NCBI GenBank assembly: GCA_050008535.1
Contig: JBEKML010000001.1
Coordinates: 2,246 to 66,245, forward strand
Direction of reading: 5' to 3'
DNA from: Minisyncoccia bacterium
GTDB lineage: Bacteria > Patescibacteriota > Minisyncoccia > UBA6257 > 2-01-FULL-56-20
DNA: 64,000 bases
Shown piece by piece: positions 1 through 64,000 of this stretch; position 1 is the stretch's first letter, and each line of letters begins with the position of its first letter. The position numbers were made by a program, and so were the translations under genes. Under the pieces are notes generated by a model that was given only the letters and a program-made list of their open reading frames with translations, searched no databases and had not been told where the DNA came from.

Positions 1-1548
1 CATGGGTGATGAACATGCCGTCTTTTTCCCCTCTCTCGTGCGAAACGGTCACTGTTCCAGGGCCGCCCATGTACTTGATCGCGTTCCCTATAAGATTCAC
101 CATCACTTCTTTTATTCGATCGGGGTCGGCCATCACCTTGGGCATGTCCGCGTCGGGTGTATAGACCATGTGCACGGATTTTTCGTCGGCAAGCGACTTT
201 AGCTCGTCAAGGACCGCCCGGATCGGCGGCGCAACGTCGGTCGGCGCCACCTTGATCGTAAGCCGCCCTGCCTCCGACCGCGCCACTTCCAAAAGATCGT
301 TCACCAGCTGCACGAGGCGGTTATCCGAAGCGATCACTTTTTCAATATATGCCCTGGTCGGTTCGGCGATCGTGCCCGTCGTGCCGTCCAAGATCAAAGA
401 AAGATATCCCTTCATCGCAGCGACCGGCGTGCGGAGTTCGTGCGCAGCGACGAAGACGAATTCGTCTTTCAGCACTTCCAGTTGTTTCAGTCCCTGCACC
501 ATATCGTTGAACGAGGTCCCCAAGCTTTCCAGCTCATCCCCCGTCCTGATATATACTCCTTCATTGAAGTCGCCCTGCGCCACGCGCGCGGCGCCTTCCT
601 GCAATTTCTTGATCGGGCGCATAATATAAGCGGCGAGCAGGAACGATGCGACGAGCACGATAAGAAGTACGGCTGCAAGCGTGATCGCGCTCCGCAAAAG
701 AAGATCATTCACGAGGGCGTTCGCCTCGCTCGTGGGCCACTCGGCCACCAATTCCCATCCGAGCGTGGGAAGATACTTTGCGGCCGCAATGACCGCCGCG
801 CCGGAGATATTCCGATAGTTCATTTGCGCGTCGGCAGTAAGAAAATCGTTCCCGACGAACACCTTGCTCGTGGTAGCCGCCGTTCCCGCAATGTTCATCG
901 GCCCGCCGCCGCCGATCACCATTCCTTGAGTATCAACAAGATAAAGGTATCCGGTGGTCCCTATTGTTCCCTCCGCGACGATCGCCTGCGCCTGCGTAAG
1001 GTCCGCACTGCCCGTGATCACTGCCACAACATTGCCCGCGTCGTCTTTCACCGGAGATGAAAATATAACGGAAGGACCGGCGGGCGCATACGAAACGGGA
1101 CCGATATAATAGTTCCCCGTCCGCGCCGCGAGGAACTCGGGCGTGGCGCTCACGTCGCGGAGCTCCGCAGCCGCAAAACCCTGGGGATGCGCACGGTCAA
1201 CGCGCACCGATTCCCTGCCATTTAAGCCAACGAACGACTCAGCCTCGAGAAACGGGAGAAAACGCATGGTCTCGCTTACCGTGAACATCTGCGCCGACGT
1301 GGAATTTTCCACTCCCCCGCCGGAAGGCGTAATGACCCGCGGATGGCCCAAAATATCCCCGATCACATAATCATTGATCTCTTGCGCCTTCTCGTTGAGC
1401 ACCGACGCCTCAAGCCGCGCCACGTCCTCGCGGTGCGAATCATTCACTACGACAATCCCGAGGATCGTTGCGACCACAAGCGGTGCAAGTCCGATAAAGA
1501 TCACCAAAAGGATCCTGTTCCGCAGCTTCCCTTTTGGTACCCGCTTCA
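1..1548 (-). CDS. Sensor histidine kinase, 3'-partial. Start codon at 1546-1548; the C-terminus runs off the window. Architecture: N-terminal TM, periplasmic Cache-like region, second TM, HAMP, HisKA, HATPase_c.
   Basis: Reverse-strand translation reads MKRVPKGKLRNRILLVIFIGLAP... through ...FVAAHELRTPVAAMKGYLSLI (H-box) ...NLIGNAIKY (N-box) to DGMFITH at the window edge. It is not in the ORF track because no stop codon lies inside the window. Confidence 0.75.
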
Positions 1549-1577
1549 TCCTTCTATTCTACTATGTTTACGTTACA

Positions 1578-2327
1578 ATGAATCGTATGGTGGATATTCT
1601 TACCGTCTCCGATGTCAGCGTCGCTTTCGGCGACGAAACGGCCATTGATCGCATTAGCCTTTCGCTCGGGGCGGGCGATGCCCTTGCGATCATAGGCCCG
1701 AACGGCGCCGGGAAAAGCGTCTTCCTCCGCACACTCCTCGGCACGGTCCCCTACCGCGGCACGATCACGTGGGCTCCCGATACGCGCATCGGCTACGTGC
1801 CGCAAAAAATAGATGCCGACCGGCATCTGCCCGTCAATTTCCGCAACCTGCTCACCGCAAAGGCAGCGCTCCTCGCGCTCACCAAAAAGGATGTTGATAC
1901 GGTTGTGAAGGCAGTCGGCCTTGATGTAAAAATAATGGAAACTTCCGTGGGACATCTTTCCGGAGGCCAGTTCCAGCGCGCGCTCATCGCTTTCGCGCTC
2001 CTTGGGAAGCCGAACGTGCTCATCCTTGACGAGCCGACGGCAAGCATCGACAAGCCCGGCGAGGAACAAATGTACGAACTCGTCCATCGCCTTCAGGATC
2101 AATATGCGATGACCGTCATTCTTGTTTCCCATGACCTAAGTTTCGTCTACCGCTACGCCACTAAGGTGCTTTGCTTGAACAAAACCGGCCTCTGCTTCGG
2201 CGCACCCGAAGAGGCGCTCATGCCGAAAATATTGGAAGAACTCTACGGCTCGCACAAATATTTCCACTACTTCCACCATCCAAGCGAACGCCACCCGGAC
2301 AAAGACCGGGCAAATCACCATGAATAG
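1578..2327 (+). CDS. Metal (Zn/Mn-type) ABC transporter ATP-binding protein, ZnuC-like. The internal ATG at 1578 is used rather than the upstream extension that overlaps the kinase gene.
   Basis: Walker A GPNGAGKS, signature LSGGQFQR, Walker B LILDEPT, and a His-rich C-terminal tail (HYFHHPSERHPDKDRANHHE) typical of ZnuC/MntB-type ATPases. Confidence 0.8.
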   Translation: MNRMVDILTVSDVSVAFGDETAIDRISLSLGAGDALAIIGPNGAGKSVFLRTLLGTVPYRGTITWAPDTRIGYVPQKIDADRHLPVNFRNLLTAKAALLALTKKDVDTVVKAVGLDVKIMETSVGHLSGGQFQRALIAFALLGKPNVLILDEPTASIDKPGEEQMYELVHRLQDQYAMTVILVSHDLSFVYRYATKVLCLNKTGLCFGAPEEALMPKILEELYGSHKYFHYFHHPSERHPDKDRANHHE

Positions 2328-3084
2328 CGCTCTTTCTGTCATCCTCGCCGTTTTCGCCGCCGCTGCCGCAGGGCTCGTCGGTTCCTTCGCTTTAATGAAG
2401 CGGACCATCCTCGCGGGCGACGTGATGTCGCACATCGCGATCCCCGGCCTCGGCCTTGCGGTCATCTGGAGGATCAACCCGCTCGTGGGCGGCGGGCTCA
2501 CTTTATTCGCCGGCATACTTCTTATTTGGCATCTTCAGAAAAGCACGGAGTTGTCTGCCGAGGCCGCGATCGGCGTCGTCTTCGCGTCGTCGGTGGCGCT
2601 CGGGGCGCTCCTTATCCACTCCACCGAGGATCTTGTGGATGCCCTCTTTGGCGGGTTCGGGAATTTATCAATAGGAGAGTTTGTATTCGGCATGGCAATG
2701 AGCATCGCGATCATCGCGGCGCTCTGGTTCTTGCGCAACCGGTTGATCGTCACCCTCTTCTCGTCCGAGCTCGCGAGTTCCGCAGGCGTGAATGTGAATG
2801 CCGCGAATCTCTGGTTCCTTCTTCTCTTCGGCCTCGCCATTCTCGTCTCGCTGCGCTTCCTGGGCGCCCTTCTGGTCGGCTCGCTCATTATCATCCCCGC
2901 CGCCGCCGCGCGGCAGCTCACCCATTCGCTCGGATGGTTCCTCGCGATCTCAATGGCGCTCTCTGTGGCCGCCATGCTCATCGGATTTTATCTCTCCGCC
3001 CAATATGGACTTGCCCAAGGGCCTACGATCGTCGTCGTCGCGGCAGCACTTTTCGTTTTAAGTTTGTTTAAGAAGAAAGAGTAA
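2320..3084 (+). CDS. Metal ABC transporter permease (ABC-3 family, ZnuB-like). Overlaps the preceding ATPase gene by 8 nt, consistent with an operon.
   Basis: 254-aa polytopic membrane protein (8-9 TM segments) with typical ABC-3 permease sequence character; translationally coupled to the upstream ATPase. Confidence 0.75.
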   Translation: MNSALSVILAVFAAAAAGLVGSFALMKRTILAGDVMSHIAIPGLGLAVIWRINPLVGGGLTLFAGILLIWHLQKSTELSAEAAIGVVFASSVALGALLIHSTEDLVDALFGGFGNLSIGEFVFGMAMSIAIIAALWFLRNRLIVTLFSSELASSAGVNVNAANLWFLLLFGLAILVSLRFLGALLVGSLIIIPAAAARQLTHSLGWFLAISMALSVAAMLIGFYLSAQYGLAQGPTIVVVAAALFVLSLFKKKE

Positions 3085-3119
3085 GCTCTTCCTTATTCGA
3101 TTTCTTTCGCACAAATGAA

Positions 3120-3185
3120 GCTAGCAAGAAGACGGTTTGAAAAGAGCCCTTCTTAGTACTCTTTTCAAACCGTCTTCTTGCTAGC
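3120..3185. repeat. Conserved-loop hairpin, copy 1. A 27-bp perfect stem (3120-3146 pairs with 3159-3185) carries a 12-nt loop CCCTTCTTAGTA. It sits between convergent znuB-like (+) and tRNA-Gly (-), 5 nt past the tRNA 3' end.
   Basis: Left arm gctagcaagaagacggtttgaaaagag is the exact reverse complement of the right arm. The same loop sequence recurs in five other hairpins in this window whose stems are unrelated. Confidence 0.85.
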
Positions 3186-3190
3186 CAATG

Positions 3191-3261
3191 AGCGGGTGAA
3201 GGGAATCGAACCCTCGTCTATAGCTTGGGAAGCTACCGTACTGCCACTGTACTACACCCGC
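3191..3261 (-). tRNA. tRNA-Gly(CCC). No CCA is encoded.
   Basis: Reverse complement GCGGGTG-TA-GTAC-AGTGGCA-GTAC-G-GTAGC-TTCCCAA-GCTAT-AGAC-GAGGG-TTCGATT-CCCTT-CACCCGC-T gives a cloverleaf with 7-bp acceptor, GG in the D-loop, TTCGATT T-loop and anticodon CCC. Confidence 0.85.
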
Positions 3262-3288
3262 GACACAGATATTGTAAGCCAATCTTCT

Positions 3289-3954
3289 TTAATCTTCAAC
3301 GAGCGGCACAAAACTGAAACCGTGATATTCTCGCCGTTTGAAATCCCCTTTTTCTGCTTTTTGTAAAACCACCATGCTTTCCCTCGCCGGCGCAACGATC
3401 TTTCCGCCCGCGCGAAGTTCGTTTTTCCATGCCGGAGGGATATCGTCGCCTGCGGCCGCAGCGATGATCTTGTCATAGGGAGCGTCCGCCGCATATCCCT
3501 TTGAACCGTCGCCCAAAATCACTCGCACGATGCCGCTTTTTATAAAACCGTATTTCCCCACATTGGCCTCGGTCATTGTTTTGAGTTCGGGGATCCGCTC
3601 CACCGCCGTCACGTGGCCTTTTTCACCTACAAGATGTGCAAGCAAGGCGGTCTGCCATCCCGAACCGGAGCCGATGTCCAAAATCTTCTCTCCCGCGCGC
3701 GGGGCGAGAAGTTCAAGCATGAAAGCGACAGTAAGCGGCTGGGAAACGGTCTGTCCGAAACCGATGGGCAGCGGATAGTTGCCGTACGCCTCGCGCGCGA
3801 ATTCCGGCAAAACGAAGTCATTGCGATCAATCTCACGGAACGCCCGGATGATCGCCGGCGTCTTTAAATATCCGCCTCGTATCAAACCTTCTACAAGATC
3901 GTTGAATGCCTTATTCACCGGTCGTCGTTGCCGTGGATGTTTCCGCCGGAACAA
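3289..3954 (-). CDS. pcm: Protein-L-isoaspartate O-methyltransferase (Pcm). The true start is probably the GTG at 3918, which would remove the overlap with the upstream ftsB-like gene.
   Basis: Motifs VSQPLTVAFMLELL, ILDIGSGSGW (SAM-binding) and LGDG are typical of PIMT. Confidence 0.75.
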   Translation of the reverse strand: MFRRKHPRQRRPVNKAFNDLVEGLIRGGYLKTPAIIRAFREIDRNDFVLPEFAREAYGNYPLPIGFGQTVSQPLTVAFMLELLAPRAGEKILDIGSGSGWQTALLAHLVGEKGHVTAVERIPELKTMTEANVGKYGFIKSGIVRVILGDGSKGYAADAPYDKIIAAAAGDDIPPAWKNELRAGGKIVAPARESMVVLQKAEKGDFKRREYHGFSFVPLVED

Positions 3955-4204
3955 TAACGATCATCGTCTCGCCGGGTTTTTTATAGTTGAACCGCGCACG
4001 CAATTCTTTTTCCAAATTGAGCGGATTTGCAAGATATTGCACTTCCGACTGTAGATTTGCTTCGTCATACTGCGCCTTGGTAAGGCGCGTCTCAATATCG
4101 GCGAGGGCGGTACTCAACTGCCTTTCCTGTATGAAAAACCCGTAGACCCGCACCCCTACCGCTACAAGAACAATAAGGAGGATTATCGCTCCCACGATCT
4201 TCAT
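3911..4204 (-). CDS. Septum formation initiator (FtsB/DivIC-like) small bitopic protein.
   Basis: 97 aa with an N-terminal TM (IVGAIILLIVLVAVGV) followed by a coiled-coil region, as in FtsB/FtsL-family divisome proteins. Confidence 0.5.
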   Translation of the reverse strand: MKIVGAIILLIVLVAVGVRVYGFFIQERQLSTALADIETRLTKAQYDEANLQSEVQYLANPLNLEKELRARFNYKKPGETMIVIVPAETSTATTTGE

Positions 4205-4220
4205 TGCCTTCAGTGTACCA

Positions 4221-6035
4221 TCACTTCTTCAAAATTTCCCGGAACACCTCCGGCGAGAGCTCCACGCGCGCCATGCTCTGCAGTTTTTCCTTGCCGCGCT
4301 TTTGTTTTTTCCACAACTTCATCTTCCGCGTGCGGTCGCCGCCGGTCTTCCCGAAGCTGCCGAGCAGTTTTTTCATCGCGGGGATCGTTTCGCGCGCAAT
4401 GATGCGGCCAAGCGCCTTTGCCTGCAAGGCCTGCGTAAATTGCTGTTTCGGCAGGAGTTCTTTCAGCCGTTCCACCGTCTGCCGTCCTTCGCGTTCTATG
4501 TCTTTTTTCGGTACGATGCGCGTAAGCGCGGGGACCACTTCGTCCACGATCAATATCTCCAGCTTCTCCACTTCTGCTTCCTGCTCTCCCGCAAGCTCGT
4601 AGGTAAAGGAGGCGTATCCCTGCGAGACCGATTTCAGCCGGTCGTCAAAATCGCGGATCAATTCGCGGAGCGGCATCTTCGCAGACAGCAAAAGATTCTC
4701 GCCGATGTTTTTCACCTGTGCGATTTCAAGATCAAAAACAGTTTGCAGATTTACGACGGCGCTCAAATATTTTTGCGGCGTGAGCATTTCAAGGTCCACG
4801 ACCGGTTCCCACACTTTCTCCGGCTTGTCGGGAAAATCCTGCGGCTGCTTGACCATCTTCACTATGCCGCGATCCTGCACCCGGTAAGCAATGGAGGGAA
4901 AGCTCGTCAAAAACGAAAGATTGTATTCGCGCTCCAAGCGGCTTGAAGTGATCTCAAAATGCAGTTGGCCCAAAAAACCGACCTTCAATCCCCTGCCGAG
5001 TGCTTCGTTCGCATCCGGCTCAAAATGCAACGCAGCATCGTTCAATCGCAATTTTTCAAACGCGCGCTTCAGATCGTCGAATTTCGTGTCGCCGTCCGGA
5101 TAAAAAGAAATGAAAACGACCGGGGTCGGTTCCCGATACCCGGGCAATGCAAGCGTAGCGCGATCCGGCTTCCCGTCGCGGGCCGCAAGAACAGTATCGC
5201 CAATTTTGACGAGCGACGGTTCTTTCAGCCCGGTCGCAAGGTAGCCGATCTCGCCGCTCGCGATCATGGGCGCAGCTTTGAGGTCCGGCGTAAAATAACC
5301 GACCTCTTTCGGTTTGAACTCGGCGCCGGTCATGATGAACCTCATGTTTTCCGTCCTGAACTCGCCGCCGAACACGCGCACGAACGCGATGATACCCTTG
5401 TGATCGTCATAGAGCGAATCAAAAATGAGCGCCCTTGCCGCGCGGGCGGCATCTTTCCGCCCCGCCGTTTCGTTTTCGTGCGGCGGCGGCACGAGCCGGA
5501 CCACTTCATCCAATAATTCCTTCACCCCCGCGCCAGTCTTCGCGGAAACGCGGAACACGCTTTCCGCGGGCACATTCAAAAGCTCCGCTACCGACTCCAC
5601 CGTTTTCTCAAGATGCGGCAGCGCAAGATCAATCTTGTTCACGGCAGGGATGATCTTCAAGCCAGCTTTTTGTGCCGAACGCAGATTGGAGAGCGTCTGC
5701 GCCTGGATGCCCTTTCCGCCGTCAATTAAAATGATCGCGCCCTCCACCGCCGCGAGCGCGCGTGAAACCTCGTAGGAAAAATCCGAGTGGCCCGGCGTGT
5801 CGATCAGATTCAAGACATATTCTGCGCCGTCCATCCGGTACGCCATCCGCACCGGCGCCATTTTGATCGTGATCCCCCGTTCGCGCTCCAGCGGCAGCCG
5901 GTCCAGATACTGCGCGCGCATGGAACGCATGGGCACTGTTCCCGTGATCTCCAAAAGACGGTCGGCGAGCGTGGACTTGCCCGAATCGATGTGGGCAATG
6001 ATCACGAAGTTCCTTACGCGCGACGAATCTTCCAT
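4221..6035 (-). CDS. lepA: Elongation factor 4 (LepA). The ATG at 6035 is preferred over the GTG at 6050.
   Basis: N-terminus RNFVIIAHIDSGKSTLADRLLE with the GTPase G1-G4 motifs and the LepA-specific C-terminal domain; 604 aa. Confidence 0.9.
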   Translation of the reverse strand: MEDSSRVRNFVIIAHIDSGKSTLADRLLEITGTVPMRSMRAQYLDRLPLERERGITIKMAPVRMAYRMDGAEYVLNLIDTPGHSDFSYEVSRALAAVEGAIILIDGGKGIQAQTLSNLRSAQKAGLKIIPAVNKIDLALPHLEKTVESVAELLNVPAESVFRVSAKTGAGVKELLDEVVRLVPPPHENETAGRKDAARAARALIFDSLYDDHKGIIAFVRVFGGEFRTENMRFIMTGAEFKPKEVGYFTPDLKAAPMIASGEIGYLATGLKEPSLVKIGDTVLAARDGKPDRATLALPGYREPTPVVFISFYPDGDTKFDDLKRAFEKLRLNDAALHFEPDANEALGRGLKVGFLGQLHFEITSSRLEREYNLSFLTSFPSIAYRVQDRGIVKMVKQPQDFPDKPEKVWEPVVDLEMLTPQKYLSAVVNLQTVFDLEIAQVKNIGENLLLSAKMPLRELIRDFDDRLKSVSQGYASFTYELAGEQEAEVEKLEILIVDEVVPALTRIVPKKDIEREGRQTVERLKELLPKQQFTQALQAKALGRIIARETIPAMKKLLGSFGKTGGDRTRKMKLWKKQKRGKEKLQSMARVELSPEVFREILKK

Positions 6036-6050
6036 TACGTCACTATGCAC

Positions 6051-8003
6051 TTAAAGCGATTGCAGCGTCAAATTGACGACGAGCCGCCCGGGTGGATCAT
6101 CGGATTCGTATGCGTACGATGCAATGCCGTTCTCGGCAAACACATAGCCCAACGGGGCATCAATCTCATAGGAATAGTGCCGCTTCGTGCCCGCCTGTTT
6201 TTCAAACACAAACTGGTACTGCACGCCCGCTGCTGGCGGCAGGAACAAGCGGTGCGTGTAATCAAGCGAAAATTGCGTGGAAGCGCCGGCCTTCACGGTG
6301 GACCACGTCGTAAACACCCTCGCGCCCGATTCCTCGTGCCATGCCACGCCGGGATACGCAAAGAGGGTCTGCTCGGTTGATTCGACGGAGGATACCAGGG
6401 GGTCGGTGCTATAACCGCTTTTTGCATAATTGATAGGCGGCACGATCTTTTTTTGAACGGTCCCCGAAGCGTTCGTGAGCGTAGTCCCCGGGGGGACGAA
6501 CACTTGCGCATAATCTTGGTTGGTCGTTTTATACCACCAATACGGGCTCTTTGCGCCATTGTGCCTGCGGGTAACGACTACGTGGCTCGTCATCGTGCCG
6601 TCCGGATTGATCCGTCCGGTGTAGGAAAGAGTACTCGATACATACAGGTCGGATTTCCCGCCGTTCACGTTCGCGTCCACCAGGGCGAGGTAATCGCCAT
6701 TAAATCGCTGCGGGAATTCGTACACCGCGCCCGAGGCGCCGTAGGCGCCAAGAAGATCTTCCATCGCCTGGTCCTTGAAATAGACCATGATCTCTTTTTT
6801 TGCCGCCCAATCAAGCGCCATGGCAAGCAGCGCCTGCCGTTCATCGCTTGTTGTTGAAGCAAGCTTTGCGAAGAGCGCCCGCGAGAGATCGCGGAGGACC
6901 TGCTTTGGATAGGTTGCGGAAGTCGCCTGGCCGCTTTGAACGATTTTCTGGATTTGAACAAGAAAATTGTCGGCGGCGAAAGTGGTGGTGGGTTTCCCGA
7001 TCGCAACCGGCCCCACAATGGACAAAAGATCGTTTATCACCCTCGGCGTTATCGCCACCACGCCGTCAAAGGTCGTGGAGGTTTTCGCGTAAAGGTCTGA
7101 CTCTTCAAAAAAAGCGGTGGTCTTTGAGGCCGAGGTGGGAAAATCAAAAAACCAGTTCGCGTCCGCGGGCCGCCACTTTGTGATCTCAAGCTGCAGCGGC
7201 TTCGGCGGAACGATCTTCCGGTTGAACGCCGTATCCGCGTCCGCAATGTCGTGCACGGCGATGTCCGTGATGGTGCCGCTCGCAAGCGTCACATCGGCAT
7301 AACTTCCCAAGAACCCCCCCGCCGGACGGATCTCCGAGGGATTTTCAAGCAATACAAGAAGATGGTGTGTGCCGGGATCCGCAAGCCACGGCACGAAGGC
7401 ATCGAGGAAATTCTCCGCACTCTTAATTTGTGATTTAAGCGAAAGATAAAAATCCCCAACACCCGCGGGCGAAAGATTGCCCGCAAAAGAAGCGACGCTC
7501 GACAATTGGTCGCTTTCGGCATTAATGGCACCGAGGGTATCGCGCAAACGGCCGAGGTCGGCAATGAGCGGTCCGCCCGCGCCGGTCACGAAAAAATCGA
7601 AAGAGCTCGAGGCAACGTCGCCCATCTCTTGCGAAAAGAACACAAGCTGGGCCGAAAGGTTGGAGAGCGACCCGATGGAAGAAAACGCCTTTTGCGCCGC
7701 CGAGAGATCGAGGCCCTGAAGGTCTGACACCCCCGTGCGCAACAATCCAAAATCTTTTGAAACCGAAACGGCCATTTCCCCGCGGATGACGAGGAATGAA
7801 ACCAAAGACCCGCCGATAAAAAGCACCACGAGCCCAAAAATTCCCCAAAGGATGCCCTTGGGAAGCGGGGTGCGCGGTTCTTCGTGAACTTTTTCCAACG
7901 CTTCGTCTTTCGGCTCCCGCTTGATCACCCTCACAAGTTCATCGGGACGAACATCGTCATCTCTTTTTGGCGGCATCTGCAGCATAATTCCATTATACGG
8001 CAT
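6051..8003 (-). CDS. Membrane-anchored hypothetical protein, DUF4012-like (cell-envelope associated).
   Basis: 650 aa: N-terminal cytoplasmic stretch, a single TM (GILWGIFGLVVLFIGGSLVSFLVI), then a large extracytoplasmic domain. Size and architecture resemble the DUF4012 family; no catalytic motif was recognised. Confidence 0.4.
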   Translation of the reverse strand: MPYNGIMLQMPPKRDDDVRPDELVRVIKREPKDEALEKVHEEPRTPLPKGILWGIFGLVVLFIGGSLVSFLVIRGEMAVSVSKDFGLLRTGVSDLQGLDLSAAQKAFSSIGSLSNLSAQLVFFSQEMGDVASSSFDFFVTGAGGPLIADLGRLRDTLGAINAESDQLSSVASFAGNLSPAGVGDFYLSLKSQIKSAENFLDAFVPWLADPGTHHLLVLLENPSEIRPAGGFLGSYADVTLASGTITDIAVHDIADADTAFNRKIVPPKPLQLEITKWRPADANWFFDFPTSASKTTAFFEESDLYAKTSTTFDGVVAITPRVINDLLSIVGPVAIGKPTTTFAADNFLVQIQKIVQSGQATSATYPKQVLRDLSRALFAKLASTTSDERQALLAMALDWAAKKEIMVYFKDQAMEDLLGAYGASGAVYEFPQRFNGDYLALVDANVNGGKSDLYVSSTLSYTGRINPDGTMTSHVVVTRRHNGAKSPYWWYKTTNQDYAQVFVPPGTTLTNASGTVQKKIVPPINYAKSGYSTDPLVSSVESTEQTLFAYPGVAWHEESGARVFTTWSTVKAGASTQFSLDYTHRLFLPPAAGVQYQFVFEKQAGTKRHYSYEIDAPLGYVFAENGIASYAYESDDPPGRLVVNLTLQSL

Positions 8004-8033
8004 TTCCCCTCGCTGCCTGCTATAATAAAAACA
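8004..8033. promoter_or_regulatory. Compact 30-nt bidirectional promoter region between divergent genes. It reads TATAAT on the + strand and TATTAT on the - strand across the same AT-rich core.
   Basis: ctgctataataaaaacaATG precedes the + gene. On the other strand tattatagcaggcagcgaggggaaATG carries a GAGGGG SD for the - gene. Confidence 0.4.
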
Positions 8034-9980
8034 ATGTTCAAAAAAACCTCCTCGTGCCTCGCTTGGTGGACCCTTGCCTTGATCGCTCTCACTGCTTTTT
8101 CTCTCATGTTATGGGCGTCCCGCACTGATTCGGCTATTATGGACGAGCTCGCACACATTCCGGCGGGCTACGGCTACGTGCATAACCTGGATTACCGCCT
8201 GAACCCGGAACATCCCCCGCTCGTAAAAGCGCTCGCGATGCTGCCTGTGCTCTTCCTGCAGCCGAATTTCCCGGCAGCGAGCGACGCGTGGCAGAACCAG
8301 ATAAACGCACAATGGGACGTCGGCGCGCAGTTCCTCTACCAATCCGGCAATAATGCGAACGAAATCATCCAAACCGCGCGCATTTTCCCGATCTTGATCA
8401 CTTTGCTTGTCCTTCTTTTTATCTATCTTCTTGCGCGCGGCATTATGGGTAATTGGTGGGCGCTTCTGCCCGCCGCGCTTTTCGCACTTGATCCCACCGT
8501 GCTTGCACAGGGGCATTACGTGACGACAGACCTCGGCGCCGCATTTGGTGTCATCTTCGCTACTTATTATTTTCTAAAATTTGTTGAATCGCCTTCTACA
8601 AAGCATCTCTGGTTCGCCGGCCTTTCTTTCGGCGTAGCGCAGATCACGAAATTTTCCGCGCCGTTCCTCGTGCCGCTTTTCGTTTTTCTCACATTCGTGC
8701 TCTGGCTCCGCAATATCATCGTTGAACACGGCACCATGGAGCGTTCGCGGCGATTCAAGATATTTTTAACGCGCGGCCTTCGATGGATCTGGCGACTCAT
8801 CCTTGTTTTTGCGATCGGCTACGTCTTCATCGTCTATCCAATCTACTTCCTTTTCACAGCCAATTATCCCATCGCAAAACAGGTATCGGACGCGCAATTC
8901 ATCTTGGGTTCGTTCGCGAACGGCCCCACGCCCGCGGGGACGCACTGCGCGGGCATACGCTGCCTTGCCGATCTTGATATCTGGATGGCAAAAAGTCCTG
9001 TGCTCCGCCCGCTCGCGGAATATATGCTCGGCATCCTTATGGTGTTCCAGCGCTCTGCCGGCGGGAACACGATCTATTTCCTGGGCGAAGTCCGCGGCGC
9101 CGGCGGCCCGGCATATTTCCCGCTTCTTTTCCTTCTCAAAGAACCCGTCCCCACCCTTATCATCGTCCTTGCGGCGCTTATCCTCGCCGCCTGGTGGATG
9201 ATCCGCCGCGATCCCCGCGACGGCCGGAGGCGCGGGCAACGGATCCTTGATTACCTTGGCGTGAATTTCCCGGAATTTTCCATGGCGTCGTTCATCGTCC
9301 TCTATTGGGGCTACAGCATGCAAAGCCCCTTGAACATCGGCCTCCGCCATCTTATGCCGACCATTCCCTTTGTTTACATTCTCGCTGCAGGCGTCTGGAA
9401 AAAGTGGGTTACCCGCATTAACTTCCCCGGAGGAGAGCTTACCATTGCCTTGATCGGCGCCGCCGCAAAATCATTCGCACGCGGGAGCATCAAATACCTC
9501 TTCCTCGTAGCGCTCATTCTCTGGCTTTTTCTTGAAACGCTTTTTGCCGCGCCGTATTTCCTCTCTTATTTCAACGAGTTCGGCGGCGGCATTTGGAACG
9601 GCTACCACTGGGTGACCGATTCCAACTACGATTGGGGGCAGGACCTCCTCCGGTTGCAGTCGTGGGCCGTGGCACACCCGGAAGCGGACAAGATCGCAGT
9701 GGATTACTTCGGCGGAGGAAATCCCTCGTACACGCTGGGCGGCAAGGAAGTAAATTGGTGGGCATCGCGCGGGAATCCGAGCGATCAAGGCATCCACTGG
9801 CTCGCCGTTTCCGTGAATACGCTTGAGGGTGCGATCCAGCCGCTCGCGCCCGGGCAAGTGCGCAACGCCTCCGACACCTACTCCTGGCTCACGGCGCTTC
9901 GGCCGGCCGGCGCCGGCATGGGCAATGTTCCCGCGCCCGATGACCGGGCGGGCACGTCGATCTTCATTTATCATCTCTAA
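8034..9980 (+). CDS. Glycosyltransferase family 39 (ArnT/PMT-like, lipid-carrier-dependent) polytopic membrane protein. The start is taken at ATG 8034, not the upstream in-frame extension.
   Basis: About 12 TM segments and the conserved periplasmic-loop motif NPEHPPLVK near the N-terminus, as in ArnT/PMT family enzymes. Confidence 0.65.
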   Translation: MFKKTSSCLAWWTLALIALTAFSLMLWASRTDSAIMDELAHIPAGYGYVHNLDYRLNPEHPPLVKALAMLPVLFLQPNFPAASDAWQNQINAQWDVGAQFLYQSGNNANEIIQTARIFPILITLLVLLFIYLLARGIMGNWWALLPAALFALDPTVLAQGHYVTTDLGAAFGVIFATYYFLKFVESPSTKHLWFAGLSFGVAQITKFSAPFLVPLFVFLTFVLWLRNIIVEHGTMERSRRFKIFLTRGLRWIWRLILVFAIGYVFIVYPIYFLFTANYPIAKQVSDAQFILGSFANGPTPAGTHCAGIRCLADLDIWMAKSPVLRPLAEYMLGILMVFQRSAGGNTIYFLGEVRGAGGPAYFPLLFLLKEPVPTLIIVLAALILAAWWMIRRDPRDGRRRGQRILDYLGVNFPEFSMASFIVLYWGYSMQSPLNIGLRHLMPTIPFVYILAAGVWKKWVTRINFPGGELTIALIGAAAKSFARGSIKYLFLVALILWLFLETLFAAPYFLSYFNEFGGGIWNGYHWVTDSNYDWGQDLLRLQSWAVAHPEADKIAVDYFGGGNPSYTLGGKEVNWWASRGNPSDQGIHWLAVSVNTLEGAIQPLAPGQVRNASDTYSWLTALRPAGAGMGNVPAPDDRAGTSIFIYHL

Positions 9981-10002
9981 AAAGAGTCTTTTGACTTCCC
10001 TA

Positions 10003-10884
10003 CTATTTATAGTACGCGCGGTTCTCCACGCGGAAATCAACGTACTGGAGTTTCGCGAAATTCGGTTTGGCCATCAAGCTTTGTAACACAGCGAGGTCGT
10101 TGTCTGCGGGAAAACGCAAGCTGAAGTATAGATCGGGGCCATCATAGGTGGTTACGCCGACTTCCTGAAGGCCAATATCTTTGAGCGCTACTTCGCGGAC
10201 GTTCGCACCGCTCGCTGTGAGAACTTTTACGATAGACATGAAATTCGGCACGAACTCGTCCGGCAGTATCTTGTTGCCCAGCCCTCGCCCGGCTTGGGAA
10301 TAATCATGGATGGCGAACAACGAGCTCCCCTGTGTGTCGTATGTTTTTCCAAAGAGGATCCCTTGATCATCAAACCAATAACAGGTCTCGCCGGATTCGA
10401 TAGCGGGCGGAGCGAATGCGGACGATGACGGCGCGGCGGCAGGCGCGGAAGGTGCTGAGAGGGCCTTATCCAAAACGAAACACCAGATGCCGAAGGGCTT
10501 CCGTTCCACAACTGACGCTATGATAGTGTGCGTGAAATAATTTTTTGAGAGCGTTACGGACGCGAGCTGCGGGATGAAGGCAAGCTCCTGATCGTTCAAC
10601 GCCGGCGGCCAAATAAGCATGTTCTTCAGGCCTAGGAGGGACATTAGAAAACCACGGTCGCTCGAGGCGTTTGATTGCAGGAGCGTGACAATGCTGTCGC
10701 TCGCGACGGCGCTGTTCCCTTTTATCACAACATTCTGTACGCGGAAGAACGGTGAATAAAGAATGAGCCATGTCGTTCCCACAAAGAGAATTACTATGAT
10801 CGCGGCAGCAACGACCACAAAGACGTAGCGCTGCCGGCGCTTTTTCTTTTTTTGCTTTTCCGAAAGATAAGAATCAATCTCCAT
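10003..10884 (-). CDS. ftsQ: Cell division protein FtsQ/DivIB-like (POTRA domain).
   Basis: Lys-rich N-terminus, a single TM, then FRVQNVVIKGN..., the POTRA-domain start typical of FtsQ; 293 aa. Confidence 0.6.
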   Translation of the reverse strand: MEIDSYLSEKQKKKKRRQRYVFVVVAAAIIVILFVGTTWLILYSPFFRVQNVVIKGNSAVASDSIVTLLQSNASSDRGFLMSLLGLKNMLIWPPALNDQELAFIPQLASVTLSKNYFTHTIIASVVERKPFGIWCFVLDKALSAPSAPAAAPSSSAFAPPAIESGETCYWFDDQGILFGKTYDTQGSSLFAIHDYSQAGRGLGNKILPDEFVPNFMSIVKVLTASGANVREVALKDIGLQEVGVTTYDGPDLYFSLRFPADNDLAVLQSLMAKPNFAKLQYVDFRVENRAYYK

Positions 10885-10899
10885 AAGCAGGGCGGGGCA

Positions 10900-12066
10900 T
10901 CATACAAGAACGCGTTCCATGAGCGGATTGAGGCGCGTCAAAAATTCGTAATGGATGGTGCCCGTTTTCTGCGCCGGCTCCCACGCGAAAATTTCTTCGC
11001 CGGCATCGCGGCCGATGATCGTTGCGACGTCGCCCGGCCGCACGCGGCCCGCGGTCACAATCGCCGTCACGTCCATAGAAACCTTCCCAAGTACACGCGC
11101 CCGCCTGCCGTTCACGAGCGCCTCTCCCACACTCGAGAGCGCGCGGGGAAAACCATGCCAATATCCCAAGGGGAGGATCGCCATTTTGGCATCTTTCGGC
11201 ACGCGTTCGGACATATCGTAGCCAACGTAATCCCCCGCTTTGAGCGGTTTTACCTCGGAGACGACCGCCCGCCAGGCCAAAACCGGATGCAGTTTTATTT
11301 TGTGCCCAAGCTGCACCTCAAGTTCCTTGGAGGGCCAAAGGCCGTAAAGGCCGATGCCCACGCGCACCGCATCCAGGTGGTATTTTGGATTGATGAGCGT
11401 CCCGCCCGTTGCCGCAGCGTGCTTGATCAGGTTTTTGAATCCCGCTTTCAGAAAAAGCTTCACGGCTTTCTCAAATTTCGCGAACTGCTGCTCGGTGTAT
11501 GTGGGATAATTGAGGTCTTTCGCCGAAGCGAAATGCGTATAAATGCCGGCCAATTTTGACCTCGCCTCTTTTTTGCCAGTAATAATTTTTATCGTACGCG
11601 GGAGATCTTCAACATAGAATCCCTGTCGATGCATGCCGGTGTCTATTTTTATATGGAATTCCGGCGTTACCTTCGCGTGTATAAGCTCGCGGAGGGCGTC
11701 GTTATTGGAAATGGTGATGGTAATCCTGTTTTTCACCGCTGCCGGATACAGCGACGGCAACGTATATCCCAATACCAAGATCGGCTTTTTGATGCCCGCC
11801 TTCCGCAGTGCGACGCCCTCCACCAGACTGTCCACGCAAAAGCCGTCGATGCCGAAGCCGGCCATCAATTTCGAAAAGGCGAATATCCCGTGCCCGTACG
11901 CATTGGATTTCACAACCGCCCAGAGCTGCACCTTCTTCCGGTGCGGCGCGTTCCTGCCGATCAGCTTCCGGAACGTATCGTAATTCTTCCGGGCGGCGCG
12001 CGCGTCGATCTCAATCCACGTGCGGAGATGATCCGGCCGCTTAGCCGATGATCTCTTTTCCGACAT
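10900..12066 (-). CDS. alr: Alanine racemase.
   Basis: PLP-binding motif AVVKSNAYGHG near the N-terminus; 388 aa. Confidence 0.85.
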   Translation of the reverse strand: MSEKRSSAKRPDHLRTWIEIDARAARKNYDTFRKLIGRNAPHRKKVQLWAVVKSNAYGHGIFAFSKLMAGFGIDGFCVDSLVEGVALRKAGIKKPILVLGYTLPSLYPAAVKNRITITISNNDALRELIHAKVTPEFHIKIDTGMHRQGFYVEDLPRTIKIITGKKEARSKLAGIYTHFASAKDLNYPTYTEQQFAKFEKAVKLFLKAGFKNLIKHAAATGGTLINPKYHLDAVRVGIGLYGLWPSKELEVQLGHKIKLHPVLAWRAVVSEVKPLKAGDYVGYDMSERVPKDAKMAILPLGYWHGFPRALSSVGEALVNGRRARVLGKVSMDVTAIVTAGRVRPGDVATIIGRDAGEEIFAWEPAQKTGTIHYEFLTRLNPLMERVLV

Positions 12067-13318
12067 ATTTTTGGAGCACCTTCGGGATCTCGATCTTGCC
12101 GTCTTTCGTCTGGTAATTCTCTATGATGGCGAGCGGGGTGCGGCTCATCGCGATAGCGGTCGCGTCGTTCATATGGACGAATTCAACTTTGCCGTCCTTG
12201 CGGCGGACGCGCGTACCCAAACGCCGCGCTTGATAGTCGCCCATATAATCCGCAGAGTGCGTCTCGCGATACTTATTTTCTGAAGGAATCCACGCTTCAA
12301 TGTCAATGTGGCGCGCATCCGGATCGCCCTGATCGCCCGTAGAACACATAACCACCTGGTAGGGCAGTTCGAGCGACCACATGATATATTCTTGTATCGC
12401 GACCAGGAATTCCTGTTCGGCAACGCCGTCCTCCGGCACCGTAAAACTTTCCAGTTCCAATTTGTCGAATTGATGCATCCGAAGAATGCCGCGGACGTCT
12501 TTCCCATAGGAACCCGCCTCGCGCCGGAAGCTCGTCGAAAAACCGACGTAGCGGATCGGCAACTTATTTTCCGGGATCGTCTCGTCCATATGAAGCGGTC
12601 CCATTGTATGCTCGGCAGAACCAATGAGATAGAGGTCGTCAGAAGGGATATAATAACGCTCTTCCTTCGGCTCGAGCCGGGCCATTTTTTGAAACACCTC
12701 CGGACGGATCATATCGGGGACCAGGACCGGCACGAATGTGCCCGCGTGATAGCCGGGCTTCACGCCGCTTGCGATGGACTCGATAATCTTCGGATTCGTG
12801 AGTATTTCAAGCCCGTACTGGATGAGAGCAAACTCAAGCAGCACCGCATCGCCTTTCAAATACACGAAACGGCTGCCGGAAATCTTGCCTGCCGATTCAA
12901 TATCAATGATGCCGAGCGCCTCGCCGAGCGCCACATGGTCCTTCGGTTTGAAATCAAATTTCTTGGGCTCGCCGTTCTTACGGAGCACCTTGTTCGCCGA
13001 CTCGTCCTTGCCTACCGGCGTATCCTCCGACGGCAAGTTTGGGATTTTCAACCAAACTTCTTCACGCTTTTTCTCGATCCCCCCAATTTTTTCTTCCAAC
13101 GATTTGATTTCCTCCTTGTTTTTTTTGCCGCCTTCAATATCCCGCTTTTCGCTCAACTTTTTTTGCTCCCCACGCTTTTCGCCGATGTCTTTCGTGAGCT
13201 TCCGCCACTCCTCGTCCAGCTTCAAAAATTCGTCCACCAACTTCGGGTCGGCGCCTTTTGCGGCAATCCCCTGTTTCACCTTTTCCGATTGCCCCCGGAG
13301 AAGTTCAACGTCAAGCAT
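12041..13318 (-). CDS. serS: Seryl-tRNA synthetase. The start is taken at the internal ATG 13318 (MLDVELLRG...).
   Basis: N-terminal coiled-coil arm followed by a class II core with motifs 2 and 3 (FRREAGSYGKDVRGILRMHQFDKLE ... GDQG). Confidence 0.85.
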   Translation of the reverse strand: MLDVELLRGQSEKVKQGIAAKGADPKLVDEFLKLDEEWRKLTKDIGEKRGEQKKLSEKRDIEGGKKNKEEIKSLEEKIGGIEKKREEVWLKIPNLPSEDTPVGKDESANKVLRKNGEPKKFDFKPKDHVALGEALGIIDIESAGKISGSRFVYLKGDAVLLEFALIQYGLEILTNPKIIESIASGVKPGYHAGTFVPVLVPDMIRPEVFQKMARLEPKEERYYIPSDDLYLIGSAEHTMGPLHMDETIPENKLPIRYVGFSTSFRREAGSYGKDVRGILRMHQFDKLELESFTVPEDGVAEQEFLVAIQEYIMWSLELPYQVVMCSTGDQGDPDARHIDIEAWIPSENKYRETHSADYMGDYQARRLGTRVRRKDGKVEFVHMNDATAIAMSRTPLAIIENYQTKDGKIEIPKVLQKYVGKEIIG

Positions 13319-13407
13319 GTTCCCATCATATCCCTTTTTTGAACTTAGGTGAAGCGCCAAAAGCTCCCTTTGAAAATATCTCTTTTTCAGCATAGAATGA
13401 TAATATT

Positions 13408-15162
13408 ATGCCGAAAACAGAATCGAAGGCCTCTTTGGACCCCATCCGCCACTCGCTCGCGCACTTGCTCGCAGCGGCGGTTTTGAAAGAATTTCCGGAC
13501 GCGAAGCTTGCTATCGGCCCCACAATAGAGAACGGCTTTTATTATGATTTCCTGCTTCCCCGTTCGCTTTCGCCGGAAGATTTGAAAACTTTTGAGAAAA
13601 CGATGCGGGATCTCGCAAAGAAGGATCTGCCGTTCGTGGGGAAAGAGGTCTCCGCAACCGAAGCGAAAAAGCTCTTCGCCGACCAGCCATTCAAACTGGA
13701 ACTCATCAAGGAATTTTTGGATGCCGGCGAAAAACTGACGGTCTACCACACGGGCGACATCTTCGTGGACCTCTGCCGCGGCGGGCACGTGACGAACACG
13801 AAAGAGATCCCGCTTGACGGGTTCAAGCTTGATAAAATCGCCGGTGCCTACTGGCGTGGCAGCGAAAAGAACCCGATGCTCCAGCGTATTTACGGGCTTG
13901 CGTTCGGAAGCAAAAAAGAGCTTGAAGAATATTTGAAGCTTATCGAGGAGGCGAAGAGACGCGATCACAAAGTGCTCGGCCCGGCGCTTGATCTTTTTAC
14001 CTTCTCGGACCTTGTAGGGCCGGGGCTCCCCCTCTGGACACCGAAGGGGACGCTCATCCGGAATCTGCTTGATGATTTTGTCTGGGAGCTTCGGAAAAAG
14101 CGCGGCTACGTGAAAGTGGAGATCCCCCACATCACCAAAAAAGAACTTTACGAGACGAGCGGCCACTGGGAAAAATTCAAAGATGAGCTCCTGAAGATCG
14201 AAACGCGTGAAGGGCACGTTTTCGCAATGAAGCCGATGAACTGCCCGCATCACACGCAGATCTACGCCCGCAAGCCGTGGAGCTACCGCGAACTTCCGCA
14301 GCGCTACGCAAACACCACCACGTGCTATCGCGACGAACAGACGGGCGAACTCTCCGGCCTCTCGCGCGTACGCGCGTTTGCGCAGGACGACGCCCACGTA
14401 TTCTGCCGCATGATACAGGCAAAAGAAGAATTTCTAAAGATATGGGATATTGTTAACGAATTTTATCCAGTGTTTGGATTCAAACTTCGTGTGCGCCTTT
14501 CCCTGCACGATCCGGCCTACCCTGAAAAATATCTCGGCGATAAAAAAAGTTGGGCGACCGCCGAAAACATTTTGCGCGAGATCGTCACCGAGAAAAAGGT
14601 GGATTGGTTTGAAGGTGTTGGTGAAGCCGCGTTCTACGGCCCGAAACTGGACTTTATGGCGAAGGATGCCCTGGGCCGCGAATGGCAGGTTGCCACCATC
14701 CAGCTTGATATGAACATGCCAGACCGCTTTGACCTTGTCTGCACAAATGAAAACGGAGAAAAAGAGCGTATCGTGATGATCCATGCCGCCATCATGGGTT
14801 CCATTGAGCGGTTTTTATCAATTCTGATAGAACATACGGCCGGTGCCTTCCCCGTCTGGCTTGCGCCCGTGCAGGCGACGGTGCTTCCAGTAAGTGAAAA
14901 ATTCTCGGCATATGGCGAAAAAATCTATAAAGCGCTTCTTGCAGCCGGCATCCGCGCGGAACTTTCTGAGGCGAACGAATCGCTCGGCAAGCGCATCCGT
15001 GCGGCAGAATTGATGAAGGTCCCCTATGTGCTCGTGGTCGGCGAGAAAGAAGAGAAGGACGGTATGGTCGCCGTGCGGAGCCGGAAAGGAGATGAAGGCC
15101 CAGTGGAACTCGCAGAATGGTTGGGAAAGATCCAAAAGGAGATCGCGGCGCGGTCGCTCTAA
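13408..15162 (+). CDS. thrS: Threonyl-tRNA synthetase lacking the N1 (TGS) domain; it begins in the editing domain.
   Basis: RHSLAHLLAAAV (editing-site His pair), class II catalytic core and a C-terminal anticodon-binding domain; 584 aa. Upstream gcaTAGAATgataatattATG looks like a -10 element with a near-leaderless start. Confidence 0.85.
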   Translation: MPKTESKASLDPIRHSLAHLLAAAVLKEFPDAKLAIGPTIENGFYYDFLLPRSLSPEDLKTFEKTMRDLAKKDLPFVGKEVSATEAKKLFADQPFKLELIKEFLDAGEKLTVYHTGDIFVDLCRGGHVTNTKEIPLDGFKLDKIAGAYWRGSEKNPMLQRIYGLAFGSKKELEEYLKLIEEAKRRDHKVLGPALDLFTFSDLVGPGLPLWTPKGTLIRNLLDDFVWELRKKRGYVKVEIPHITKKELYETSGHWEKFKDELLKIETREGHVFAMKPMNCPHHTQIYARKPWSYRELPQRYANTTTCYRDEQTGELSGLSRVRAFAQDDAHVFCRMIQAKEEFLKIWDIVNEFYPVFGFKLRVRLSLHDPAYPEKYLGDKKSWATAENILREIVTEKKVDWFEGVGEAAFYGPKLDFMAKDALGREWQVATIQLDMNMPDRFDLVCTNENGEKERIVMIHAAIMGSIERFLSILIEHTAGAFPVWLAPVQATVLPVSEKFSAYGEKIYKALLAAGIRAELSEANESLGKRIRAAELMKVPYVLVVGEKEEKDGMVAVRSRKGDEGPVELAEWLGKIQKEIAARSL

Positions 15163-15164
15163 AA

Positions 15165-16118
15165 ATGCCCAAGATCGTCGCCGTCGTAGGCCCCACGGCG
15201 AGCGGAAAAACGGCGCTCGCCATCGCAATCGCGCGGCGCTTTGACGGCGAGATCGTTTCCGCCGACTCACGGCAGGTCTACCGCGGGATGGATATAGGCA
15301 CCGCGAAACCGACAAGAACGGAAATGCGGGCGGCGCCTCACCATCTTATTGATATAAAAAACCCGGATGAGGAGTACGCGGTTGCGGAATATAAAGAAGA
15401 CGCACTTTTAGCGATACGGGACATTCTTGCAAGGAAAAAATTGCCGATCGTGATCGGCGGTACGGGCCTCTACGTTAAAGCGGTCCTTGAAAATCTTGAT
15501 ATCCCGAAAATAAAAGCAAATCCGGCGTTGCGCGAACGATTAGAGCGGGAAATAAAAGAACGGGGCTTGCCGGCCGTATTCGATAAATTGGTCGCGCTCG
15601 ATCCCGAAGCGGCGTACGTCGTTGACCCAAAAAATCCGCGGCGCATCGTGCGCGCGCTCGAGGTCGCACTCACAACGGGCATACCCTTCACCGCCCAGCG
15701 CAAAAAGAACGAACCGCTGTTTGACGCGCTTGTGATCGGCCTCAACCCCCCGCCGGATATTCTCCGTAAGCGGATCGACGCGCGCGTCGACCGGATGGTC
15801 CGCGATGGGCTTGTAAAAGAAACTGAACAATTGGTAAAGAAATATGGTGCGGATTGCCAGGCACTTGATGCCATCGGCTATCGCGAAATCATTGATTATC
15901 TTCAGAAAAAACACTCTCTTCCCGAAACGGTTGCGCTCATCAAAACGAATACATGGCATTACGCGAAGCGGCAACTGACCTGGTTCAGAAAAGATAAAAC
16001 AGTGCGGTGGATGCGGGGAAAAAGCAAAACATTCGCCGCGATAAAAAAATGGTTGGGCGACCCGCGGGCGCCGCACCGTCCAGGCGCTACTTCAAGTGCC
16101 GCTCGAAAAGTTCCTTAA
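15165..16118 (+). CDS. miaA: tRNA dimethylallyltransferase (MiaA).
   Basis: P-loop VVGPTASGKT and DSRQVYRGMDIGTAKP; the start ATG lies 2 nt after the thrS stop. Confidence 0.85.
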   Translation: MPKIVAVVGPTASGKTALAIAIARRFDGEIVSADSRQVYRGMDIGTAKPTRTEMRAAPHHLIDIKNPDEEYAVAEYKEDALLAIRDILARKKLPIVIGGTGLYVKAVLENLDIPKIKANPALRERLEREIKERGLPAVFDKLVALDPEAAYVVDPKNPRRIVRALEVALTTGIPFTAQRKKNEPLFDALVIGLNPPPDILRKRIDARVDRMVRDGLVKETEQLVKKYGADCQALDAIGYREIIDYLQKKHSLPETVALIKTNTWHYAKRQLTWFRKDKTVRWMRGKSKTFAAIKKWLGDPRAPHRPGATSSAARKVP

Positions 16119-17499
16119 GCGTCGCAGGTTGCGCGCGACCCTTCAATATGCCCATCGCCTTGCCGATCAAGAATTGCAAGCTCGCCGTCTTTCCCTTCCT
16201 GTAGTCCGCTACGGCGGCGTGGTTCTCCGCAATAACTGCCAAGACCACCGCTTCAATCTCCCCCGCGTCGGAGGCAACACCGATGTTCTCGTTCCCCGCG
16301 ATATCTTCGGGATCGTCGCCCGTTGCGAACATCTTGGTGAGCATGTCCTTCGCCTGGCGCGTCGTTATTTTTTTCTCTTCGATGAGCCCCGCAAGATGCG
16401 CCAGATGTTCGGGATTCACTTTCAGGTCCGCGAACGATACGCCCTCCTGATTCATAAGTCCGCGAAGGTCGCTCGTTAAATAATGATAGAGCGTCGTAAC
16501 ACCCGCATTAGGAAGGCGCTCCTTTAATTCGGACGTTGCCGCCTCAAAATAGTTCGCCATTTCCGGCTCAGCTATCAACATTTCCACCTGCTTTGCGTCC
16601 AAGCCATACTCTTTCGCGAAGCGCGTGCGCTTTCCTGCCGGAAGCTCCGGAAGCGTCGCGCGCAACCGCTCCGGATCAAAGATTTTCGTCTCAAAAGGCG
16701 GGATGTCCGGTTCGGGGAAATAACGGTAGTCGTGCGCTTCTTCTTTTGAGCGCTGTAGAACGGTCTTCTGCTTCGCCTCGTCCCATCCGCGCGTCTCTTG
16801 CGTTATTTTCTCGCCGCGCGTGAGCGCTTCCTCCTGCCGCTTCAATTCGTACTGCACCGCATCGTGCACCGCTCTGAACGAATTGATGTTTTTGAGCTCT
16901 ATCTTCGTGCCCATATCCAAACTCACGTTCGCTTCAATGCGCATCTCTCCTTTTTCCATGTCGGCGTCCGAAACGCCCAAAAAACGCAGGATGAGCTGGA
17001 ACTCCCGCGCAAACGCCGTCGTATCGTCCGCGCTCCTCAAGTCCGGCTCCGTCACCAGCTCCATGAGCGGCACGCCTGAACGGTTATAGTCCACGAGCGA
17101 TGCTCCGCCCGCGTGCACAAGTGTCCCCGTATCTTCTTCAAGGTGCACGCGCCGGATGCGTACGCCGTTCAAGGCACCGCCCGTAACGAGCGGCTGGTCA
17201 TACTGCGAAATTTGATAGCCCTTTGGAAGGTCGGGGTAAAAATAATTCTTGCGGTCAAATTTCGTGATCTCGTTCACGCGACCGCCGAGCGCGAGCCCAA
17301 CCTTGATCACGTCTTCAATCGCCTGTTTATTGGGGACGGGCAGCGTCCCCGGATGGCCAAGGCACACCGGGCAGACATTTACGTTTGGATGCTTTTCCTC
17401 CGGATCGTTCAACGAATCACAAAACATCTTCGTCCGCGTTTTGAGCTCTGCGTGAATTTCCAGGCCGATCGTAGGGCTATATTCTTTCGCCGCTGCCAT
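16087..17499 (-). CDS. gatB: Asp/Glu-tRNA(Asn/Gln) amidotransferase subunit B.
   Basis: TIGLEIHAEL ... CPVCLGHPGTLP motifs; 470 aa. gatC and gatA are encoded separately at 46.9-48.7 kb. Confidence 0.9.
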   Translation of the reverse strand: MAAAKEYSPTIGLEIHAELKTRTKMFCDSLNDPEEKHPNVNVCPVCLGHPGTLPVPNKQAIEDVIKVGLALGGRVNEITKFDRKNYFYPDLPKGYQISQYDQPLVTGGALNGVRIRRVHLEEDTGTLVHAGGASLVDYNRSGVPLMELVTEPDLRSADDTTAFAREFQLILRFLGVSDADMEKGEMRIEANVSLDMGTKIELKNINSFRAVHDAVQYELKRQEEALTRGEKITQETRGWDEAKQKTVLQRSKEEAHDYRYFPEPDIPPFETKIFDPERLRATLPELPAGKRTRFAKEYGLDAKQVEMLIAEPEMANYFEAATSELKERLPNAGVTTLYHYLTSDLRGLMNQEGVSFADLKVNPEHLAHLAGLIEEKKITTRQAKDMLTKMFATGDDPEDIAGNENIGVASDAGEIEAVVLAVIAENHAAVADYRKGKTASLQFLIGKAMGILKGRAQPATLKELFERHLK

Positions 17500-17540
17500 A
17501 GGTTTGATTATTTGCGATTTGGGACATAAAGTAAAGGCAA

Positions 17541-18866
17541 ATGCCCAAGAACATTCGCACGCCGAAGGTGGTCGCAGATCCTATTTACGGCATCGTGGAT
17601 ATCCGGCCGGTGCTTCCGATGGTGGAAACCCCGGCGTTCCAGGCGCTCGGCGACAAGCGGCAGCTCGGTATGGCGTATCTTACCTTCCCGTCGGCCACGC
17701 ACACGCGGAAGGCGCATTCCTTGGGCGCCTATCATGCGACGCGCGAACTTGCCGACCGGTGGATCAAATTAGGATTCATCAAAAAGCGCGAGGGCGATGC
17801 GCTTGCGGGCTACGCGCTCTACCACGACATCGGCCATCCGGCGTTTTCCCACGTGACGGAACCCTTTTGCGCGATGCCTGCGGGGATCCGCGGCATGAGC
17901 GCAAATAGCGCCTTGAGTTTGGCCGTTATTCGGGAGCACAAAAAAGAGATCAAGGCCTGTGGTATTGATTTTGCGCTGCTTTGCGCGCTCGCGAGCCACG
18001 AACATCCGCTCCATGTGGCCGTAAGCGACAAAAATCTCGGCACGGAAAAATTGGATTATTTGGAGCGCGACGGAGCGGTCACCATTTTGAGCCGTCCGCC
18101 CGGCCTCTCCTATCTCCGCGAACACATCTATTTCATAAACGGCAAACTGGCCGCGGACGAAAAAGTGGTTGACAACGCCATTGAGGCGCAGAATTTCTAC
18201 CTCAAAATGTACAAAAACGTATATCTGCGGAAGGCGTCGGTCATCGCCCAGCGCATGCTCCAGAAAATGGTCCATCACCTTATCCTCGCGGGAGAGATCG
18301 CGCCGGACGATCTCTTACAACTCACCGATTCGGAGCTCTTGGGCGTCATACGCCTTTCAAAAGATCATCTTGTGAACACGCTGTATGATCTTTTAAAACG
18401 CCGCAATCTTTTCCGCGAGGCGATCGTTGTAAGGCCGGAGCGATTCATGGATATTGAGACGAAAACGGAAAAAGGGGTGGCTATCTTCGGCGCCGCAGAA
18501 CGCACGATGGCACGGCTTATAAACTCCCCGACATTCCGGGTTAAAAACCAAAGCGGTCTTGAAGCGGCGGAGGCGGAAATCGCAAAGATCGCCGGAATTC
18601 CGCCCAAATTCGTCCTCATCGCCCCCATAGCGACGCCGGAACGCTTTGATGCCCGTGATATCATGATCTATCAAGACAACGCAAAAAAATTGGTGTCCCT
18701 GCGGAAGCAATATCCGGCGCATTTCAAGAATCTCGAAGAGATCGCGCAAAGCTATCTCGCTTTCCGCGTCTGCACCACGGAAAAATATCGAAAAGCGCTT
18801 TCCGCCCCGCGCACCGCGCGGAAAATATTCAAATTTTTGACGGCTCACGCCACTTCCGCCTGGTAG
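17541..18866 (+). CDS. HD-domain phosphohydrolase, dGTPase/dNTP triphosphohydrolase-like.
   Basis: HTRKAHSLGAYH ... YHDIGHPAFSH ... DKLDYLERD (HD motif plus downstream Asp); 441 aa. Confidence 0.65.
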   Translation: MPKNIRTPKVVADPIYGIVDIRPVLPMVETPAFQALGDKRQLGMAYLTFPSATHTRKAHSLGAYHATRELADRWIKLGFIKKREGDALAGYALYHDIGHPAFSHVTEPFCAMPAGIRGMSANSALSLAVIREHKKEIKACGIDFALLCALASHEHPLHVAVSDKNLGTEKLDYLERDGAVTILSRPPGLSYLREHIYFINGKLAADEKVVDNAIEAQNFYLKMYKNVYLRKASVIAQRMLQKMVHHLILAGEIAPDDLLQLTDSELLGVIRLSKDHLVNTLYDLLKRRNLFREAIVVRPERFMDIETKTEKGVAIFGAAERTMARLINSPTFRVKNQSGLEAAEAEIAKIAGIPPKFVLIAPIATPERFDARDIMIYQDNAKKLVSLRKQYPAHFKNLEEIAQSYLAFRVCTTEKYRKALSAPRTARKIFKFLTAHATSAW

Positions 18867-20635
18867 CACTGTTCGCAGTAGACGATTTCCGATTGATCCG
18901 GCGAATAGGTCGTTCGAAACGCGTGTGGGCACCGCACCGACTCATGAAAATGTGAAGTCGTATTGACATAGGCTCCGTTTGCTGATTTTGCTCCCTCGCA
19001 TTGGCACGCTCGATCATAAAACTTAATAGGATTCCTTTGGCGTAAGAGATAATAGTGGCGGCAATTATAGCACGACCGAGGAAGAGGCAGTTTCAGTTTC
19101 CGATAAAACGCCAATTCTTCTTTGGTGAACTTGAACGCGGTCGTGCACTGCTCATTGCAACTACCTCCATGTTCGCAGCCGATAGTTTCTTCCAGTGCAG
19201 AGTCCGAAACATCTTTTATGTCGTCCGGCAGATCCGCCGCGTTGTGTTGAATGTTGTAATCCTTTTTCTCGGAATCCCGCCATTTATATCCTCTTGCAAC
19301 TGCCTCCTTTTTAGTGAGCGGAAAATACTTTTGTGCGATAGTTTCATTGTAGGTGTAGGCGGACATCTCCGGAGGGAAAAACTCGCCATATTTATAGGTT
19401 TTTCCTTGTCTGTCGATATAGGGCATCGCGTTCATATGTGCCACGATTTTCGGCACGAGCCCTTCGTATTCCTCTTTCGTATATTGCTTGTTTAAAATAC
19501 AGTACTGTTTATTCCGAAGCGCCATGCAGCCGAAAAGGTCAGAGTTGCGTGCGAGAATGTGCCAGCAGTATTGGAGGTTAAATGCGTCGCTCCAGGTGTC
19601 GTAGCAAAATTTAACATCGTTCTGATTATTGCCCGACCCCATACACTCGTAAATTCTTAGGGCCTTCGCTCCCCACATGGTGAAGTCATAAGAATCCTTT
19701 GTTCCATTAATGAAAAGAAAATGGCAATATTTCGAATCTTCCGCACCGCCGACTTCATAGCTTGAAAACACATTCTTGGAATTGAATATATAGTCGCCGG
19801 ACACATCCGCGTTTTGTAATCCCTCCATAAACTTGCGGGGATAACCGATATGAACCTCCCTTGCCCGACGAGCGAGCTGCTGGATCGTTTTGTACGAACC
19901 CGTATTCCATTCGGCAATTTTATTGGAATATTCTTCTTTGGTGTACGGCTGATTGAAGATATAGTACTGCTTGTTGCGCAGATTGATGCACCCCAAACAA
20001 TTGGAACAGCCTCTGAGATTCTTGGAAAACCACACATCCACGCACTCATTACAGTTATTGGAAAAGAATGTCCGGAAACACTTGAATAAATTTGTGCTCA
20101 TGTAGCAAAACTCGCACAGATCCGAGATGTAGAGATCCAGGCAGTTCTTGCTCCTTTCCAAGACAGTAGAATAGGCGCAATCCTCGTCGTAGTCGGAGTT
20201 GAAAAGGAGGTAGCAATTTTTAAGATAGGAGCCGATGTTGCAATAATCACTGTTTACTAAAGTTGAATGCATCGTCTGCGGCCCAAAATCCGGCACGGAA
20301 CGAAAAAGTTCGTTGAGTTGTTCAAAGAAAGGACGGGAGAAATCTATTTCTTTGCCATACATCAGGGGATCCCACTTGTCAGACCACCAGCAGGGCTGAC
20401 AGTATACCGGCCTCCCTGCATTCTCTGGAAATATCGAGATAACCTGTTTATTGCACAAGTCACAACCACGCCGATGGAGGGAACGCTCATTAAGAAAAAC
20501 CATCCTCCTTTTAAGGCGGCAGTCCGGACACCAGGTCGGTGGCGGAACCTTGATATTTCCGTAGAACGCAAAATCTTCCTGTTCGATGACAAAAGACGAT
20601 TTGCAGTTCTGGCATGTTTTCGTCTGGGAATCCAT
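18845..20635 (-). CDS. Cysteine-rich repeat protein, paralog B (unknown function; putative metal or disulfide-rich). The start is taken at ATG 20635 (MDSQTKTCQNCKSSF...).
   Basis: 596 aa with >40 Cys. N-terminal zinc-ribbon-like CxNC...FxIExEDFxFYxxIKVPPPTxCPxCR repeats in mirrored form at the C-terminus (LPLPRSCYNCRHY). A central ~15-aa CxNCxxC repeat ladder is present. The last 12 residues are identical to paralog A. Confidence 0.6.
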   Translation of the reverse strand: MDSQTKTCQNCKSSFVIEQEDFAFYGNIKVPPPTWCPDCRLKRRMVFLNERSLHRRGCDLCNKQVISIFPENAGRPVYCQPCWWSDKWDPLMYGKEIDFSRPFFEQLNELFRSVPDFGPQTMHSTLVNSDYCNIGSYLKNCYLLFNSDYDEDCAYSTVLERSKNCLDLYISDLCEFCYMSTNLFKCFRTFFSNNCNECVDVWFSKNLRGCSNCLGCINLRNKQYYIFNQPYTKEEYSNKIAEWNTGSYKTIQQLARRAREVHIGYPRKFMEGLQNADVSGDYIFNSKNVFSSYEVGGAEDSKYCHFLFINGTKDSYDFTMWGAKALRIYECMGSGNNQNDVKFCYDTWSDAFNLQYCWHILARNSDLFGCMALRNKQYCILNKQYTKEEYEGLVPKIVAHMNAMPYIDRQGKTYKYGEFFPPEMSAYTYNETIAQKYFPLTKKEAVARGYKWRDSEKKDYNIQHNAADLPDDIKDVSDSALEETIGCEHGGSCNEQCTTAFKFTKEELAFYRKLKLPLPRSCYNCRHYYLLRQRNPIKFYDRACQCEGAKSANGAYVNTTSHFHESVRCPHAFRTTYSPDQSEIVYCEQCYQAEVA

Positions 20636-20648
20636 ATGCCTCTTTTTA

Positions 20649-22427
20649 TCACGCCACTTCCGCCTGGTAGCACTGTTCGCAATAGACAGTCCTGGGAAGG
20701 TCGGGAGTGTAGGGCGTTTCGAATTCATTGGGACAGTGGCCGCTGCCGTGAAAATGGCCCGCTGTATTTTTATAAACCGCATTTTCCGATCCCAAACCGG
20801 CGCATCCGCATTTCCCATGCCAAAGGTTCAACGGATTCCTTCGGCGCAATCTCTGGTAATGGCGACAGTTGGGGCATAATCGGGGCAAGGGCAGGTTCAT
20901 TCTCCGATAGAACTGCAGTTCCTGGGGAATGATGCGGAATGCGGTCGCGCATTGCTCGCTGCATTTTCCATCATGCTCGCACATTATGATTTCCTTCAAA
21001 ATGCCGTCATCCACTCCCCGTATGTTTTCGGGGAGCTTCTCCGGCAAAAGCGTTGCCGAGTAGTTCTTTTCCGCCAGATTTTTCCATAGGTATCCAGCCT
21101 TCTTTGCTTCGTCGCTCGTCAACGGAAAATATTCTTGTGCGATGGTTTCGTTGTAGGCAAAGGGGGAAATCTCAGTGGGCAGAAATTCGCCATATCCATA
21201 CTGTCTTCCTGCGCTACCAACGTAAGGATGGATCCGCACATACTCTTCGATCTTTGGAGCAAGCGTTTCATATTCTTCCTTGGAATACTGGGTGTTCAGA
21301 ATGCAATATGATTTTTGGCGAAGCCCTATGCATCCGAAACAATGCTCGCAACCGTGACAACTGTGGGAATAACGGCAATCCGAAGAAGCGTATACCGTTA
21401 TCGTCCCCAGATTATTTTGCCCCACGTTTGAATCAATGTTTTCATAACCAAAATTGTTTTTCCACTGTCCCATGCTGTCATATGACTCTTTCAGATCCGC
21501 GCTCCACCCTATAAACTTTGCATCCTCCACATTCCCCATCAGATCAAAACAAAAGCGGGCGTTCTTTGAGTTGTAGATGTTGTCTCCGGTGCAATTGACC
21601 GATGCTATTATATTCCCATACCGGCGTATTGCTTTATCAAAGATCTCATCCTGCACCCGCGCGGCGATGCGCGAGAGCGACGAACGATTTTCCAAATCGA
21701 ATTCCTTGAGCTTCTTTTCGTATTCTTCTTTTGAATACTGCTCGTTGAATAGGCAATGCGATTTGCCGACCAGGTTCGCGCATCCGAAGCAATCCGAGCA
21801 ATTGCGGCAGTTCAGAAGAAAATATGAATCCCGGCATGTTTCGCAGTTCGTGCAGAAAAGAAGATGGTAAGAGCCGGAACAGTTCACGCACTCATAGCAC
21901 AGTTCTGATTCGTGGAGGATATAGCAATCCTCGCTGTCCCGCGATTTCCATGCCCGGGCATAAGCGACGTTTTCACAAAAACCGGTTCCAAAAACCAAAT
22001 AGCAGTTTTTATTATCGCTGACAAAATTCGCATAATCACTGTTTACGGAATTGATATTGGAAAGCGCCTGAAGCGGAACCTTCCGGAACAGATCCCCGAA
22101 TTGTTCAAAAAATGGTTTTTCAAAATCATACTTCTGCCCGAAATCCAACGGATTCCATCGGTCCGACCACCAACACTCTCGGCAATAGGAAATTACCTTT
22201 GATTCCGGAGCATACATGGAAATGATGGATTTTCCGCATAGTCCGCACACGGCTTGGTATAAGCTCCTTTCGTTGCGCCACGTCATTCTCCGCACCATGC
22301 GGCACCGGGGGCAGAATGTCGGCGGCGGAACTTTTATCTTCGTATAGAAATCAAAATCTTCGGGTTCAATCGTGAATTGTGTTTTGCAATTCTTACATAC
22401 CCGATTTTCGGAATTCATGTCTCTCAT
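20649..22427 (-). CDS. Cysteine-rich repeat protein, paralog A (unknown function).
   Basis: 592 aa with the same architecture as paralog B, about 50-55% identity by eye, and an identical C-terminus (VYCEQCYQAEVA). The two 3'-terminal DNA segments are near-identical. Confidence 0.6.
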   Translation of the reverse strand: MRDMNSENRVCKNCKTQFTIEPEDFDFYTKIKVPPPTFCPRCRMVRRMTWRNERSLYQAVCGLCGKSIISMYAPESKVISYCRECWWSDRWNPLDFGQKYDFEKPFFEQFGDLFRKVPLQALSNINSVNSDYANFVSDNKNCYLVFGTGFCENVAYARAWKSRDSEDCYILHESELCYECVNCSGSYHLLFCTNCETCRDSYFLLNCRNCSDCFGCANLVGKSHCLFNEQYSKEEYEKKLKEFDLENRSSLSRIAARVQDEIFDKAIRRYGNIIASVNCTGDNIYNSKNARFCFDLMGNVEDAKFIGWSADLKESYDSMGQWKNNFGYENIDSNVGQNNLGTITVYASSDCRYSHSCHGCEHCFGCIGLRQKSYCILNTQYSKEEYETLAPKIEEYVRIHPYVGSAGRQYGYGEFLPTEISPFAYNETIAQEYFPLTSDEAKKAGYLWKNLAEKNYSATLLPEKLPENIRGVDDGILKEIIMCEHDGKCSEQCATAFRIIPQELQFYRRMNLPLPRLCPNCRHYQRLRRRNPLNLWHGKCGCAGLGSENAVYKNTAGHFHGSGHCPNEFETPYTPDLPRTVYCEQCYQAEVA

Positions 22428-22455
22428 TATACATTTACTCCCCAGACAGGACTAC

Positions 22456-23136
22456 CTAGACGCCGAGCACTTTCCTCGCGATGGCCCACACTTTTTCGTG
22501 GATCTCGTCCGGCGTGAGGAGAATACCCCCGGGAGCGCATTCTACCACCTGAAAATCCCCCGGAAAAAGCTCCGCAATTTCTAAATACACTTCTTCTGCC
22601 CGCTTCAGATCAGCAAGGTCGGGCTCGGGAAGATCGTGTTTTTTCCCGTCAAGATATCCGCGTCCGCTTCTTTTTGCGACCAGTTCATAAGAAACCTCCG
22701 CCGGCACACGGAGGACAATATTGAGATCCGGTTTGGGAATCCCGAAAATGCCATATTCAAGGTCGTAGAGCCACTTATAAAATTTCTCGCGCTCGTTTCT
22801 TGTTCCTATCTTCCCTCCCTGGTGCCCCATGTTGGACGCCACATAACGGTTCGCAATAATAGCCCGTCCTTCCGCGATCCACTGGGACAGCTTCAGCTTC
22901 ACATCAAAACGGTCGACGGCATAAAACACCGATGCTGCGTAGGGACCGACCTCGCCGCCGTACTTTCCGGTGAGATATTTCTGGACGAAATAAGAAGAGG
23001 GTTCGCCGTATTGCGGGAAGTCAAGCGTTCCCACTTTTGTACCCTCGGGAAGCGCAAGGACAAGCCGCTCAAACTGAACAGTTTTCCCCGAACCATCGGT
23101 TCCCTCAATAACGATGAATTTCCCGCGTTGGTCCAT
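22456..23136 (-). CDS. tmk: Thymidylate kinase of eukaryotic/archaeal-like type.
   Basis: P-loop FIVIEGTDGSGKTVQ, then LDFPQYGEPSSYFVQKYL and a DRY-like RYVASN motif, resembling human TMPK more than E. coli Tmk. Confidence 0.65.
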   Translation of the reverse strand: MDQRGKFIVIEGTDGSGKTVQFERLVLALPEGTKVGTLDFPQYGEPSSYFVQKYLTGKYGGEVGPYAASVFYAVDRFDVKLKLSQWIAEGRAIIANRYVASNMGHQGGKIGTRNEREKFYKWLYDLEYGIFGIPKPDLNIVLRVPAEVSYELVAKRSGRGYLDGKKHDLPEPDLADLKRAEEVYLEIAELFPGDFQVVECAPGGILLTPDEIHEKVWAIARKVLGV

Positions 23137-23173
23137 AAGGATTTATTACATTATAGAACAAAAATAAGCAACT

Positions 23174-23219
23174 AAAACAAACCGCTTAGTTATGACGGCG
23201 AAATACTGCGGTTTGTTTT
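23174..23219 (-). terminator. Intrinsic-terminator-like hairpin downstream of rplK (11-bp stem aaacaaaccgc/gcggtttgttt). A TATAAT for tmk follows immediately.
   Basis: A hairpin followed on the minus strand by the T-rich tract ttagttgcttatttttgttc. ttctataatgtaataaatcc then precedes the tmk ATG. Confidence 0.4.
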
Positions 23220-23226
23220 ATTGCGC

Positions 23227-23652
23227 CTAATCCACCACCTCAATCCCCATATTCCTCGCGGTGCCGCGGATGATCCGCTCTGCCGCATCAAGATCGGTCG
23301 TATTCAGATCGGGAAGTTTTTTCTCCGCGATGGCGCGCACGTCGGCTTTGGTCACTTTCCCCACTTTTGTCGTAAGCGGGTTAGCGGAACCCTTCTCAAT
23401 GCCCGCGGCTTTTTTCAAAAGCGCTGCTGCAGGCGGAGTTTTTAAAATAAACCTGAAGCTGCGGTCTTCAAAAATCGTAATCTCGGCGGGAACGATATCC
23501 CCTTTCATATCCTTCGTCGCATCATTGAATTGCTTGCAGAACTCCTGCAAGTTGATGCCTTGTGGGCCGAGCACGGTGCCAACCGGCGGCGCCGGGTTCG
23601 CCGCGCCCGCCGGCAATTGAAGCTTAATGACTGTTTTTACTTTCTTGGCCAT
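23227..23652 (-). CDS. rplK: 50S ribosomal protein L11.
   Basis: [43 protein letters not shown]... is the canonical L11; 141 aa. Confidence 0.95.
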
Positions 23653-23750
23653 TGGTAGGTATGGTATCCCACAACGACAGGGAAATCAAGCGTTCTGGCG
23701 TCGTGGCTCCCGGCGGGCGAGTGGGCCCAATCCGCATCCGCACATTATTG

Positions 23751-24017
23751 CTACCGACGCTTATACCGAGCGGATAAAATAATGACTGTGAGCAATGCGA
23801 GAGATTCTAAAATTGTAAGTGTCATAAAAACAACATCCTTTTCGTGTATGGCATACGCGACCAGAATGAGCGCGCCAAAAAGCCAAATAAACCACGCGGG
23901 GATATCGATACCGGTAGAATCTTTAACTTTGAGCAAGTGGATGATCTGTGGCGCGTAAGCCGATACAAAAACAATAGAAGCGATCAATCCAAGACTTTGA
24001 AAAACTGCGTCATTCAT
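23751..24017 (-). CDS. PQ-loop small membrane protein (bacterial SemiSWEET-like sugar transporter).
   Basis: 88 aa with three TM helices and a PQ motif (YAPQIIHLL) in TM1. Confidence 0.55.
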   Translation of the reverse strand: MNDAVFQSLGLIASIVFVSAYAPQIIHLLKVKDSTGIDIPAWFIWLFGALILVAYAIHEKDVVFMTLTILESLALLTVIILSARYKRR

Positions 24018-24092
24018 GGACGGTTCCCTTTTCTAAAAGATTGGTAGTGCGCGGGGCAGGATTCGAACAGTAGTAAAACAACCACTTGCGTA

Positions 24093-24599
<507 letters not shown>

Positions 24600-24648
24600 C
24601 TAGCACATATGTCATTAAAATTCTCTTAAAGAAAACTTGACACGGAAT

Positions 24649-24728
24649 CATGATAGCGTGAGTTGTAGTGTTTGGCCGGCAGCCCTTCTTAGTACTGACG
24701 GCAAAACACTACAACTCACGCTATCATG
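24649..24728. repeat. Conserved-loop hairpin, copy 2. A 34-bp stem with two G:A mismatches carries the loop CCCTTCTTAGTA. It lies between rpsF and ssb.
   Basis: catgatagcgtgagttgtagtgttt... pairs with ...aaacactacaactcacgctatcatg. The loop is identical to copy 1 although the stem is unrelated. Confidence 0.85.
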
Positions 24729-24729
24729 G

Positions 24730-25152
24730 TCACTGCGAGATTTCCTCAATCTTTTTCTCCAATGCCTCGTTCGAAAGCGGAGACGGAACGGGCGGCCGGG
24801 CTTCAACGGGCGGCCTCCCTCTTTTCGGTAAAGGAAAAGGCGGCGCGGTGAGCGGCTGTCTTTCTGCTTGCGGAGGCGCGACGAGCACGAGGAACCTGAT
24901 TATTTCCTCGCGCATCCCGAGATCGCGTTCAATTTGCTTCGCGTCCTCGCCGGTCATCCTCACGACATAAGACATGAACATCGCTTCGGTCATGCCTTTT
25001 ATCTTATAGGCAAGCGCGAGTTTTTTTATGCGGGGCTCCGATACCGTTTCGCCGTTGTGCTGGCGGACCAATTCAAGCACGCGCGCCGCATCGCTCTCGC
25101 TTTTCAAAAGCAGTGCGAGCTCGTATATTTTCTTGTCTTTTTCTTCGTCCAT
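24730..25152 (-). CDS. rpsF: 30S ribosomal protein S6.
   Basis: KIYELALLLKSE...IKKLALAYKIKG..EAMFMSYV matches the S6 fold consensus. It lies upstream of ssb in the classic rpsF-ssb arrangement. Confidence 0.8.
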   Translation of the reverse strand: MDEEKDKKIYELALLLKSESDAARVLELVRQHNGETVSEPRIKKLALAYKIKGMTEAMFMSYVVRMTGEDAKQIERDLGMREEIIRFLVLVAPPQAERQPLTAPPFPLPKRGRPPVEARPPVPSPLSNEALEKKIEEISQ

Positions 25153-25173
25153 AGCGTGGGTATTATAATCGAA

Positions 25174-28100
25174 TTATTCCTTAGCGGCAAGGGTGGTCTT
25201 TTCTGCATCAGCTTCAAGTTCATGGAGCACCTCGCGGCCCGATTCCCTATCCCCCGCAGGGATGAGACGGCCGATGATCACGTTTTCTTTGAGCCCGCGG
25301 AGTTTGTCCACTTTTGCCTCAATTGCGGCCTTCACGAGCACGCGCGCGGTATCCTGGAACGATGCCGCAGAAAGGAAGCTCTCAGCCGAAAGCGCGATGC
25401 GCGTGATCCCAAGGAGCACCTCGTCCGCTTTCGCAGGCTGCCCGCCCTGTTTTTTGATCTCGCGGTTCACCTCCAAAAACTTCGCCTTCTCGACGATCTC
25501 GCCCATCACAAAGTCCGGTGCATCGCCCCCGTCGCGGATCTTCACGCGCGAGAACATCTGCCGCACGATCATTTCAATGTGTTTATTGTTGATCGAGGCG
25601 CCCTCCGAGAGATAGATCTTTTGCACTTCGTTCACGATATAACGGGCCACCGCAAGCGCGCCCCTGTGCTCGTATAACTCATGGATATCCAGGTTCCCCT
25701 CGGAAAGCAGGTCGCCCTTCCGGATCTTGTCCCCCGCTTTCGCATAAAGCACGGTGCTGCGCGGGACGGCGATCTCCTGGGCCTTTGTTTTCTTGTTCTC
25801 GGAAATAAGACGGAGCACTTTCTGGGAACCTCTTTCCTCCACTTTCTCCACCGATCCATCAAAAGGCGCGAGCACGGCGCGGCCCTTCGGCGAGCGCATC
25901 TCGAAAATTTCTTCCACGCGCGGCAAACCGTGCGTAATGTCCGCGCCCGCCACGCCTCCCGCGTGGAACGTGCGCATCGTAAGCTGCGTTCCCGGTTCCC
26001 CGATGGACTGCGCCGCAAGCACTCCTGCCGCAGCGCCGATCTTCACCGGTTCGTTTACGCCAAGATCATATCCGTAACACTTGGCGCAAATACCGTAAAA
26101 TGTCCTGCAGGTGATGGGCGACCGCACGGTAACCGCATCCAGCTTGGATTGTTCGATAAGTTCCGCCGCCGCTTTGTCTATGATCTCTCCGGCCCGCGCA
26201 ACAACTTTGTGCCCGATCCGGATATCATCAAGCGCCGCGCGGGAGAACAAACGGGAAGAAAAGCTCTGGTTGAATTCCTTGCCGTCGGCGCGCAAAATCT
26301 CGATCCCCTCTTTCGCCCTGCAATCTTCTTCGCGGACCGTGAGGTCCTGGGCCACATCCACCAAGCGCCGCGTCAGGTAGCCGGCCTGCGCCGTCTTCAA
26401 AGCGGTGTCGGTGGTTCCTTTCCGCGCGCCGTGCGTAGAAATGAAGTATTCCAAAACCGAGAGCCCTTCTTTAAGCGACGACCGCACGGGGAGCTCGATG
26501 GTTTCTCCTTTCGGGTTCTGCACGAGCCCTTTCATGCCCATCATCTGGATCGGCTGGGACCATGAACCGCGCGAGCCGGAATCCACCATCTGATAGATAG
26601 CATTGTCCACCGACAAAACGACCGAGACGAGCTTCGCAAGCTCGCCCTTCGCCCTGTCCCACACACTGATTACGCGCGCCTTGCGCTCAGAGGACGTAAG
26701 AAGCCCCTCGCGGTATTGTTCCCGTATCAAACCCACCTCTTCGTCGGCCTTCCGCATGATCTCGCCTTTTTCGGTAGGAATAATAAGGTCGGCCATTGCC
26801 CATGTGATGCCCGAGACCGTTGCCATCTCAAAGCCAAGCAGTTTCACGCCGTCCAAAATCTCGCGCGCCGTATCGAGCCCGTGCACGTCAAGGATCTTCT
26901 CGATGATCTTTTTGAGTTTTTTGCTTGTCACCGTCTCGTTCACGAACTCAACTGTCCCGTGAAGTACTTCATTGAAGATCAAGCGGCCGAGCGTGGTATC
27001 GATGCCCTTCACGCGGATCGCCGAATGGAGCGTGACCACGTTATTTTCGTAGGCAAGAAGCGCCTCTTCGACGCCGAGCATCGGTTTTGCGGCATCCCCT
27101 TTCGAGGACGGGCGGGTGAGATAATAAACGCCGAGCACCATATCTTTTGTGGGAGCGGCAATAAGCTCGCCGGTTGCGGGCTTCAAAAGCCCCTTCCCTG
27201 CCGCCATGATCTCTACGGCTTCCTTTTGCGCAAAATCGGAAAGCGGAAGATGAACCGCCATCTGGTCGCCGTCAAAGTCGGCATTGAACGCGGAACAGAC
27301 GAGCGCGGGGATCTTTATCGCAAGCCCCTCAACAAGAAGCGGCTTGAAGGCCTGCACGGAGAGCCGGTGCAGGGTCGGCGCGCGGTTCAAAAGCACGCGT
27401 TTGCCCTTAATGATCTCTTCCAGAATTCCCAACACTTCCGGCGTATGTTCTTCAATATAGCGCGACGCGCTCCGGATGTTGTGCGCAAGGCCGCGCTTGA
27501 TGATCTCGCCAATCACGAACGGGCGGAAAAGCTCCAGCGCCATCCGCTTCGGCAAACCACATTCGTCAATTTTTAAATTGGGACCCACGACAATGACCGA
27601 CCGGCCGGAATAATCCACGCGCTTCCCGAGCAAGTTCTGGCGGAAACGGCCCTGCTTCCCTTTCAACATGTCGGCCAGGGAACGCAAAGGACGCCGCTGC
27701 GCCGAGAGCTGCTGGGTGCCGAAGCGGGCGGAATTATCAATTAGGGCGTCCACCGCTTCTTGAAGCATGCGCTTCTCGTTGCGGATAATGACGTCCGGCG
27801 CCTTGATCTCCAGGAGCTTTTTCAAGCGGTTGTTGCGGTTGATCACGCGGCGGTAAAGGTCGTTCAGGTCGGAAGTTGCGTACCGTCCGCCGTCCAGGGC
27901 CACCATGGGCCGAAGGTCCGGCGGGAGGACCGGAAGCACCGTCATCACCATCCATTCCGGACGGCTGCCGTTCCGGATCATTGATTTGAGCATCTTCAGG
28001 CGCCGCAGGAGCTTGCTTTGCGCAAGAGGGTCCTTTGCGTTTTCCAGTTGCGCCTCAACGCCTTGCACTTCCTTCCGAAGGTCCAATTTTTCCAAAATTT

Positions 28101-31100
28101 GTTTTACGGCCTCGGCGCCGCTCCCCGCCTTGAAAATACTCCCGAACCTCCGCGAGAGCGAGAAATATTCGTTCTCCGAAAGGATCTGGCCAACGTGAAG
28201 ATTTTCCAAATATTCTTTCGTCGTGTCGGCGGCCTCCAAGATCTCTCCTTTTACCATCTTATCCTTATTGCCGACGGTCTTCAGCTTGCCCTTGAGCTCG
28301 CGCTCAAGGTCCGCAAGCGCAACTTTGCGGTTTTCCTCTTTTATCTCCGTGATGATGTAGGCCGAGTAATAAATGACGCGCTCAAGCTTCTGCGAAGAAA
28401 CGTCAAGGGCGAGCGCAAGGCGCGAAGGGATGCTCTTCAAGAACCAGATATGCGAGACAGGAGCGGCAAGCGCGATGTGGCCGATGCGCTCGCGCCGCAC
28501 CGCCGCGCGCGTGACCTCCACGCCGCACTTATCGCAGATCACGCCCTTGTAGCGGATCCGGCGATACTTGCCGCAATAGCACTCATAGTCCTTCGTAGGG
28601 CCGAAGATGCGTTCGGAGAACAAGCCGTCCTTCTCGGGGCGCTGCGTCCGATAATTGATGGTCTCCGGTTTTATCACCTCCCCATGGGACCATTTCAAAA
28701 TATCTTCCGACGACGCGACGCTGATCTTCAATGCGGAGAAATCATCTTTACGATCGGTTTCTGTCTCATACAGCGGCTGGATATTGAATCCAAGCGATTT
28801 AAGTTCGTTCACAAGCACATTGAAGGACGCCGGAATGTTCGGCTCCTTGATCTGCTCGCTGCGTATGATGGACTCGTACGCCGCTGCGCGGCCCAGGACG
28901 TCGTCGGACTTGATCGTGAGCATTTCCTGGAGCGTGTGGCGCGCGCCGTAGCCTTCAAGGGCCCACACCTCCATTTCGCCGAACCGTTGGCCGCCGAACT
29001 GCGCCTTCCCACCCAGCGGCTGCTGGGTGATCAAAGAGTACGGACCGATGGAACGCATGTGCGCCTTGTCTTCCACAAGATGGTTCAGCTTCATCATGTA
29101 CACCTGCCCCACGGTCACCCGGCTTTCAAAAGGTTCGCCGGTGCGGCCGTCAAAGAGCTTCACTTTGCCGTCCTCGGGCAGTCCCGCCTTCGCGAGTTCC
29201 TCGCGGATCTCCGCTTCCGTCGCCGAGTCCAGTCCCGGCGTGATCGCGCGGTATCCCAACTTTGAAGCCGCCCACCCCAAGTGGGTCTCCAGGATCTGGC
29301 CGAGGTTCATGCGCGAGATGACGCCCAACGGGTTCAAAACGATGTCCACCGGCGTGCCGTCCTCCAAATAGGGCATGTCTTCCGCCGCGCGCACCTGCGA
29401 GATGACGCCCTTGTTCCCGTGGCGCCCGGCAAGCTTGTCGCCCGACTGGACCTTCCGGAGTTCCGCGATCTCCACCTGAATGCGGCGGATGATCCCCGGC
29501 TCCAGCTTGTCGCCGCGCTCCCGGTCAAAGATCTTCACGTTCACCACGCGGCCCAGTTTCCCGTGCGGAAGGATAAGCGAGGTATCTTTCACGTCCCGCG
29601 CCTTCTCGCCGAAGATCGCACGGAGCAGGCGCTCTTCCGACGTCAGTTCCGATTCGCCCTTCGGCGAAATTTTCCCGACCAAAATGTCGCCGGCTTTGAC
29701 CTCGGCGCCGATGCGGATGATCCCCTCCTCGTCAAGATTTTTCAATTTGTCTTCCGAAACATTGGGGATATCGTAGGTGGTGACTTCCGGCCCTAATTTC
29801 GTGTCGCGTACGTCGCAATCATAATTATCAATATGGATGGAGGTGAAAAGGTCGTCGCGGACCACGCGTTCGGAAAGAACGATGGCATCCTCAAAATTCG
29901 CGCCTTCCCACGAGACGAAGGCAACAAGAAGATTCTGGCCCAGGGCGAGCACTCCGTGATCGATCGACGGACCGTCAGCGAGAATCTCTCCTTTTGCGAC
30001 CGCCTGCCCCGTAACGACGAGCGGTTTCTGCGAAATGCACGTGAATTGGTTGGAGCGTTTGAACTTTTCAAGAACGTAGTTTTTGGTCACCCTGCCATAC
30101 TTCACCTTAAGATGGTTCCCGTCGGCCTCAAGCACGGTCCCTTTGTCCTCGGCGACGATCACATAGCCCGAATCAAGCGCCACCCGCTCTTCCTCCCCCG
30201 TCGAAACATAGGGGGCGTCGGGCTTCACGGACACCACGGCCTGCCGTTGCATGTTCGAACCCATGAGCGCGCGGTTTGCATCGTCGTGCTGGAGGAAGGG
30301 AATAAGCGCGGTCGCAACCGAGATGAACTCGTTCGGAGCGACGTCGATAAGGTCTATTTCTTCCGGCGTGCAGGTTCCCGGCTCGCCTTTAATGCGCGCT
30401 TCCACGATCGGTCCTTTCAAGCGGTCTCCCTCGCGCGGGGTACCGGCATGGGTGATCTTGTATTTTTCTTCTTCCGAAGCATCGAACCAAACGATCTCGT
30501 TCGTAACGCGGCCGTCTTTTACCTTTGCATACGGCGCCTCCAAAAATCCAAAATCGTTGATGCGCGTAAAGCTTGCAAGATAATTGATAAGGCCTATGTT
30601 CGATCCCTCCGGCGTTTGGATCGGGCAGATACGGCCGTAGTGCGAGCGATGGACGTCGCGCACCTCAAAGCTCGCGCGTTCGCGCGTGAGGCCGCCGGGG
30701 CCGAGCGCCGAAATCCTCCGCTTATGCTCCAATTCCGCAAGCGGGTTCACCTGGTCCATGAACTGCGAAAGCTGCGAAGAAGCGAAAAACTCCTTGATGA
30801 CCGCGGCGATCGGACGGAAGTTCACGAGCTGCGACGGCATCAAATGATCTTTATCTTCCGTGGACATCCGGTCCTGGATGATCCTCCGCAAGCGCGCGAG
30901 CCCGATCCGGAGGCGGCCCTGCAAAAGCTCTCCCACGGTCTTCAGGCGGCGGTTGCCCAAGTGGTCGATGTCATCCTCTTCGGCCTCGGCATTGTTATTC
31001 AAAGAGATGATCTCTTTTACGATCCCAATGAGGTCCTCGGCATCCAAAAGTTTGTTGTTCTTCTTGCGATCCAGATCCAGGCGCTGGTTCATCTTGTAGC

Positions 31101-31905
31101 GGCCGACCTCCGAGAGGTCATAGCGATCAGGGCGATGGAACATCGCGTCAATGAGGCTTTTTGCCGTTTCCGCGCCCGCAGGGTCGCCCGGCCGCAAGCG
31201 GCGGTAGATCTCGATATACGACTCGGTCGTGTCTTTTGCGACGTCTTTTTTGAACGTCGCTTCGATGAATTTCACCGGGCCATTATCCATCTTCTCGAAT
31301 GCGGCCCCGATCTTTTCGTTGTCCAACCCGAATATACGAAGGATGTCCGTCACCGGCACTTTCCTCCGGCGGTCGATCTTCACGCCGATTTCGCCGTTCA
31401 CGTCGGTTTCGAATTCAAGCCAGGCGCCGCGCGAAGGAATGATCTTCGCGCCGAAAAGCTGCCGGCCGCGATAGGGCACCGCCGTGAAATACACGCCGGC
31501 GGAACGCACGAGCTGTGAAACCACCACGCGCTCAACGCCGTTCACGATGAACGTTCCGCGGCTTGTCATGATCGGGAAATCGCCGAAGTACACCTCTTGC
31601 TCTTCCGTCCTCCCCGTCCGCTTGTTCACCAGTTTCAAAGTGCACCGCAAGGGTGCTTCATACGTCGCTTCTTTGTACCGCGCCGTCGCCTCGTCATATT
31701 TCGGTTCGTCGAAACGATAGTTGGTAAAGGAAAGTTCGAACTCCTTGCCCGTGTGATCGCGGACCGGCGAAATTTCCACAAGGAGCTCCTGCAGCCCTTT
31801 ACCCAAAAACCACTGATACGACTTCAGTTGCGCTTCATTCAAATTGAATGGCGCAATAAGGGATTTCGATTTCGAAAAGTCTTTTATTTTGGAAAATTTT
31901 GCCAT
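25174..31905 (-). CDS. rpoBC: DNA-directed RNA polymerase beta-beta' fusion (rpoB and rpoC in one continuous frame). The start is taken at ATG 31905 ([10 protein letters not shown]...).
   Basis: N-terminal half is RpoB (rifampicin-region and GEMEVWALE-like motifs). The RpoB C-terminal end ...[24 protein letters not shown] runs without a stop into the RpoC N-terminus ...[40 protein letters not shown] (zinc finger), through NADFDGDQM to the C-terminus. Total 2243 aa. Confidence 0.85.
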
Positions 31906-31995
31906 CAAAATAAAGTTTTTTATAATGAAAAAGTTTGCTCCCCTCCAACGCACAAAAAACGGCTCCCTTCTCTTTTTTCAAGAAGTCCGTTCTAA

Positions 31996-32970
31996 TTACC
32001 TTACTAGGTATTTAACTGTATTTTGGTGTTGCTCGTCAAGAGTCTTGGCAAAAATAGTTTTTCCCGTCTTGGGGTCGCTTAGATAGAACCAGTAAGGCGA
32101 ACTTGTGGGCGTGAGAGCTGCCTGAATAGCCGAAATGCCAGGATTTCCGATAGGACCAGGGGGGAGCCCCTTATACAAGTAGGTATTGTAGGGCGAATCG
32201 ATCTTTAAGTCAATAGTACCACAACCCGGCTCGGAAAGGGGGGTACCGATCTGCATCGCGTAACAAACCGTCGCGTCCACCTGAAGCGGCATGCCCGCCC
32301 GGAGACGTTTCCATAAAATCCCGGCGACGATTCTCCGGTCGTCCGAATTTGATACCTCCTTCTCAAGGATGGACGCGAGGATCAGATCGTTCGGGGCATC
32401 CGCCCCGTCCTGCGCCATGATCGGCGCTGCCTTTGCGTCAAAATTATCGAGCATCGCCTTGACCACGTCGCCTATGGGGGAATTGGTATAGAAGCGATAA
32501 GTGTCGGGAAACAATTTTCCTTCCAAATTTCCGGCATCATGAAAATTGACGAGATCGCCCCGCCGGATCACAAGCGCTTTGGCAAGGATCGCGTCAATCT
32601 GATAGAGATTCGCCCCTTCGGGAATCGTGATCGTCGTTTCTCCGGCGGCATTCTTCGAAAGTTCGCCCAACACCGCCCAGGGCGACATCGTCGCGTTCAA
32701 CCGATAAAGTCCCGGCTGCAGATGAAACGCCGACCCATTCAGAAGGGAAAGCGCCTCGGTGGCGAACGACGACCGTACGATGCCCGCGTGCGCGAGGCCC
32801 GTAATAATTTCGTGGAAGCCTTCCCCTTGTTTTATTTCAAAGATCGCAGGCGCCGCATCCGCACGGGCACCGATTGGCGTAAGACCATAGAGAAAAAAAC
32901 CGACCGCTCCAGCAAGAAGAAGCATGGCGCACGAACCAACGATGAATTTCCTTGTAAAAAACTGTGGCAT
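31996..32970 (-). CDS. mltG: Endolytic murein transglycosylase MltG (YceG family).
   Basis: N-terminal TM; the conserved YceG signature region ...TYLYKGLPPGPIGNPGISAIQAAL...; 324 aa. Confidence 0.75.
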   Translation of the reverse strand: MPQFFTRKFIVGSCAMLLLAGAVGFFLYGLTPIGARADAAPAIFEIKQGEGFHEIITGLAHAGIVRSSFATEALSLLNGSAFHLQPGLYRLNATMSPWAVLGELSKNAAGETTITIPEGANLYQIDAILAKALVIRRGDLVNFHDAGNLEGKLFPDTYRFYTNSPIGDVVKAMLDNFDAKAAPIMAQDGADAPNDLILASILEKEVSNSDDRRIVAGILWKRLRAGMPLQVDATVCYAMQIGTPLSEPGCGTIDLKIDSPYNTYLYKGLPPGPIGNPGISAIQAALTPTSSPYWFYLSDPKTGKTIFAKTLDEQHQNTVKYLVR

Positions 32971-32976
32971 GGCGCT

Positions 32977-34023
32977 CTATGACCGTTTCCGGATGGAATT
33001 TACAATAGCTAAAAGGAAAAAATTGGCAAGCATGCTTGATCCGCCGTAGCTCACAAAGGGGAACGTGACGCCGACGACCGGCAAAAGTCCCGTCGTGGAA
33101 CCAGCGTTCAGAAAGAACTGGACTCCCAGCGCCATTGCGACGCCAAGGCAGATGAACTTTTCGAAATTTTCGTCGGCAAGCGCGCCGATCCTCAAGATCT
33201 GGAGCACGAGAAAGAAGAACGCCGCAATAACGACGAGCCCGCCTATTATCCCCCATTCCTCAATGATTGCGGCAAGAATAAAATCCTCCGACGGTTCCGA
33301 AAGAAATCCAAGTTGGGTTTCCGTCCCCTGCCCGTATCCCTTGCCGAAAAGCCCCGCCGACCCGATCGCGATCTTTGCCTGTGTTGCACTGTAATTGATC
33401 CCCAAGACATTCTCCTGCGGATAAAGAAATCCTACGATCCGCGCCCGGTGATAATCCTTGAGAACATATGTCCAAACGAGCCCGGTCGCAAGAACAAGAA
33501 CAATGACCGCCGCAAGTACCCTCTTCGGCGGAAGCCCCGAAAGAAGGAGGAAGCCGAACCAGATGCAAAAGAAGATGACCGCCGATCCAAGGTCGGGCAA
33601 TTGCACCGCGATCGCCGCGGGAACCACAAAAAAGAAAAAGGAGGTGATGATGTTCGTGAGCCGCGCAACGGCAAGATGACGCCGGCTGAAATAATTGGCG
33701 TATAAAAAAATGATCGCCACCTTCATGAGTTCCACCGGCTGAAGCGTGAAGGGTCCGAACACGAGCCAGCTTCTCGTATTCCGAATGACCGGCCCCTTGA
33801 AATACGCGAGGAGCATCAGGGCAAGCACCAAAAAATAGAACCCCCAAATGACCCAGCGCGCATTGAACACCGACCGCCAGTCAACATAGAGAAAAAGCAC
33901 CACGAGGCTGACGCCGAGCGCCACCCAGAGCAGCTGGAGATAAAAAAGGTGCAGCGAGACCGCCGAAAGCAAAATGAGCCCGGCCGCGACCAAGATACCA
34001 ACCGGAAGAAAGAGGATAGGCAT
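32977..34023 (-). CDS. rodA: SEDS-family peptidoglycan glycosyltransferase (RodA/FtsW). The start is taken at ATG 34023 (MPILFLPVGIL...).
   Basis: Ten TM helices and conserved SEDS motifs (…GAKSWL-like RNTRSWLVFGPFTLQPVELMK, C-terminal PFVSYGGSSMLANF). Confidence 0.75.
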   Translation of the reverse strand: MPILFLPVGILVAAGLILLSAVSLHLFYLQLLWVALGVSLVVLFLYVDWRSVFNARWVIWGFYFLVLALMLLAYFKGPVIRNTRSWLVFGPFTLQPVELMKVAIIFLYANYFSRRHLAVARLTNIITSFFFFVVPAAIAVQLPDLGSAVIFFCIWFGFLLLSGLPPKRVLAAVIVLVLATGLVWTYVLKDYHRARIVGFLYPQENVLGINYSATQAKIAIGSAGLFGKGYGQGTETQLGFLSEPSEDFILAAIIEEWGIIGGLVVIAAFFFLVLQILRIGALADENFEKFICLGVAMALGVQFFLNAGSTTGLLPVVGVTFPFVSYGGSSMLANFFLLAIVNSIRKRS

Positions 34024-34036
34024 AAGAAAAAGCGTA

Positions 34037-34816
34037 TTACGACCGGAGCGCGTAGGCAAAGACCTTCGTAAGCGACGGGACGACGCTCGGCACCGTTGGA
34101 TACGCCACGGAAAAATCCTCGGTTTGGTTCGGCGCGATCGCGTCAAGCATGGTTTGTGAAGCACCGACCGGCTTGCCGTTCTTATCGTAGAAAATAGCGA
34201 CGATAAATATATTGTTGAATGCCGCAATATCGCCGTCGGCAACCTGTCCCGTCACCGTAATGCTGCTTGACGAAATCGTGGTGCCCGTGATCGGCAAAGG
34301 AGCGCCGCGCGAATTCCCCAATTGCGGCACAAGGCCCATTGCGGAGCCGGTCGTCCATGTGGTGCTTCCTATCACAAGTGCGGCATGATCCACCGTGGTT
34401 GTAACGTTCACATTAGGGATCAGGAGGTACTTCACTTCGCTTGCATAAATGAAGGATTGGCCGGGGACCGATCCAATAAGCGCCCCCGAGGCATCATAGA
34501 GATCGAATGAATAACCAAAGCCCGGAGAAGCGAATCCTGCATTGTGATTTTCCACCTCCGCGAGGAAGGTATAATGCCCGGGACTTGAAACAAATGTCTG
34601 AACGTTTCCTACGGTAATACTAAGTGTTTCCGATGGAACGCACACCTTGGCGCACGGTCCGCCGCAGTCCACGCCCGCTTCTCCCTGGTTTTGCACATTG
34701 TCAAAGCACGACGGCGCCCGATAAAAAAACAAAAAATAGATGCCCAGGGCGATACCGACGAGCACAACAAGGTAAAGCACGCCGTAGATCATCTGCTTCA
34801 TCCACCGTGGGGTCAT
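34037..34816 (-). CDS. Hypothetical membrane-anchored extracytoplasmic protein.
   Basis: N-terminal TM (MIYGVLYLVVLVGIALGIYFLFF), a short Cys cluster (CFDNV...CGGPCAKVC), then a Ser/Thr/Gly-rich beta-type domain. No recognisable family. Confidence 0.4.
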   Translation of the reverse strand: MTPRWMKQMIYGVLYLVVLVGIALGIYFLFFYRAPSCFDNVQNQGEAGVDCGGPCAKVCVPSETLSITVGNVQTFVSSPGHYTFLAEVENHNAGFASPGFGYSFDLYDASGALIGSVPGQSFIYASEVKYLLIPNVNVTTTVDHAALVIGSTTWTTGSAMGLVPQLGNSRGAPLPITGTTISSSSITVTGQVADGDIAAFNNIFIVAIFYDKNGKPVGASQTMLDAIAPNQTEDFSVAYPTVPSVVPSLTKVFAYALRS

Positions 34817-34922
34817 GGGTTCATTATAACGGATTTACCCAAATCTAAGGTCGTAAGCAACTTATGAACTTAGGTTTGGAGGGGGGTGTGCTCGGGCGTG
34901 GTGCCTGGCTCCTCCCCTTCCC

Positions 34923-35318
34923 TTAAGTGATCGGGTGGCAGGAAAGCGGGGAGATGCCCCTTCTCTTCCTGCGCTTCCCTGGCGGATCGTTCAGCTCGAG
35001 ATCCACATCCACCGAGTAATCGGCGTTAATCGCGGTGATTCTTGCGGGCCCGCCATTGTAGGTAACGGGCTGGCCCGTCACGAGCCCCCTTCCAACCACC
35101 ACGACCATGTTACGTGCAGCATGGCAACGATTCGATAGAGCGGCCGCCTCCTCCCTGAACCTTGTGGGGGGAGCGTCGACGCCAAGAATGACCCTGACAT
35201 TCCTGATGATCTCGGCTCGCCGCGCAGGGTCTCGCCTGCACCGGTGGTAATACTCCTCGAGCAGCCTTTCGCATAGATCCAACTGCTCATCTGCCAACAA
35301 CGGAATTGGCGTAGACAT
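34923..35318 (-). CDS. Hypothetical protein (131 aa).
   Basis: An ORF with a strong SD (acgacAAGGAGGcggcaATG) and the upstream ACCTAAGTTCA box. No recognisable domain. Confidence 0.4.
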   Translation of the reverse strand: MSTPIPLLADEQLDLCERLLEEYYHRCRRDPARRAEIIRNVRVILGVDAPPTRFREEAAALSNRCHAARNMVVVVGRGLVTGQPVTYNGGPARITAINADYSVDVDLELNDPPGKRRKRRGISPLSCHPIT

Positions 35319-35368
35319 TGCCGCCTCCTTGTCGTAAGTATTTTATGAACTTAGGTTGGGGGGCGATG

Positions 35369-35650
35369 TTACTCGCCCACCTCCTTCTTCTTTCTGCCGA
35401 GAACGACCCCGCAGGCAATCGCGGAGACCACGGTAAGGACGGCGAAGGCCTGAGTGCCGACCTTCCTCGCAGCCACCTCTTCCTTCACGGAACCGGCAAG
35501 GGCTGTGTTGCCCTGTTCTCCCTGGGCAAGGCAGGCGCTCTGCCCGAGAGAGATTCCCCAGTTCGTTGCGTTGTAGAGGGAGAGATAGCCGAACACCAGC
35601 GCAAGAAGCGCCAGCAAGACCACGAGACGCTTTCTCATGAGATAGCTCAC
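35369..35650 (-). CDS. Hypothetical small membrane protein (93 aa, two TM segments).
   Basis: GAGGTG SD upstream; hydrophobic N- and C-terminal segments. Confidence 0.35.
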   Translation of the reverse strand: MSYLMRKRLVVLLALLALVFGYLSLYNATNWGISLGQSACLAQGEQGNTALAGSVKEEVAARKVGTQAFAVLTVVSAIACGVVLGRKKKEVGE

Positions 35651-35717
35651 CTCAGAGCTGTGCTTGTTATAGCCTATTTATAGAATTATGTCCAGTGCAC
35701 GGGACGGGATTTGAACA

Positions 35718-35740
35718 AATAACAAAAAACGGCCCTTTGA
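35718..35740 (-). terminator. U-tract immediately after the 5S rRNA 3' end. 5S helix I plus the T-run probably act as the operon terminator.
   Basis: The minus strand reads ...GCCGACATCAAAGGGCCGTTTTTTGTTATTTGTTC directly after the 5S 3' end. Confidence 0.35.
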
Positions 35741-35861
35741 TGTCGGCACATCCTACTTTCCCCGCAGGCGAACCCGCAAGTATCATCGGATCGGGGCGCT
35801 TTCACTTCTCTGTTCGGAATGGGAAGAGGTGGGACACGCCCGAATAAAGCACCGACATCAA
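35738..35861 (-). rRNA. rrf: 5S ribosomal RNA.
   Basis: Reverse complement contains CCCATTCCGAACAGAGAAGTGAAAGCGCC... (5S loop B/helix III consensus), and the terminal helix I pairs gatgtcggtgc with gcaccgacatc. About 124 nt. Confidence 0.85.
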
Positions 35862-35874
35862 AAGGTCGTTCACA

Positions 35875-35934
35875 GACAGGTATGCGTTTTGGCAACAGTA
35901 CTAAGAAGGGCTGTTGCCAAAACGCATACCTGTC
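35875..35934. repeat. Conserved-loop hairpin, copy 3, in the 23S-5S spacer. A 24-bp perfect stem carries the loop in the opposite orientation (TACTAAGAAGGG).
   Basis: gacaggtatgcgttttggcaacag is the exact reverse complement of ctgttgccaaaacgcatacctgtc. Confidence 0.85.
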
Positions 35935-35960
35935 TGCTCACTCTCTTTGAACATTGATTG

Positions 35961-36030
35961 AGTGTTTGCCAAATAGCGTTTGGACGAGAGCCCTTCTTAG
36001 TACTCTCGGACAAACGCTATTTGGCAAACA
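35961..36030. repeat. Conserved-loop hairpin, copy 4, in the 23S-5S spacer. A 29-bp stem with a 2-nt internal mismatch carries the loop CCCTTCTTAGTA. It abuts the 23S 3' processing stem.
   Basis: gtgtttgccaaatagcgtttggacgagag pairs with ctctcggacaaacgctatttggcaaacac. Confidence 0.85.
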
Positions 36031-36033
36031 CGA

Positions 36034-36054
36034 AGTCAGCATTGGGATGGTTGG
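36034..36054. repeat. 3' arm of the 23S rRNA processing stem. It is the exact reverse complement of 40083-40103, about 4 kb away.
   Basis: gtcagcattgggatggttggc at 36034 matches gccaaccatcccaatgctgac at 40083 as a 21-bp perfect long-range inverted repeat bracketing the 23S gene. This is the classic RNase III processing helix. Confidence 0.8.
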
Positions 36055-36157
36055 CGGGATTATTAGTACTCCTTGGCTGAAGCCATTGCTGGCCTTACAC
36101 CTAGAGCCTATCAACGTGGTAGTCTTCCACGAAATCACGCACACCTAATCTTGGGGT

Positions 36158-36191
<34 letters not shown>

Positions 36192-36333
36192 CTTCCATAC
36201 ATAGCTACCCGGCAGTTCACCTGGTGGCAAAGCCGGTAGACCAGAGGTATGTTCAGCCCAGTCCTCTCGTACTAAGGCCAACTCCCCTCAAGTGTTAAAC
36301 GCCTGCAGCAGATAGAGACCGACCTGTCTCACG

Positions 36334-37086
36334 CAATATATTATTTCACGCCATTGCTGGCGGTTTGGACTATACCACCATCTCGATCCACACCGAGATG
36401 ACCGACGTTTTATGGAATTTTTCTTCCATCCAATCCCTTAGATTGAGTCTCTACGGGGTCAATGTATATAGCTTTCGCTTCTTTGAATAATTCAATTCTC
36501 TGAAACGATCTACGGTCTTCATCAGCACGTGAAAATCGCCTTGATTTTTCACATTCGCTTTTTTATCCAAGACTTCCAGCATAAGCATCGCTTGATCCTT
36601 TTTCATAATGAGGTACGGCTGAACTATATCAAGAAATGCGCGGATAGCGCCTTCTCTCGCAATAGTATATTCAACCATGCCGTCATTTCTCTCTCGGAAA
36701 TAACCGAGGTTGACGAAGGAACAAACTTGCTTGAACTTTTTCAGTTCTTTTTTGGATTGGAACAACACAATATACGGTGCTACTTGAAATCCGTACCGAT
36801 ATTCGGCATTAGGTTTCAATCGCACGTAAATGCTTCCATCTCCATCTAGAAATCCTGCAATATATGCTTTTTGTGCTGACGAAAGACTTTTCATACACGA
36901 CTTCCCTCGGTATTATCCTATAATCACCCACTCATGCAAAATATCTTTTAATATATTTTTAATGAGCATTGTGGTATGTCCACAGGTCATGGACATTAGG
37001 ACTTCACCGATATGAGTCGATTTATGCACCCTAACGTTGCCGCTAGGGGCCGCCGTGTTCGATTATCGTTAAGGGTTCTTTGGTTG
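36334..37086 (-). mobile_element. Group I intron in 23S rRNA at the E. coli L2593-equivalent (I-CreI-type) site, carrying a LAGLIDADG homing endonuclease ORF.
   Basis: The flanking exons rejoin to GGGTTCAGACCGT|CGTGAGACAG, matching E. coli GGGTTTAGAACGTCGTGAGACAG exactly. Exon 1 ends in U, the intron ends in G, and the ORF lies in a peripheral loop. Confidence 0.75.
36451..36894 (-). CDS. LAGLIDADG homing endonuclease (single-motif, I-CreI-like) encoded in the 23S group I intron.
   Basis: MKSLSSAQKAYIAGFLDGDGSIYVRLKPN... has a single LAGLIDADG motif (IAGFLDGDGSI) near the N-terminus; 147 aa. Confidence 0.85.
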   Translation of the reverse strand: MKSLSSAQKAYIAGFLDGDGSIYVRLKPNAEYRYGFQVAPYIVLFQSKKELKKFKQVCSFVNLGYFRERNDGMVEYTIAREGAIRAFLDIVQPYLIMKKDQAMLMLEVLDKKANVKNQGDFHVLMKTVDRFRELNYSKKRKLYTLTP

Positions 37087-38493
37087 ACGGTCTGAACCCA
37101 GCTCACGTGCCACTTTAATTGGCGAACAGCCAAACGCTTGGGAGCTTCTTCACCCCCGCGCTGTGGCGAGCCGACATCGAGGTGCCGAGCGAAGTCGTCG
37201 ATAGGAACTCTCGGACTTCACCAGCCTGTTATCCCCGGAGTAGCTTTTATCCGGTGTCTCCGGCCTTTCTATCAAGAGTTTAATGAATCGTAAGAAACAA
37301 TAAACGTAGCCGTCGGGTCACTAACTTCTGCTTTCGCACCTGCTCGACTTGTAGGTCTCGCAGTCAAGCCGGCTTTTGCGTTTGCACGTCCTGCCCGATT
37401 TCCATCCGGGCTAAGCCGACCTTAATAAACTCCTCCGTTACTTTTTTGGAGGAAAACGCCCCATTTAAACTGCCTACCAAGCACTGTCTCAGCCGGGTTT
37501 ATGCTTGCGCACTTCCCAGCCGGTTAGTCTTTAAAATCTTAAAGATGGCTGTTTCATTGTCGGATCCACCGCCCCCGAGAGGGCGGCTTCAAATCCTCAC
37601 CACTACGCTACGCATCAAGATTCTAAAGACAATACCAAGCTGCAGTAAAGCTTCCGGGGTCTTTTCGTCCCGCTGCAGGTATCCCGCGTCTTCACGGGAA
37701 TCGCATTTTCACCGAGCTTGCCTCTGAGACAGTTCTCCAGTCGTTACGAGCACCGCACCTTGCGGCACGGCACCCCCAACCTTGACCTTCTCGCATCGGT
37801 CAGGCGTCACCCCCTATACATCCTCTTGCGAGTTAGCAGGGAGCTGTGTTTTTGGTAAACAGTCGCCAGAGAGACTTTCGCTGCGGCCCCTCAATAAAGA
37901 AGGGCAGGCCATATTGCTAACTTACGGCCGCTTTTTTGCCGAGTTCCTTAGAGGCAAATCACTCGTTCCCCTTGGGCTTCTCGCCCTATCTACCAGTGTC
38001 GGTTTACGGTACGGATCCTCTGTAACGTTACCGTCGTGCTTTTCTCGGAAGGCTCTTCACGCGTGTTAGTGAGGTAAATTCCTCACCTTCCGCCAATCCT
38101 CGCTTGAACTTCGGACCAGCGATACCAAACCAATAAGGCATACGCACTTATTTCCTTCGCACACGACGGATAATCACAAAGGAGGGCTGGAATATTAACC
38201 AGCATTCCATCAGCTGCGGCTTTCGCCATCGCCTTAGGACCGCCTAACCCGTGGTTGATTGCCAGTGCCACGGAAACCTTGGATTTTCGGGGTTCCAATT
38301 TCTCATTGGGATTGTGGTTACTCATGCCAACATTTTCTCTTCCGGCCGCTCCAAACGCCCTCGCGGGTCGATCTTCGCTGCAGACCGGAATGCTCTCCTA
38401 CCGCGCATGGACTTCATAGAGGAGGCCAAGCGAACATATGCTCGCCTCGCACTCCGATAATTATTGCTATTCGTGTTGACCGCCCAGGAGGGG

Positions 38494-38570
38494 TGGTCGG
38501 GCCGGTGGGATTTGAACCCACGACTTCCGAGGCCCGAGCTCGGCGCGCTACCAGGCTGCGCCACGGCCCG
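38494..38570 (-). tRNA. tRNA-Pro(CGG) embedded inside the 23S helix-45 IVS, with CCA encoded (38494-38496).
   Basis: CGGGCCG-TG-GCGC-AGCCTGGTA-GCGC-G-CCGAG-CTCGGGC-CTCGG-AAGTC-GTGGG-TTCAAAT-CCCAC-CGGCCCG-A-CCA. The D-arm GGCGCAGCCTGGTAGCGC is identical to E. coli tRNA-Pro, and G72/A73 plus G35G36 are the Pro identity set. Confidence 0.65.
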
Positions 38571-38703
38571 CCACACGAATGGCGGAGGGGCACGGGGATT
38601 CCTCCCCGCGCCAAGCCAAAACTACCGTACATGGCCTCCCAACAGCACGCTTGCGCATGCCAAGGCGCCCCTCCATGAAACAAAACAAAGAGCTACTAAG
38701 AGA

Positions 38704-38791
38704 TGGTGGAGCGGGGGAGAGTCGAACTCCCCTATGGCCCCGTAGTAATCGCGCACCGAAATGCAATGCGCGCACACACAGGCCGCGCCCC
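38704..38791 (-). ncRNA. tRNA-like element inside the IVS. It has an acceptor stem with a G3:U70 wobble, a T-arm and encoded CCA, but no recognisable D or anticodon arms.
   Basis: TGGGGCGCGG...[hairpin-rich 50 nt]...ATAG-GGGAG-TTCGACT-CTCCC-CCGCTCC-A-CCA. The 5' GGGGCGC pairs with the 3' CCGCTCC (6 of 7 pairs, G3:U70). It resembles a tRNA-Ala/tmRNA-type acceptor/T-arm minihelix. Confidence 0.3.
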
Positions 38792-39540
38792 ACAACTCTT
38801 CACGAAACAAACTACTCCTCTATGAAGTCCACGCACCCGTATCTTCGGTACCATGCTTAGCCCCGGTACATTTTCGGCGCCACCACCCATCGAATAGTGA
38901 GTTGTTACACACTCTTTAAAGGATGGCTACCTCTAAGCCAACCTCCTATCTGTCTATGGGTGATGACTACCTTTCACACTTAGCATGGATTTGGGGACCT
39001 TAGATAACGGTCTGGGCTCTTCCCCTCGCGACCACGGAGCTTAGCCCCCGCAGTCTGACTAGGGTAATACCACCACGGTATTCGGAGTTTGATTGACTCG
39101 TCGGCCTTTCGGCCTTTACGAATCATCCAGTGCTCTACCCCCGTGGCTACCTTACCCCGCTAGTCCTAAAACTATTTCGGAGAGAACCAGCTATTACCAA
39201 ATTCGATTAGCTTTTCACTCCTTACCTCAGCTCATCCGAAGGTGTTGAACAACCCACCGGTTCGGGCCTCCCCTTCGATTTCTCGAAGGTTCACCCTGGC
39301 CAAGGCAAGCTCATCTGGCTTCGGGTCTACCTTGTGATGCCATAGTTCGCCCTATTAAGACTCGCTTTCGCTGTGCCTCCGCGCTTTCGCGCTTAGACAA
39401 GCAACACAAGATAAGTCGTTGGCTCATTCTTCAATAGGCACATTGTTGCACTCGTCCGCGGATTGCTCCGCGATCGTTCGTGCTTCAATTCCTTGTAGAC
39501 AAATGGTTTCAGGTTCTATTTCAACGGCCTCACCGGCCTG

Positions 39541-39577
<37 letters not shown>

Positions 39578-40082
39578 ATCTAGAAAAGTATTTAGCCTTC
39601 AAGTTGAAAAACTAAGGAGATCATTAGTTTTCGCCTACGGGGCTATCACCCGCTCTGGCGCCGTCTTTCCAGGCGGCTTCGGCTAACCAACGATTTTTTT
39701 ACTCCTCCACCTCGATAGCCAATAGCCACCCGGGAAAAACCCGAGTCGCTATTAGCTAAAAAGAGCGTCTTCCTCTTATTACCCCAAGGTCCGATCTTGC
39801 GATCAGAACCTTAGTTTGGGCTCTTCCCTGTTCTCTCGCCGATACTAAGGGAATAAACTTTTGTTCTTTGTTCCTCTGGCTACTGAAATGTTTTACTTCG
39901 CCAAGTACGCGAATCGGCTTGCGCCGAAACGATTGCGGGTTACGCAATCAGGTTTCCCCATTCGGAAATCCCCGGATCACAGGTTGCTACGCACCTCCCC
40001 GAGGCGTATCGTCGCTACGCCACGTCCTTCATCGCCTTTTCTAGTCAAGGCATCCACCATTCGCCCTTAATGCCAACCATCC

Positions 40083-40103
40083 CAATGCTGACTTACTAAC
40101 TGC
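40083..40103. repeat. 5' arm of the 23S processing stem (partner of 36034-36054).
   Basis: Exact 21-nt reverse complement of 36034-36054, located immediately upstream of the 23S 5' end on the transcribed strand. Confidence 0.8.
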
Positions 40104-40501
40104 TCTGCCTGCCAAGAGAAATTGCGCGCTTTGTGAAAATGCGATTGTCGATAGCGCGTGTCCGGCACAATACCAGACATAATAATGGCGCAGAGCTTCT
40201 TATACCATACTCCGACTCTACAATTCGGAGCCGCCCAATGACTACCAAGGCGGACGATGTTAAATTGCGTTCCATGCACGAATCCCGGGAAAAAAATCAG
40301 CCGCACACGGCGGCCGCCCCAGTGCGCAAAAACGCGCGGTTCAGCCGCAATGCTTTTGGAGGATTATTTTCGCGTTCATTCGTACGAGGTCTATTATACG
40401 CGGCGGCAAAATAGTGTCAAGTGGGCGAAAATCCCACACTAGACCGATAAAGGAAAATCCTATATGGTCATTAGAGAAATCTTCGGTTCCAAGGAGGGAC
40501 C

Positions 40502-40873
40502 ATGTCCATGTTTGTTCGCGTAGGCGCGGTTTTGCTTCTCGCCCTATCCCTTTGCGCCGTCGGGCAAGAGGCTCCCAAAAGCGGCGAAACGACGCCGTGC
40601 GCACCGAAGACGCCGGGCTACATAGAGTTTGCCTGCGCAGATATCGTCGTGCCGCCGCCGCAGAAAAACGGGAGTGGAGCGGCCGTGAGTAATGACGAGC
40701 AAAAAGCGCTGTCCAGGATACTGGCCATCAACCAGAGGACCATCCTCATGGCTCAGTACCTGACGGATAAAGAAAAATGGCACGCGAATGTGCCGAGGCT
40801 CGTTCTCGAAACAAAGAAACTGGCCGATAAGCTTTGCGAGCAGTTCAAGTGCGAAGCGAAGGCGGCCAAGTGA
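40502..40873 (+). CDS. Small secreted hypothetical protein (signal peptide plus 4 Cys).
   Basis: MSMFVRVGAVLLLALSLCAVGQEAP... is a signal peptide; an AAGGAGGG SD lies 6 nt upstream; 123 aa. Confidence 0.5.
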   Translation: MSMFVRVGAVLLLALSLCAVGQEAPKSGETTPCAPKTPGYIEFACADIVVPPPQKNGSGAAVSNDEQKALSRILAINQRTILMAQYLTDKEKWHANVPRLVLETKKLADKLCEQFKCEAKAAK

Positions 40874-40890
40874 AAGCACGGAGGCATTCA

Positions 40891-40938
40891 GGGGCGGCGC
40901 TCATCGTCGCCCCGATCCTTTAGTTTGAGTTTTTTTTG
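40891..40938 (+). terminator. Rho-independent terminator with a GC hairpin and a T8 tract.
   Basis: ggggcggcg-ctcat-cgtcgcccc is followed by gatcctttagtttgagttttttttg. Confidence 0.75.
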
Positions 40939-40966
40939 AAACAGGGTACTATTCAAGCACGGTAAA

Positions 40967-41037
40967 CGGGCCGTCGTATAGTGGTAGTATACACGCTTCG
41001 GGTGCGTGCGGTCTGGGTTCGATTCCCAGCGGCCCGA
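40967..41037 (+). tRNA. tRNA-Pro(CGG), free-standing copy, with no encoded CCA.
   Basis: Acceptor CGGGCCG/CGGCCCG is identical to the IVS copy, with discriminator A. Anticodon stem-loop CACGC-TTCGGGT-GCGTG, T-arm CTGGG-TTCGATT-CCCAG. The body sequence is divergent from the IVS copy. Confidence 0.7.
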
Positions 41038-41045
41038 CAAGAGAA

Positions 41046-41111
41046 CATAAAGCAGGTACGGTTTGAAACGAGTACTAAGAAGGGCTCGTTTCAAACCGTA
41101 CCTGCTTTATG
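41046..41111. repeat. Conserved-loop hairpin, copy 5. A 27-bp perfect stem carries the loop TACTAAGAAGGG. It lies 8 nt after the tRNA-Pro 3' end and ahead of a convergent gene.
   Basis: cataaagcaggtacggtttgaaacgag pairs with ctcgtttcaaaccgtacctgctttatg. Confidence 0.85.
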
Positions 41112-41126
41112 TTTGTTCGTTTTGCG

Positions 41127-41534
41127 TCAGCTTATCTTGGAGAGGTCGCCGTTAAGAATTATCGGCTCGACAGCCTGAAGTTCGTCCTTAATGTACGGCT
41201 GGTCAGGCATGGGATTAAGGAAATAAATTTTCTTTCCCTTGTAATGCGCGAATCCGATCTCCAGGAATGAGTTTGCGCCGATATAGTTTTCTATTTCCCC
41301 CTTGGTAAAGTTCGTGACGAGAATAGCATCGGAATTTTCTATTTTCCGCATGTGTTCGCCGATAAGCCCGAGGCTTTGTTTTGCCTGCACGCGGCCTGAA
41401 TTATCTTCCGCCCAATAATTGACACCTGGGACCTTGATCGGCATAAAGACGGTGTGTCCCATGGCTTCAAGCTTTTTCTGGACCTCGATTTCTTGATCGT
41501 AAAACTTTATTGAGCCGCAGATCGTGATGGTCAT
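41127..41534 (-). CDS. Nucleoside 2-deoxyribosyltransferase-like (Rcl/DNPH1-like fold) protein. The start is taken at ATG 41534 (MTITICGS...).
   Basis: MTITICGSIKFYDQ...AILVTNF... has a flavodoxin-like N-deoxyribosyltransferase-superfamily pattern; 135 aa. Confidence 0.4.
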   Translation of the reverse strand: MTITICGSIKFYDQEIEVQKKLEAMGHTVFMPIKVPGVNYWAEDNSGRVQAKQSLGLIGEHMRKIENSDAILVTNFTKGEIENYIGANSFLEIGFAHYKGKKIYFLNPMPDQPYIKDELQAVEPIILNGDLSKIS

Positions 41535-41536
41535 GG

Positions 41537-41968
41537 TTAGATTATGTTCAATTTCTTGAACCAGTATTCCCACACCGGCTCAAGTTTCAATGTTTTGATT
41601 TCGTCCTTTTGGTACCAACCGGCGGATTTCGTTTCCTGCTCGTTTTTTTTCATTTCTCCCGAAACGCTGCACTCAAAAAGGTACCAATAATGGGCGCCCA
41701 CTCCCTTACTGCACCAGTTCCAGCCAAGTTCTTCTTCAAAGAGAAGCTTCGCGCTGTCCGCCTCCAACCCTGTTTCTTCCCTGATTTCCCGCACCACGGC
41801 TTGCTGCTCGTCTTCTCCTTCGTCAACATGGCCCGCAACCCCTGCGAATCCGAGGGGCGGTACGGCGCGGTCGATCAAAAGATATTTTCCGTCCCGCAGG
41901 ATGAGCGCTCCCGCCGAAAAATGCATTGGTTTGCCATCCCTCGTTTCGCCTTTTTTGGGGATTGCCAT
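41537..41968 (-). CDS. NUDIX hydrolase.
   Basis: NUDIX box GHVDEGEDEQQAVVREIREETGL. Confidence 0.8.
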   Translation of the reverse strand: MAIPKKGETRDGKPMHFSAGALILRDGKYLLIDRAVPPLGFAGVAGHVDEGEDEQQAVVREIREETGLEADSAKLLFEEELGWNWCSKGVGAHYWYLFECSVSGEMKKNEQETKSAGWYQKDEIKTLKLEPVWEYWFKKLNII

Positions 41969-42032
41969 CCGAATATTCTATCACGAAAAACGAATGCTCG
42001 AACAATACTACTTGCCATGCATGTCCGCCGCG

Positions 42033-42431
42033 CTATTTTCTCCTCCGCCTTTCCCGATGGAGCTGCTTTGATTTCTGCGTGATGGCGAAAACGGAAAGGA
42101 CCATAATGTAATCCGCAACCACCTCGGGCTCAAGCATGTAGTGTTTGCCGCTTGAGAAAAAAGCGATGCCGGAAAGAAGAAAGACGAGCACCGTCCACGC
42201 GACAATGAAGAGCTCCCCGGGGTGGCGACTGTCGTGGATGTCATACCAACGGTCGAATTCCTTCGTGCTGGCGTAAAGCATAAGCACGCCCGCATAGACG
42301 GCGCTCAAGGGGAGGGTAAGTGCTTCGTACTTGTTAAGCGAGAAAAAATTCACGACCACAAACACCATGAAGACGATAGTCCACATTGCGCAGAGGAACC
42401 GCCATATCCGTTCGTCGCGAAAGGGTCCCAT
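42033..42431 (-). CDS. Hypothetical integral membrane protein (4 TM).
   Basis: 132 aa, hydrophobic, with a basic C-terminus. Confidence 0.4.
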   Translation of the reverse strand: MGPFRDERIWRFLCAMWTIVFMVFVVVNFFSLNKYEALTLPLSAVYAGVLMLYASTKEFDRWYDIHDSRHPGELFIVAWTVLVFLLSGIAFFSSGKHYMLEPEVVADYIMVLSVFAITQKSKQLHRERRRRK

Positions 42432-43888
42432 TACTTCACAAAATACTTCTTTTTTATTCCTTCTTCAAGTTCCGTCTCGAATTCATCTTTCGCGGCGCGG
42501 GCTTTTTCGGCAAGCGCCTTGAGTGCGGCATCGCCCAATTCGTTCAATTCCCTCATCCGCACGATCAATCCGTCCCGCTCATTTTTCTTCGGATCATCAA
42601 GTACCTCTTCCAGGAGTGCGGCGAGGATCCAGCCGACGCGGTGGCCGGGCGCGATCTTCAAGATCTCCATCACGTCGTCGCCGTTCACTTTGAGCATTTT
42701 GGGCGAGATCGGGTCGTTCTTCACTTTTTCGATCATAAACATCAAGTGGCGGTTCTTGTACGGAGTGGCTTTCGGGGCGCCCGAGCCGATGCGATCGGCT
42801 TCACGGACCTTGAATAAATCCGGCACCGTTTCCGGTCCCACGCGCGCAAGGAACCGCCGCACGCCGCGCTCGCTTACCTCTCCCACGCTGTAATAGAACA
42901 TGTGATAACGCACCAAGTGCGCTACTTCTTCTATAAATTCCTTTGAAAATCGCAGACGGTCGAGCGCCTTCGCCGCCATTTTTGCGCCAACGTATTCGTG
43001 CTGATAGAAGGTGGATGCTTTACCTTCGCCTTGTTTTGTGCGGGGCTTGCCGACATCGTGCAGGAACGACGCCATCCGCACCGCAAGCGAATAATCCTGC
43101 TTTGCGGCGTAATCAAGCGCACGCACGCTGTGCTCAAAAACGGTATAGACATGATGCAAGTTTTGGTCGACGCCCAATCCCTCGCGCAACTCCGGCAGAA
43201 CATATCGCAAAAGGCCAAGTTCCTCCAAAAGGAGTATCCCCTTCGCCGCGCGGGGCGCCCCTATGATCTTCGCAAACTCGTCGCGGATCCGCTCCTTCGC
43301 GATCATTTCAAGTTCGCCGGCCAATCGCTCGATCGCGCGCCGCGTGTTCATTTCTATCTCAAAATCCAATTCCACCGCAAAGCGGACGGCACGCATAAGG
43401 CGCAGCGCGTCTTCGGCGAAGCGCTCCGCAGGCGCGCCCACCGTGCGGATGATCTTTTCTTCCAAATCATCCTTCCCGCCGAAAGGATCGAGCACTTCGC
43501 CCTTCAGATTCATCGCAAGCGCGTTCACGGTAAAATCGCGGCGGCTCAAATCTTCTTTGATCGTCTTTGCGAATTTCACTTTGTCCGGATGCCGCTTGTC
43601 CGTATATTTTCCCTCAATCCGATACGTGGTCACCTCAACCACGTGCAATTTCGGATCTTCCGATTCTGTCTTCACGCCCACCGTGCCGAAATCATTTTCG
43701 TACACGCTCTCCGGAAAAAGCTTCTGGATCTCCTCCGGCCGCGCGTTCGTCGCCACGTCCCAATCCTTCGGCTCGCGGGCCAAGAGCATATCCCGGACAC
43801 ATCCGCCCACAAGATATGCCTCAAATCCCGCCTCTGCCAGGATCTTTGAGATTTCAGCGACCTCTTGAGGAACGGAGGTTTTTTTCAT
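42431..43888 (-). CDS. cca: CCA-adding tRNA nucleotidyltransferase (pol-beta NTase head plus C-terminal HD domain).
   Basis: GGCVRDMLL ... DWD (NTase motif) and a downstream HD phosphohydrolase region; 485 aa. It is functionally required because the four free-standing tRNA genes here do not encode CCA. Confidence 0.8.
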   Translation of the reverse strand: MKKTSVPQEVAEISKILAEAGFEAYLVGGCVRDMLLAREPKDWDVATNARPEEIQKLFPESVYENDFGTVGVKTESEDPKLHVVEVTTYRIEGKYTDKRHPDKVKFAKTIKEDLSRRDFTVNALAMNLKGEVLDPFGGKDDLEEKIIRTVGAPAERFAEDALRLMRAVRFAVELDFEIEMNTRRAIERLAGELEMIAKERIRDEFAKIIGAPRAAKGILLLEELGLLRYVLPELREGLGVDQNLHHVYTVFEHSVRALDYAAKQDYSLAVRMASFLHDVGKPRTKQGEGKASTFYQHEYVGAKMAAKALDRLRFSKEFIEEVAHLVRYHMFYYSVGEVSERGVRRFLARVGPETVPDLFKVREADRIGSGAPKATPYKNRHLMFMIEKVKNDPISPKMLKVNGDDVMEILKIAPGHRVGWILAALLEEVLDDPKKNERDGLIVRMRELNELGDAALKALAEKARAAKDEFETELEEGIKKKYFVK

Positions 43889-43899
43889 GTGCCCGGGGC

Positions 43900-45090
43900 T
43901 TAGCGCACTGTCGCACCGAATTCCTCCTTTACCTTTTCTTCAAGCGCATGATGCATACTATCTACCTCTTCATTGGTAAGCGTCCGATCAAGATGGCGAT
44001 AGACGATGCGGAAAGTGTAGCTTGTTTTGCCAGCGCCAAATTTCGCTTCGTCGGCGTATTCGTCAAGCTGTTTCATTTCTTCTATATATTCATCGCCAAT
44101 TACCTCGCGGGTAATTTCATAAAACCGATTCACATTGAACACGTTCTTATCAACGATGAATGAAATGTCGCGCGTAACCGGAGGATATTTGCTCACAGAT
44201 TGATAAAGGCGATCAAGATCGGCAAGTTGTTTTATAACGCGCGGATCCGTTGAGCGGAACAATCGTATGTCCGGCAACTTCAATTTGATCATCGCGAGGC
44301 GGTCAACGCCAAAACCAAACGCCCAGCCATTATAGACCGCGGGGTCAAAGCCGAGATTGCGAATAACATTAGGATGCACGATGCCGGCGCCCAAAATTTC
44401 CACCCACTGATCACCCCACGCAATGTTCATTTCCAGGCTCGGATCGGTGTAGGGGAAGTGATCCACAACAAACTTATATTTTACATCTTCCCCATACAGT
44501 GAACGCGCGACTTCAAGAAGGATCGCCTCAAGGTCCGGCTGATCAAGCGTTTTCAGATCTTTGCGGATGATGAAAAGGCCATCAATTTGGTGGGGAATAT
44601 TCGTGTGCTGCCAGTCGATCTCGTCGCGGCGATAGGTCTTGCCATAACTTAAGGCACCCACAGAACCATGCTTTTCCAATTTTTCCTTCACTTCGGGAAT
44701 TTCAAGATAATATTTCCACATCAAGCTTGTATGGGGGCGGAGAATGTGTTCCTTATCGACAAAATACGTGTCGCTCCGCGAGCGCGCCGGGTGATCTTTG
44801 GGAAAATTAAAGAGATCAAAAACAACGACTGGCGAGATAACTTCGGGGGTTTCAATAAGATCGAAATTCTTTAAGCTCGGGAGCTCAATAAGCCGCTCAA
44901 CGACCGTTTTAATGGGACTGCCCGCCGTGCGCGTAAGGTCCGGTAGAGCAAGATAGCGCCGCAGGCGATCAGCCTCGACGTCGCCGCGCGTACCGAGTTT
45001 TTTCAAAATTTCATTTTGCTCATCAGGCGGAACCCGATATTCTTTCCGCTTCAAGTGCGACGCCGCATACATTGGTTCCATGCTGCTCAT
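43900..45090 (-). CDS. pheS: Monomeric phenylalanyl-tRNA synthetase: a PheS-type class II catalytic core fused to a C-terminal FDX-ACB anticodon-binding domain, the mitochondrial FARS2-like architecture.
   Basis: Catalytic motifs FPKDHPARSRSDTYFV and GFGVDRLAM. The C-terminal RDISFIVDKNV...FRIVYRHLDRTLTNEEV...FGATVR matches the FDX-ACB domain normally at the PheT C-terminus. No pheT lies adjacent. Confidence 0.7.
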   Translation of the reverse strand: MSSMEPMYAASHLKRKEYRVPPDEQNEILKKLGTRGDVEADRLRRYLALPDLTRTAGSPIKTVVERLIELPSLKNFDLIETPEVISPVVVFDLFNFPKDHPARSRSDTYFVDKEHILRPHTSLMWKYYLEIPEVKEKLEKHGSVGALSYGKTYRRDEIDWQHTNIPHQIDGLFIIRKDLKTLDQPDLEAILLEVARSLYGEDVKYKFVVDHFPYTDPSLEMNIAWGDQWVEILGAGIVHPNVIRNLGFDPAVYNGWAFGFGVDRLAMIKLKLPDIRLFRSTDPRVIKQLADLDRLYQSVSKYPPVTRDISFIVDKNVFNVNRFYEITREVIGDEYIEEMKQLDEYADEAKFGAGKTSYTFRIVYRHLDRTLTNEEVDSMHHALEEKVKEEFGATVR

Positions 45091-45138
45091 AATAGCAAAA
45101 ATGCGGAGAAGGGCAAGGGAAATGCACTCGAGAAATCG

Positions 45139-45211
45139 TGCCGGCGGCAGGATTCGAACCTGCGACCTTGGCCTTATGAAAGCCCTGCTCTAACCACTGA
45201 GCTACGCCGGC
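45139..45211 (-). tRNA. tRNA-Met(CAU), elongator-type (Ile-lysidine not excluded); no encoded CCA.
   Basis: GCCGGCG-TA-GCTC-AGTGGTTA-GAGC-A-GGGCT-TTCATAA-GGCCA-AGGTC-GCAGG-TTCGAAT-CCTGC-CGCCGGC-A; G1-C72 is paired. Confidence 0.75.
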
Positions 45212-45277
45212 GCACCACCACTATATTATTTTCCGGCCGCCCCGTAAAGTCACGCATAAAAAATAAAAGTGAAAGAC

Positions 45278-45343
45278 GGTGGTAGCAATGGCTTTTGAAA
45301 CGAGCCCTTCCTAGTACTCGTTTCAAAAGCCATTGCTACCACC
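45278..45343. repeat. Conserved-loop hairpin, copy 6. A 27-bp perfect stem carries the loop variant CCCTTCCTAGTA (one T to C change). It lies 66 nt upstream of tRNA-Met.
   Basis: ggtggtagcaatggcttttgaaacgag pairs with ctcgtttcaaaagccattgctaccacc. Confidence 0.85.
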
Positions 45344-45488
45344 ACTCACTTCGCGTGTTGCGGGGGCCGGAATCGGACCGGCTTCGGGAGCTTATGGGGC
45401 TCCCCGGAAAACCATTCCCAACCCTCCCGCGCAATCCGCGGCCGAGCCGCAGAGAATGCATACCAATGATAAATAACTTTTTAATGAA

Positions 45489-45517
45489 TTGTCAAAGCGC
45501 GCAATTAATGAGATTAT
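45489..45517 (+). promoter_or_regulatory. Sigma-70-like promoter for murD: TTGTCA, 17-nt spacer, GATTAT, with the ATG 7 nt downstream.
   Basis: ttgtcaaagcgcgcaattaatgaGATTATgaaatcATG. Confidence 0.55.
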
Positions 45518-45523
45518 GAAATC

Positions 45524-46852
45524 ATGAAGCGCGGACACGCGAAAAAGATAGCGATTTTAGGCTTCGGCCGCGAAGGGCGGTCCACGCTAAAATTCCTAAA
45601 GCGGGCACCGGAATTTCGCGGCGCGGAACTATGGATCCTGGATAAAAACGCTGATACAAAAATACCGCGCGGCCTCCGTGCACGGCTCGGGAAAAATTAT
45701 CTCGCGGATCTTCACGATTTTGATCTTGTCTTCCGGGCACCGGGCATCCCCTACACCCTGCCGCCCCTTATCCGTGCCCGGCGGCGCGGCGTAAGGTTTA
45801 CGAGCCTCATGGAGCTTTTTTTCACGCACTGTCCGGCAAAAATAATCGGCGTTACCGGCACCAAGGGAAAAGGCACGACGGCGACGCTCCTTTGTAAAAT
45901 ATTGAAGGCCGCCGGGCGCGACGCCTATTTCGCCGGCAATGTCGGGACTCCAGCACTCGAGATCATCCAAAAATTAAAAAAGGGCTCGCTCGTAGTGCTT
46001 GAACTTTCAAGCTTCCAATTGCAGGGCACCAAAACTTCCCCGCCCGTCGCCCTTGTACTCGATGTTTTCCCCGACCACCAGGACGCGCATAAAAATCTAA
46101 AAGAATATTATGAAGCAAAAGCGAACATTGCCCGGTTCCAAAAGCCGCACGATGCCGTTTTCTTTTTCAAAAACAGCCGCATGAGCGAATGGGTCGCCCG
46201 GCACGGCCGCGGAAAAAAGATCGCCGTGGACGAACGCGCCTTCGGACATTTCGGGCCGGAAAACCTCAAAATGCCAGGCTTCCATAATTTCAGAAATGCC
46301 ATTATGGCGGCGACGGTCGCGCGGGCACTCGGCGTTCCCGACCGCATCATCGTAAAAACCATAAAGGCGTTTTCGGGGAACAAACACCGGCTGGAATTCG
46401 TGCGGAAGATCGGTAACGTGTTTTTCTATAACGATTCCGCCTCCACAAATCCACAGACCTCCGCCGCGGCCGCGAAGGCGTTTCCCGGCAATCCAAAAGT
46501 GCTCATTGCGGGCGGCAAGGATAAAAAACTTGATTACGCGCCACTCGCGAAAGCGCTTCGCGAATCGCGCATCACGCGCATTATTCTCCTCGGAGAAAAC
46601 AAAAAGAAAATAGAACGCACTCTAAGGCCCGCTCTCAAAAATTCCGTTTCGCGCGCTCCGATACAACTGGTTTCTAACCTGCAAGCGGCCGTCCGCGCTG
46701 CTTATCGCGCCGCGCGATCGGTGCGGCGCGCGGTGAAACCGCCGGTTGTTCTTTTTTCCCCAGGTGCCGCAAGCTTCGATCAATTCGAGAACTATGCCGA
46801 TCGCGGAGAACAGTTCAAGAGGCTCGTGCGGAAACTGAAAGAAAAAAATTGA
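45524..46852 (+). CDS. murD: UDP-N-acetylmuramoylalanine--D-glutamate ligase.
   Basis: IGVTGTKGKGTTATLL (Mur ligase P-loop) and overall Mur ligase domain order; 442 aa. Confidence 0.85.
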   Translation: MKRGHAKKIAILGFGREGRSTLKFLKRAPEFRGAELWILDKNADTKIPRGLRARLGKNYLADLHDFDLVFRAPGIPYTLPPLIRARRRGVRFTSLMELFFTHCPAKIIGVTGTKGKGTTATLLCKILKAAGRDAYFAGNVGTPALEIIQKLKKGSLVVLELSSFQLQGTKTSPPVALVLDVFPDHQDAHKNLKEYYEAKANIARFQKPHDAVFFFKNSRMSEWVARHGRGKKIAVDERAFGHFGPENLKMPGFHNFRNAIMAATVARALGVPDRIIVKTIKAFSGNKHRLEFVRKIGNVFFYNDSASTNPQTSAAAAKAFPGNPKVLIAGGKDKKLDYAPLAKALRESRITRIILLGENKKKIERTLRPALKNSVSRAPIQLVSNLQAAVRAAYRAARSVRRAVKPPVVLFSPGAASFDQFENYADRGEQFKRLVRKLKEKN

Positions 46853-46883
46853 AATAATCCGCCGGACGCGCTAGAATCCACTC

Positions 46884-47177
46884 ATGGCCGCACAATTGGG
46901 CAAGCATGAGCTGGAACACCTGGCGAAACTCGCGCGCATTGAACTTGATCCCAAAGAGGAAGAGAAACTCCTGAAAGACCTGGGGAGTATTTTGGATTAC
47001 TTTAAAGAATTGCAGAAACTTGATACGGCAAACGTGGAACCGATGACGGGCGGCACGGATCTGCGGAACGTGTTCCGCGAGGACGGCGAGCGCGAGAATA
47101 CCAATCGCGGCGCGGGCACGGAAGCATTCCCCGAAAAAAAAGACGGTTACCTTAAGGTGCCGCCGGTGTTCGAATAG
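46884..47177 (+). CDS. gatC: Asp/Glu-tRNA amidotransferase subunit C.
   Basis: 97 aa with LAKLARIELDPKEEEKL, a GatC signature; it immediately precedes gatA. Confidence 0.8.
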   Translation: MAAQLGKHELEHLAKLARIELDPKEEEKLLKDLGSILDYFKELQKLDTANVEPMTGGTDLRNVFREDGERENTNRGAGTEAFPEKKDGYLKVPPVFE

Positions 47178-47184
47178 CTGGTTT

Positions 47185-48660
47185 TTGAATACTATGGAAC
47201 CGCTCCAAAGTCTCACCATAAAAAAATTCCACGAAGGCCTGCTCGCGAAAAAATTCTCGGCGCTCGAAATTACGCAGGCATTCTTCACGCACATCAAGGA
47301 ACACGATAAGCAGGTCGGCGCCTACCTGAGCATAGCCGAGGAATCGGCGGCGCGCGAAGCGGAAGCAGTGGACCTTGCTGTCGCAAAAGACGAAGATATT
47401 TCCGAACTTGCGGGCGTACCGCTTGCGATCAAAGATTGCATCCTCGTAAAAGATCAACCTGCGACGGCCGCCTCAAAAATCCTCGAACAATACGTTGCGA
47501 GCTACGATGCGACTGTCATACAAAAACTGAAGGCGGAAAAGGCGGTGTTCCTGGGGAAAACAAACTGTGACGAATTCGCGATGGGCAGCTCCACAGAGAA
47601 CTCTGCCTTCCAGCTTACGCACAACCCACACGATCTTATGCGCGTGCCGGGCGGCTCGTCTGGCGGCTCGGCTGCGGCGGTCACGGCGCATCTTGCGATG
47701 GCGGCGCTGGGGTCCGACACTGGCGGCTCCATTCGCCAACCGGCGTCGTTTTGCGGCATCGCTGGCCTCAAGCCGACGTACGGCGCAGTTTCACGTTCCG
47801 GGCTTATCCCAATGAGTTCAAGTTTGGATCAGATCGGCCCGCTCGCGAAGACCGCGGAAGATGCAGCGATTGTCTTCAAGGCGATTGCGGGCCGCGATCC
47901 GCTTGATGCCACAAGCGCGGACCACGACTACGGCGACCTTACCAATCCGAAACTGGAAAAAATAAAAACGCTCCGCGTCGGGCTTCCCGAAGAATATTTC
48001 ATAGGCGGCGTTGACCCGGAAGTGATCGCGGGCATCGAGAGCGCCGTCAAAAAAATAGAGAGTTTGGGTTTGAAGGTGAAAAAAATCTCCCTGCCGCACA
48101 CGAAACACGCGCTCGCCGCCTATTACATCATTATGCCGGCAGAAGTAAGCTCGAACCTCGCGCGTTTTGACGGCATCCGCTATGCGCAGACCCCCGCGGC
48201 AGCGCAAGGCAAAACGCTCCTTGATCTCTATTTAAAACAGAAGGGGGCTGGCTTCGGCGCGGAAGCAAAGCGGAGGATCATCCTCGGAACCTTCGTGCTT
48301 TCCTCCGGCTATTACGACGCCTATTACGAAAAAGCACAGCGCGTCCGCACGCTCATCAAAAACGACTTTGATGAAGCGTTCAAGGAAGTAGATGTGATCC
48401 TTGCACCCGTCGCGCCGACGACCGCATTCAAGATCGGCGAAAAAGTTGACGACCCGCTTTCAATGTACCTTTCGGATATTTTCACGATCACCGCAAACCT
48501 CGCCGGACTTCCCGGACTTTCCATGCCGGTCAAGCCCTATCCCTATCCCAATCCCGCCACCGGTTCAAAAAAAGAAATGCCGATCGGATTCCAATTGATC
48601 GGTAAAAAATGGCACGAGGCCGATATTCTCGGCCTCGGGCAATTCTACGAAAGGATATAA
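47185..48660 (+). CDS. gatA: Asp/Glu-tRNA amidotransferase subunit A (amidase signature family).
   Basis: Amidase signature GGSSGGSAAAV...GSDTGGSIRQPA; 491 aa. Confidence 0.9.
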   Translation: MNTMEPLQSLTIKKFHEGLLAKKFSALEITQAFFTHIKEHDKQVGAYLSIAEESAAREAEAVDLAVAKDEDISELAGVPLAIKDCILVKDQPATAASKILEQYVASYDATVIQKLKAEKAVFLGKTNCDEFAMGSSTENSAFQLTHNPHDLMRVPGGSSGGSAAAVTAHLAMAALGSDTGGSIRQPASFCGIAGLKPTYGAVSRSGLIPMSSSLDQIGPLAKTAEDAAIVFKAIAGRDPLDATSADHDYGDLTNPKLEKIKTLRVGLPEEYFIGGVDPEVIAGIESAVKKIESLGLKVKKISLPHTKHALAAYYIIMPAEVSSNLARFDGIRYAQTPAAAQGKTLLDLYLKQKGAGFGAEAKRRIILGTFVLSSGYYDAYYEKAQRVRTLIKNDFDEAFKEVDVILAPVAPTTAFKIGEKVDDPLSMYLSDIFTITANLAGLPGLSMPVKPYPYPNPATGSKKEMPIGFQLIGKKWHEADILGLGQFYERI

Positions 48661-48669
48661 CCGGCGGTG

Positions 48670-49683
48670 CTACTGCAGCACGGTGCCATTCACCGCGGTC
48701 ACGGTAATATACGGCGAACCGGCCACATGCGTTCCGGTCAGCTGGACCGTGCTTGTGCTCCCCACGAATGGCGTCAAGGCCGCTGCCACTTTTGCGTCCT
48801 TTGCGTTAGAAACATAGACCACAACGCCGTGCGCCGTCGTAAGCGCATATGATGATTTTCCGCCAGCGAGCGTCCCGCTTATGGAAACCGTGCTCGAAAC
48901 CGAGGCGCCTGCCGCAACGCCTACGGGACCAGCAACAAACGAGAGGTTGTTCCATAAATCCACATTTTGGGAGGTAAGGGAAACAACTTGCGCCGCAAGT
49001 ATCGTGTTCGAGGCGTTGAGCGCCTGAAATTGATTATTCAGGGAGGAAAGGCGCGAGGTGACATCAACGCTCTCGTTGCTCAATGCGGTAATCTTTGCGG
49101 TAAGGCCGCTATTTTGGAAATAAAGAAAGCCGGCAAAGCCCGCAAGCGCAAGAATGACCACTATCCCCACAATCATTATTATGTGGCCTCCTCTCGGGGT
49201 CCCCGTCTTTGTGCCCACGCCCATTATAGGATCCGTCATTGGATCTATCTTCGGCCCCATGTTTTTCGGAGACATGCTCGCGAAAGTGGTTTTTGTCGCG
49301 GGACCCGCAGCCGTACTCGCAGAGATAAGATCGCTCACGCGGATAGATTGTGCCCCGGAACTTTTCTGCATCCCGCCCATGCTCACGGCCATCGGCTTCG
49401 GTGAACCGTTCATTGTTATCTTAGGTGCACCTCCCACCGAAACCGTGCCTGTGGACATGCTGCCCGAGGAGGTACTTGTGAACGCCGAGTTTGCCGGCAT
49501 AGCGCCCGCTGGCGCCGCGGCTGCGGGTGCCGCCGGCTTATTCGCCTCTCCCACTTTTTTCAGGGTATCCTCAACGTCCGCGGCTGCCCAGCCCACGCCC
49601 ACAAGCGCCGCCTTGATCGCATCGCGCGAAACCCCCACCTTCATCTGCGACGAAATATATTCAACCAGCTGATCCTGTACCAT
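48670..49683 (-). CDS. Hypothetical bitopic protein with a cytoplasmic N-domain, an Ala/Pro/Ser-rich linker, one TM and an extracellular Ser/Thr/Val-rich beta domain.
   Basis: 337 aa; TM segment IIMIVGIVVILALAGFAGFLYF; no family recognised. Confidence 0.4.
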   Translation of the reverse strand: MVQDQLVEYISSQMKVGVSRDAIKAALVGVGWAAADVEDTLKKVGEANKPAAPAAAAPAGAMPANSAFTSTSSGSMSTGTVSVGGAPKITMNGSPKPMAVSMGGMQKSSGAQSIRVSDLISASTAAGPATKTTFASMSPKNMGPKIDPMTDPIMGVGTKTGTPRGGHIIMIVGIVVILALAGFAGFLYFQNSGLTAKITALSNESVDVTSRLSSLNNQFQALNASNTILAAQVVSLTSQNVDLWNNLSFVAGPVGVAAGASVSSTVSISGTLAGGKSSYALTTAHGVVVYVSNAKDAKVAAALTPFVGSTSTVQLTGTHVAGSPYITVTAVNGTVLQ

Positions 49684-49817
49684 GCTTTAATTATACACCA
49701 CCGCATACCACTGCAAAAACCAGGTAATGCACAGGGGACACGCCGCTTGTTCTTTCCATTATTCAGGGCTACTCTCTAGGCAGAAACACTCACAACTAAA
49801 ATCGAAAGGAGGCGGAC

Positions 49818-50366
49818 ATGCCGCTACCCATCCATCCGCCCCCTGGCGGAAAAACGTTGATCGTCCTGGCAACACTGTCGGACTTGGACAAGGATGCTCT
49901 CGCAGATCTCTCTTTTGTCCTCTGTCCGATCGGTGAAGCGTACGAGAATCCCCAAATCCTGGCATCGGTCAGTCGGGTGATCGTTTGCACAAGATTCCTC
50001 AGCAAGGAACGAGTGCCTGACCTTATCCGGCATCTTGAAGCCAACGGTATCGTCCCAGAGGCTATTCAACTGGCAACGAGCATTGAGGCGATCCAGAAAT
50101 GGGCGCAAAGGGAAAACCGCCTGAATCCTCCCATCGCCCCCGAAAAGAAAGAAGAGGGCAAAAAACCCACCGTCATCCAGATCGTCGCGGACAACTGGCA
50201 AAGGACGGGGGGCGACAAGGGACAGCTTCTTGCCCTTGTCCGCGAATACTACCCCGATGCCCCTGAACGGGTGGTCCCTGACGCAAAGCACAGCATAAGG
50301 AAGTTAAGGAAGCGTGGGGGCCGACCGTCCGAAGGCGTTCCCGAAGTTCCGCCAACCCGATCCTGA
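49818..50366 (+). CDS. Hypothetical protein (182 aa).
   Basis: A strong AAAGGAGG SD lies 6 nt upstream of the ATG; no recognisable domain. Confidence 0.45.
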   Translation: MPLPIHPPPGGKTLIVLATLSDLDKDALADLSFVLCPIGEAYENPQILASVSRVIVCTRFLSKERVPDLIRHLEANGIVPEAIQLATSIEAIQKWAQRENRLNPPIAPEKKEEGKKPTVIQIVADNWQRTGGDKGQLLALVREYYPDAPERVVPDAKHSIRKLRKRGGRPSEGVPEVPPTRS

Positions 50367-50406
50367 CAAGGCCCGCGCCGATAACGCCGGGCCTTGAAAC
50401 TTTTTG

Positions 50407-50482
50407 CGCGGGCGATGGGATTTGAACCCACGACCTTCCCCGTGACAGGGGGACGCTCTAAACCAAGCTGAGCTACGCCCGC
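50407..50482 (-). tRNA. tRNA-Asp(GUC); no encoded CCA.
   Basis: GCGGGCG-TA-GCTC-AGCTTGGTTTA-GAGC-G-TCCCC-CTGTCAC-GGGGA-AGGTC-GTGGG-TTCAAAT-CCCAT-CGCCCGC-G. Confidence 0.8.
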
Positions 50483-50546
50483 AATTTCAACGCTTCTCGA
50501 AAATCTTATATTTTCTCTCGAGAGAACGCAAGGCACTGCATTTTTG

Positions 50547-52694
<2,148 letters not shown>

Positions 52695-53129
52695 CTACGG
52701 CATCGTTAGTGCCCCCGTGAAGTTGAGATAAAACGCCCGCCGCGCATCGGCATACGCGCCTCTCGCCACCGCAGAAACCACGTTTGCTGTATCGCTACAG
52801 GTGGACGTCGCGACGCCGGAACCGTCGTAACACGTCACCTGGACGGTCGCATCGTTTCCAAGGGCGCCCACCGGCTCCTGTTCCCGTTGCGCCCCCATGC
52901 AACGCGAGGAGCTTGTCGCGTCACAATAAAAATCGAACAGCGCCCATTCGACGCCTGCGTCCGCCGCGAAGATCGCCTTCGCGGAATTTCCCGAATCCCT
53001 CGTCGCCCTTATTTGATAGAGCATCAGAAGCCCGGCGATCGTCGTCGCCCCGAGGATCGCCCCGCTGAACGCGAGGACCGCAATCAGCATTGATTGGCCG
53101 TTTTTTTGGTTCGTTTTTTTCATCAGCAT
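52695..53129 (-). CDS. Pilin-like protein (putative minor pilin lacking the canonical Glu5).
   Basis: The N-terminus KNGQSMLIAVLAFSGAILGATTIAG resembles a class III signal with a hydrophobic helix. It lies in the pilin cluster and has a Cys pair near the C-terminus. Confidence 0.35.
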   Translation of the reverse strand: MLMKKTNQKNGQSMLIAVLAFSGAILGATTIAGLLMLYQIRATRDSGNSAKAIFAADAGVEWALFDFYCDATSSSRCMGAQREQEPVGALGNDATVQVTCYDGSGVATSTCSDTANVVSAVARGAYADARRAFYLNFTGALTMP

Positions 53130-53725
53130 GAAGCGGTGGGGCCCGACGTACAGTCGATCGCCCGTGCGCTCACGGTCGTCTGTAGGTCCAGCACGGTATT
53201 ATATCCCGGCGTAAGATAGGTCGAGCTCGGACTTACTTCCATGGAGATCGTGATGCGCGGGGTCCAGTTGTCGCCTTCTGTCTGCCCCTGCAGATAAAAA
53301 CTAAGATGCCGGACATCCACGTTATCGCTCGTCACGGGATCAAAGTTCCCGCTCCCGCCGATCTCCCGCTTGATCGCGCCGTTCTCCAGCCGATATTGCA
53401 CTTCCTGGGGCGTCGCACTGAAGAAAGCAATGAGGTTGTCGCACTGCCATGCCCCGCCGTTCTCTACGGTGCAAGCGCGGGCGCACGCTCCGTCGCCTCC
53501 ATCGGGAGTATTGCTCCCGGGAAGGTGGCAAAAAAGATAGCCCGTGCGCATTTCTCTCGCCATCTGTTCCAAGATCAAATTGGCGTTTGACTGGACCGAG
53601 ATCATCGCGGTGATCTGGCGCTGCGTGCGGAGCGCATTCGTGAACCCGCCCCAGGCGACACCGACAAGGATGGAAAACAAGCCGACTGCGATCAATGCTT
53701 CAACCAACGTGAATCCTTTTTTCAT
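53123..53725 (-). CDS. Type IV pilin / pseudopilin (prepilin-type N-terminal methylation domain).
   Basis: MKKGFTLVEALIAVGLFSILVGVAW matches the prepilin motif G|FTLVE. Confidence 0.7.
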   Translation of the reverse strand: MKKGFTLVEALIAVGLFSILVGVAWGGFTNALRTQRQITAMISVQSNANLILEQMAREMRTGYLFCHLPGSNTPDGGDGACARACTVENGGAWQCDNLIAFFSATPQEVQYRLENGAIKREIGGSGNFDPVTSDNVDVRHLSFYLQGQTEGDNWTPRITISMEVSPSSTYLTPGYNTVLDLQTTVSARAIDCTSGPTASC

Positions 53726-53732
53726 GGTTGTG

Positions 53733-54281
53733 TTATGGATGCCAATTATAGAAACGGTCTTCAAGATTGATGCTCTGGGAGGCAAGCGGCCCCGTCGACC
53801 ACCGCACGATGGAGCTCACCACGATCTCGTTCGCATTCGGCACGGCGACCCGCACATCCCTTGTAAATACCGTCGCCACCGCACCGGCGGTTACCTGATA
53901 GCTATAAAGATGCGTGTTCGGATCAAGGTTTAAATGGCGGGTGCCGTCATAGGACGCGATCTCGGCGCAGTCGGTGGTCGTGTAGTCAAGCTGGAAGTCA
54001 TTGCCTCCCGTATTCGCCGCTGCCGTACCAAAACAAGAACCCCACCCAAGTCCTGCGGGCGGAACAGCAAGGTGAGCATAAACATCATGATCAATGAGGT
54101 TCTTTGCGATCTCAATCCCCTCGGAGGCCAAGTACGTTGCGACGGCTTCGTCGGCGATCACCCGGCCCAAAAAGAACGATTGGCCAAGCAGCGACGCGAT
54201 GCCGAGAAGGCCCGTCGTAAGCATAGTGAGCGCGATCATCACCTCCAGGAGCGACTGACCCTTATGATGCGAGAATTTCAT
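53733..54281 (-). CDS. Type IV minor pilin-like protein.
   Basis: KGQSLLEVMIALTMLTTGLLGIASL is a prepilin-type leader with Glu at +5. Confidence 0.6.
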   Translation of the reverse strand: MKFSHHKGQSLLEVMIALTMLTTGLLGIASLLGQSFFLGRVIADEAVATYLASEGIEIAKNLIDHDVYAHLAVPPAGLGWGSCFGTAAANTGGNDFQLDYTTTDCAEIASYDGTRHLNLDPNTHLYSYQVTAGAVATVFTRDVRVAVPNANEIVVSSIVRWSTGPLASQSINLEDRFYNWHP

Positions 54282-54286
54282 GCTAT

Positions 54287-54889
54287 TCAAAAACTTATTT
54301 GTCCGGCGGCGTTCACGGAGATCATTGAGCTCGACTTTCCATCAGAAGTCACAAGGTACACGCGGGAGGTCGTGTTCGGCGTCACTTGGGAATCGAGAAA
54401 AGTTCCGCCGTCGCGGCTCATAAGCGTTACGGGTGCCGGCGGATAAAAGAGTACGACAACAAGATCGTCGCCATTTCCCCCTGATCGCAGGCGCACGCCG
54501 TTCATAGGAGAAATATTCCACGAATCAGGCGAGTACTGGACCGTCTCGGTCGAAGGAGAAATGCCCGCAGCCGTTGTCGATGCCGCCCTCGGGCACGGCG
54601 GTACGGAACCGGGACCTCCATACTTTGCAGGGTCGGGATTGAAACCAAAAAGCGAATAGGCGTTTTGAGCCACGTTGAAAGACACTCCGTAGGCGCAGGT
54701 TTTCGGGTTCTGTGCGTAGGTGACAACGGAAAGCTCTTTGGCGCGAAGGATGAACCCGGCGATCTTTGAGGTCTCCACCGAGAGCGCTATCTGATTCCGC
54801 TCGACGCTCGTATAGGTGATCGCAATTCCGGAAAGCAACGCGGAAATGCCGAGGACGATGAGAAGTTCAATAAGAGTAAAACCCTTCAT
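54287..54889 (-). CDS. Type IV pilin. The start is taken at ATG 54889, not the long upstream extension.
   Basis: MKGFTLIELLIVLGISALLSGIAI is a canonical prepilin N-terminus. Confidence 0.7.
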   Translation of the reverse strand: MKGFTLIELLIVLGISALLSGIAITYTSVERNQIALSVETSKIAGFILRAKELSVVTYAQNPKTCAYGVSFNVAQNAYSLFGFNPDPAKYGGPGSVPPCPRAASTTAAGISPSTETVQYSPDSWNISPMNGVRLRSGGNGDDLVVVLFYPPAPVTLMSRDGGTFLDSQVTPNTTSRVYLVTSDGKSSSMISVNAAGQISF

Positions 54890-55734
54890 AAGCCTATTAT
54901 ACGAAAATACCATTGAAAAGCGGTGGCGCCGAAAAAAAGAACGAACACGGCGCCCGCGGCGAGGAAGGGCACGAAAGGCACGGCGCTTTTCATGGTTTTC
55001 CGCTTTCCCAAGAGGAGCATGGCGCCGACAAGCCCGCCAAAGACGAAAGCGAAAGCCGAAAGGAAAAGGATGTCCGGCCAGCCAAAAAGAAATCCGAGAG
55101 GAACCGAAAGCGTTACATCCCCGATCCCCATTCCCTTCCCCCGCGTCCCAAGAACAAGAAGTCCAAAAAGGACTGCGCCGAAAAGGGCGCCCACAAGGTG
55201 GCCAAGCCACACGTTCCCATAGAGATAAGCGCCGAAAAGCGCCGCGGGTGCCCCAAAAAACGATTGCTGTTCAGGGCCAAGATAAGCTCCTGCGAAGATC
55301 GCCTCAAAAAGAGCGACGGTGCCGAGGAGCACGACGAGCTCGTCTGGGACGATTTGTAGCCGAAGATCAACGTAAGCGATGAGGAGCAGTATCTCAAAGG
55401 CGAGGATCCAAAGGCCGGAAATAAAATACCATCCCGCGGGGACAAGCCAGGGATAAACAACAAAGTGCAGGGGGACAAAGACGAAAATGGCGGCGGAAAT
55501 GAGTTCCACCAAGGGATAGCGAAAGCCGATTTTTGCTCCGCAGCTCCGGCATCTTCCGCGCTGAATGGCAAAACTTGCGAGCGGAATGAGTTCGAACCAG
55601 CGAAGGGTGTGCTTACAATGGGGGCAGCGCGAGCGGCCGCCGACATGCCAGCCACCATCATAGCGCAAGGCGAGCACGTTCAAAAAACTCCCCACCGCAA
55701 GGCCGAAAAGGAAAAGAAAAACAAAGGCCGCCAT
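54886..55734 (-). CDS. pilD: Prepilin peptidase (A24 family, PilD).
   Basis: An N-terminal Zn-binding CPHCKH...CRSCGAKI pair, then a polytopic membrane core with the catalytic Asp motifs (...MGIGDVTL...). Confidence 0.85.
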   Translation of the reverse strand: MAAFVFLFLFGLAVGSFLNVLALRYDGGWHVGGRSRCPHCKHTLRWFELIPLASFAIQRGRCRSCGAKIGFRYPLVELISAAIFVFVPLHFVVYPWLVPAGWYFISGLWILAFEILLLIAYVDLRLQIVPDELVVLLGTVALFEAIFAGAYLGPEQQSFFGAPAALFGAYLYGNVWLGHLVGALFGAVLFGLLVLGTRGKGMGIGDVTLSVPLGFLFGWPDILFLSAFAFVFGGLVGAMLLLGKRKTMKSAVPFVPFLAAGAVFVLFFGATAFQWYFRIIGL

Positions 55735-55752
55735 GAAATTATTGTACCATGC

Positions 55753-55785
55753 AAAACCGCATCCCCATCAGGGGAATGCGGTTTT
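55753..55785 (-). terminator. Hairpin terminator immediately downstream of the major pilin gene pilA.
   Basis: aaaaccgcatcccc-atca-ggggaatgcggtttt, a 14-bp stem with one bulge. Confidence 0.45.
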
Positions 55786-55809
55786 GGTTCGCGGCACAGA
55801 AACAAAAAA

Positions 55810-56340
55810 TTATAGCGCGACGCAATAGGTGGCGCTGCCCGCAGGAAGAACTTTGCTGCAGCCGGTGTCGGGAACAATCGATACTGCATCCGTTATCCAT
55901 ATGTATCCAGCTGCGGATGGCGCAGTGTAGCCGTTGAAGACGCTGTTACTCGGGTTTTCAAGCGCCACGCCGAGAACGTAAGCCGTATTGCCGGAGTTAT
56001 AAGCGTAACCGTACGACCGATTCGAGCTCGGATCGCCCGGAATAGCGCTCACGCCGATGCCGGCCGCCGTGAGCATGCTCCCAAAACCGGTCCAGGTGGC
56101 CGGGCTTGGAGCGGCAGTGCTGCAAGCGCCGCCGGAAACGTTTCCGGGATAGTAACCGCACTTGTTGTAGAAGAGTTCAAGAGCGTTCTGTACTTGGCGG
56201 ATGTCGGAAAGGCGGCGCGCGTCGCGACCCGCCTGTTGCGTAGGACCGAGACCCACAAGGACCACCGACGCCAAGATAGCAATGATCGCGACAACGATCA
56301 ATATTTCAATAAGGGTAAAGCCCTGTCTTTTTTTGTTCAT
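55810..56340 (-). CDS. pilA: Major type IV pilin (PilA-like).
   Basis: MNKKRQGFTLIEILIVVAIIAILASVVLVGL. It has its own extended -10 promoter (TGtTATAAT) and an AAGGAGA SD upstream. Confidence 0.85.
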   Translation of the reverse strand: MNKKRQGFTLIEILIVVAIIAILASVVLVGLGPTQQAGRDARRLSDIRQVQNALELFYNKCGYYPGNVSGGACSTAAPSPATWTGFGSMLTAAGIGVSAIPGDPSSNRSYGYAYNSGNTAYVLGVALENPSNSVFNGYTAPSAAGYIWITDAVSIVPDTGCSKVLPAGSATYCVAL

Positions 56341-56385
56341 TCTCCTTGAAACAAATCTTTCGACCTTTTCGTTGGTTGCTTTTCC

Positions 56386-56400
56386 ATTATAACACAGGAA
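56386..56400 (-). promoter_or_regulatory. Extended -10 promoter (TGTTATAAT) for pilA.
   Basis: The minus strand reads cctgTGtTATAATggaaaagcaaccaacgaaaaggtcgaaagatttgtttcAAGGAGAatg. Confidence 0.5.
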
Positions 56401-56417
56401 CCCCGATCCGACGGCTT

Positions 56418-57629
56418 CTAATGGATGCTCGACGTTAAACTGTAGATGGGGATAAGAATGGAAGCAAAGAGAAACCCCACCATAAGGCCCATCACTATCA
56501 TCAAAATGGGCTGGATAAGGTCAACCAAGTTGTTTGTTACCTGGTCGGCCTCGCGAGTATAGGTTGCCGCAAGCCGTCTGAACATTTCCTCCATTTTCCC
56601 CGTGCTTTCCCCCACCCCCACCATCTGCGAAACGACCGGCGGGAAAAACTGCGGATACGCCGCGATACTTTCCGAAAGAAGTTTTCCCTGCCGCACGTCG
56701 TCGGCAATGTCATGGATAACGTCTTTATAGAGGATATTCCCCACCATGTGCCCGATGATCTCGAGTGTCTGTTCGATGGGGATGCCGCCGTGGATCAAAA
56801 GCGCCGCTGAATTCCCGAATCGCGCCATGATGACCGGAAGATACACTTTTTTTGCGATGGGCAGCCGGATCTTAGAATCGTCGAGAAGCGCTTTTCCTTC
56901 GTCGGTCCCAAAATAGTCCGTGAGAGCAAGGCCGGACATAGCGACGGCGACGAGAATCACCACCCACCATTTCGCCAAAAAATTCCCCGTATTAAGAAGA
57001 GCTTGCGTATACCACGGTAATGATATGTCGTTCTGGGTAAACACCACTCCGATGGAAGGGAAAACGAACGTAATAAGGATAAAGGCGACCACCAAAAAAA
57101 GCAGGAGCACGATGGCGGGATAAATGAGCGCCGAGGATGCCTTGCTTGCAAGGTTTCCCTCGCGTTCGGTGTAATCGGCAAGGAAGCCGACGATCTCGTT
57201 CAAATTTCCCGTTACCTCCGCAGCGCGCACCATCTCTACATAGAAATGGGGGAATATCGTCCCTTGGCGCTCGAGCGCTTGAGAGAAGGAAAGTCCGGAA
57301 TCGATATCTTCCGAAACCTGGTAGACCGCTTCCTTCAAAAGTTTGTTCGCGGTCTGTTCGTAAAGGATCTTCAGGGCGTTGTTCAGGGGAAGCCGCGCCT
57401 CAAGGAGCGTCGCAAGCTGGCGCACGAAAACTATCATGTCTTTGCGGCGCACCCGGTTCAAAAGCGAAGACAGCCGGTCCGCAATGCCGGGGCTTTCCGC
57501 GGACTCAACGCTCAAAACAAAAAGGTCGTGACTTGTAAGAATATTGAGCGCGCCGTCACGGCTTCCTGCGTCCACAAATCCCACCTGCGGCTCCCCTTCC
57601 TTAGTTTTTGCCTGATATTTGAACCTCAT
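56418..57629 (-). CDS. pilC: Type IV pilus inner-membrane platform protein PilC (GspF family).
   Basis: Two GspF repeats and three TM segments; 403 aa. Confidence 0.85.
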   Translation of the reverse strand: MRFKYQAKTKEGEPQVGFVDAGSRDGALNILTSHDLFVLSVESAESPGIADRLSSLLNRVRRKDMIVFVRQLATLLEARLPLNNALKILYEQTANKLLKEAVYQVSEDIDSGLSFSQALERQGTIFPHFYVEMVRAAEVTGNLNEIVGFLADYTEREGNLASKASSALIYPAIVLLLFLVVAFILITFVFPSIGVVFTQNDISLPWYTQALLNTGNFLAKWWVVILVAVAMSGLALTDYFGTDEGKALLDDSKIRLPIAKKVYLPVIMARFGNSAALLIHGGIPIEQTLEIIGHMVGNILYKDVIHDIADDVRQGKLLSESIAAYPQFFPPVVSQMVGVGESTGKMEEMFRRLAATYTREADQVTNNLVDLIQPILMIVMGLMVGFLFASILIPIYSLTSSIH

Positions 57630-57638
57630 TCCTGCTTG

Positions 57639-58715
57639 CTATGTTCTTTCAAGAAGGATCCGGAGCTCCGCCGGGTTCAACGAATACAGCTCGGCGTTCT
57701 CGAGCGTGATCTCCTTGTTCTTCACAAGATTCACGAGCGCCCGGTTCAAGGTCACCATGCCTTCCTGGAGTGAAGTCTCTATCACAAGGTCTATCTGGTA
57801 GGTCTTCCGCTCGCGAATGAGGTTTCGGATGGCGGGATTCACGATCATGATCTCCATTGCGGGGATACGCCCGCCCGAAATGCGCGGCAGGAGCCGTTCG
57901 GAAACGATCGCGACGAGCGTGGCCGCAAGCTGCGAGGTCACCTGGCTCTGTTGCTCGGCAGGGAAAGAATCAATGATGCGGTCAACGGTCTGTGAGGCGG
58001 AGTTTGTATGTAAGGTGGAGAGTACCAAATGGCCCGTCTCCGCCGCGGTCATCGCTGTGGAGATTGAAACGGTATCGCGCATCTCGCCGATCATAACCAC
58101 GTCCGGGTCCTGCCGGAGCACGGTGCGAAGCGCAGAATGGAAACCGACCGTATCGCTTCCCACCTCACGTTGCGATACGATGCATTTATCTTGGACAAAG
58201 AGATACTCCACCGGGTCCTCGATCGTAATGATGTGGTCCGAGCGCATATGATTGACCTCGTCAAGGACCGCGGCGAGCGTGGAAGATTTTCCGTGTCCCG
58301 CCGGCCCCACAATAAGAATGAATCCCTGGGACAATTTGGCGAAATCGTGGAGGATCGGCGGCAAGTTAAGTTCTTCAATAGTACGGATACGCGCGGGCAC
58401 CAGGCGCAATGCCGCCGCCAGGTATCCGCGCTGGAAATAGATATTCACGCGGAAACGCGCCTTGTCTTCAAAGCTGTAAGCGAGGTCGAGCTGCCGGTCG
58501 GCAAGCAGTTTCTGCTTCTGGGGGCCCGTGATAAGCTCGCCAATGATGCCCTCGGCTATGTCGGGCGTAAGGATCGGTTCTTTCTGGAGCGGCACGAGTG
58601 CGCCGTCAATGCGCAGCGTGGGCCGGCGCCCCACCGCGATGTGGAGATCCGACGCGTTCTGCCGCGCGCACGTCGTCAGCAAGTCGTTCAGTTTTGCCTT
58701 ATAATCTTCCGCCAT
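57639..58715 (-). CDS. pilT: Type IV pilus retraction ATPase PilT.
   Basis: Walker A GPAGHGKSST, Asp box, Walker B and His box, with a PilT-type N-terminus; 358 aa. Confidence 0.85.
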   Translation of the reverse strand: MAEDYKAKLNDLLTTCARQNASDLHIAVGRRPTLRIDGALVPLQKEPILTPDIAEGIIGELITGPQKQKLLADRQLDLAYSFEDKARFRVNIYFQRGYLAAALRLVPARIRTIEELNLPPILHDFAKLSQGFILIVGPAGHGKSSTLAAVLDEVNHMRSDHIITIEDPVEYLFVQDKCIVSQREVGSDTVGFHSALRTVLRQDPDVVMIGEMRDTVSISTAMTAAETGHLVLSTLHTNSASQTVDRIIDSFPAEQQSQVTSQLAATLVAIVSERLLPRISGGRIPAMEIMIVNPAIRNLIRERKTYQIDLVIETSLQEGMVTLNRALVNLVKNKEITLENAELYSLNPAELRILLERT

Positions 58716-58737
58716 CTTTTCTGTAAGTATAACACAG

Positions 58738-60462
58738 CTACGCTTCCTCCGTTTCCCGTATCACTTCTTCCATCAACGTAATGCCATCAAGCGCTTTCAT
58801 AACGCCATCCTGCCGCAATGTAATCATTCCCTGACGTTTCGCTTCGGCCGTAATTTTCTGGGTAGTGGCGCCGTTCGCAATAATCTCCCCCAAAGCCGGC
58901 GTCATGCGAAATACTTCATAGATCGCTACGCGGTCCACAATTCCCTTGCCCTTGCAGATCTCACAGCCCTTCGTATGCCAAACCTTATACGGCGCCGGAT
59001 ATTTTGACGCAACTTCCGGCCGTACGCCCTCAAGCGTCCGCGTAATAACCTTTTGAAGTTCCGGCGACGCTTCTTCCTGAAACTTGCAATTGGAGCAGAT
59101 CTGTCCCACAAGACGCTGGGCCATCATCAGATTGAGCGAAACAGGAAGCAGGAAAGGCTCCACCTTCATATCAATAAGGCGCGGGATAACCCCTGCGGCA
59201 TTGTTCGTGTGAAGCGTAGAGAGCACGATGTGGCCCGTAAGCGCGGCCTGGACGGCGAGTCCCGCCGTTTCGTCGTCGCGAATCTCGCCGACCATCACAA
59301 TGTCCGGGTCCTGCCGCAGGATCTGCCGGAGCCCCGAGGCAAAATCATAACCGATCTCCGGACGCACCTGCGACTGATTGACGCCTGCGACGAAGTATTC
59401 CACCGGATCTTCCAAGCTTACGATATTGACCGCCTCCTGGTTCAGTTTCTTCAAGAATGCATACAGCGTCGTTGTTTTCCCCGATCCCGTCGGCCCCGTC
59501 ACGAGCACCATGCCAAACGGCCGCTCAAGCCCCGCTTTCACCATTTCAAGATTGCCGTAATGGAGCGGAAGATTCTCAAATTCCTTCAATCCTTTTGAGG
59601 GATCGAGCACGCGGATTGCCACCTTCTCGCCAAGCGGGGTGGGAAAGGTCGCCACGCGGAAATCAACGTCGCGGCCCGCGATCCTTGCCCGGAAACGGCC
59701 GTCCTGTGGGATTCTTGCTTCGTCGATCTTCAAACTGGAAATGACCTTCACGCGCGAGACGATCGGCTGCGAAAGTTGCGTAGGCAAGGACGCCACCTGG
59801 TGCAGGTCGCCATTATTTCTGAGGCGGATACGCAGGTAGTTCTCCTGGGGTTCAATATGGATGTCCGAAGCTCCGGAGAGCACTGCTTCGCGGAAGGTGT
59901 CCGCAACGATCTTGATCACCGGCGCTTCTTCCCCGCCCGTTGCATCCTCCAGGCTGACCATCCTCCGGACGCCTTCCCCTTCTTTAAGGTTCAGCGACTG
60001 GACGGCGTTCGCGATGGTCGCCCGATAAGGAGAATATTTTTTAAGGATTTCTTCCCAGTCGCCGTACGAAATAAGATATACGCCAAGATTGAGATGATTC
60101 TGCCGTGCGACGAACTTCAACACGTCCTGCGCTTTGGGATCGTCGGGATGGAGCATTCCTACAACAAGAAGATTGTCTTGAAGCGCGATGGGAATCGCCT
60201 GATAGGTTCTCGCCGTCTCTTCCGAAACAAGCTCGAAGAGCTTCGCGTCAACGTCCGTAGGGGAAATCTTTTTATAGGGAACTTTCAAGAGCGCGCTTTT
60301 GAGTTCGGCGATCTTCGTGTCGGGAACCGCGCGCTGCTTCGCGATTACCGCTTCTATTGAATCGCCGCTTATAAGCGCCTCGCGCGCGAGCCGTTTCGCA
60401 AGGGCCTCGTCAACAAGCCCCTTCGCCTGCATCTGTTTCAAAAGTTCTTCGGAGGTCATCAT
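58738..60462 (-). CDS. pilB: Type IV pilus assembly ATPase PilB (GspE family).
   Basis: N-terminal GSPII domains, Walker A GPTGSGKTTT, and a tetracysteine CSNC...CEIC motif; 574 aa. Confidence 0.85.
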   Translation of the reverse strand: MMTSEELLKQMQAKGLVDEALAKRLAREALISGDSIEAVIAKQRAVPDTKIAELKSALLKVPYKKISPTDVDAKLFELVSEETARTYQAIPIALQDNLLVVGMLHPDDPKAQDVLKFVARQNHLNLGVYLISYGDWEEILKKYSPYRATIANAVQSLNLKEGEGVRRMVSLEDATGGEEAPVIKIVADTFREAVLSGASDIHIEPQENYLRIRLRNNGDLHQVASLPTQLSQPIVSRVKVISSLKIDEARIPQDGRFRARIAGRDVDFRVATFPTPLGEKVAIRVLDPSKGLKEFENLPLHYGNLEMVKAGLERPFGMVLVTGPTGSGKTTTLYAFLKKLNQEAVNIVSLEDPVEYFVAGVNQSQVRPEIGYDFASGLRQILRQDPDIVMVGEIRDDETAGLAVQAALTGHIVLSTLHTNNAAGVIPRLIDMKVEPFLLPVSLNLMMAQRLVGQICSNCKFQEEASPELQKVITRTLEGVRPEVASKYPAPYKVWHTKGCEICKGKGIVDRVAIYEVFRMTPALGEIIANGATTQKITAEAKRQGMITLRQDGVMKALDGITLMEEVIRETEEA

Positions 60463-60547
60463 GATACCTCTATTTTAACACAACGCAGCGCAGAGCAGGA
60501 TTCGAATTCGTCCCGGCACTTCAAAACGCTTTTGCTTTGCCGCAGCC

Positions 60548-60853
60548 TTACGGCGCCACGAACGGGTTCGCGCGGCCGACCGCGGCGGGACCCTGCGGGG
60601 AAGGCAGCGGGAACGTAGGCGGCTTCAATAACTGGAACCCGGGGCTATTGAGCACGTCCTCCGGATGGAGGGTCGCCTGCGAAATAGGCGCGATATTCTG
60701 AAGTCCTTCGGGAGGCACAACGATCACGAGCGACGGAGGAGCAACGAAGAAAAGGTAATAGATCGCAACGCCCAAAACTCCAATGACCACAAGCCACCCT
60801 ATGAGGCGGGGGAGGTTCACCTTGCTTCTTTTTTCTTCAATAAGGATGGCCAT
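60548..60853 (-). CDS. Hypothetical small membrane protein, Pro-rich C-terminus, in the pilus locus.
   Basis: 101 aa with one TM (LIGWLVVIGVLGVAIYYLFFV). Confidence 0.35.
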   Translation of the reverse strand: MAILIEEKRSKVNLPRLIGWLVVIGVLGVAIYYLFFVAPPSLVIVVPPEGLQNIAPISQATLHPEDVLNSPGFQLLKPPTFPLPSPQGPAAVGRANPFVAP

Positions 60854-60859
60854 GGATAA

Positions 60860-61489
60860 TTAAGGGACCTGATAATAAGTGGTGACCGTAAAGTTATAAG
60901 TGAAAAAATCGGGGGTAACTTGGGCTCCTTTCCCGCCAATGGCGATGCCGGATGCCGCTTGGGTTGAGAGCGTGGTCAGGTCGAAAACGCGGATGTTGGT
61001 TTCAAGCTGCGAAAAGAAATTTTTAAAATTTTCGTAGCTTCCAAGGGCCGTGATTTGGAGCGAGAGGGCTCCCGTTGGTTTTATGATCTGGATTTCCTCG
61101 ACCGACGTGGAGGCGCTTCCTCTTTGGGCTTGATTTGGCACCTGCACCGTCGGCGGATTAATCCCCACATTCTGGATTACGATGTTGTTGTTTTGGGCGA
61201 TACCATAGACCTCCGCGAGCGCCATCGCCACATTCGGCCCCGTGGGCATTGCGAGCGCAAGGTTGTTCTCTGCCAGGCTCTCATTCTGGTATTGGCTGAT
61301 CAATTTTTTCGCCTGGGCGACCACTTGCTGTTCGTGGTCAAAGAGAGTTTGATTGCTCAATACTGTCGCTTTTTTTGTCTGAAGATCCCCGTACGTCGGT
61401 TGGATGAGGTCAAAAAAGATGAACAACGCAGCCGCGAGGAAAACGAGGGAGAGAATCATACTTGAAAGCCGTTTTGAACTTTGTTTCAT
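60860..61489 (-). CDS. pilO: PilO-like pilus assembly protein.
   Basis: N-terminal TM, coiled-coil, then a periplasmic alpha/beta domain; about 200 aa; positioned between pilN-like and pilB. Confidence 0.45.
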   Translation of the reverse strand: MKQSSKRLSSMILSLVFLAAALFIFFDLIQPTYGDLQTKKATVLSNQTLFDHEQQVVAQAKKLISQYQNESLAENNLALAMPTGPNVAMALAEVYGIAQNNNIVIQNVGINPPTVQVPNQAQRGSASTSVEEIQIIKPTGALSLQITALGSYENFKNFFSQLETNIRVFDLTTLSTQAASGIAIGGKGAQVTPDFFTYNFTVTTYYQVP

Positions 61490-61502
61490 GGTATGAGGAT
61501 GA

Positions 61503-62060
61503 TTATGGCGATTGGCGAAGGGTAAGCGACGGATCCATGGTAAGGATCATATTGAATTGCCACTGCCCGCCCGTGGCGGAAAGAACGACCGACGAGAGAT
61601 CCACGGCCCTCACTTCGGGGGCGGCCTCAAAAATCGCGGCTTGCTGATTCACGTCCGCTTCGGTCTTTGCGGCCCCGGAGAGTGCGATCTTGTTCCCTGC
61701 CGAAAAAGCGAGGTGCGAATAATACACATTTGCTTCGGTGTTCTTCTCAAGCCAAGAGAGGAAGCGGGAAAAAACGACGTGATTCGCGACGGCAGTCTTA
61801 ACATTCACGATCTCCGAATAAAAGGTGATGAACTTCGCCCGGTCATCCGAGGAAATTGATTTTGTAAGCGTGTTGATCTGGGTGCTCAATTGCGCGGTCT
61901 GCGCGTCGAGGTACGGCTCATAGCCGAAGGTAAGGCCGAAGTAAACCGCGAGCGCGATCGCAAGGATCCCGCAGGAGAACGTAAGCAAACCCAAGGACCA
62001 TCCCGGCGTTTCGGGAGGTTCCCTGGTTAAGCGATCAATGACTTGTTGAGGAAGGGCCAT
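61503..62060 (-). CDS. pilN: PilN-like pilus assembly protein.
   Basis: Short cytoplasmic N-terminus, a single TM, then a periplasmic domain; 185 aa; downstream of pilM. Confidence 0.45.
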   Translation of the reverse strand: MALPQQVIDRLTREPPETPGWSLGLLTFSCGILAIALAVYFGLTFGYEPYLDAQTAQLSTQINTLTKSISSDDRAKFITFYSEIVNVKTAVANHVVFSRFLSWLEKNTEANVYYSHLAFSAGNKIALSGAAKTEADVNQQAAIFEAAPEVRAVDLSSVVLSATGGQWQFNMILTMDPSLTLRQSP

Positions 62061-62070
62061 GTTGCAAAAT

Positions 62071-63123
62071 TTATATAAATTCTTTCAAGCCGAGCCCCAG
62101 GGCAATGCTCATCACCGGATTTAATTCCGCAACGAGCGGGGCGATCTCGGGAGCGTATTCAAATCGCAGGAAGGGGGTTGCTTTCACGATCGGCATCCCG
62201 AACTCCCGTTCAAAATACTTTTCGATGCCCAAAAGGTTTGCCCCGCCGCCCGAGAGCATGAGCCGTTCTATCTTCCGCGCCGCAGGAAACTGCTGCGCAT
62301 AGATGAACTGCGTTTTCTTCACTTCACTAATTATAGCATCTAAAAACGGCAACATTATTGTGGACAATTCATAGCTTGGACCGGTGCCTATAATGCCTCG
62401 TTCCTTCTTGAGTTCTTCGGCACGCGCCGGATTAATGCTCAAACTGGTTGCCAGGGCCTGGGTAAGCGAGGCCGAAGCGAAATCGCCCTGTGCGCTCCAA
62501 ATGAGCCTTCCCTGATCAAGAAAAATGACGTTGGTCGATTGGCTCCCGATATCCACCGCCATGGTCGGCGTGGGATCTCCCCCCAGGATCCGCGCAAGGC
62601 TTACGCTCTCGATCTCAAGCGCGCGGAGAGAAAGCCCCGCCCCTTTAAATATCCTTTGATATTTTGCGATTTGTTCTTTTGGGACGGAGATAAGCAGGAT
62701 CTTTTGGTGCATAAAACCCTTGTCGTCTTCGTAATCTCCAACCTTCATCCAATCAAGTGCGACCTCCGAAAGCGGCAACGGCACATATTGTTTCGCCTGG
62801 TACACCATTGCTTTCTCCACTTCTGCCGGTTCCATCTGCGGAAAATCAATGACGGTGGTAAAAGCGGAAAAGGGAGGCAGCGATGCGAGCGCAAGTTTCG
62901 TTGATGTTCCCATCTGCTTTATGACGGTCTTCAAAAATTCAATCACGTCCGATTCGAAAATTTTCAGACTGCTTGTCTGTAACGCCTGGTTGGCACGCGA
63001 AAGATATCCACTTGACTCCAGAAGGCCGTAGTTTGTGACCTGCGGGCGGGCTCCGCCTCCTCTCACTTCAACAACTTTGATGGAGGTCGTTCCAATATCA
63101 ACGCCGAGATATGAACTTGCCAT
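62071..63123 (-). CDS. pilM: PilM, an actin-like ATPase-fold pilus assembly protein.
   Basis: LGVDIGTTSIKVVE is the actin/FtsA-like phosphate-1 motif; 350 aa. Confidence 0.8.
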   Translation of the reverse strand: MASSYLGVDIGTTSIKVVEVRGGGARPQVTNYGLLESSGYLSRANQALQTSSLKIFESDVIEFLKTVIKQMGTSTKLALASLPPFSAFTTVIDFPQMEPAEVEKAMVYQAKQYVPLPLSEVALDWMKVGDYEDDKGFMHQKILLISVPKEQIAKYQRIFKGAGLSLRALEIESVSLARILGGDPTPTMAVDIGSQSTNVIFLDQGRLIWSAQGDFASASLTQALATSLSINPARAEELKKERGIIGTGPSYELSTIMLPFLDAIISEVKKTQFIYAQQFPAARKIERLMLSGGGANLLGIEKYFEREFGMPIVKATPFLRFEYAPEIAPLVAELNPVMSIALGLGLKEFI

Positions 63124-63162
63124 TTAAGCTCTTTTTAATGCCTGATTTCCTATTATCATACC

Positions 63163-63867
63163 ATGAATTTTGAATTGCTTGCTTCTGTTTTATTTCCGCG
63201 CTCCTGCCTTATTTGCAGAAAATACCTCCGCACGGATGTCCTTTGTGAAGGATGCCGCCGAACGATCGCGGTCGCGAGCACGTCCTTCTGCGGGCAATGC
63301 GGTGCGGCGCTTCCTTGTGCGGATCCTCCTCACATCTCCGCGAGCCCCTGCCATCCCGCATTCCCTTATATCCTCGGCGCCGCAGGAAGCTACGACGACA
63401 AGGCGCTCACGACGCTTATCCATTCCCTTAAGTTCCGCGGCATGAGGGCCGCCGCAGTGCCGCTCGCAGACCTTATGGCGGAATACGTTCTCCTCCTCAA
63501 GATGGACCTCCGAGAGTATCTTGTAATGCCGATCCCCCTTTCGCGCCAACGCTTCCGCACCCGCGGCTTCAACCAATCGGCATGCATTGCAAAACGATTC
63601 GCGGAACAGCTCCTCCTTCCGCTTGAAACAAGATGCCTCTTCCGCACGAAGCACGCAAAGCCGCAGAGCGAGACGGAAAATCTTAAGGAGCGGAAAGGCA
63701 ACATTCGCGGATGTTTCACGGTTGTAGATACTGAAGCGATCCGGGGGGAAAACATCGTCCTTGTTGACGACGTCTGCACCTCCGGCGCGACCTTTCTTGA
63801 AGCCGCACAAGCCCTCAAGTCCGCGGGCGCCGCAAAAATCTTTGCCCTTGCGGCCGCAAGGGCCTAA
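63163..63867 (+). CDS. comF: ComF family protein (double zinc ribbon plus phosphoribosyltransferase domain), a competence DNA-uptake factor.
   Basis: N-terminal CxxC...CxxC pairs and a C-terminal PRTase motif IVLVDDVCTSGAT. Confidence 0.8.
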   Translation: MNFELLASVLFPRSCLICRKYLRTDVLCEGCRRTIAVASTSFCGQCGAALPCADPPHISASPCHPAFPYILGAAGSYDDKALTTLIHSLKFRGMRAAAVPLADLMAEYVLLLKMDLREYLVMPIPLSRQRFRTRGFNQSACIAKRFAEQLLLPLETRCLFRTKHAKPQSETENLKERKGNIRGCFTVVDTEAIRGENIVLVDDVCTSGATFLEAAQALKSAGAAKIFALAAARA

Positions 63868-63900
63868 ACAAGCGGTACTTTTTTTGGTAAGATAAACGGA

Positions 63901-64000
63901 ATGGCATCATTCCAAATACTGTGGGAAGCACCGGAATACGAATACCGCGAGAAGACCGTTTCATGGTATTGGCTTTCCATCATCATCGCCGCTATCGTCA
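63901..64000 (+). CDS. 5' fragment of a hypothetical membrane-protein ORF; it continues beyond the window.
   Basis: ATG at 63901 reads MASFQILWEAPEYEYREKTVSWYWLSIIIAAIV... Confidence 0.25.
   Translation, partial: MASFQILWEAPEYEYREKTVSWYWLSIIIAAIV

What the first reader, a model, noticed from the sequence alone, without database searches (positions are those of the whole stretch)
35875..36030. Two conserved-loop hairpins in opposite orientation fill the 23S-5S spacer and abut the 23S processing stem
Copy 3 (35875-35934) and copy 4 (35961-36030) sit between the 5S 5' end (35861) and the 23S 3' processing-stem arm (36034-36054). They present the loop in both orientations. This suggests the hairpins themselves are the spacer processing sites that release 5S from 23S, for example by RNase III cleavage of the long perfect duplexes. 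That would make the family a general stable-RNA processing signal.
Basis: partly seen in the sequence, partly recalled or inferred. Interest (0 to 1): 0.55.

Follow-up and report, generated by a model that had tools for sequence, protein, structure and literature searches.

The report
Capped long hairpins in rRNA spacer
The two hairpins between the 23S and 5S rRNA genes are real, and belong to an apparently undescribed family of very long, perfectly paired hairpins with an identical 16-base tip that sit just after highly expressed genes in tiny "candidate phyla radiation" bacteria; related genomes always keep a long hairpin in this spacer, but not this tip, orientation, number or position.

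Summary
Observation confirmed. Hairpin 3 (35873-35936, 26 bp) and hairpin 4 (35962-36031, 29 bp) fill about 76% of the 176-nt 23S-5S spacer. They carry the same 12-nt loop in opposite orientations.

The window has six such hairpins (0.06 expected). They are its six longest inverted repeats. The organism is a Minisyncoccia (CPR/Patescibacteria) bacterium.

I collected 22 distinct copies from several Minisyncoccota genomes. The tip AG-UACU-NNGA-AGGG-CU is invariant, the distal stems are unique, and 513 of 528 stem positions are Watson-Crick with no G-U.

The copies start 1-6 nt after tRNAs, 23S, rpsF or convergent genes. The family is therefore not specific to stable RNA.

The true processing helices are separate. 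They are a perfect 23-bp 23S stem (40094-40072 with 36033-36055) and an extended 5S helix I.

All six related spacers hold at least one long hairpin. The tip type, orientation, number and site vary.

Interpretation partly supported. A long spacer duplex is conserved and is a plausible RNase III substrate, but the conserved loop is dispensable there.

Best reading: lineage-wide 3'-end or punctuation hairpins with interchangeable caps. Main rival: REP-like palindromic DNA elements. I found no Rfam match and no literature on the motif.

The parts
35873..35936 (+). Hairpin 3 (type A). It has a 26-bp perfect stem and the tip motif AG-TACTAAGAAGGG-CT on the + strand, which is antisense to the rRNA transcript. 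It ends 6 nt before the 5S helix-I extension.
   Evidence: (79.2 bits)
35962..36031 (-). Hairpin 4 (type A). It has a 29-bp stem with a 2x2 internal mismatch, and the tip motif is sense to the rRNA transcript. It starts 1 nt after the 23S 3' processing arm.
   Evidence: (69.8 bits). The ortholog in L076 shows 3 compensated pair changes and an identical loop.
35937..35961 (-). Linker between the two hairpins. It contains the box GAGTGAGC, which is conserved in front of the 5S-proximal hairpin in relatives.
36033..36055 (-). 3' arm of the 23S processing stem.
   Evidence: 23 bp perfect with 40094-40072. The arm sequence is conserved in L076 and L158-L161.
40072..40094 (-). 5' arm of the 23S processing stem.
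36056..40080 (-). 23S rRNA, carrying two insertions (see noticed in passing).
35741..35856 (-). 5S rRNA.
35716..35740 (-). 5S 3' flank. TCAAAGGG pairs with the 5' flank (35857-35866) to extend helix I. It is followed by GTTTTTTGTTATTTG, a terminator-like U-run.
35857..35866 (-). 5S 5' flank (ACCTTTTGAT) that extends helix I. It is conserved in all relatives.
40393..40420 (-). Consensus sigma-70-type promoter match (TTGACA-16-TATAAT, 12 of 12) upstream of 23S. No promoter-like site lies between 23S and 5S.
3120..3185 (-). Family copy 1. It has a 27-bp perfect stem and lies 4 nt after tRNA-Gly(CCC) in sense orientation. It sits between the convergent tRNA-Gly and an ABC-3 gene.
24649..24728 (-). 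Family copy 2. It has a 34-bp stem and lies 1 nt after the rpsF stop codon in sense orientation. It is followed by a conserved promoter-like box in front of ssb.
41044..41113 (+). Family copy 5. It has a 29-bp perfect stem and lies 5 nt after tRNA-Pro(CGG) in sense orientation. A convergent ORF ends 14 nt away.
45278..45343 (-). Family copy 6. It has a 27-bp perfect stem and the loop variant TACTAGGAAGGG. It lies after a tRNA-like gene (45360-45430) and before a weak promoter-like site and tRNA-Met.
   Evidence: The ortholog in L114 has 2 compensated changes.

Best explanation
**What they are.** Hairpins 3 and 4 are two copies of a lineage-wide class of very long hairpin elements found in Minisyncoccota (CPR) bacteria. 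The stems are 26-34 bp and strictly Watson-Crick. Each element is capped by one of a few interchangeable tip modules. The module here, "type A", is AG-UACU-NNGA-AGGG-CU. It is predicted to fold into a 2-bp mini-helix with an NNGA tetraloop, an A.G mismatch and a U.G pair.

**Where they sit.** These hairpins lie 1-6 nt beyond the end of highly expressed genes: tRNAs, 23S, rpsF and genes that end convergently.

**How they most likely work (inferred).** In RNA they act as structural punctuation.
- At the ends of transcription units they define and protect the 3' end and probably stop RNA polymerase. They would do so in both directions, which would explain why G-U pairs are absent.
- Inside the 23S-5S operon polymerase must read through them, because 5S has no promoter of its own. 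There the long duplexes separate the 23S processing stem from the extended 5S helix. They are likely cut by RNase III and discarded with the spacer.

**Shown versus inferred.**
- Shown: the family, its anatomy, its placement, its distribution, and its turnover with conserved presence.
- Inferred: termination, protection and RNase III cleavage.
- The conserved tip is a signature of the family, but it is not what the spacer requires.
For: **Family and anatomy**
- exactly six copies in the window.
- copies in other Minisyncoccota genomes.
- 22 distinct copies with an invariant 16-nt tip. 513 of 528 stem cells are Watson-Crick and none is G-U. 22 of 27 pairs change on both sides.

**Placement at gene ends**
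- copies directly after tRNA-Gly, -Pro, -Arg and -Lys, after stop codons, and between convergent genes.
- Copy 2 lies 1 nt after the rpsF stop. It is followed by a promoter-like box (TGTGCTAGAAT, 6 nt, ATG) that is conserved in 8 relatives. This marks a transcription-unit boundary.
- Copy 6 is followed by weak promoter-like matches before tRNA-Met.

**Conserved presence despite turnover**
- All 9 rpsF-ssb intergenic regions have a long hairpin right after rpsF.
- All 6 spacers examined have at least one.

**Selection or correction of pairing**
- L114 shows 2 compensated changes at 96.8% flank identity.
- L076 shows 3 compensated changes in hairpin 4.

**Read-through in the operon**
- There is a perfect promoter upstream of 23S and none before 5S.
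Against: - None of the family hairpins is followed by a canonical U-tract. A U-tract does follow 5S, so the organism appears to use ordinary terminators too.
- No RNA data exist for this organism. Termination, protection and RNase III cleavage are all inferred.
- Tip orientation is not fixed.
  - It is antisense at the 5S-proximal site in two genomes (window and L158).
  - It is antisense next to tRNAs in another genome (L036, L038).
  - A second tip type occurs in opposite orientations in different genomes.
  - This weakens any RNA-level role for the tip itself.
- Complete absence of G-U is unusual for helices selected only as RNA. DNA-level template switching predicts it as well.
- At one site the whole hairpin was replaced between genomes with 90% identical flanks. 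This looks like insertion and deletion of DNA modules.
Confidence: 0.42

Rival explanations
1. These are REP/MITE-like palindromic DNA elements. A short mobile or recombining core (tip plus about 11-13 bp of proximal stem) seeds a palindrome. The palindrome is then perfected and extended outward by intrastrand template switching until it meets constrained sequence. The spacer copies are tolerated passengers with no dedicated RNA function.
For: - The distal stems are unique, but the tip is identical and the proximal stem is semi-conserved.
- There are no G-U pairs in 528 cells, and every stem difference is either compensated or a plain mismatch. This fits arm-to-arm copying, the quasipalindrome template-switch mutation known from E. 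coli (established knowledge).
- Whole hairpins are gained, lost or replaced between relatives at both spacer sites and at the rpsF site.
- Tips occur in either orientation.
- The pair in opposite orientation resembles a BIME.
- The hairpins stop 1-6 nt from functional sequence, as expected for growth bounded by selection.
Against: - No two copies share a distal stem, so there is no sign of copy-and-paste of whole elements.
- I saw no transposase or RAYT in the ORFs I scanned. Only part of the window was scanned.
- A hairpin is present at every orthologous rpsF site and in every spacer examined. A neutral passenger would not predict this.
- The 16-nt tip is identical in distant genomes, which needs selection or recent transfer.
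- None of the viral contig matches has a stem.
Confidence: 0.3
2. The hairpins are the dedicated RNase III sites that release 5S from 23S, and the conserved loop marks a general processing signal for stable RNA.
For: - The stems are long perfect duplexes of 26-29 bp.
- A long hairpin is always present in the spacer of relatives.
- Four of the six window copies abut the 3' end of a stable RNA.
- The hairpins start 1-6 nt after the closing helix of a tRNA or of 23S.
- There is a functional analogy in yeast: Rnt1p cleaves AGNN-capped hairpins in the rRNA 3' ETS (established knowledge).
Against: - Separate canonical processing helices already bracket 23S and 5S.
- The loop is not conserved in orthologous spacers. 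Their number, position and orientation vary.
- The family also follows rpsF and other protein genes.
- tRNA-Asp and tRNA-Met in the window have no such hairpin.
Confidence: 0.12
3. The tip is a binding site for a lineage-specific protein. The hairpins, cut from abundant tRNA and rRNA precursors, act in trans as small hairpin RNAs, for example as a protein sponge or as a source of short duplexes.
For: - The 16-nt tip is invariant across 22 copies. Variation is confined to the first two tetraloop positions (AA, AG, CG).
- Sense orientation predominates in the window genome, at 5 of 6 copies.
- Co-transcription with the most highly expressed genes would make the RNA abundant.
Against: - Antisense copies are frequent, and one is conserved at the same site in two genomes.
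- Relatives use other tips at the same sites.
- No candidate protein was identified.
- There is no expression data.
Confidence: 0.1
4. The two complementary loops of hairpins 3 and 4 kiss each other and fold the spacer into a defined shape that brings the 23S and 5S ends together.
For: The two loops are perfectly complementary over 12 nt within one transcript.
Against: - L158 and L160 have only one spacer hairpin.
- In L076 the two loops share at most about 4-5 contiguous complementary bases.
- The complementarity in the window follows trivially from one motif being present in both orientations.
Confidence: 0.03

Closest known systems
REP / BIME elements (repetitive extragenic palindromes of proteobacteria)
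   Same: - Both are dispersed intergenic hairpins at the 3' ends of genes and between cistrons.
- Both occur in either orientation and as oppositely oriented pairs with a short linker. Hairpins 3 and 4 form such a pair.
- REPs are thought to protect upstream RNA and sometimes to stop transcription.
   Different: - REPs are 20-40 nt and imperfect. The whole sequence, stem included, is repeated, they carry a GTAG or CGTC tag, and they are mobilised by RAYT transposases.
- Here only the tip and the proximal stem are shared. The distal stems are unique and perfect at 26-34 bp, there is no tag, and no RAYT was seen.
Intrinsic (including bidirectional) transcription terminators, some with favoured loops such as UUCG or GNRA
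   Same: - Both place a hairpin directly after the gene end, often between convergent genes.
- Both show a recurring loop motif on otherwise unrelated stems.
- A promoter for the next gene follows (copy 2).
   Different: - The family hairpins have no U-tract.
- Their stems are two to four times longer than usual.
- Two copies lie inside an operon that must be read through.
rRNA processing stems and helix-45-type intervening sequences cleaved by RNase III
   Same: - Both are long duplexes in pre-rRNA that are removed during maturation.
- This 23S has both a 23-bp processing stem and an intervening sequence with a 16-bp base stem.
   Different: - Processing stems pair the 5' and 3' flanks around a mature RNA.
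- The spacer hairpins are local and enclose nothing.
Yeast Rnt1p substrates (AGNN-capped hairpins, including the pre-rRNA 3' ETS)
   Same: - In both, a conserved cap sits on a variable stem placed just 3' of the large rRNA.
- In yeast the cap positions an RNase III-family cut that also triggers termination.
   Different: - Rnt1p is a eukaryotic enzyme and its cap is a 4-nt loop.
- No evidence here shows that any enzyme reads the tip.
- Relatives lack the tip at the same site.
Unlinked 23S-5S operon maturation in Helicobacter pylori (PMC6582327)
   Same: - A 23S-5S operon without 16S.
- RNase III acts on long stems that flank 23S.
   Different: No family of capped spacer hairpins is described there. 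I read only the abstract.

Membership tests
REP/BIME | Many near-identical copies in which the stem sequence itself is repeated | tested here: not met
   - The six window copies and 16 others have unrelated distal stems.
- The covariance model finds no further copies in the window.
REP/BIME | GTAG or CGTC tetranucleotide tag at one end of the palindrome | tested here: not met
   The stem ends read GCTAGC, CATGAT, CAGACA, GTGTTT, AACATA and GGTGGT. They share no tag.
REP/BIME | A cognate RAYT (TnpA-REP) gene in the genome | not testable with these tools
   - Only 64 kb of the genome is in hand.
- The 20 ORFs scanned are housekeeping genes or have no Pfam match, plus one LAGLIDADG endonuclease.
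Canonical intrinsic terminator | Short G+C-rich stem followed within 0-2 nt by a run of U | tested here: not met
   - The terminator scan of 34500-46000 does not report any family hairpin as a whole.
- The tails read from the sequence are not U-runs.
- A U-run does follow the extended 5S helix.
Canonical intrinsic terminator | Located at the end of a transcription unit | tested here: inconclusive
   - Met for copies 1, 2, 5 and probably 6.
- Not met for hairpins 3 and 4, which lie between 23S and 5S with no promoter in between.
rRNA processing stem (RNase III site) | Pairing between the 5' and 3' flanks that encloses the mature rRNA | tested here: not met
   - The hairpins are local stem-loops.
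- The enclosing stem is 40094-40072 paired with 36033-36055.
rRNA processing stem (RNase III site) | Cleavage by RNase III in vivo or in vitro | not testable with these tools
   - There is no RNA data.
- Duplex length of 26-29 bp is sufficient in principle (established knowledge).
Any Rfam family | Match to a curated covariance model | tested here: not met
   Only sub-threshold matches to plant and animal microRNA precursor models, which reflect hairpin shape.
Type A capped long hairpin (family defined here) | Invariant tip AG-TACT-NNGA-AGGG-CT on a Watson-Crick stem of at least 24 bp | tested here: met
   Hairpins 3 and 4 score 79.2 and 69.8 bits with model R1 and fit the alignment.

The most novel reading that the evidence does not exclude
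The tip (GUACU-NNGA-AGGGC on a long perfect duplex) is a previously undescribed RNA recognition module of CPR bacteria. On this reading a lineage-specific factor, for example an RNase III-type enzyme or a termination or processing protein, reads the cap and acts at a fixed distance down the stem. CPR bacteria would then have a cap-directed 3'-end formation system for their most highly expressed RNAs. It would be analogous to yeast Rnt1p with its AGNN caps, and could yield abundant small hairpin or duplex RNAs.
Probability: 0.1. Interest if true: 0.8.

Novelty: new variant of a known kind. Interest (0 to 1): 0.5.

Why it matters
CPR bacteria make up a large share of bacterial diversity. They are almost uncultured, and how they end transcripts and mature stable RNAs is essentially unknown.

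A recurrent element with an identical 16-nt cap, sitting 1-6 nt after tRNAs, 23S rRNA and ribosomal-protein genes, gives a concrete handle. It can be searched for in metatranscriptomes as a marker of 3' ends. Its cap can be used as bait for a binding factor.

The complete absence of G-U pairs makes the family a clean test case. It can help separate RNA-level selection from DNA-level correction of palindromes.

For genome annotation, these hairpins explain the unusually long "spacers" found next to stable RNA genes. Because they resemble microRNA precursors in shape, they can be mistaken for other families.

Tried and rejected
**Database and literature searches**
1. Known RNA family. Rfam at gathering and E-value thresholds gave only sub-threshold microRNA-precursor hits.
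2. Literature. Exact-motif and topic searches found nothing on this element.
3. Phage origin. All three viral-contig matches to the 16-mer lack a stem.

**Structural and pairing ideas**
4. Loop-loop kissing. It is not conserved: L158 and L160 have one hairpin, and L076 has poor complementarity.
5. Loop pairing to rRNA. Only chance-level matches of 8-9 nt inside 23S.
6. Resemblances noted by eye. I looked at the sarcin-ricin loop (shared AGUAC), lambda nutR boxB (shared AAGAAGGGC), the CsrA SELEX hairpin (RUACARGGAUGU) and a Shine-Dalgarno sequence (UAAGAAGG against UAAGGAGG). I dropped each for a specific reason.
   - The equal arm lengths exclude a bulged-G register.
   - The main loop lacks GGA.
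   - The position after genes does not suit ribosome binding.
   - None of the four was tested beyond reading the sequence.

**Transcription and evolution ideas**
7. A separate 5S promoter. None was found between 23S and 5S, and the flanks next to the variable arms are too short.
8. The tip inserted into a pre-existing terminator loop. At the rpsF site the closest relative's hairpin shares no stem sequence with the window's distal stem. The test was uninformative rather than supportive.
9. Strict sense orientation of the tip. This is contradicted by L036, L038, L158 and hairpin 3.
10. Default-filter covariance search of the syntenic loci found nothing. Reading the intergenic regions directly showed why: the relatives carry other tips.

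Full report
**1. What is at the coordinates**

The window carries a 23S-5S rRNA operon on the minus strand. Rfam places 5S at 35741-35856 and 23S at 36056-40080. There is no 16S gene in the window.

Two long inverted repeats lie between the rRNA genes.
- Hairpin 3 has arms 35873-35898 and 35911-35936 (26 bp, perfect).
- Hairpin 4 has arms 35962-35990 and 36003-36031 (29 bp, with one 2x2 internal mismatch).
- Each has exactly 12 nt between its arms.
- The 12 nt are TACTAAGAAGGG, on the plus strand in hairpin 3 and on the minus strand in hairpin 4.

In the rRNA transcript hairpin 4 therefore shows UACUAAGAAGGG and hairpin 3 shows its complement.

The motif, with up to 1 mismatch, occurs six times in the window against 0.06 expected. 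The six sites are the six longest inverted repeats in the window. The spacer plus 5S folds far better than shuffled sequence (z = -11.6).

Two boundaries need a small correction: the 5S 5' end is at 35856, and the 23S 3' arm is 36033-36055.

**2. The real processing helices are separate**

A 23-nt stretch upstream of 23S (40094-40072) is perfectly complementary to 36033-36055, just after 23S. This is the classical stem that encloses 23S.

The 5S flanks (35857-35866 and 35733-35740) extend helix I. The 3' flank is followed by GTTTTTTGTTATTTG.

Hairpin 4 begins 1 nt after the 23S arm. Hairpin 3 ends 6 nt before the 5S flank. Together they take 134 of the 176 spacer bases.

A 12-of-12 match to the sigma-70 consensus lies upstream of 23S (40420-40393). 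Nothing promoter-like lies between 23S and 5S. 5S must therefore be made by reading through both hairpins.

**3. The family in the window**

| Copy | Coordinates | Position |
|---|---|---|
| 1 | 3120-3185 | 4 nt after tRNA-Gly, facing a convergent ABC-3 gene |
| 2 | 24649-24728 | 1 nt after the rpsF stop, before ssb |
| 5 | 41044-41113 | 5 nt after tRNA-Pro, facing a convergent ORF |
| 6 | 45278-45343 | after a tRNA-like gene, before tRNA-Met |

All four copies have the tip in sense orientation relative to the gene they follow. Hairpin 4 is also sense and hairpin 3 is antisense.

A covariance model built from 16 copies finds exactly these six in the window and nothing weaker.

**4. The organism and the wider distribution**

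The S6 protein of the window is identical to one that NCBI names as coming from a Minisyncoccia MAG. Minisyncoccia is a class of the phylum Minisyncoccota, also called Candidatus Paceibacterota, which belongs to the CPR/Patescibacteria.

I scanned species-representative genomes and metagenomes for the 16-mer AGTACTA[A/G]GAAGGGCT. Most hits were chance matches without a stem. Every hit that did have a long stem with a source name came from a Minisyncoccota MAG, an unclassified MAG or an unnamed metagenome contig:
- a Paceibacterota MAG, with 5 copies on 4 contigs;
- MAG MFD01476.bin.2.169, labelled only "uncultured bacterium" and shown to be a relative by synteny and about 60% protein identity;
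- a Minisyncoccia MAG;
- one contig binned as Saccharibacteria;
- several further metagenome contigs.

None of the three viral-contig matches has a stem. Rfam has no matching family. Seven literature searches found nothing on the motif.

**5. Anatomy from 22 distinct copies**

- The invariant positions are A23 G24 | U25 A26 C27 U28 . . G31 A32 A33 G34 G35 G36 | C37 U38.
- Only positions 29-30 vary (AA, AG or CG).
- ViennaRNA folds the sense tip as U25.G36, an A26/G35 mismatch, C27-G34, U28-A33 and a tetraloop NNGA.
- The next 11-13 bp are semi-conserved (consensus GYTTTGAAANNAG / CTNNTTTCAAARC) and show compensated changes.
- The distal 12-20 bp are unrelated between copies.
- Of 528 stem cells, 513 are Watson-Crick and none is G-U. 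Of the 15 mismatches, 11 are pyrimidine-pyrimidine, and a T.C at pair 21/40 recurs in one subtype.

The pairing is far above the shuffled and slid controls. The total lack of G-U means the covariation is not, by itself, evidence for an RNA structure. Two other explanations fit equally well. The hairpin may need to form on both strands, as in a bidirectional terminator. Alternatively, one arm may be copied from the other at the DNA level, as in quasipalindrome template switching (established knowledge).

**6. Orthologous sites**

*(a) The rpsF-ssb site.* Eight syntenic loci from relatives (S6 identity 86-50%) all have a long hairpin straight after the rpsF stop. The hairpins differ:
- a 13-bp stem with an unrelated loop in the closest relative, whose flanks are about 90% identical in DNA;
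- a second tip type, "type B" (GAATTCGTCTTCGTACGA), in L151;
- the same tip inverted in L152 and L153;
- long stems with branched interiors of roughly 40-130 nt in L154, L155 and L157;
- an ordinary terminator in L156.

A promoter-like box (TGTGCTAGAAT, 6 nt, ATG) follows in all of them. The hairpin therefore sits at a transcription-unit boundary.

*(b) Close strains.* These keep the window's hairpins. The copy 6 ortholog in L114 (96.8% identity in the flanks) has two doubly compensated stem changes.

*(c) The 23S-5S spacer.* The processing arm and the 5S flank are conserved in all relatives. The content between them varies.

| Genome | Spacer content |
|---|---|
| Window | type A sense, then type A antisense |
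| L076 | type A sense (three compensated changes, identical loop), then type B |
| L158 | only a 5S-proximal type A hairpin, antisense |
| L159 | a short hairpin with loop GCCGTCAAAACTC, then an 8-bp hairpin |
| L160 | only a 23S-proximal hairpin with type B inverted |
| L161 | two long hairpins with branched interiors |

In short, a long hairpin is always present. The tip, orientation, number and site are not conserved.

**7. Interpretation**

The placement 1-6 nt after gene ends, the convergent contexts and the promoter after copy 2 point to a role in RNA punctuation. So does conserved presence despite complete sequence turnover. The candidate roles are 3'-end definition, protection and probably termination.

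In the rRNA operon the hairpins must be read through. There, the conserved presence of a long duplex fits an RNase III entry or insulation role between the two processing helices.

- The hairpins are not needed to release 5S, since the canonical helices exist.
- The conserved loop is not the conserved feature of the spacer.
- The family is not specific to stable RNA.
- Two window tRNAs (Asp, Met) have no such hairpin.

**8. The main rival**

The main rival is that these are REP-like palindromic DNA elements. Several observations favour it:
- the absence of G-U pairs;
- replacement, gain and loss of whole hairpins between relatives;
- tips found in either orientation;
- a BIME-like pair in the spacer;
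- stems that stop just short of functional sequence.

Against it, no distal stem is ever repeated, I saw no transposase, and presence at orthologous sites is conserved.

The two views are not exclusive. REPs are both mobile and functional. I give 0.42 to punctuation elements with an RNA role and 0.30 to mainly DNA-level elements.

**9. Novelty and score**

The element works like known things: REPs, terminators and RNase III stems. Its architecture is different, with an invariant cap, a semi-conserved neck and a unique perfect distal stem. It is absent from Rfam and from the searched literature. I rate it a new variant of a known kind.

I set interest at 0.5. The family is solid and CPR-wide. 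Its function is still inferred, and the specific claim about 5S release is only partly borne out.

Noticed in passing
window 38411-38823 (minus strand), inside 23S: There is a 413-nt insertion in the loop of the 23S helix at Rfam model position 1218, a helix-45-type intervening-sequence site. Its base stem is 16 bp (GGACTTCATAGAGGAG / CTCCTCTATGAAGTCC). Inside it is a complete cloverleaf tRNA-Pro(CGG) at 38497-38570 (65 bits, also called by ARAGORN). Upstream of that is a tRNA/tmRNA-like T-arm, acceptor and CCA piece (38704-38791). The insertion is also present in strain contig L097. A full tRNA gene nested in a 23S intervening sequence would fragment 23S through RNase P/Z and RNase III.
   Followed up: partly
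window 36334-37085 (minus strand), inside 23S: There is an insertion of about 750 nt at the I-CreI-type site of 23S (Rfam model position about 2620). It carries a 147-aa LAGLIDADG endonuclease ORF (36451-36894). It is absent from the near-identical strain contigs L055 and L097, so it is polymorphic in the population. No Rfam group I intron match was found in the window, although relatives L159 and L160 have matches.
   Followed up: partly
window 24590-24648 and the same site in L150-L157: ssb appears to be leaderless. A conserved extended -10 box (TGTGCTAGAAT) lies 6 nt before the ATG in the window and in all eight relatives.
   Followed up: partly
window 25174-31953 (minus strand): rpoB and rpoC are fused into one ORF of 2259 aa. 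The fusion is also intact in relatives L151, L153-L156, L159 and L161.
   Followed up: no
window 35331-35693 compared with L055 11239-13856 and L097 375-2992: Just downstream of 5S, the near-identical strain contigs carry about 2.6 kb where the window has 363 nt. This is a strain-level insertion or deletion next to the rRNA operon.
   Followed up: no
window 45360-45430 (minus strand): This is a tRNA-like gene with a CAU anticodon loop (CCCAUAA) and an odd T-loop. It lies behind a near-consensus promoter (45495-45466). ARAGORN does not call it, and Rfam gives only a weak tRNA-Sec match. Family copy 6 follows it.
   Followed up: partly
L151 237-300, 10431-10502, 11827-11892, about 12370-12440; L076 315-371; L152 10418-10502; L160 8778-8836: A second capped-hairpin family, "type B", has the tip GAATTCGTCTTCGTACGA on long perfect stems. 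Four copies lie in one 16.8-kb locus, all in the same orientation. In another genome the tip is in the opposite orientation. Its reverse complement resembles the type A tip (shared GTAC-N-AAGA-N'-G).
   Followed up: partly
L150 about 5405-5446; L152 9914-9961; L159 about 8899-8934: A loop motif CC(G/A)TCAAAAC recurs on shorter hairpins at the same kinds of site. It may be a third tip type, or a deletion derivative of the type A subtype that has GCCGTCAG in its neck.
   Followed up: no
window about 35937-35946 (the GAGTGAGC core at 35937-35944); the same position in L076, L158 and L159: A conserved box (A)GGAGTGAGC sits directly before the 5S-proximal hairpin. It resembles a Shine-Dalgarno sequence. 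It is absent from L160, which also lacks that hairpin. Box and hairpin may therefore be gained or lost together.
   Followed up: no
window 40298-40316 (minus strand): A terminator-like hairpin with a U-run (CGGCCGCCGTGTGCGGCTG ATTTTTTT) lies in the leader between the consensus promoter and the 23S 5' processing arm.
   Followed up: no

Follow-up and report, generated by a model that had tools for sequence, protein, structure and literature searches.

Given that a canonical tRNA gene lies inside the 23S rRNA gene of an uncultured, ultra-small bacterium of the Minisyncoccia (Paceibacterota), within the CPR (Patescibacteria), the 64,000-nucleotide stretch of DNA analyzed here, which we call the window, raises the question of whether this tRNA could be released from the rRNA precursor and what its release would do to the 23S rRNA. 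Both ingredients are familiar, intervening sequences (IVSs) in helix 45 (H45) of 23S rRNA and tRNA genes linked to rRNA genes being textbook items. We favor, with a probability of about 0.6, the reading that the helix-45 IVS is an internal transcribed spacer with tRNA-type cargo, which would be co-transcribed with the 23S rRNA and cut by RNase P, such that tRNA-Pro is released and the 23S rRNA is fragmented. On this reading, the 23S gene probably has a second role, as a small tRNA operon.

In this organism, the 23S-5S unit is unlinked from the 16S gene. The Rfam match to 23S rRNA in the whole window (37010-40080) is shorter than the real gene, the 3' end of which is misplaced by Rfam. Segments aligned by blastn cover positions 12-1168, 1185-1854, 1973-2593, and 2593-2888 of E. 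coli-collection 23S, and the sarcin-ricin loop is found at 36260-36273. The gene is interrupted twice, by the insert in helix 45 and by a LAGLIDADG-encoding insertion that the Rfam group I model does not match. The 23S of the window also has two gaps, one of 49 nt at 39599 and one of 93 nt at 37748 that takes out H68-H71. Taken alone, these gaps are pseudogene-like and would favor the explanation that the locus is an artefact, either a chimeric assembly that joins a tRNA locus to the 23S gene or a dead 23S pseudogene. However, independent contigs of the same species from JGI (L010) and ENA (L011) have both of the missing stretches as well as the IVS, so the gaps reflect a fault in the source sequence of the window, not in the organism. 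We therefore ruled out a pseudogene in which H68-H71, along with the universal GGTAGCGAAATTCC...GTAAGTTCCGACC block, had been deleted from the 23S. The IVS is also present in JGI contigs from other samples (L014, L020, and L023), and the synteny with the CCA enzyme, tRNA-Pro, 5S, ftsW, yceG, and rpoBC is kept in relatives. The same insert in all of these contigs excludes the misassembly that the preliminary description of this locus had allowed for, and an artefact, already refuted for the IVS, retains next to no probability.

When the 23S gene is aligned to the Rfam LSU_rRNA_bacteria model, helix 45 corresponds to the hairpin formed by model positions 1205-1226, and a single uninterrupted insertion opens its loop between positions 1218 and 1219. 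Likewise, blastn places the break between approximately positions 1168 and 1185 of E. coli-collection 23S, leaving approximately 1.25 kb of the gene 5' of the insert and approximately 1.7 kb 3' of it. The insert starts with GGACTTCATAGAGGAG and finishes with CTCCTCTATGAAGTCC, producing a 16-bp perfect stem around 390 nt. The Rfam alignment, blastn, and the sequence itself thus agree with the preliminary description of a 390-nt IVS in helix 45 enclosed by a perfect stem. The complete insert is predicted to fold with -222 kcal/mol (z = -7.6 relative to shuffled sequences). Its sole ORF is encoded on the other strand and matches nothing in Pfam, the Intron_gpI covariance model has no match at E up to 10 between positions 38250 and 38990, and genes for integrases, transposases, or other mobility functions are absent from the insert and its immediate surroundings. 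The tRNA-Pro that had been described inside it is there, but the count of one tRNA falls short: sequence and fold prediction identify three tRNA-shaped modules in tandem (M1, M2, and M3), each ending in NCCA. A motif composed of a T-arm, a 7-nt acceptor strand, and NCCA occurs twice in 64 kb, both times within the IVS.

Table 1. Features of the 23S locus, in window coordinates.
Feature	Position	Strand	Basis or remark
23S rRNA gene	36040..40080	(-)	Rfam LSU and blastn against E. coli-collection 23S
Helix-45 IVS, 422 nt	38409..38830	(-)	Single insertion in H45 loop; Rfam alignment
Basal stem, 5' arm (GGACUUCAUAGAGGAG)	38815..38830	(-)	16 bp
M1, 88 nt, tRNA-like	38704..38791	(-)	Fold z = -3.3; sub-threshold Rfam tmRNA match
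M2, 95 nt, four-way junction	38580..38674	(-)	Fold -52.9 kcal/mol, z = -4.0
M3, canonical tRNA-Pro(CGG), encoded CCA	38494..38570	(-)	ARAGORN; Rfam tRNA
G+C-rich hairpin	38425..38450	(-)	Just inside basal-stem 3' arm; fold prediction
Basal stem, 3' arm (CUCCUCUAUGAAGUCC)	38409..38424	(-)	16 bp
Probable promoter of 23S-5S unit	40393..40420	(-)	TTGACA-16-TATAAT, 12/12 consensus positions
Host tRNA-Pro(CGG), no encoded CCA	40967..41038	(+)	Opposite strand, 0.9 kb upstream of 23S; ARAGORN/Rfam

M3 scores 65.2 bits against the Rfam tRNA model (RF00005), which has a gathering score of 29, and so passes the covariance-model check that had been proposed for the tRNA-like segment. It lies on the same strand as the 23S gene and has C1:G72, A73, the anticodon CGG, G37, and an encoded CCA. 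ARAGORN, the Rfam score, and the sequence therefore uphold the earlier call of a complete, canonical tRNA-Pro(CGG) with G72 and A73. The identity set of bacterial ProRS consists of G72, A73, G35, and G36, and all of these can be read from the M3 sequence and its Rfam alignment. As had also been claimed, comparison of the sequences shows that the D-arm of M3, GCGCAGCCTGGTAGCGC, is identical to the D-arm of an E. coli tRNA-Pro.

The host has another tRNA-Pro(CGG), located at the same place upstream of the 23S gene in all relatives examined, and the tRNA-Pro of the IVS is therefore redundant. M3 is no nearer to this host copy (70% identity with 5 gaps) than to an E. coli tRNA-Pro (76% identity, ungapped), and is not a recent duplicate of the host copy. 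Its style looks foreign, with an encoded CCA, a long D-loop, and a G+C content of 73% versus 57-65% in host tRNAs; CCA is absent from the remaining host tRNA genes of the window. Redundancy and foreign style favor an alternative that we consider possible but unlikely, in which this is an ordinary helix-45 IVS excised by RNase III, its tRNA content is a neutral or selfish passenger from a foreign, decaying tRNA array inserted at a site where any sequence is tolerated, and the excised fragments are degraded or useless. Even so, a 65-bit tRNA that is part of a strongly transcribed precursor offers RNase P a natural substrate, whether useful or not. CCG is the commonest proline codon (54% of proline codons), but demand for it does not discriminate between these readings because CCG ranks equally high in relatives that lack the IVS tRNA; given that relatives with the same codon usage do without the IVS copy, no need for it is demonstrated.

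M1 has the acceptor stem GGGGCG/CGCUCC with G3:U70, A73, and CCA, together with a canonical T-arm, and a single long arm replaces its D and anticodon arms. Judged by sequence, M1 resembles the tRNA-like domain of tmRNA, with which it shares the alanine-type acceptor, the canonical T-arm, and CCA. It differs in scoring below threshold, in having no D-loop analogue, pseudoknots, or tag reading frame, and in being embedded in rRNA. The Rfam tmRNA model (RF00023) aligns only to the two ends of M1, at 20.8 bits in the window and 26.6 bits in the other allele (L014) versus a gathering score of 47, and the acceptor strands of M1 are 50-66 nt apart versus 326-328 nt in that model. ARAGORN finds no tmRNA, and the sole short frame downstream of M1 ends in ...GHVR, which by eye is unlike the ending of a degradation tag. 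A two-piece (permuted) tmRNA was considered because GGGGCGCC recurs downstream of the M1 CCA and the permuted tmRNA model (RF04321) matches M1 in the window at 21.4 bits. We ruled it out, since the segment in question is base-paired to its own 3' end within M2 and no plausible tag frame is present. M1 is also not a copy of a host tRNA-Ala, as the acceptor stem of a relative's tRNA-Ala(UGC) differs. Jakobid mitochondria are said to contain tmRNAs that have no mRNA portion.

M2 is built on an acceptor-like stem of 8 bp (GGAGGGGC/GCCCCUCC); its arms end in GCAA and GGAA loops, its 3' GCCA is single-stranded, and none of 200 shuffled sequences folds as stably. No Rfam family matches M2, and neither M1 nor M2 matches a curated Rfam family at threshold.

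The IVS occurs in at least five contigs, which come from at least three datasets, and exists as two alleles and a recombinant of them; seven unrelated protein-coding loci returned by the metagenome pattern scan (L015-L019, L021, and L024) were left out. Over the aligned 23S segment, L010 is 100% identical to the window, IVS included. The recombinant, L011, is 99.7% identical over 1,854 nt of aligned 23S, and its 3 mismatches and 1 gap all lie within the IVS according to the allele alignment. The interior of M1 is replaced in the L014/L020 allele, with its acceptor and T-arm kept. The only allele difference in M3 is A57G, at a permissive T-loop position, and divergence is approximately 4% in M2 and approximately 4-5% in the spacers. 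The low divergence of the tRNA may simply reflect recent arrival. Three of the four substitutions in M2 keep a pair (G-C/G-U or A-U/G-U) and the fourth is in a loop. One change in 77 nt of tRNA, preserved pairing at 3/3 changed paired sites of M2, and the kept ends of M1 are signs of constraint. The perfect acceptor stems, NCCA tails, and tetraloop-capped arms of M1 and M2 likewise count against a mere passenger, and the pattern is unlike free decay because the few substitutions preserve pairs.

The same comparison bears on whether the insert is removed at all. Helix 45 is a surface helix at which insertions are tolerated, and the fold of the insert is compact and very stable, as might be expected if it were retained in the mature 50S subunit as a large helix-45 expansion segment whose tRNA fold is never freed. 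We consider this very unlikely: the interior of the insert evolves much faster than the flanking 23S, canonical M3 (C1:G72, A73, and encoded CCA) should be a good RNase P substrate, and characterized helix-45 IVSs are cut out (PMC4990558, PMC2672173).

Comparison of related 23S genes, which had been suggested for scoring the presence or absence of the IVS, reveals a patchy distribution. Among ten related lineages, 6-7 have a plain helix 45 (six are plain, and one more has no IVS in the part of the H45 region shown), 2 have insertions without tRNAs (L004 and L026), and 1 (L030) has an insertion with tRNAs. The sequences with a plain helix 45 are L005, L006, L008, L027-29, L031, and L033. A tRNA-bearing IVS is therefore sporadic, occurring in one species and L030 among the 11 lineages sampled. 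L004 has the identical stem around 104 nt and no tRNA. L030, whose CCA enzyme is 83% identical, has in one assembly a homologous stem, in which two pairs differ by compensatory changes, around a tRNA-Lys(CUU) that scores 67.9 bits. A second tRNA-like element in L030 has C1:G72, A73, and CCA, and looks decayed, with approximately 75 nt in place of its anticodon loop. L030 also has a hairpin at the same position as the G+C-rich hairpin of the window, which begins with the same GCGAGGCG. The 23S-leader tRNA genes of L004 and L027 encode CCA, as the IVS modules do. On the favored reading, the stem is a shell inherited within a small clade, with cargo that is young, foreign-looking, and subject to turnover.

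Such a distribution adds weight to the passenger explanation, as do the tRNA-less cargo of L004, the polymorphism of M1, the disrupted anticodon loop of the second L030 element, and the view of IVSs as horizontally spread selfish elements (PMC4990558, PMC11270868). On the other hand, a second lineage, L030, has an intact tRNA of another kind in this position. The turnover of cargo could also reflect a mobile cassette, with the tRNA-like ends serving as recombination sites and the IVS shell as an attachment site for module swapping. The interior of M1 is swapped exactly between conserved acceptor and T-arm blocks, L011 is a recombinant, and the window, L004, and L030 hold different cargo in the same shell. 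In addition, the last 27 nt at the 3' end of M1 recur without a mismatch in a tRNA-like gene of L025, an unrelated MAG rich in G+C. This MAG, labelled Dehalococcoidaceae, is the one match to the M1 3' end among GTDB genomes; its gene has an 8-nt anticodon loop, and the likeness is confined to the T-arm and acceptor. A mobile cassette is nonetheless highly improbable, given the lack of any mobility gene in or adjoining the insert. Viral contigs contain no matches to the M1, M2, or M3 patterns, phage and plasmid records show only generic tRNA-Pro similarity (75-80%), and no donor of the cargo was identified among these sources or the GTDB genomes.

We return to the reading in which the IVS is a transcribed spacer cut by RNase P. 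The consensus promoter, approximately 310 nt upstream of the 23S gene, is the sole promoter-like site in 38200-41100, and the IVS contains none. The insert is therefore presumably made as part of pre-23S, with the 23S-5S unit being transcribed from the consensus promoter. The insert would then fold as a separate domain atop an extended helix 45, displaying M1, M2, and M3 in order. RNase P would cleave at least the 5' side of M3 and probably that of M1, the 3' ends would be trimmed to the encoded CCA, and RNase III may also cut the perfect stem of at least 16 bp. This would yield a mature tRNA-Pro for CCG codons and a 23S rRNA split into pieces of approximately 1.3 and 1.7 kb that stay joined through the helix-45 stem, as happens in other bacteria that have helix-45 IVSs. 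From the sequence we infer tRNA excision, RNase P cleavage, aminoacylation, and 23S fragmentation alike.

Two details of the preliminary description do not fit this scheme. It had named RNase Z as the 3' nuclease, which is unlikely because every module encodes CCA, an anti-determinant for RNase Z. It had also proposed that fragmentation proceeds without RNase III, which is doubtful because the perfect stem is kept without a tRNA in one sister lineage and has two compensatory changes in another. The 64-kb window contains no genes for RNase P or RNase III, and a search for an RNase III signature has no match in the DNA at hand, which is a small part of each genome. A bolder form of our reading, which we regard as rather unlikely, would make the IVS a selected, working tRNA cassette. 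RNase P would punctuate pre-23S at all three modules, releasing tRNA-Pro (tRNA-Lys(CUU) in L030) and two new small RNAs, with M1 being an alanine-accepting, mRNA-less tmRNA-like RNA. The 23S gene would double as a tRNA/sRNA operon and would be fragmented by tRNA processing, not by RNase III.

The IVS shares much with known helix-45 IVSs, which are excised to leave a working, fragmented 23S rRNA (PMC4990558, PMC2672173, PMC11270868). Those of Salmonella, Campylobacter, Leptospira, and Coxiella occupy the same H45-loop site and have terminal inverted repeats that extend the helix (PMC4990558, PMC2801512, PMC2672173). They are sporadic among close relatives, as here; the Coxiella burnetii element is of similar size (428 nt; PMC4990558), and a 23S in two pieces is expected. 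The cargo is what differs. Known helix-45 IVSs are empty or contain an S23p/IVP-family ORF or a transposase, whereas this one contains a canonical tRNA and two CCA-ended tRNA-shaped modules; we therefore offer RNase P as a second or alternative excision route. In the CPR, non-intron 23S insertions at 23IS2 and 23IS4 are mostly shorter than 200 bp and uncharacterized (Tsurumaki et al. 2024, PMC11270868). They occur in the same phylum at the same kind of site, equated by those authors with IVS sites, and have no intron signature or ORF. That survey of 348 CPR 23S genes never mentions a tRNA, and our full-text literature searches found no described case of a bacterial tRNA gene inside 23S, so the earlier judgment that a tRNA gene in an IVS is unusual holds as far as these searches reach. 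A canonical tRNA gene within the body of a bacterial 23S joins an IVS with an rRNA-linked tRNA, a combination of which we found no description.

Transfer RNAs in rrn spacers, such as E. coli tRNA-Ile/Ala between 16S and 23S, are matured from the rRNA precursor (PMC5179076). Like M3, which is co-oriented with the 23S gene and has no promoter of its own, they are co-oriented and transcribed from the rRNA promoter, which ties their supply to rRNA synthesis. Spacer tRNAs lie between separate rRNA genes, however, whereas the IVS tRNAs lie inside the 23S body, and their release would therefore break the rRNA chain. The mitochondrial LSU rRNA of Tetrahymena pyriformis is reportedly discontinuous, with a tRNA gene separating its two parts (Heinonen et al. 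1987, cited in PMC2996981) and the rRNA working as fragments, as we propose here. That case differs in being organellar, in its break site and rearranged pieces, and in that no IVS-type closing stem is described for it. If the tRNA is released, this would extend to bacteria the breaking of an rRNA by tRNA punctuation, which has until now been an organellar feature, and CPR rRNA insertions could bear useful cargo besides homing endonucleases. Release would also make the dosage of the major proline tRNA depend directly on ribosome synthesis, in a genome smaller than 1 Mb. Pipelines for rRNA and tRNA annotation will mishandle such loci, as Rfam does here with the 3' end of the 23S gene.

On the window's minus strand, Rfam recognises a bacterial LSU rRNA; it also reports a 5S gene, but no 16S in the 64 kb. 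When 38250-38990 is aligned by itself to the Rfam model, helix 45 (H45; the hairpin of model positions 1205-1226) carries a single unbroken insertion in its loop. The blastn alignment to an E. coli-collection 23S (L003, NZ_CP033605.1 4260044-4262946) breaks between ~1168 and ~1185; E. coli numbering is approximate throughout, since this reference appears to depart from the K-12 sequence in H68 and near position 1990. The two alignments agree with the preliminary description, which had placed an intervening sequence (IVS) in helix 45 of the minus-strand 23S. The insert's ends, GGACTTCATAGAGGAG and CTCCTCTATGAAGTCC, form a 16-bp perfect stem enclosing 390 nt, exactly as described there; the predicted folding energy of the whole insert is -222 kcal/mol, with z = -7.6 relative to shuffled sequences. 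The canonical tRNA-Pro(CGG) reported inside it (module M3) is called by ARAGORN and scores 65.2 bits with the Rfam tRNA model (gathering score 29). Its sequence reads C1:G72, A73, G37 and an encoded CCA, and its D-arm is, as claimed, the same as in an E. coli tRNA-Pro.

Coordinates of the features discussed (in the window unless a locus is named)
Feature	Position	Strand	Source
5S rRNA	35741-35856		Rfam
23S 3' domain including sarcin-ricin loop	36333-36057	minus	blastn
Insertion at ~23S position 2593 (752 nt)	36334-37085		
LAGLIDADG_1 endonuclease ORF (147 aa)	36451-36894	minus	Pfam, E = 3e-11
H45 insert (422 nt)	38830-38409	minus	Rfam alignment, blastn
M3, tRNA-Pro(cgg)	38494-38570	23S strand (minus)	ARAGORN
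M2	38674-38580	23S strand	fold prediction
M1	38791-38704	23S strand	fold, partial Rfam tmRNA alignment
Promoter-type site	40420-40393		
Host tRNA-Pro(CGG)	40967-41038	opposite to 23S	
tRNA gene, 23S leader of L004	12543-12618		
tRNA gene, 23S leader of L027	10534-10609		
tRNA gene, 23S leader of L027	10645-10719		

The tRNA-Pro is accompanied by two further tRNA-outlined modules, M1 and M2, which lie 5' of it, have NCCA ends and were overlooked in the preliminary description. M1 carries G3:U70 in its acceptor stem (GGGGCG/CGCUCC), A73, a CCA at its 3' end, a canonical T-arm (GGGAG-UUCGACU-CUCCC), and one long arm where the D and anticodon arms would stand (fold z = -3.3). On paper it resembles the tRNA-like domain of tmRNA. 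The Rfam tmRNA model matches only its two ends, and the 20.8 bits fall short of the gathering score (47); we rejected M1 as a tmRNA on score, mRNA domain and pseudoknots. M2 is a 95-nt four-way junction with an 8-bp closing stem (GGAGGGGC/GCCCCUCC) followed by single-stranded GCCA; GCAA and GGAA loops cap its arms, and no shuffle is as stable (z = -4.0). The motif of T-arm, seven-base acceptor strand and NCCA occurs twice in the 64-kb window, both times in the insert, and the window's four other tRNA genes do not encode CCA.

Misassembly, which the preliminary description had named as a possible refutation, is excluded, since independent contigs carry the insert. These are L010 (JGI contig Ga0427963_0000021, which also encodes the window's proteins and is 100% identical over aligned stretches), L011 (an ENA contig from a separate dataset, with 3 mismatches and 1 gap in a 1,854-nt 23S segment), and the JGI contigs L014, L020 and L023, found by scanning metagenomes for the stem sequence. 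Every difference between L011 and the window in those 1,854 nt falls within the insert, which indicates that the insert evolves faster than the surrounding rRNA. The additional contigs define a second IVS allele of 448 nt. Between alleles, A57G in the T-loop is the sole change in M3; of four differences in M2, three retain the base pair and one falls in a loop; and M1 keeps its acceptor strands and T-arm around an interior swapped for unrelated sequence. L011 is a recombinant between the two alleles. That the insert is a recombining mobile cassette is among the less likely readings.

Two stretches are missing from the window's 23S: 49 nt at 39599, and at 37748 the 93 nt that would make up the 3' strand of H68 and all of H69 to H71. 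Taken alone, this 23S would mimic one without helix 69. The 93-nt stretch is present in L010, L011 and L020, and the 49-nt stretch in L010 and L011, whose aligned 23S segments are respectively 100% and 99.7% identical to the window's. H68-H71 in relatives are normal or interrupted by an intron. Therefore, we rejected a 23S pseudogene; judged by these comparisons, the gaps are a defect of the window's source sequence and not of the organism.

A gene for a CCA-adding enzyme lies 2.3 kb upstream, with homologues at 100%, 83% and 70% identity from sources named 'Minisyncoccia bacterium', 'Candidatus Paceibacterota' and 'Patescibacteria group', which identifies the organism as a member of the CPR. 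Relatives share the order PheRS-like gene, CCA enzyme, tRNA-Pro(CGG), 23S with LAGLIDADG insertions, 5S, ftsW, yceG and fused rpoBC, and through this order we collected ten further lineages for comparison of helix 45, a check that had been proposed for the IVS. Its presence proved patchy and its cargo variable from lineage to lineage. Helix 45 is a plain short hairpin in L005, L006, L008, L027-29, L031 and L033, and holds an unrelated A+T-rich insert in L026. In L004, a 16-bp stem identical to the window's encloses 104 nt without a tRNA. L030 (an 888-kb contig whose CCA enzyme is 83% identical) has a homologous stem, with two pairs altered on both strands (G:C to U:A; A:U to U:A), around ~330 nt of tRNA cargo: a tRNA-Lys(CUU) of 67.9 bits, and a second element with C1:G72, A73, CCA, normal D and T arms, and ~75 nt where the anticodon loop belongs. 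Thus, the stem is passed down within a small clade and is under constraint as RNA. The tRNA-bearing IVS is real and recurrent, in two lineages with different tRNAs, over a narrow range. Like the IVS modules, the tRNA genes that precede the 23S 5' end by 100-300 nt in L004 and L027 encode CCA; those of L027 are tRNA-Glu(UUC) and tRNA-Gly(GCC), and in L004 the orthologue of the Glu gene is read with anticodon AUU. Encoded CCA in this family seems tied to location within the rRNA transcript.

Covariance models, independent contigs and relatives together support, at the level of sequence, a helix-45 IVS housing tRNA-Pro on the rRNA strand, with a predicted function. A promoter-type site of perfect consensus (TTGACA-16-TATAAT) stands ~310 nt upstream of the 23S, and no promoter-like sites occur inside the insert. 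Since all modules lie on the rRNA strand, M1, M2 and M3 would most likely be transcribed from this site within pre-23S. Canonical tRNAs in precursors are substrates of RNase P, as are tmRNA-like acceptor/T-arm structures. By analogy, RNase P could cleave at the tRNA in the IVS as at a natural substrate, and because CCA is encoded, the modules' 3' ends would be trimmed instead of cut by RNase Z. The perfect stem without a tRNA in L004 and the compensatory changes in L030 suggest that a stem-dependent step persists; the stem may serve RNase III cutting or simply keep the two 23S halves together. Expected products would be 23S pieces of ~1.3 and ~1.7 kb and a tRNA-Pro for CCG, the codon used for 54% of prolines here. 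This most likely course, processing into tRNA-Pro and a split 23S, is predicted from the insert's anatomy, known helix-45 IVSs (PMC4990558, PMC2672173, PMC11270868) and rrn-operon tRNAs (PMC5179076).

The main rival reading is that the tRNA-type modules are passengers in a permissive site. The tRNA-Pro is redundant with the host tRNA-Pro(CGG) adjoining the 23S, which every relative keeps; the IVS tRNAs occur sporadically, M1 varies between alleles, and the second element of L030 looks decayed. However, M1 and M2 retain their CCA tails, stable arms and undamaged acceptor stems, and the few substitutions keep the pairing, which is at odds with pure decay. Retention of the insert as an expansion segment is less likely.

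M3 aligns to the host tRNA-Pro at 70% identity with five gaps, and to an E. coli tRNA-Pro at 76% with none; its G+C content is 73%, versus 57-65% for host tRNAs. M3 is thus not a recent duplicate and looks to have been acquired from outside. Viral contigs gave no matches to a donor, phage and plasmid records gave generic tRNA-Pro similarity and nothing more, and no donor was found among GTDB genomes. The M1 3' end recurs in one GTDB genome only, the G+C-rich MAG L025 (CAZMCK010000019.1, labelled Dehalococcoidaceae). There it belongs to an odd 78-nt tRNA-like gene at 4397-4474, in a non-rRNA context, whose acceptor is of alanine type (G3:U70, A73, CCA) and whose anticodon loop has 8 nt; its final 27 nt are identical to the M1 3' end; ARAGORN calls it 'tRNA-???', anticodon cgtc.

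Site, closing stem and patchy distribution identify the insert as a helix-45 IVS, a type to which the '23IS4' insertions of CPR 23S genes and the elements of Salmonella, Campylobacter and Coxiella also belong. What is new is the cargo. A tRNA-bearing bacterial 23S IVS is apparently undescribed: full-text literature searches found none, and a survey of CPR 23S insertions makes no mention of tRNA (PMC11270868), in keeping with the earlier view that the arrangement is unusual. Functionally, the insert comes closest to the spacer tRNAs of rrn operons and to Tetrahymena mitochondrial LSU rRNA, which reportedly has a tRNA gene between its two parts (reference in PMC2996981).

The 752-nt insertion near the 23S 3' end carries a LAGLIDADG ORF and has no Rfam group I intron match; strain L020 lacks it, so its presence varies within the species. 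Because of this insertion, the whole-window Rfam match stops at 37010, short of the true 23S 3' end at ~36040. Relatives also have an insertion in the H69 loop (~position 1917; L004 ~14990-15002, L006 ~17330-18330); that of L006 holds a LAGLIDADG ORF and an Rfam-recognised group I intron, and the 899-kb contig of L004 terminates within its own. The PheRS-like gene (43900-45090, minus) encodes a 396-aa single chain in which a PheS catalytic core is fused to an FDX-ACB anticodon-binding domain, a mitochondrial-type architecture; NCBIfam 'SrmL' (231 bits) and pheS_mito (213 bits) both score below cut-off. At its place L031 (630-3593) has canonical pheS (330 aa) and pheT (655 aa). Just upstream of its own PheRS-like gene, L005 has a reverse-transcriptase gene (RVT_1) beside a bAvd-like gene (7292-8293 and 6902-7123), the signature of a diversity-generating retroelement. 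One 2,259-aa ORF (25174-31953, minus) contains all RpoB (Rpb2_1-7) and RpoC (Rpb1_1-5) domains and is therefore a fused rpoBC gene, a fusion also found in L008 (2,252 aa).
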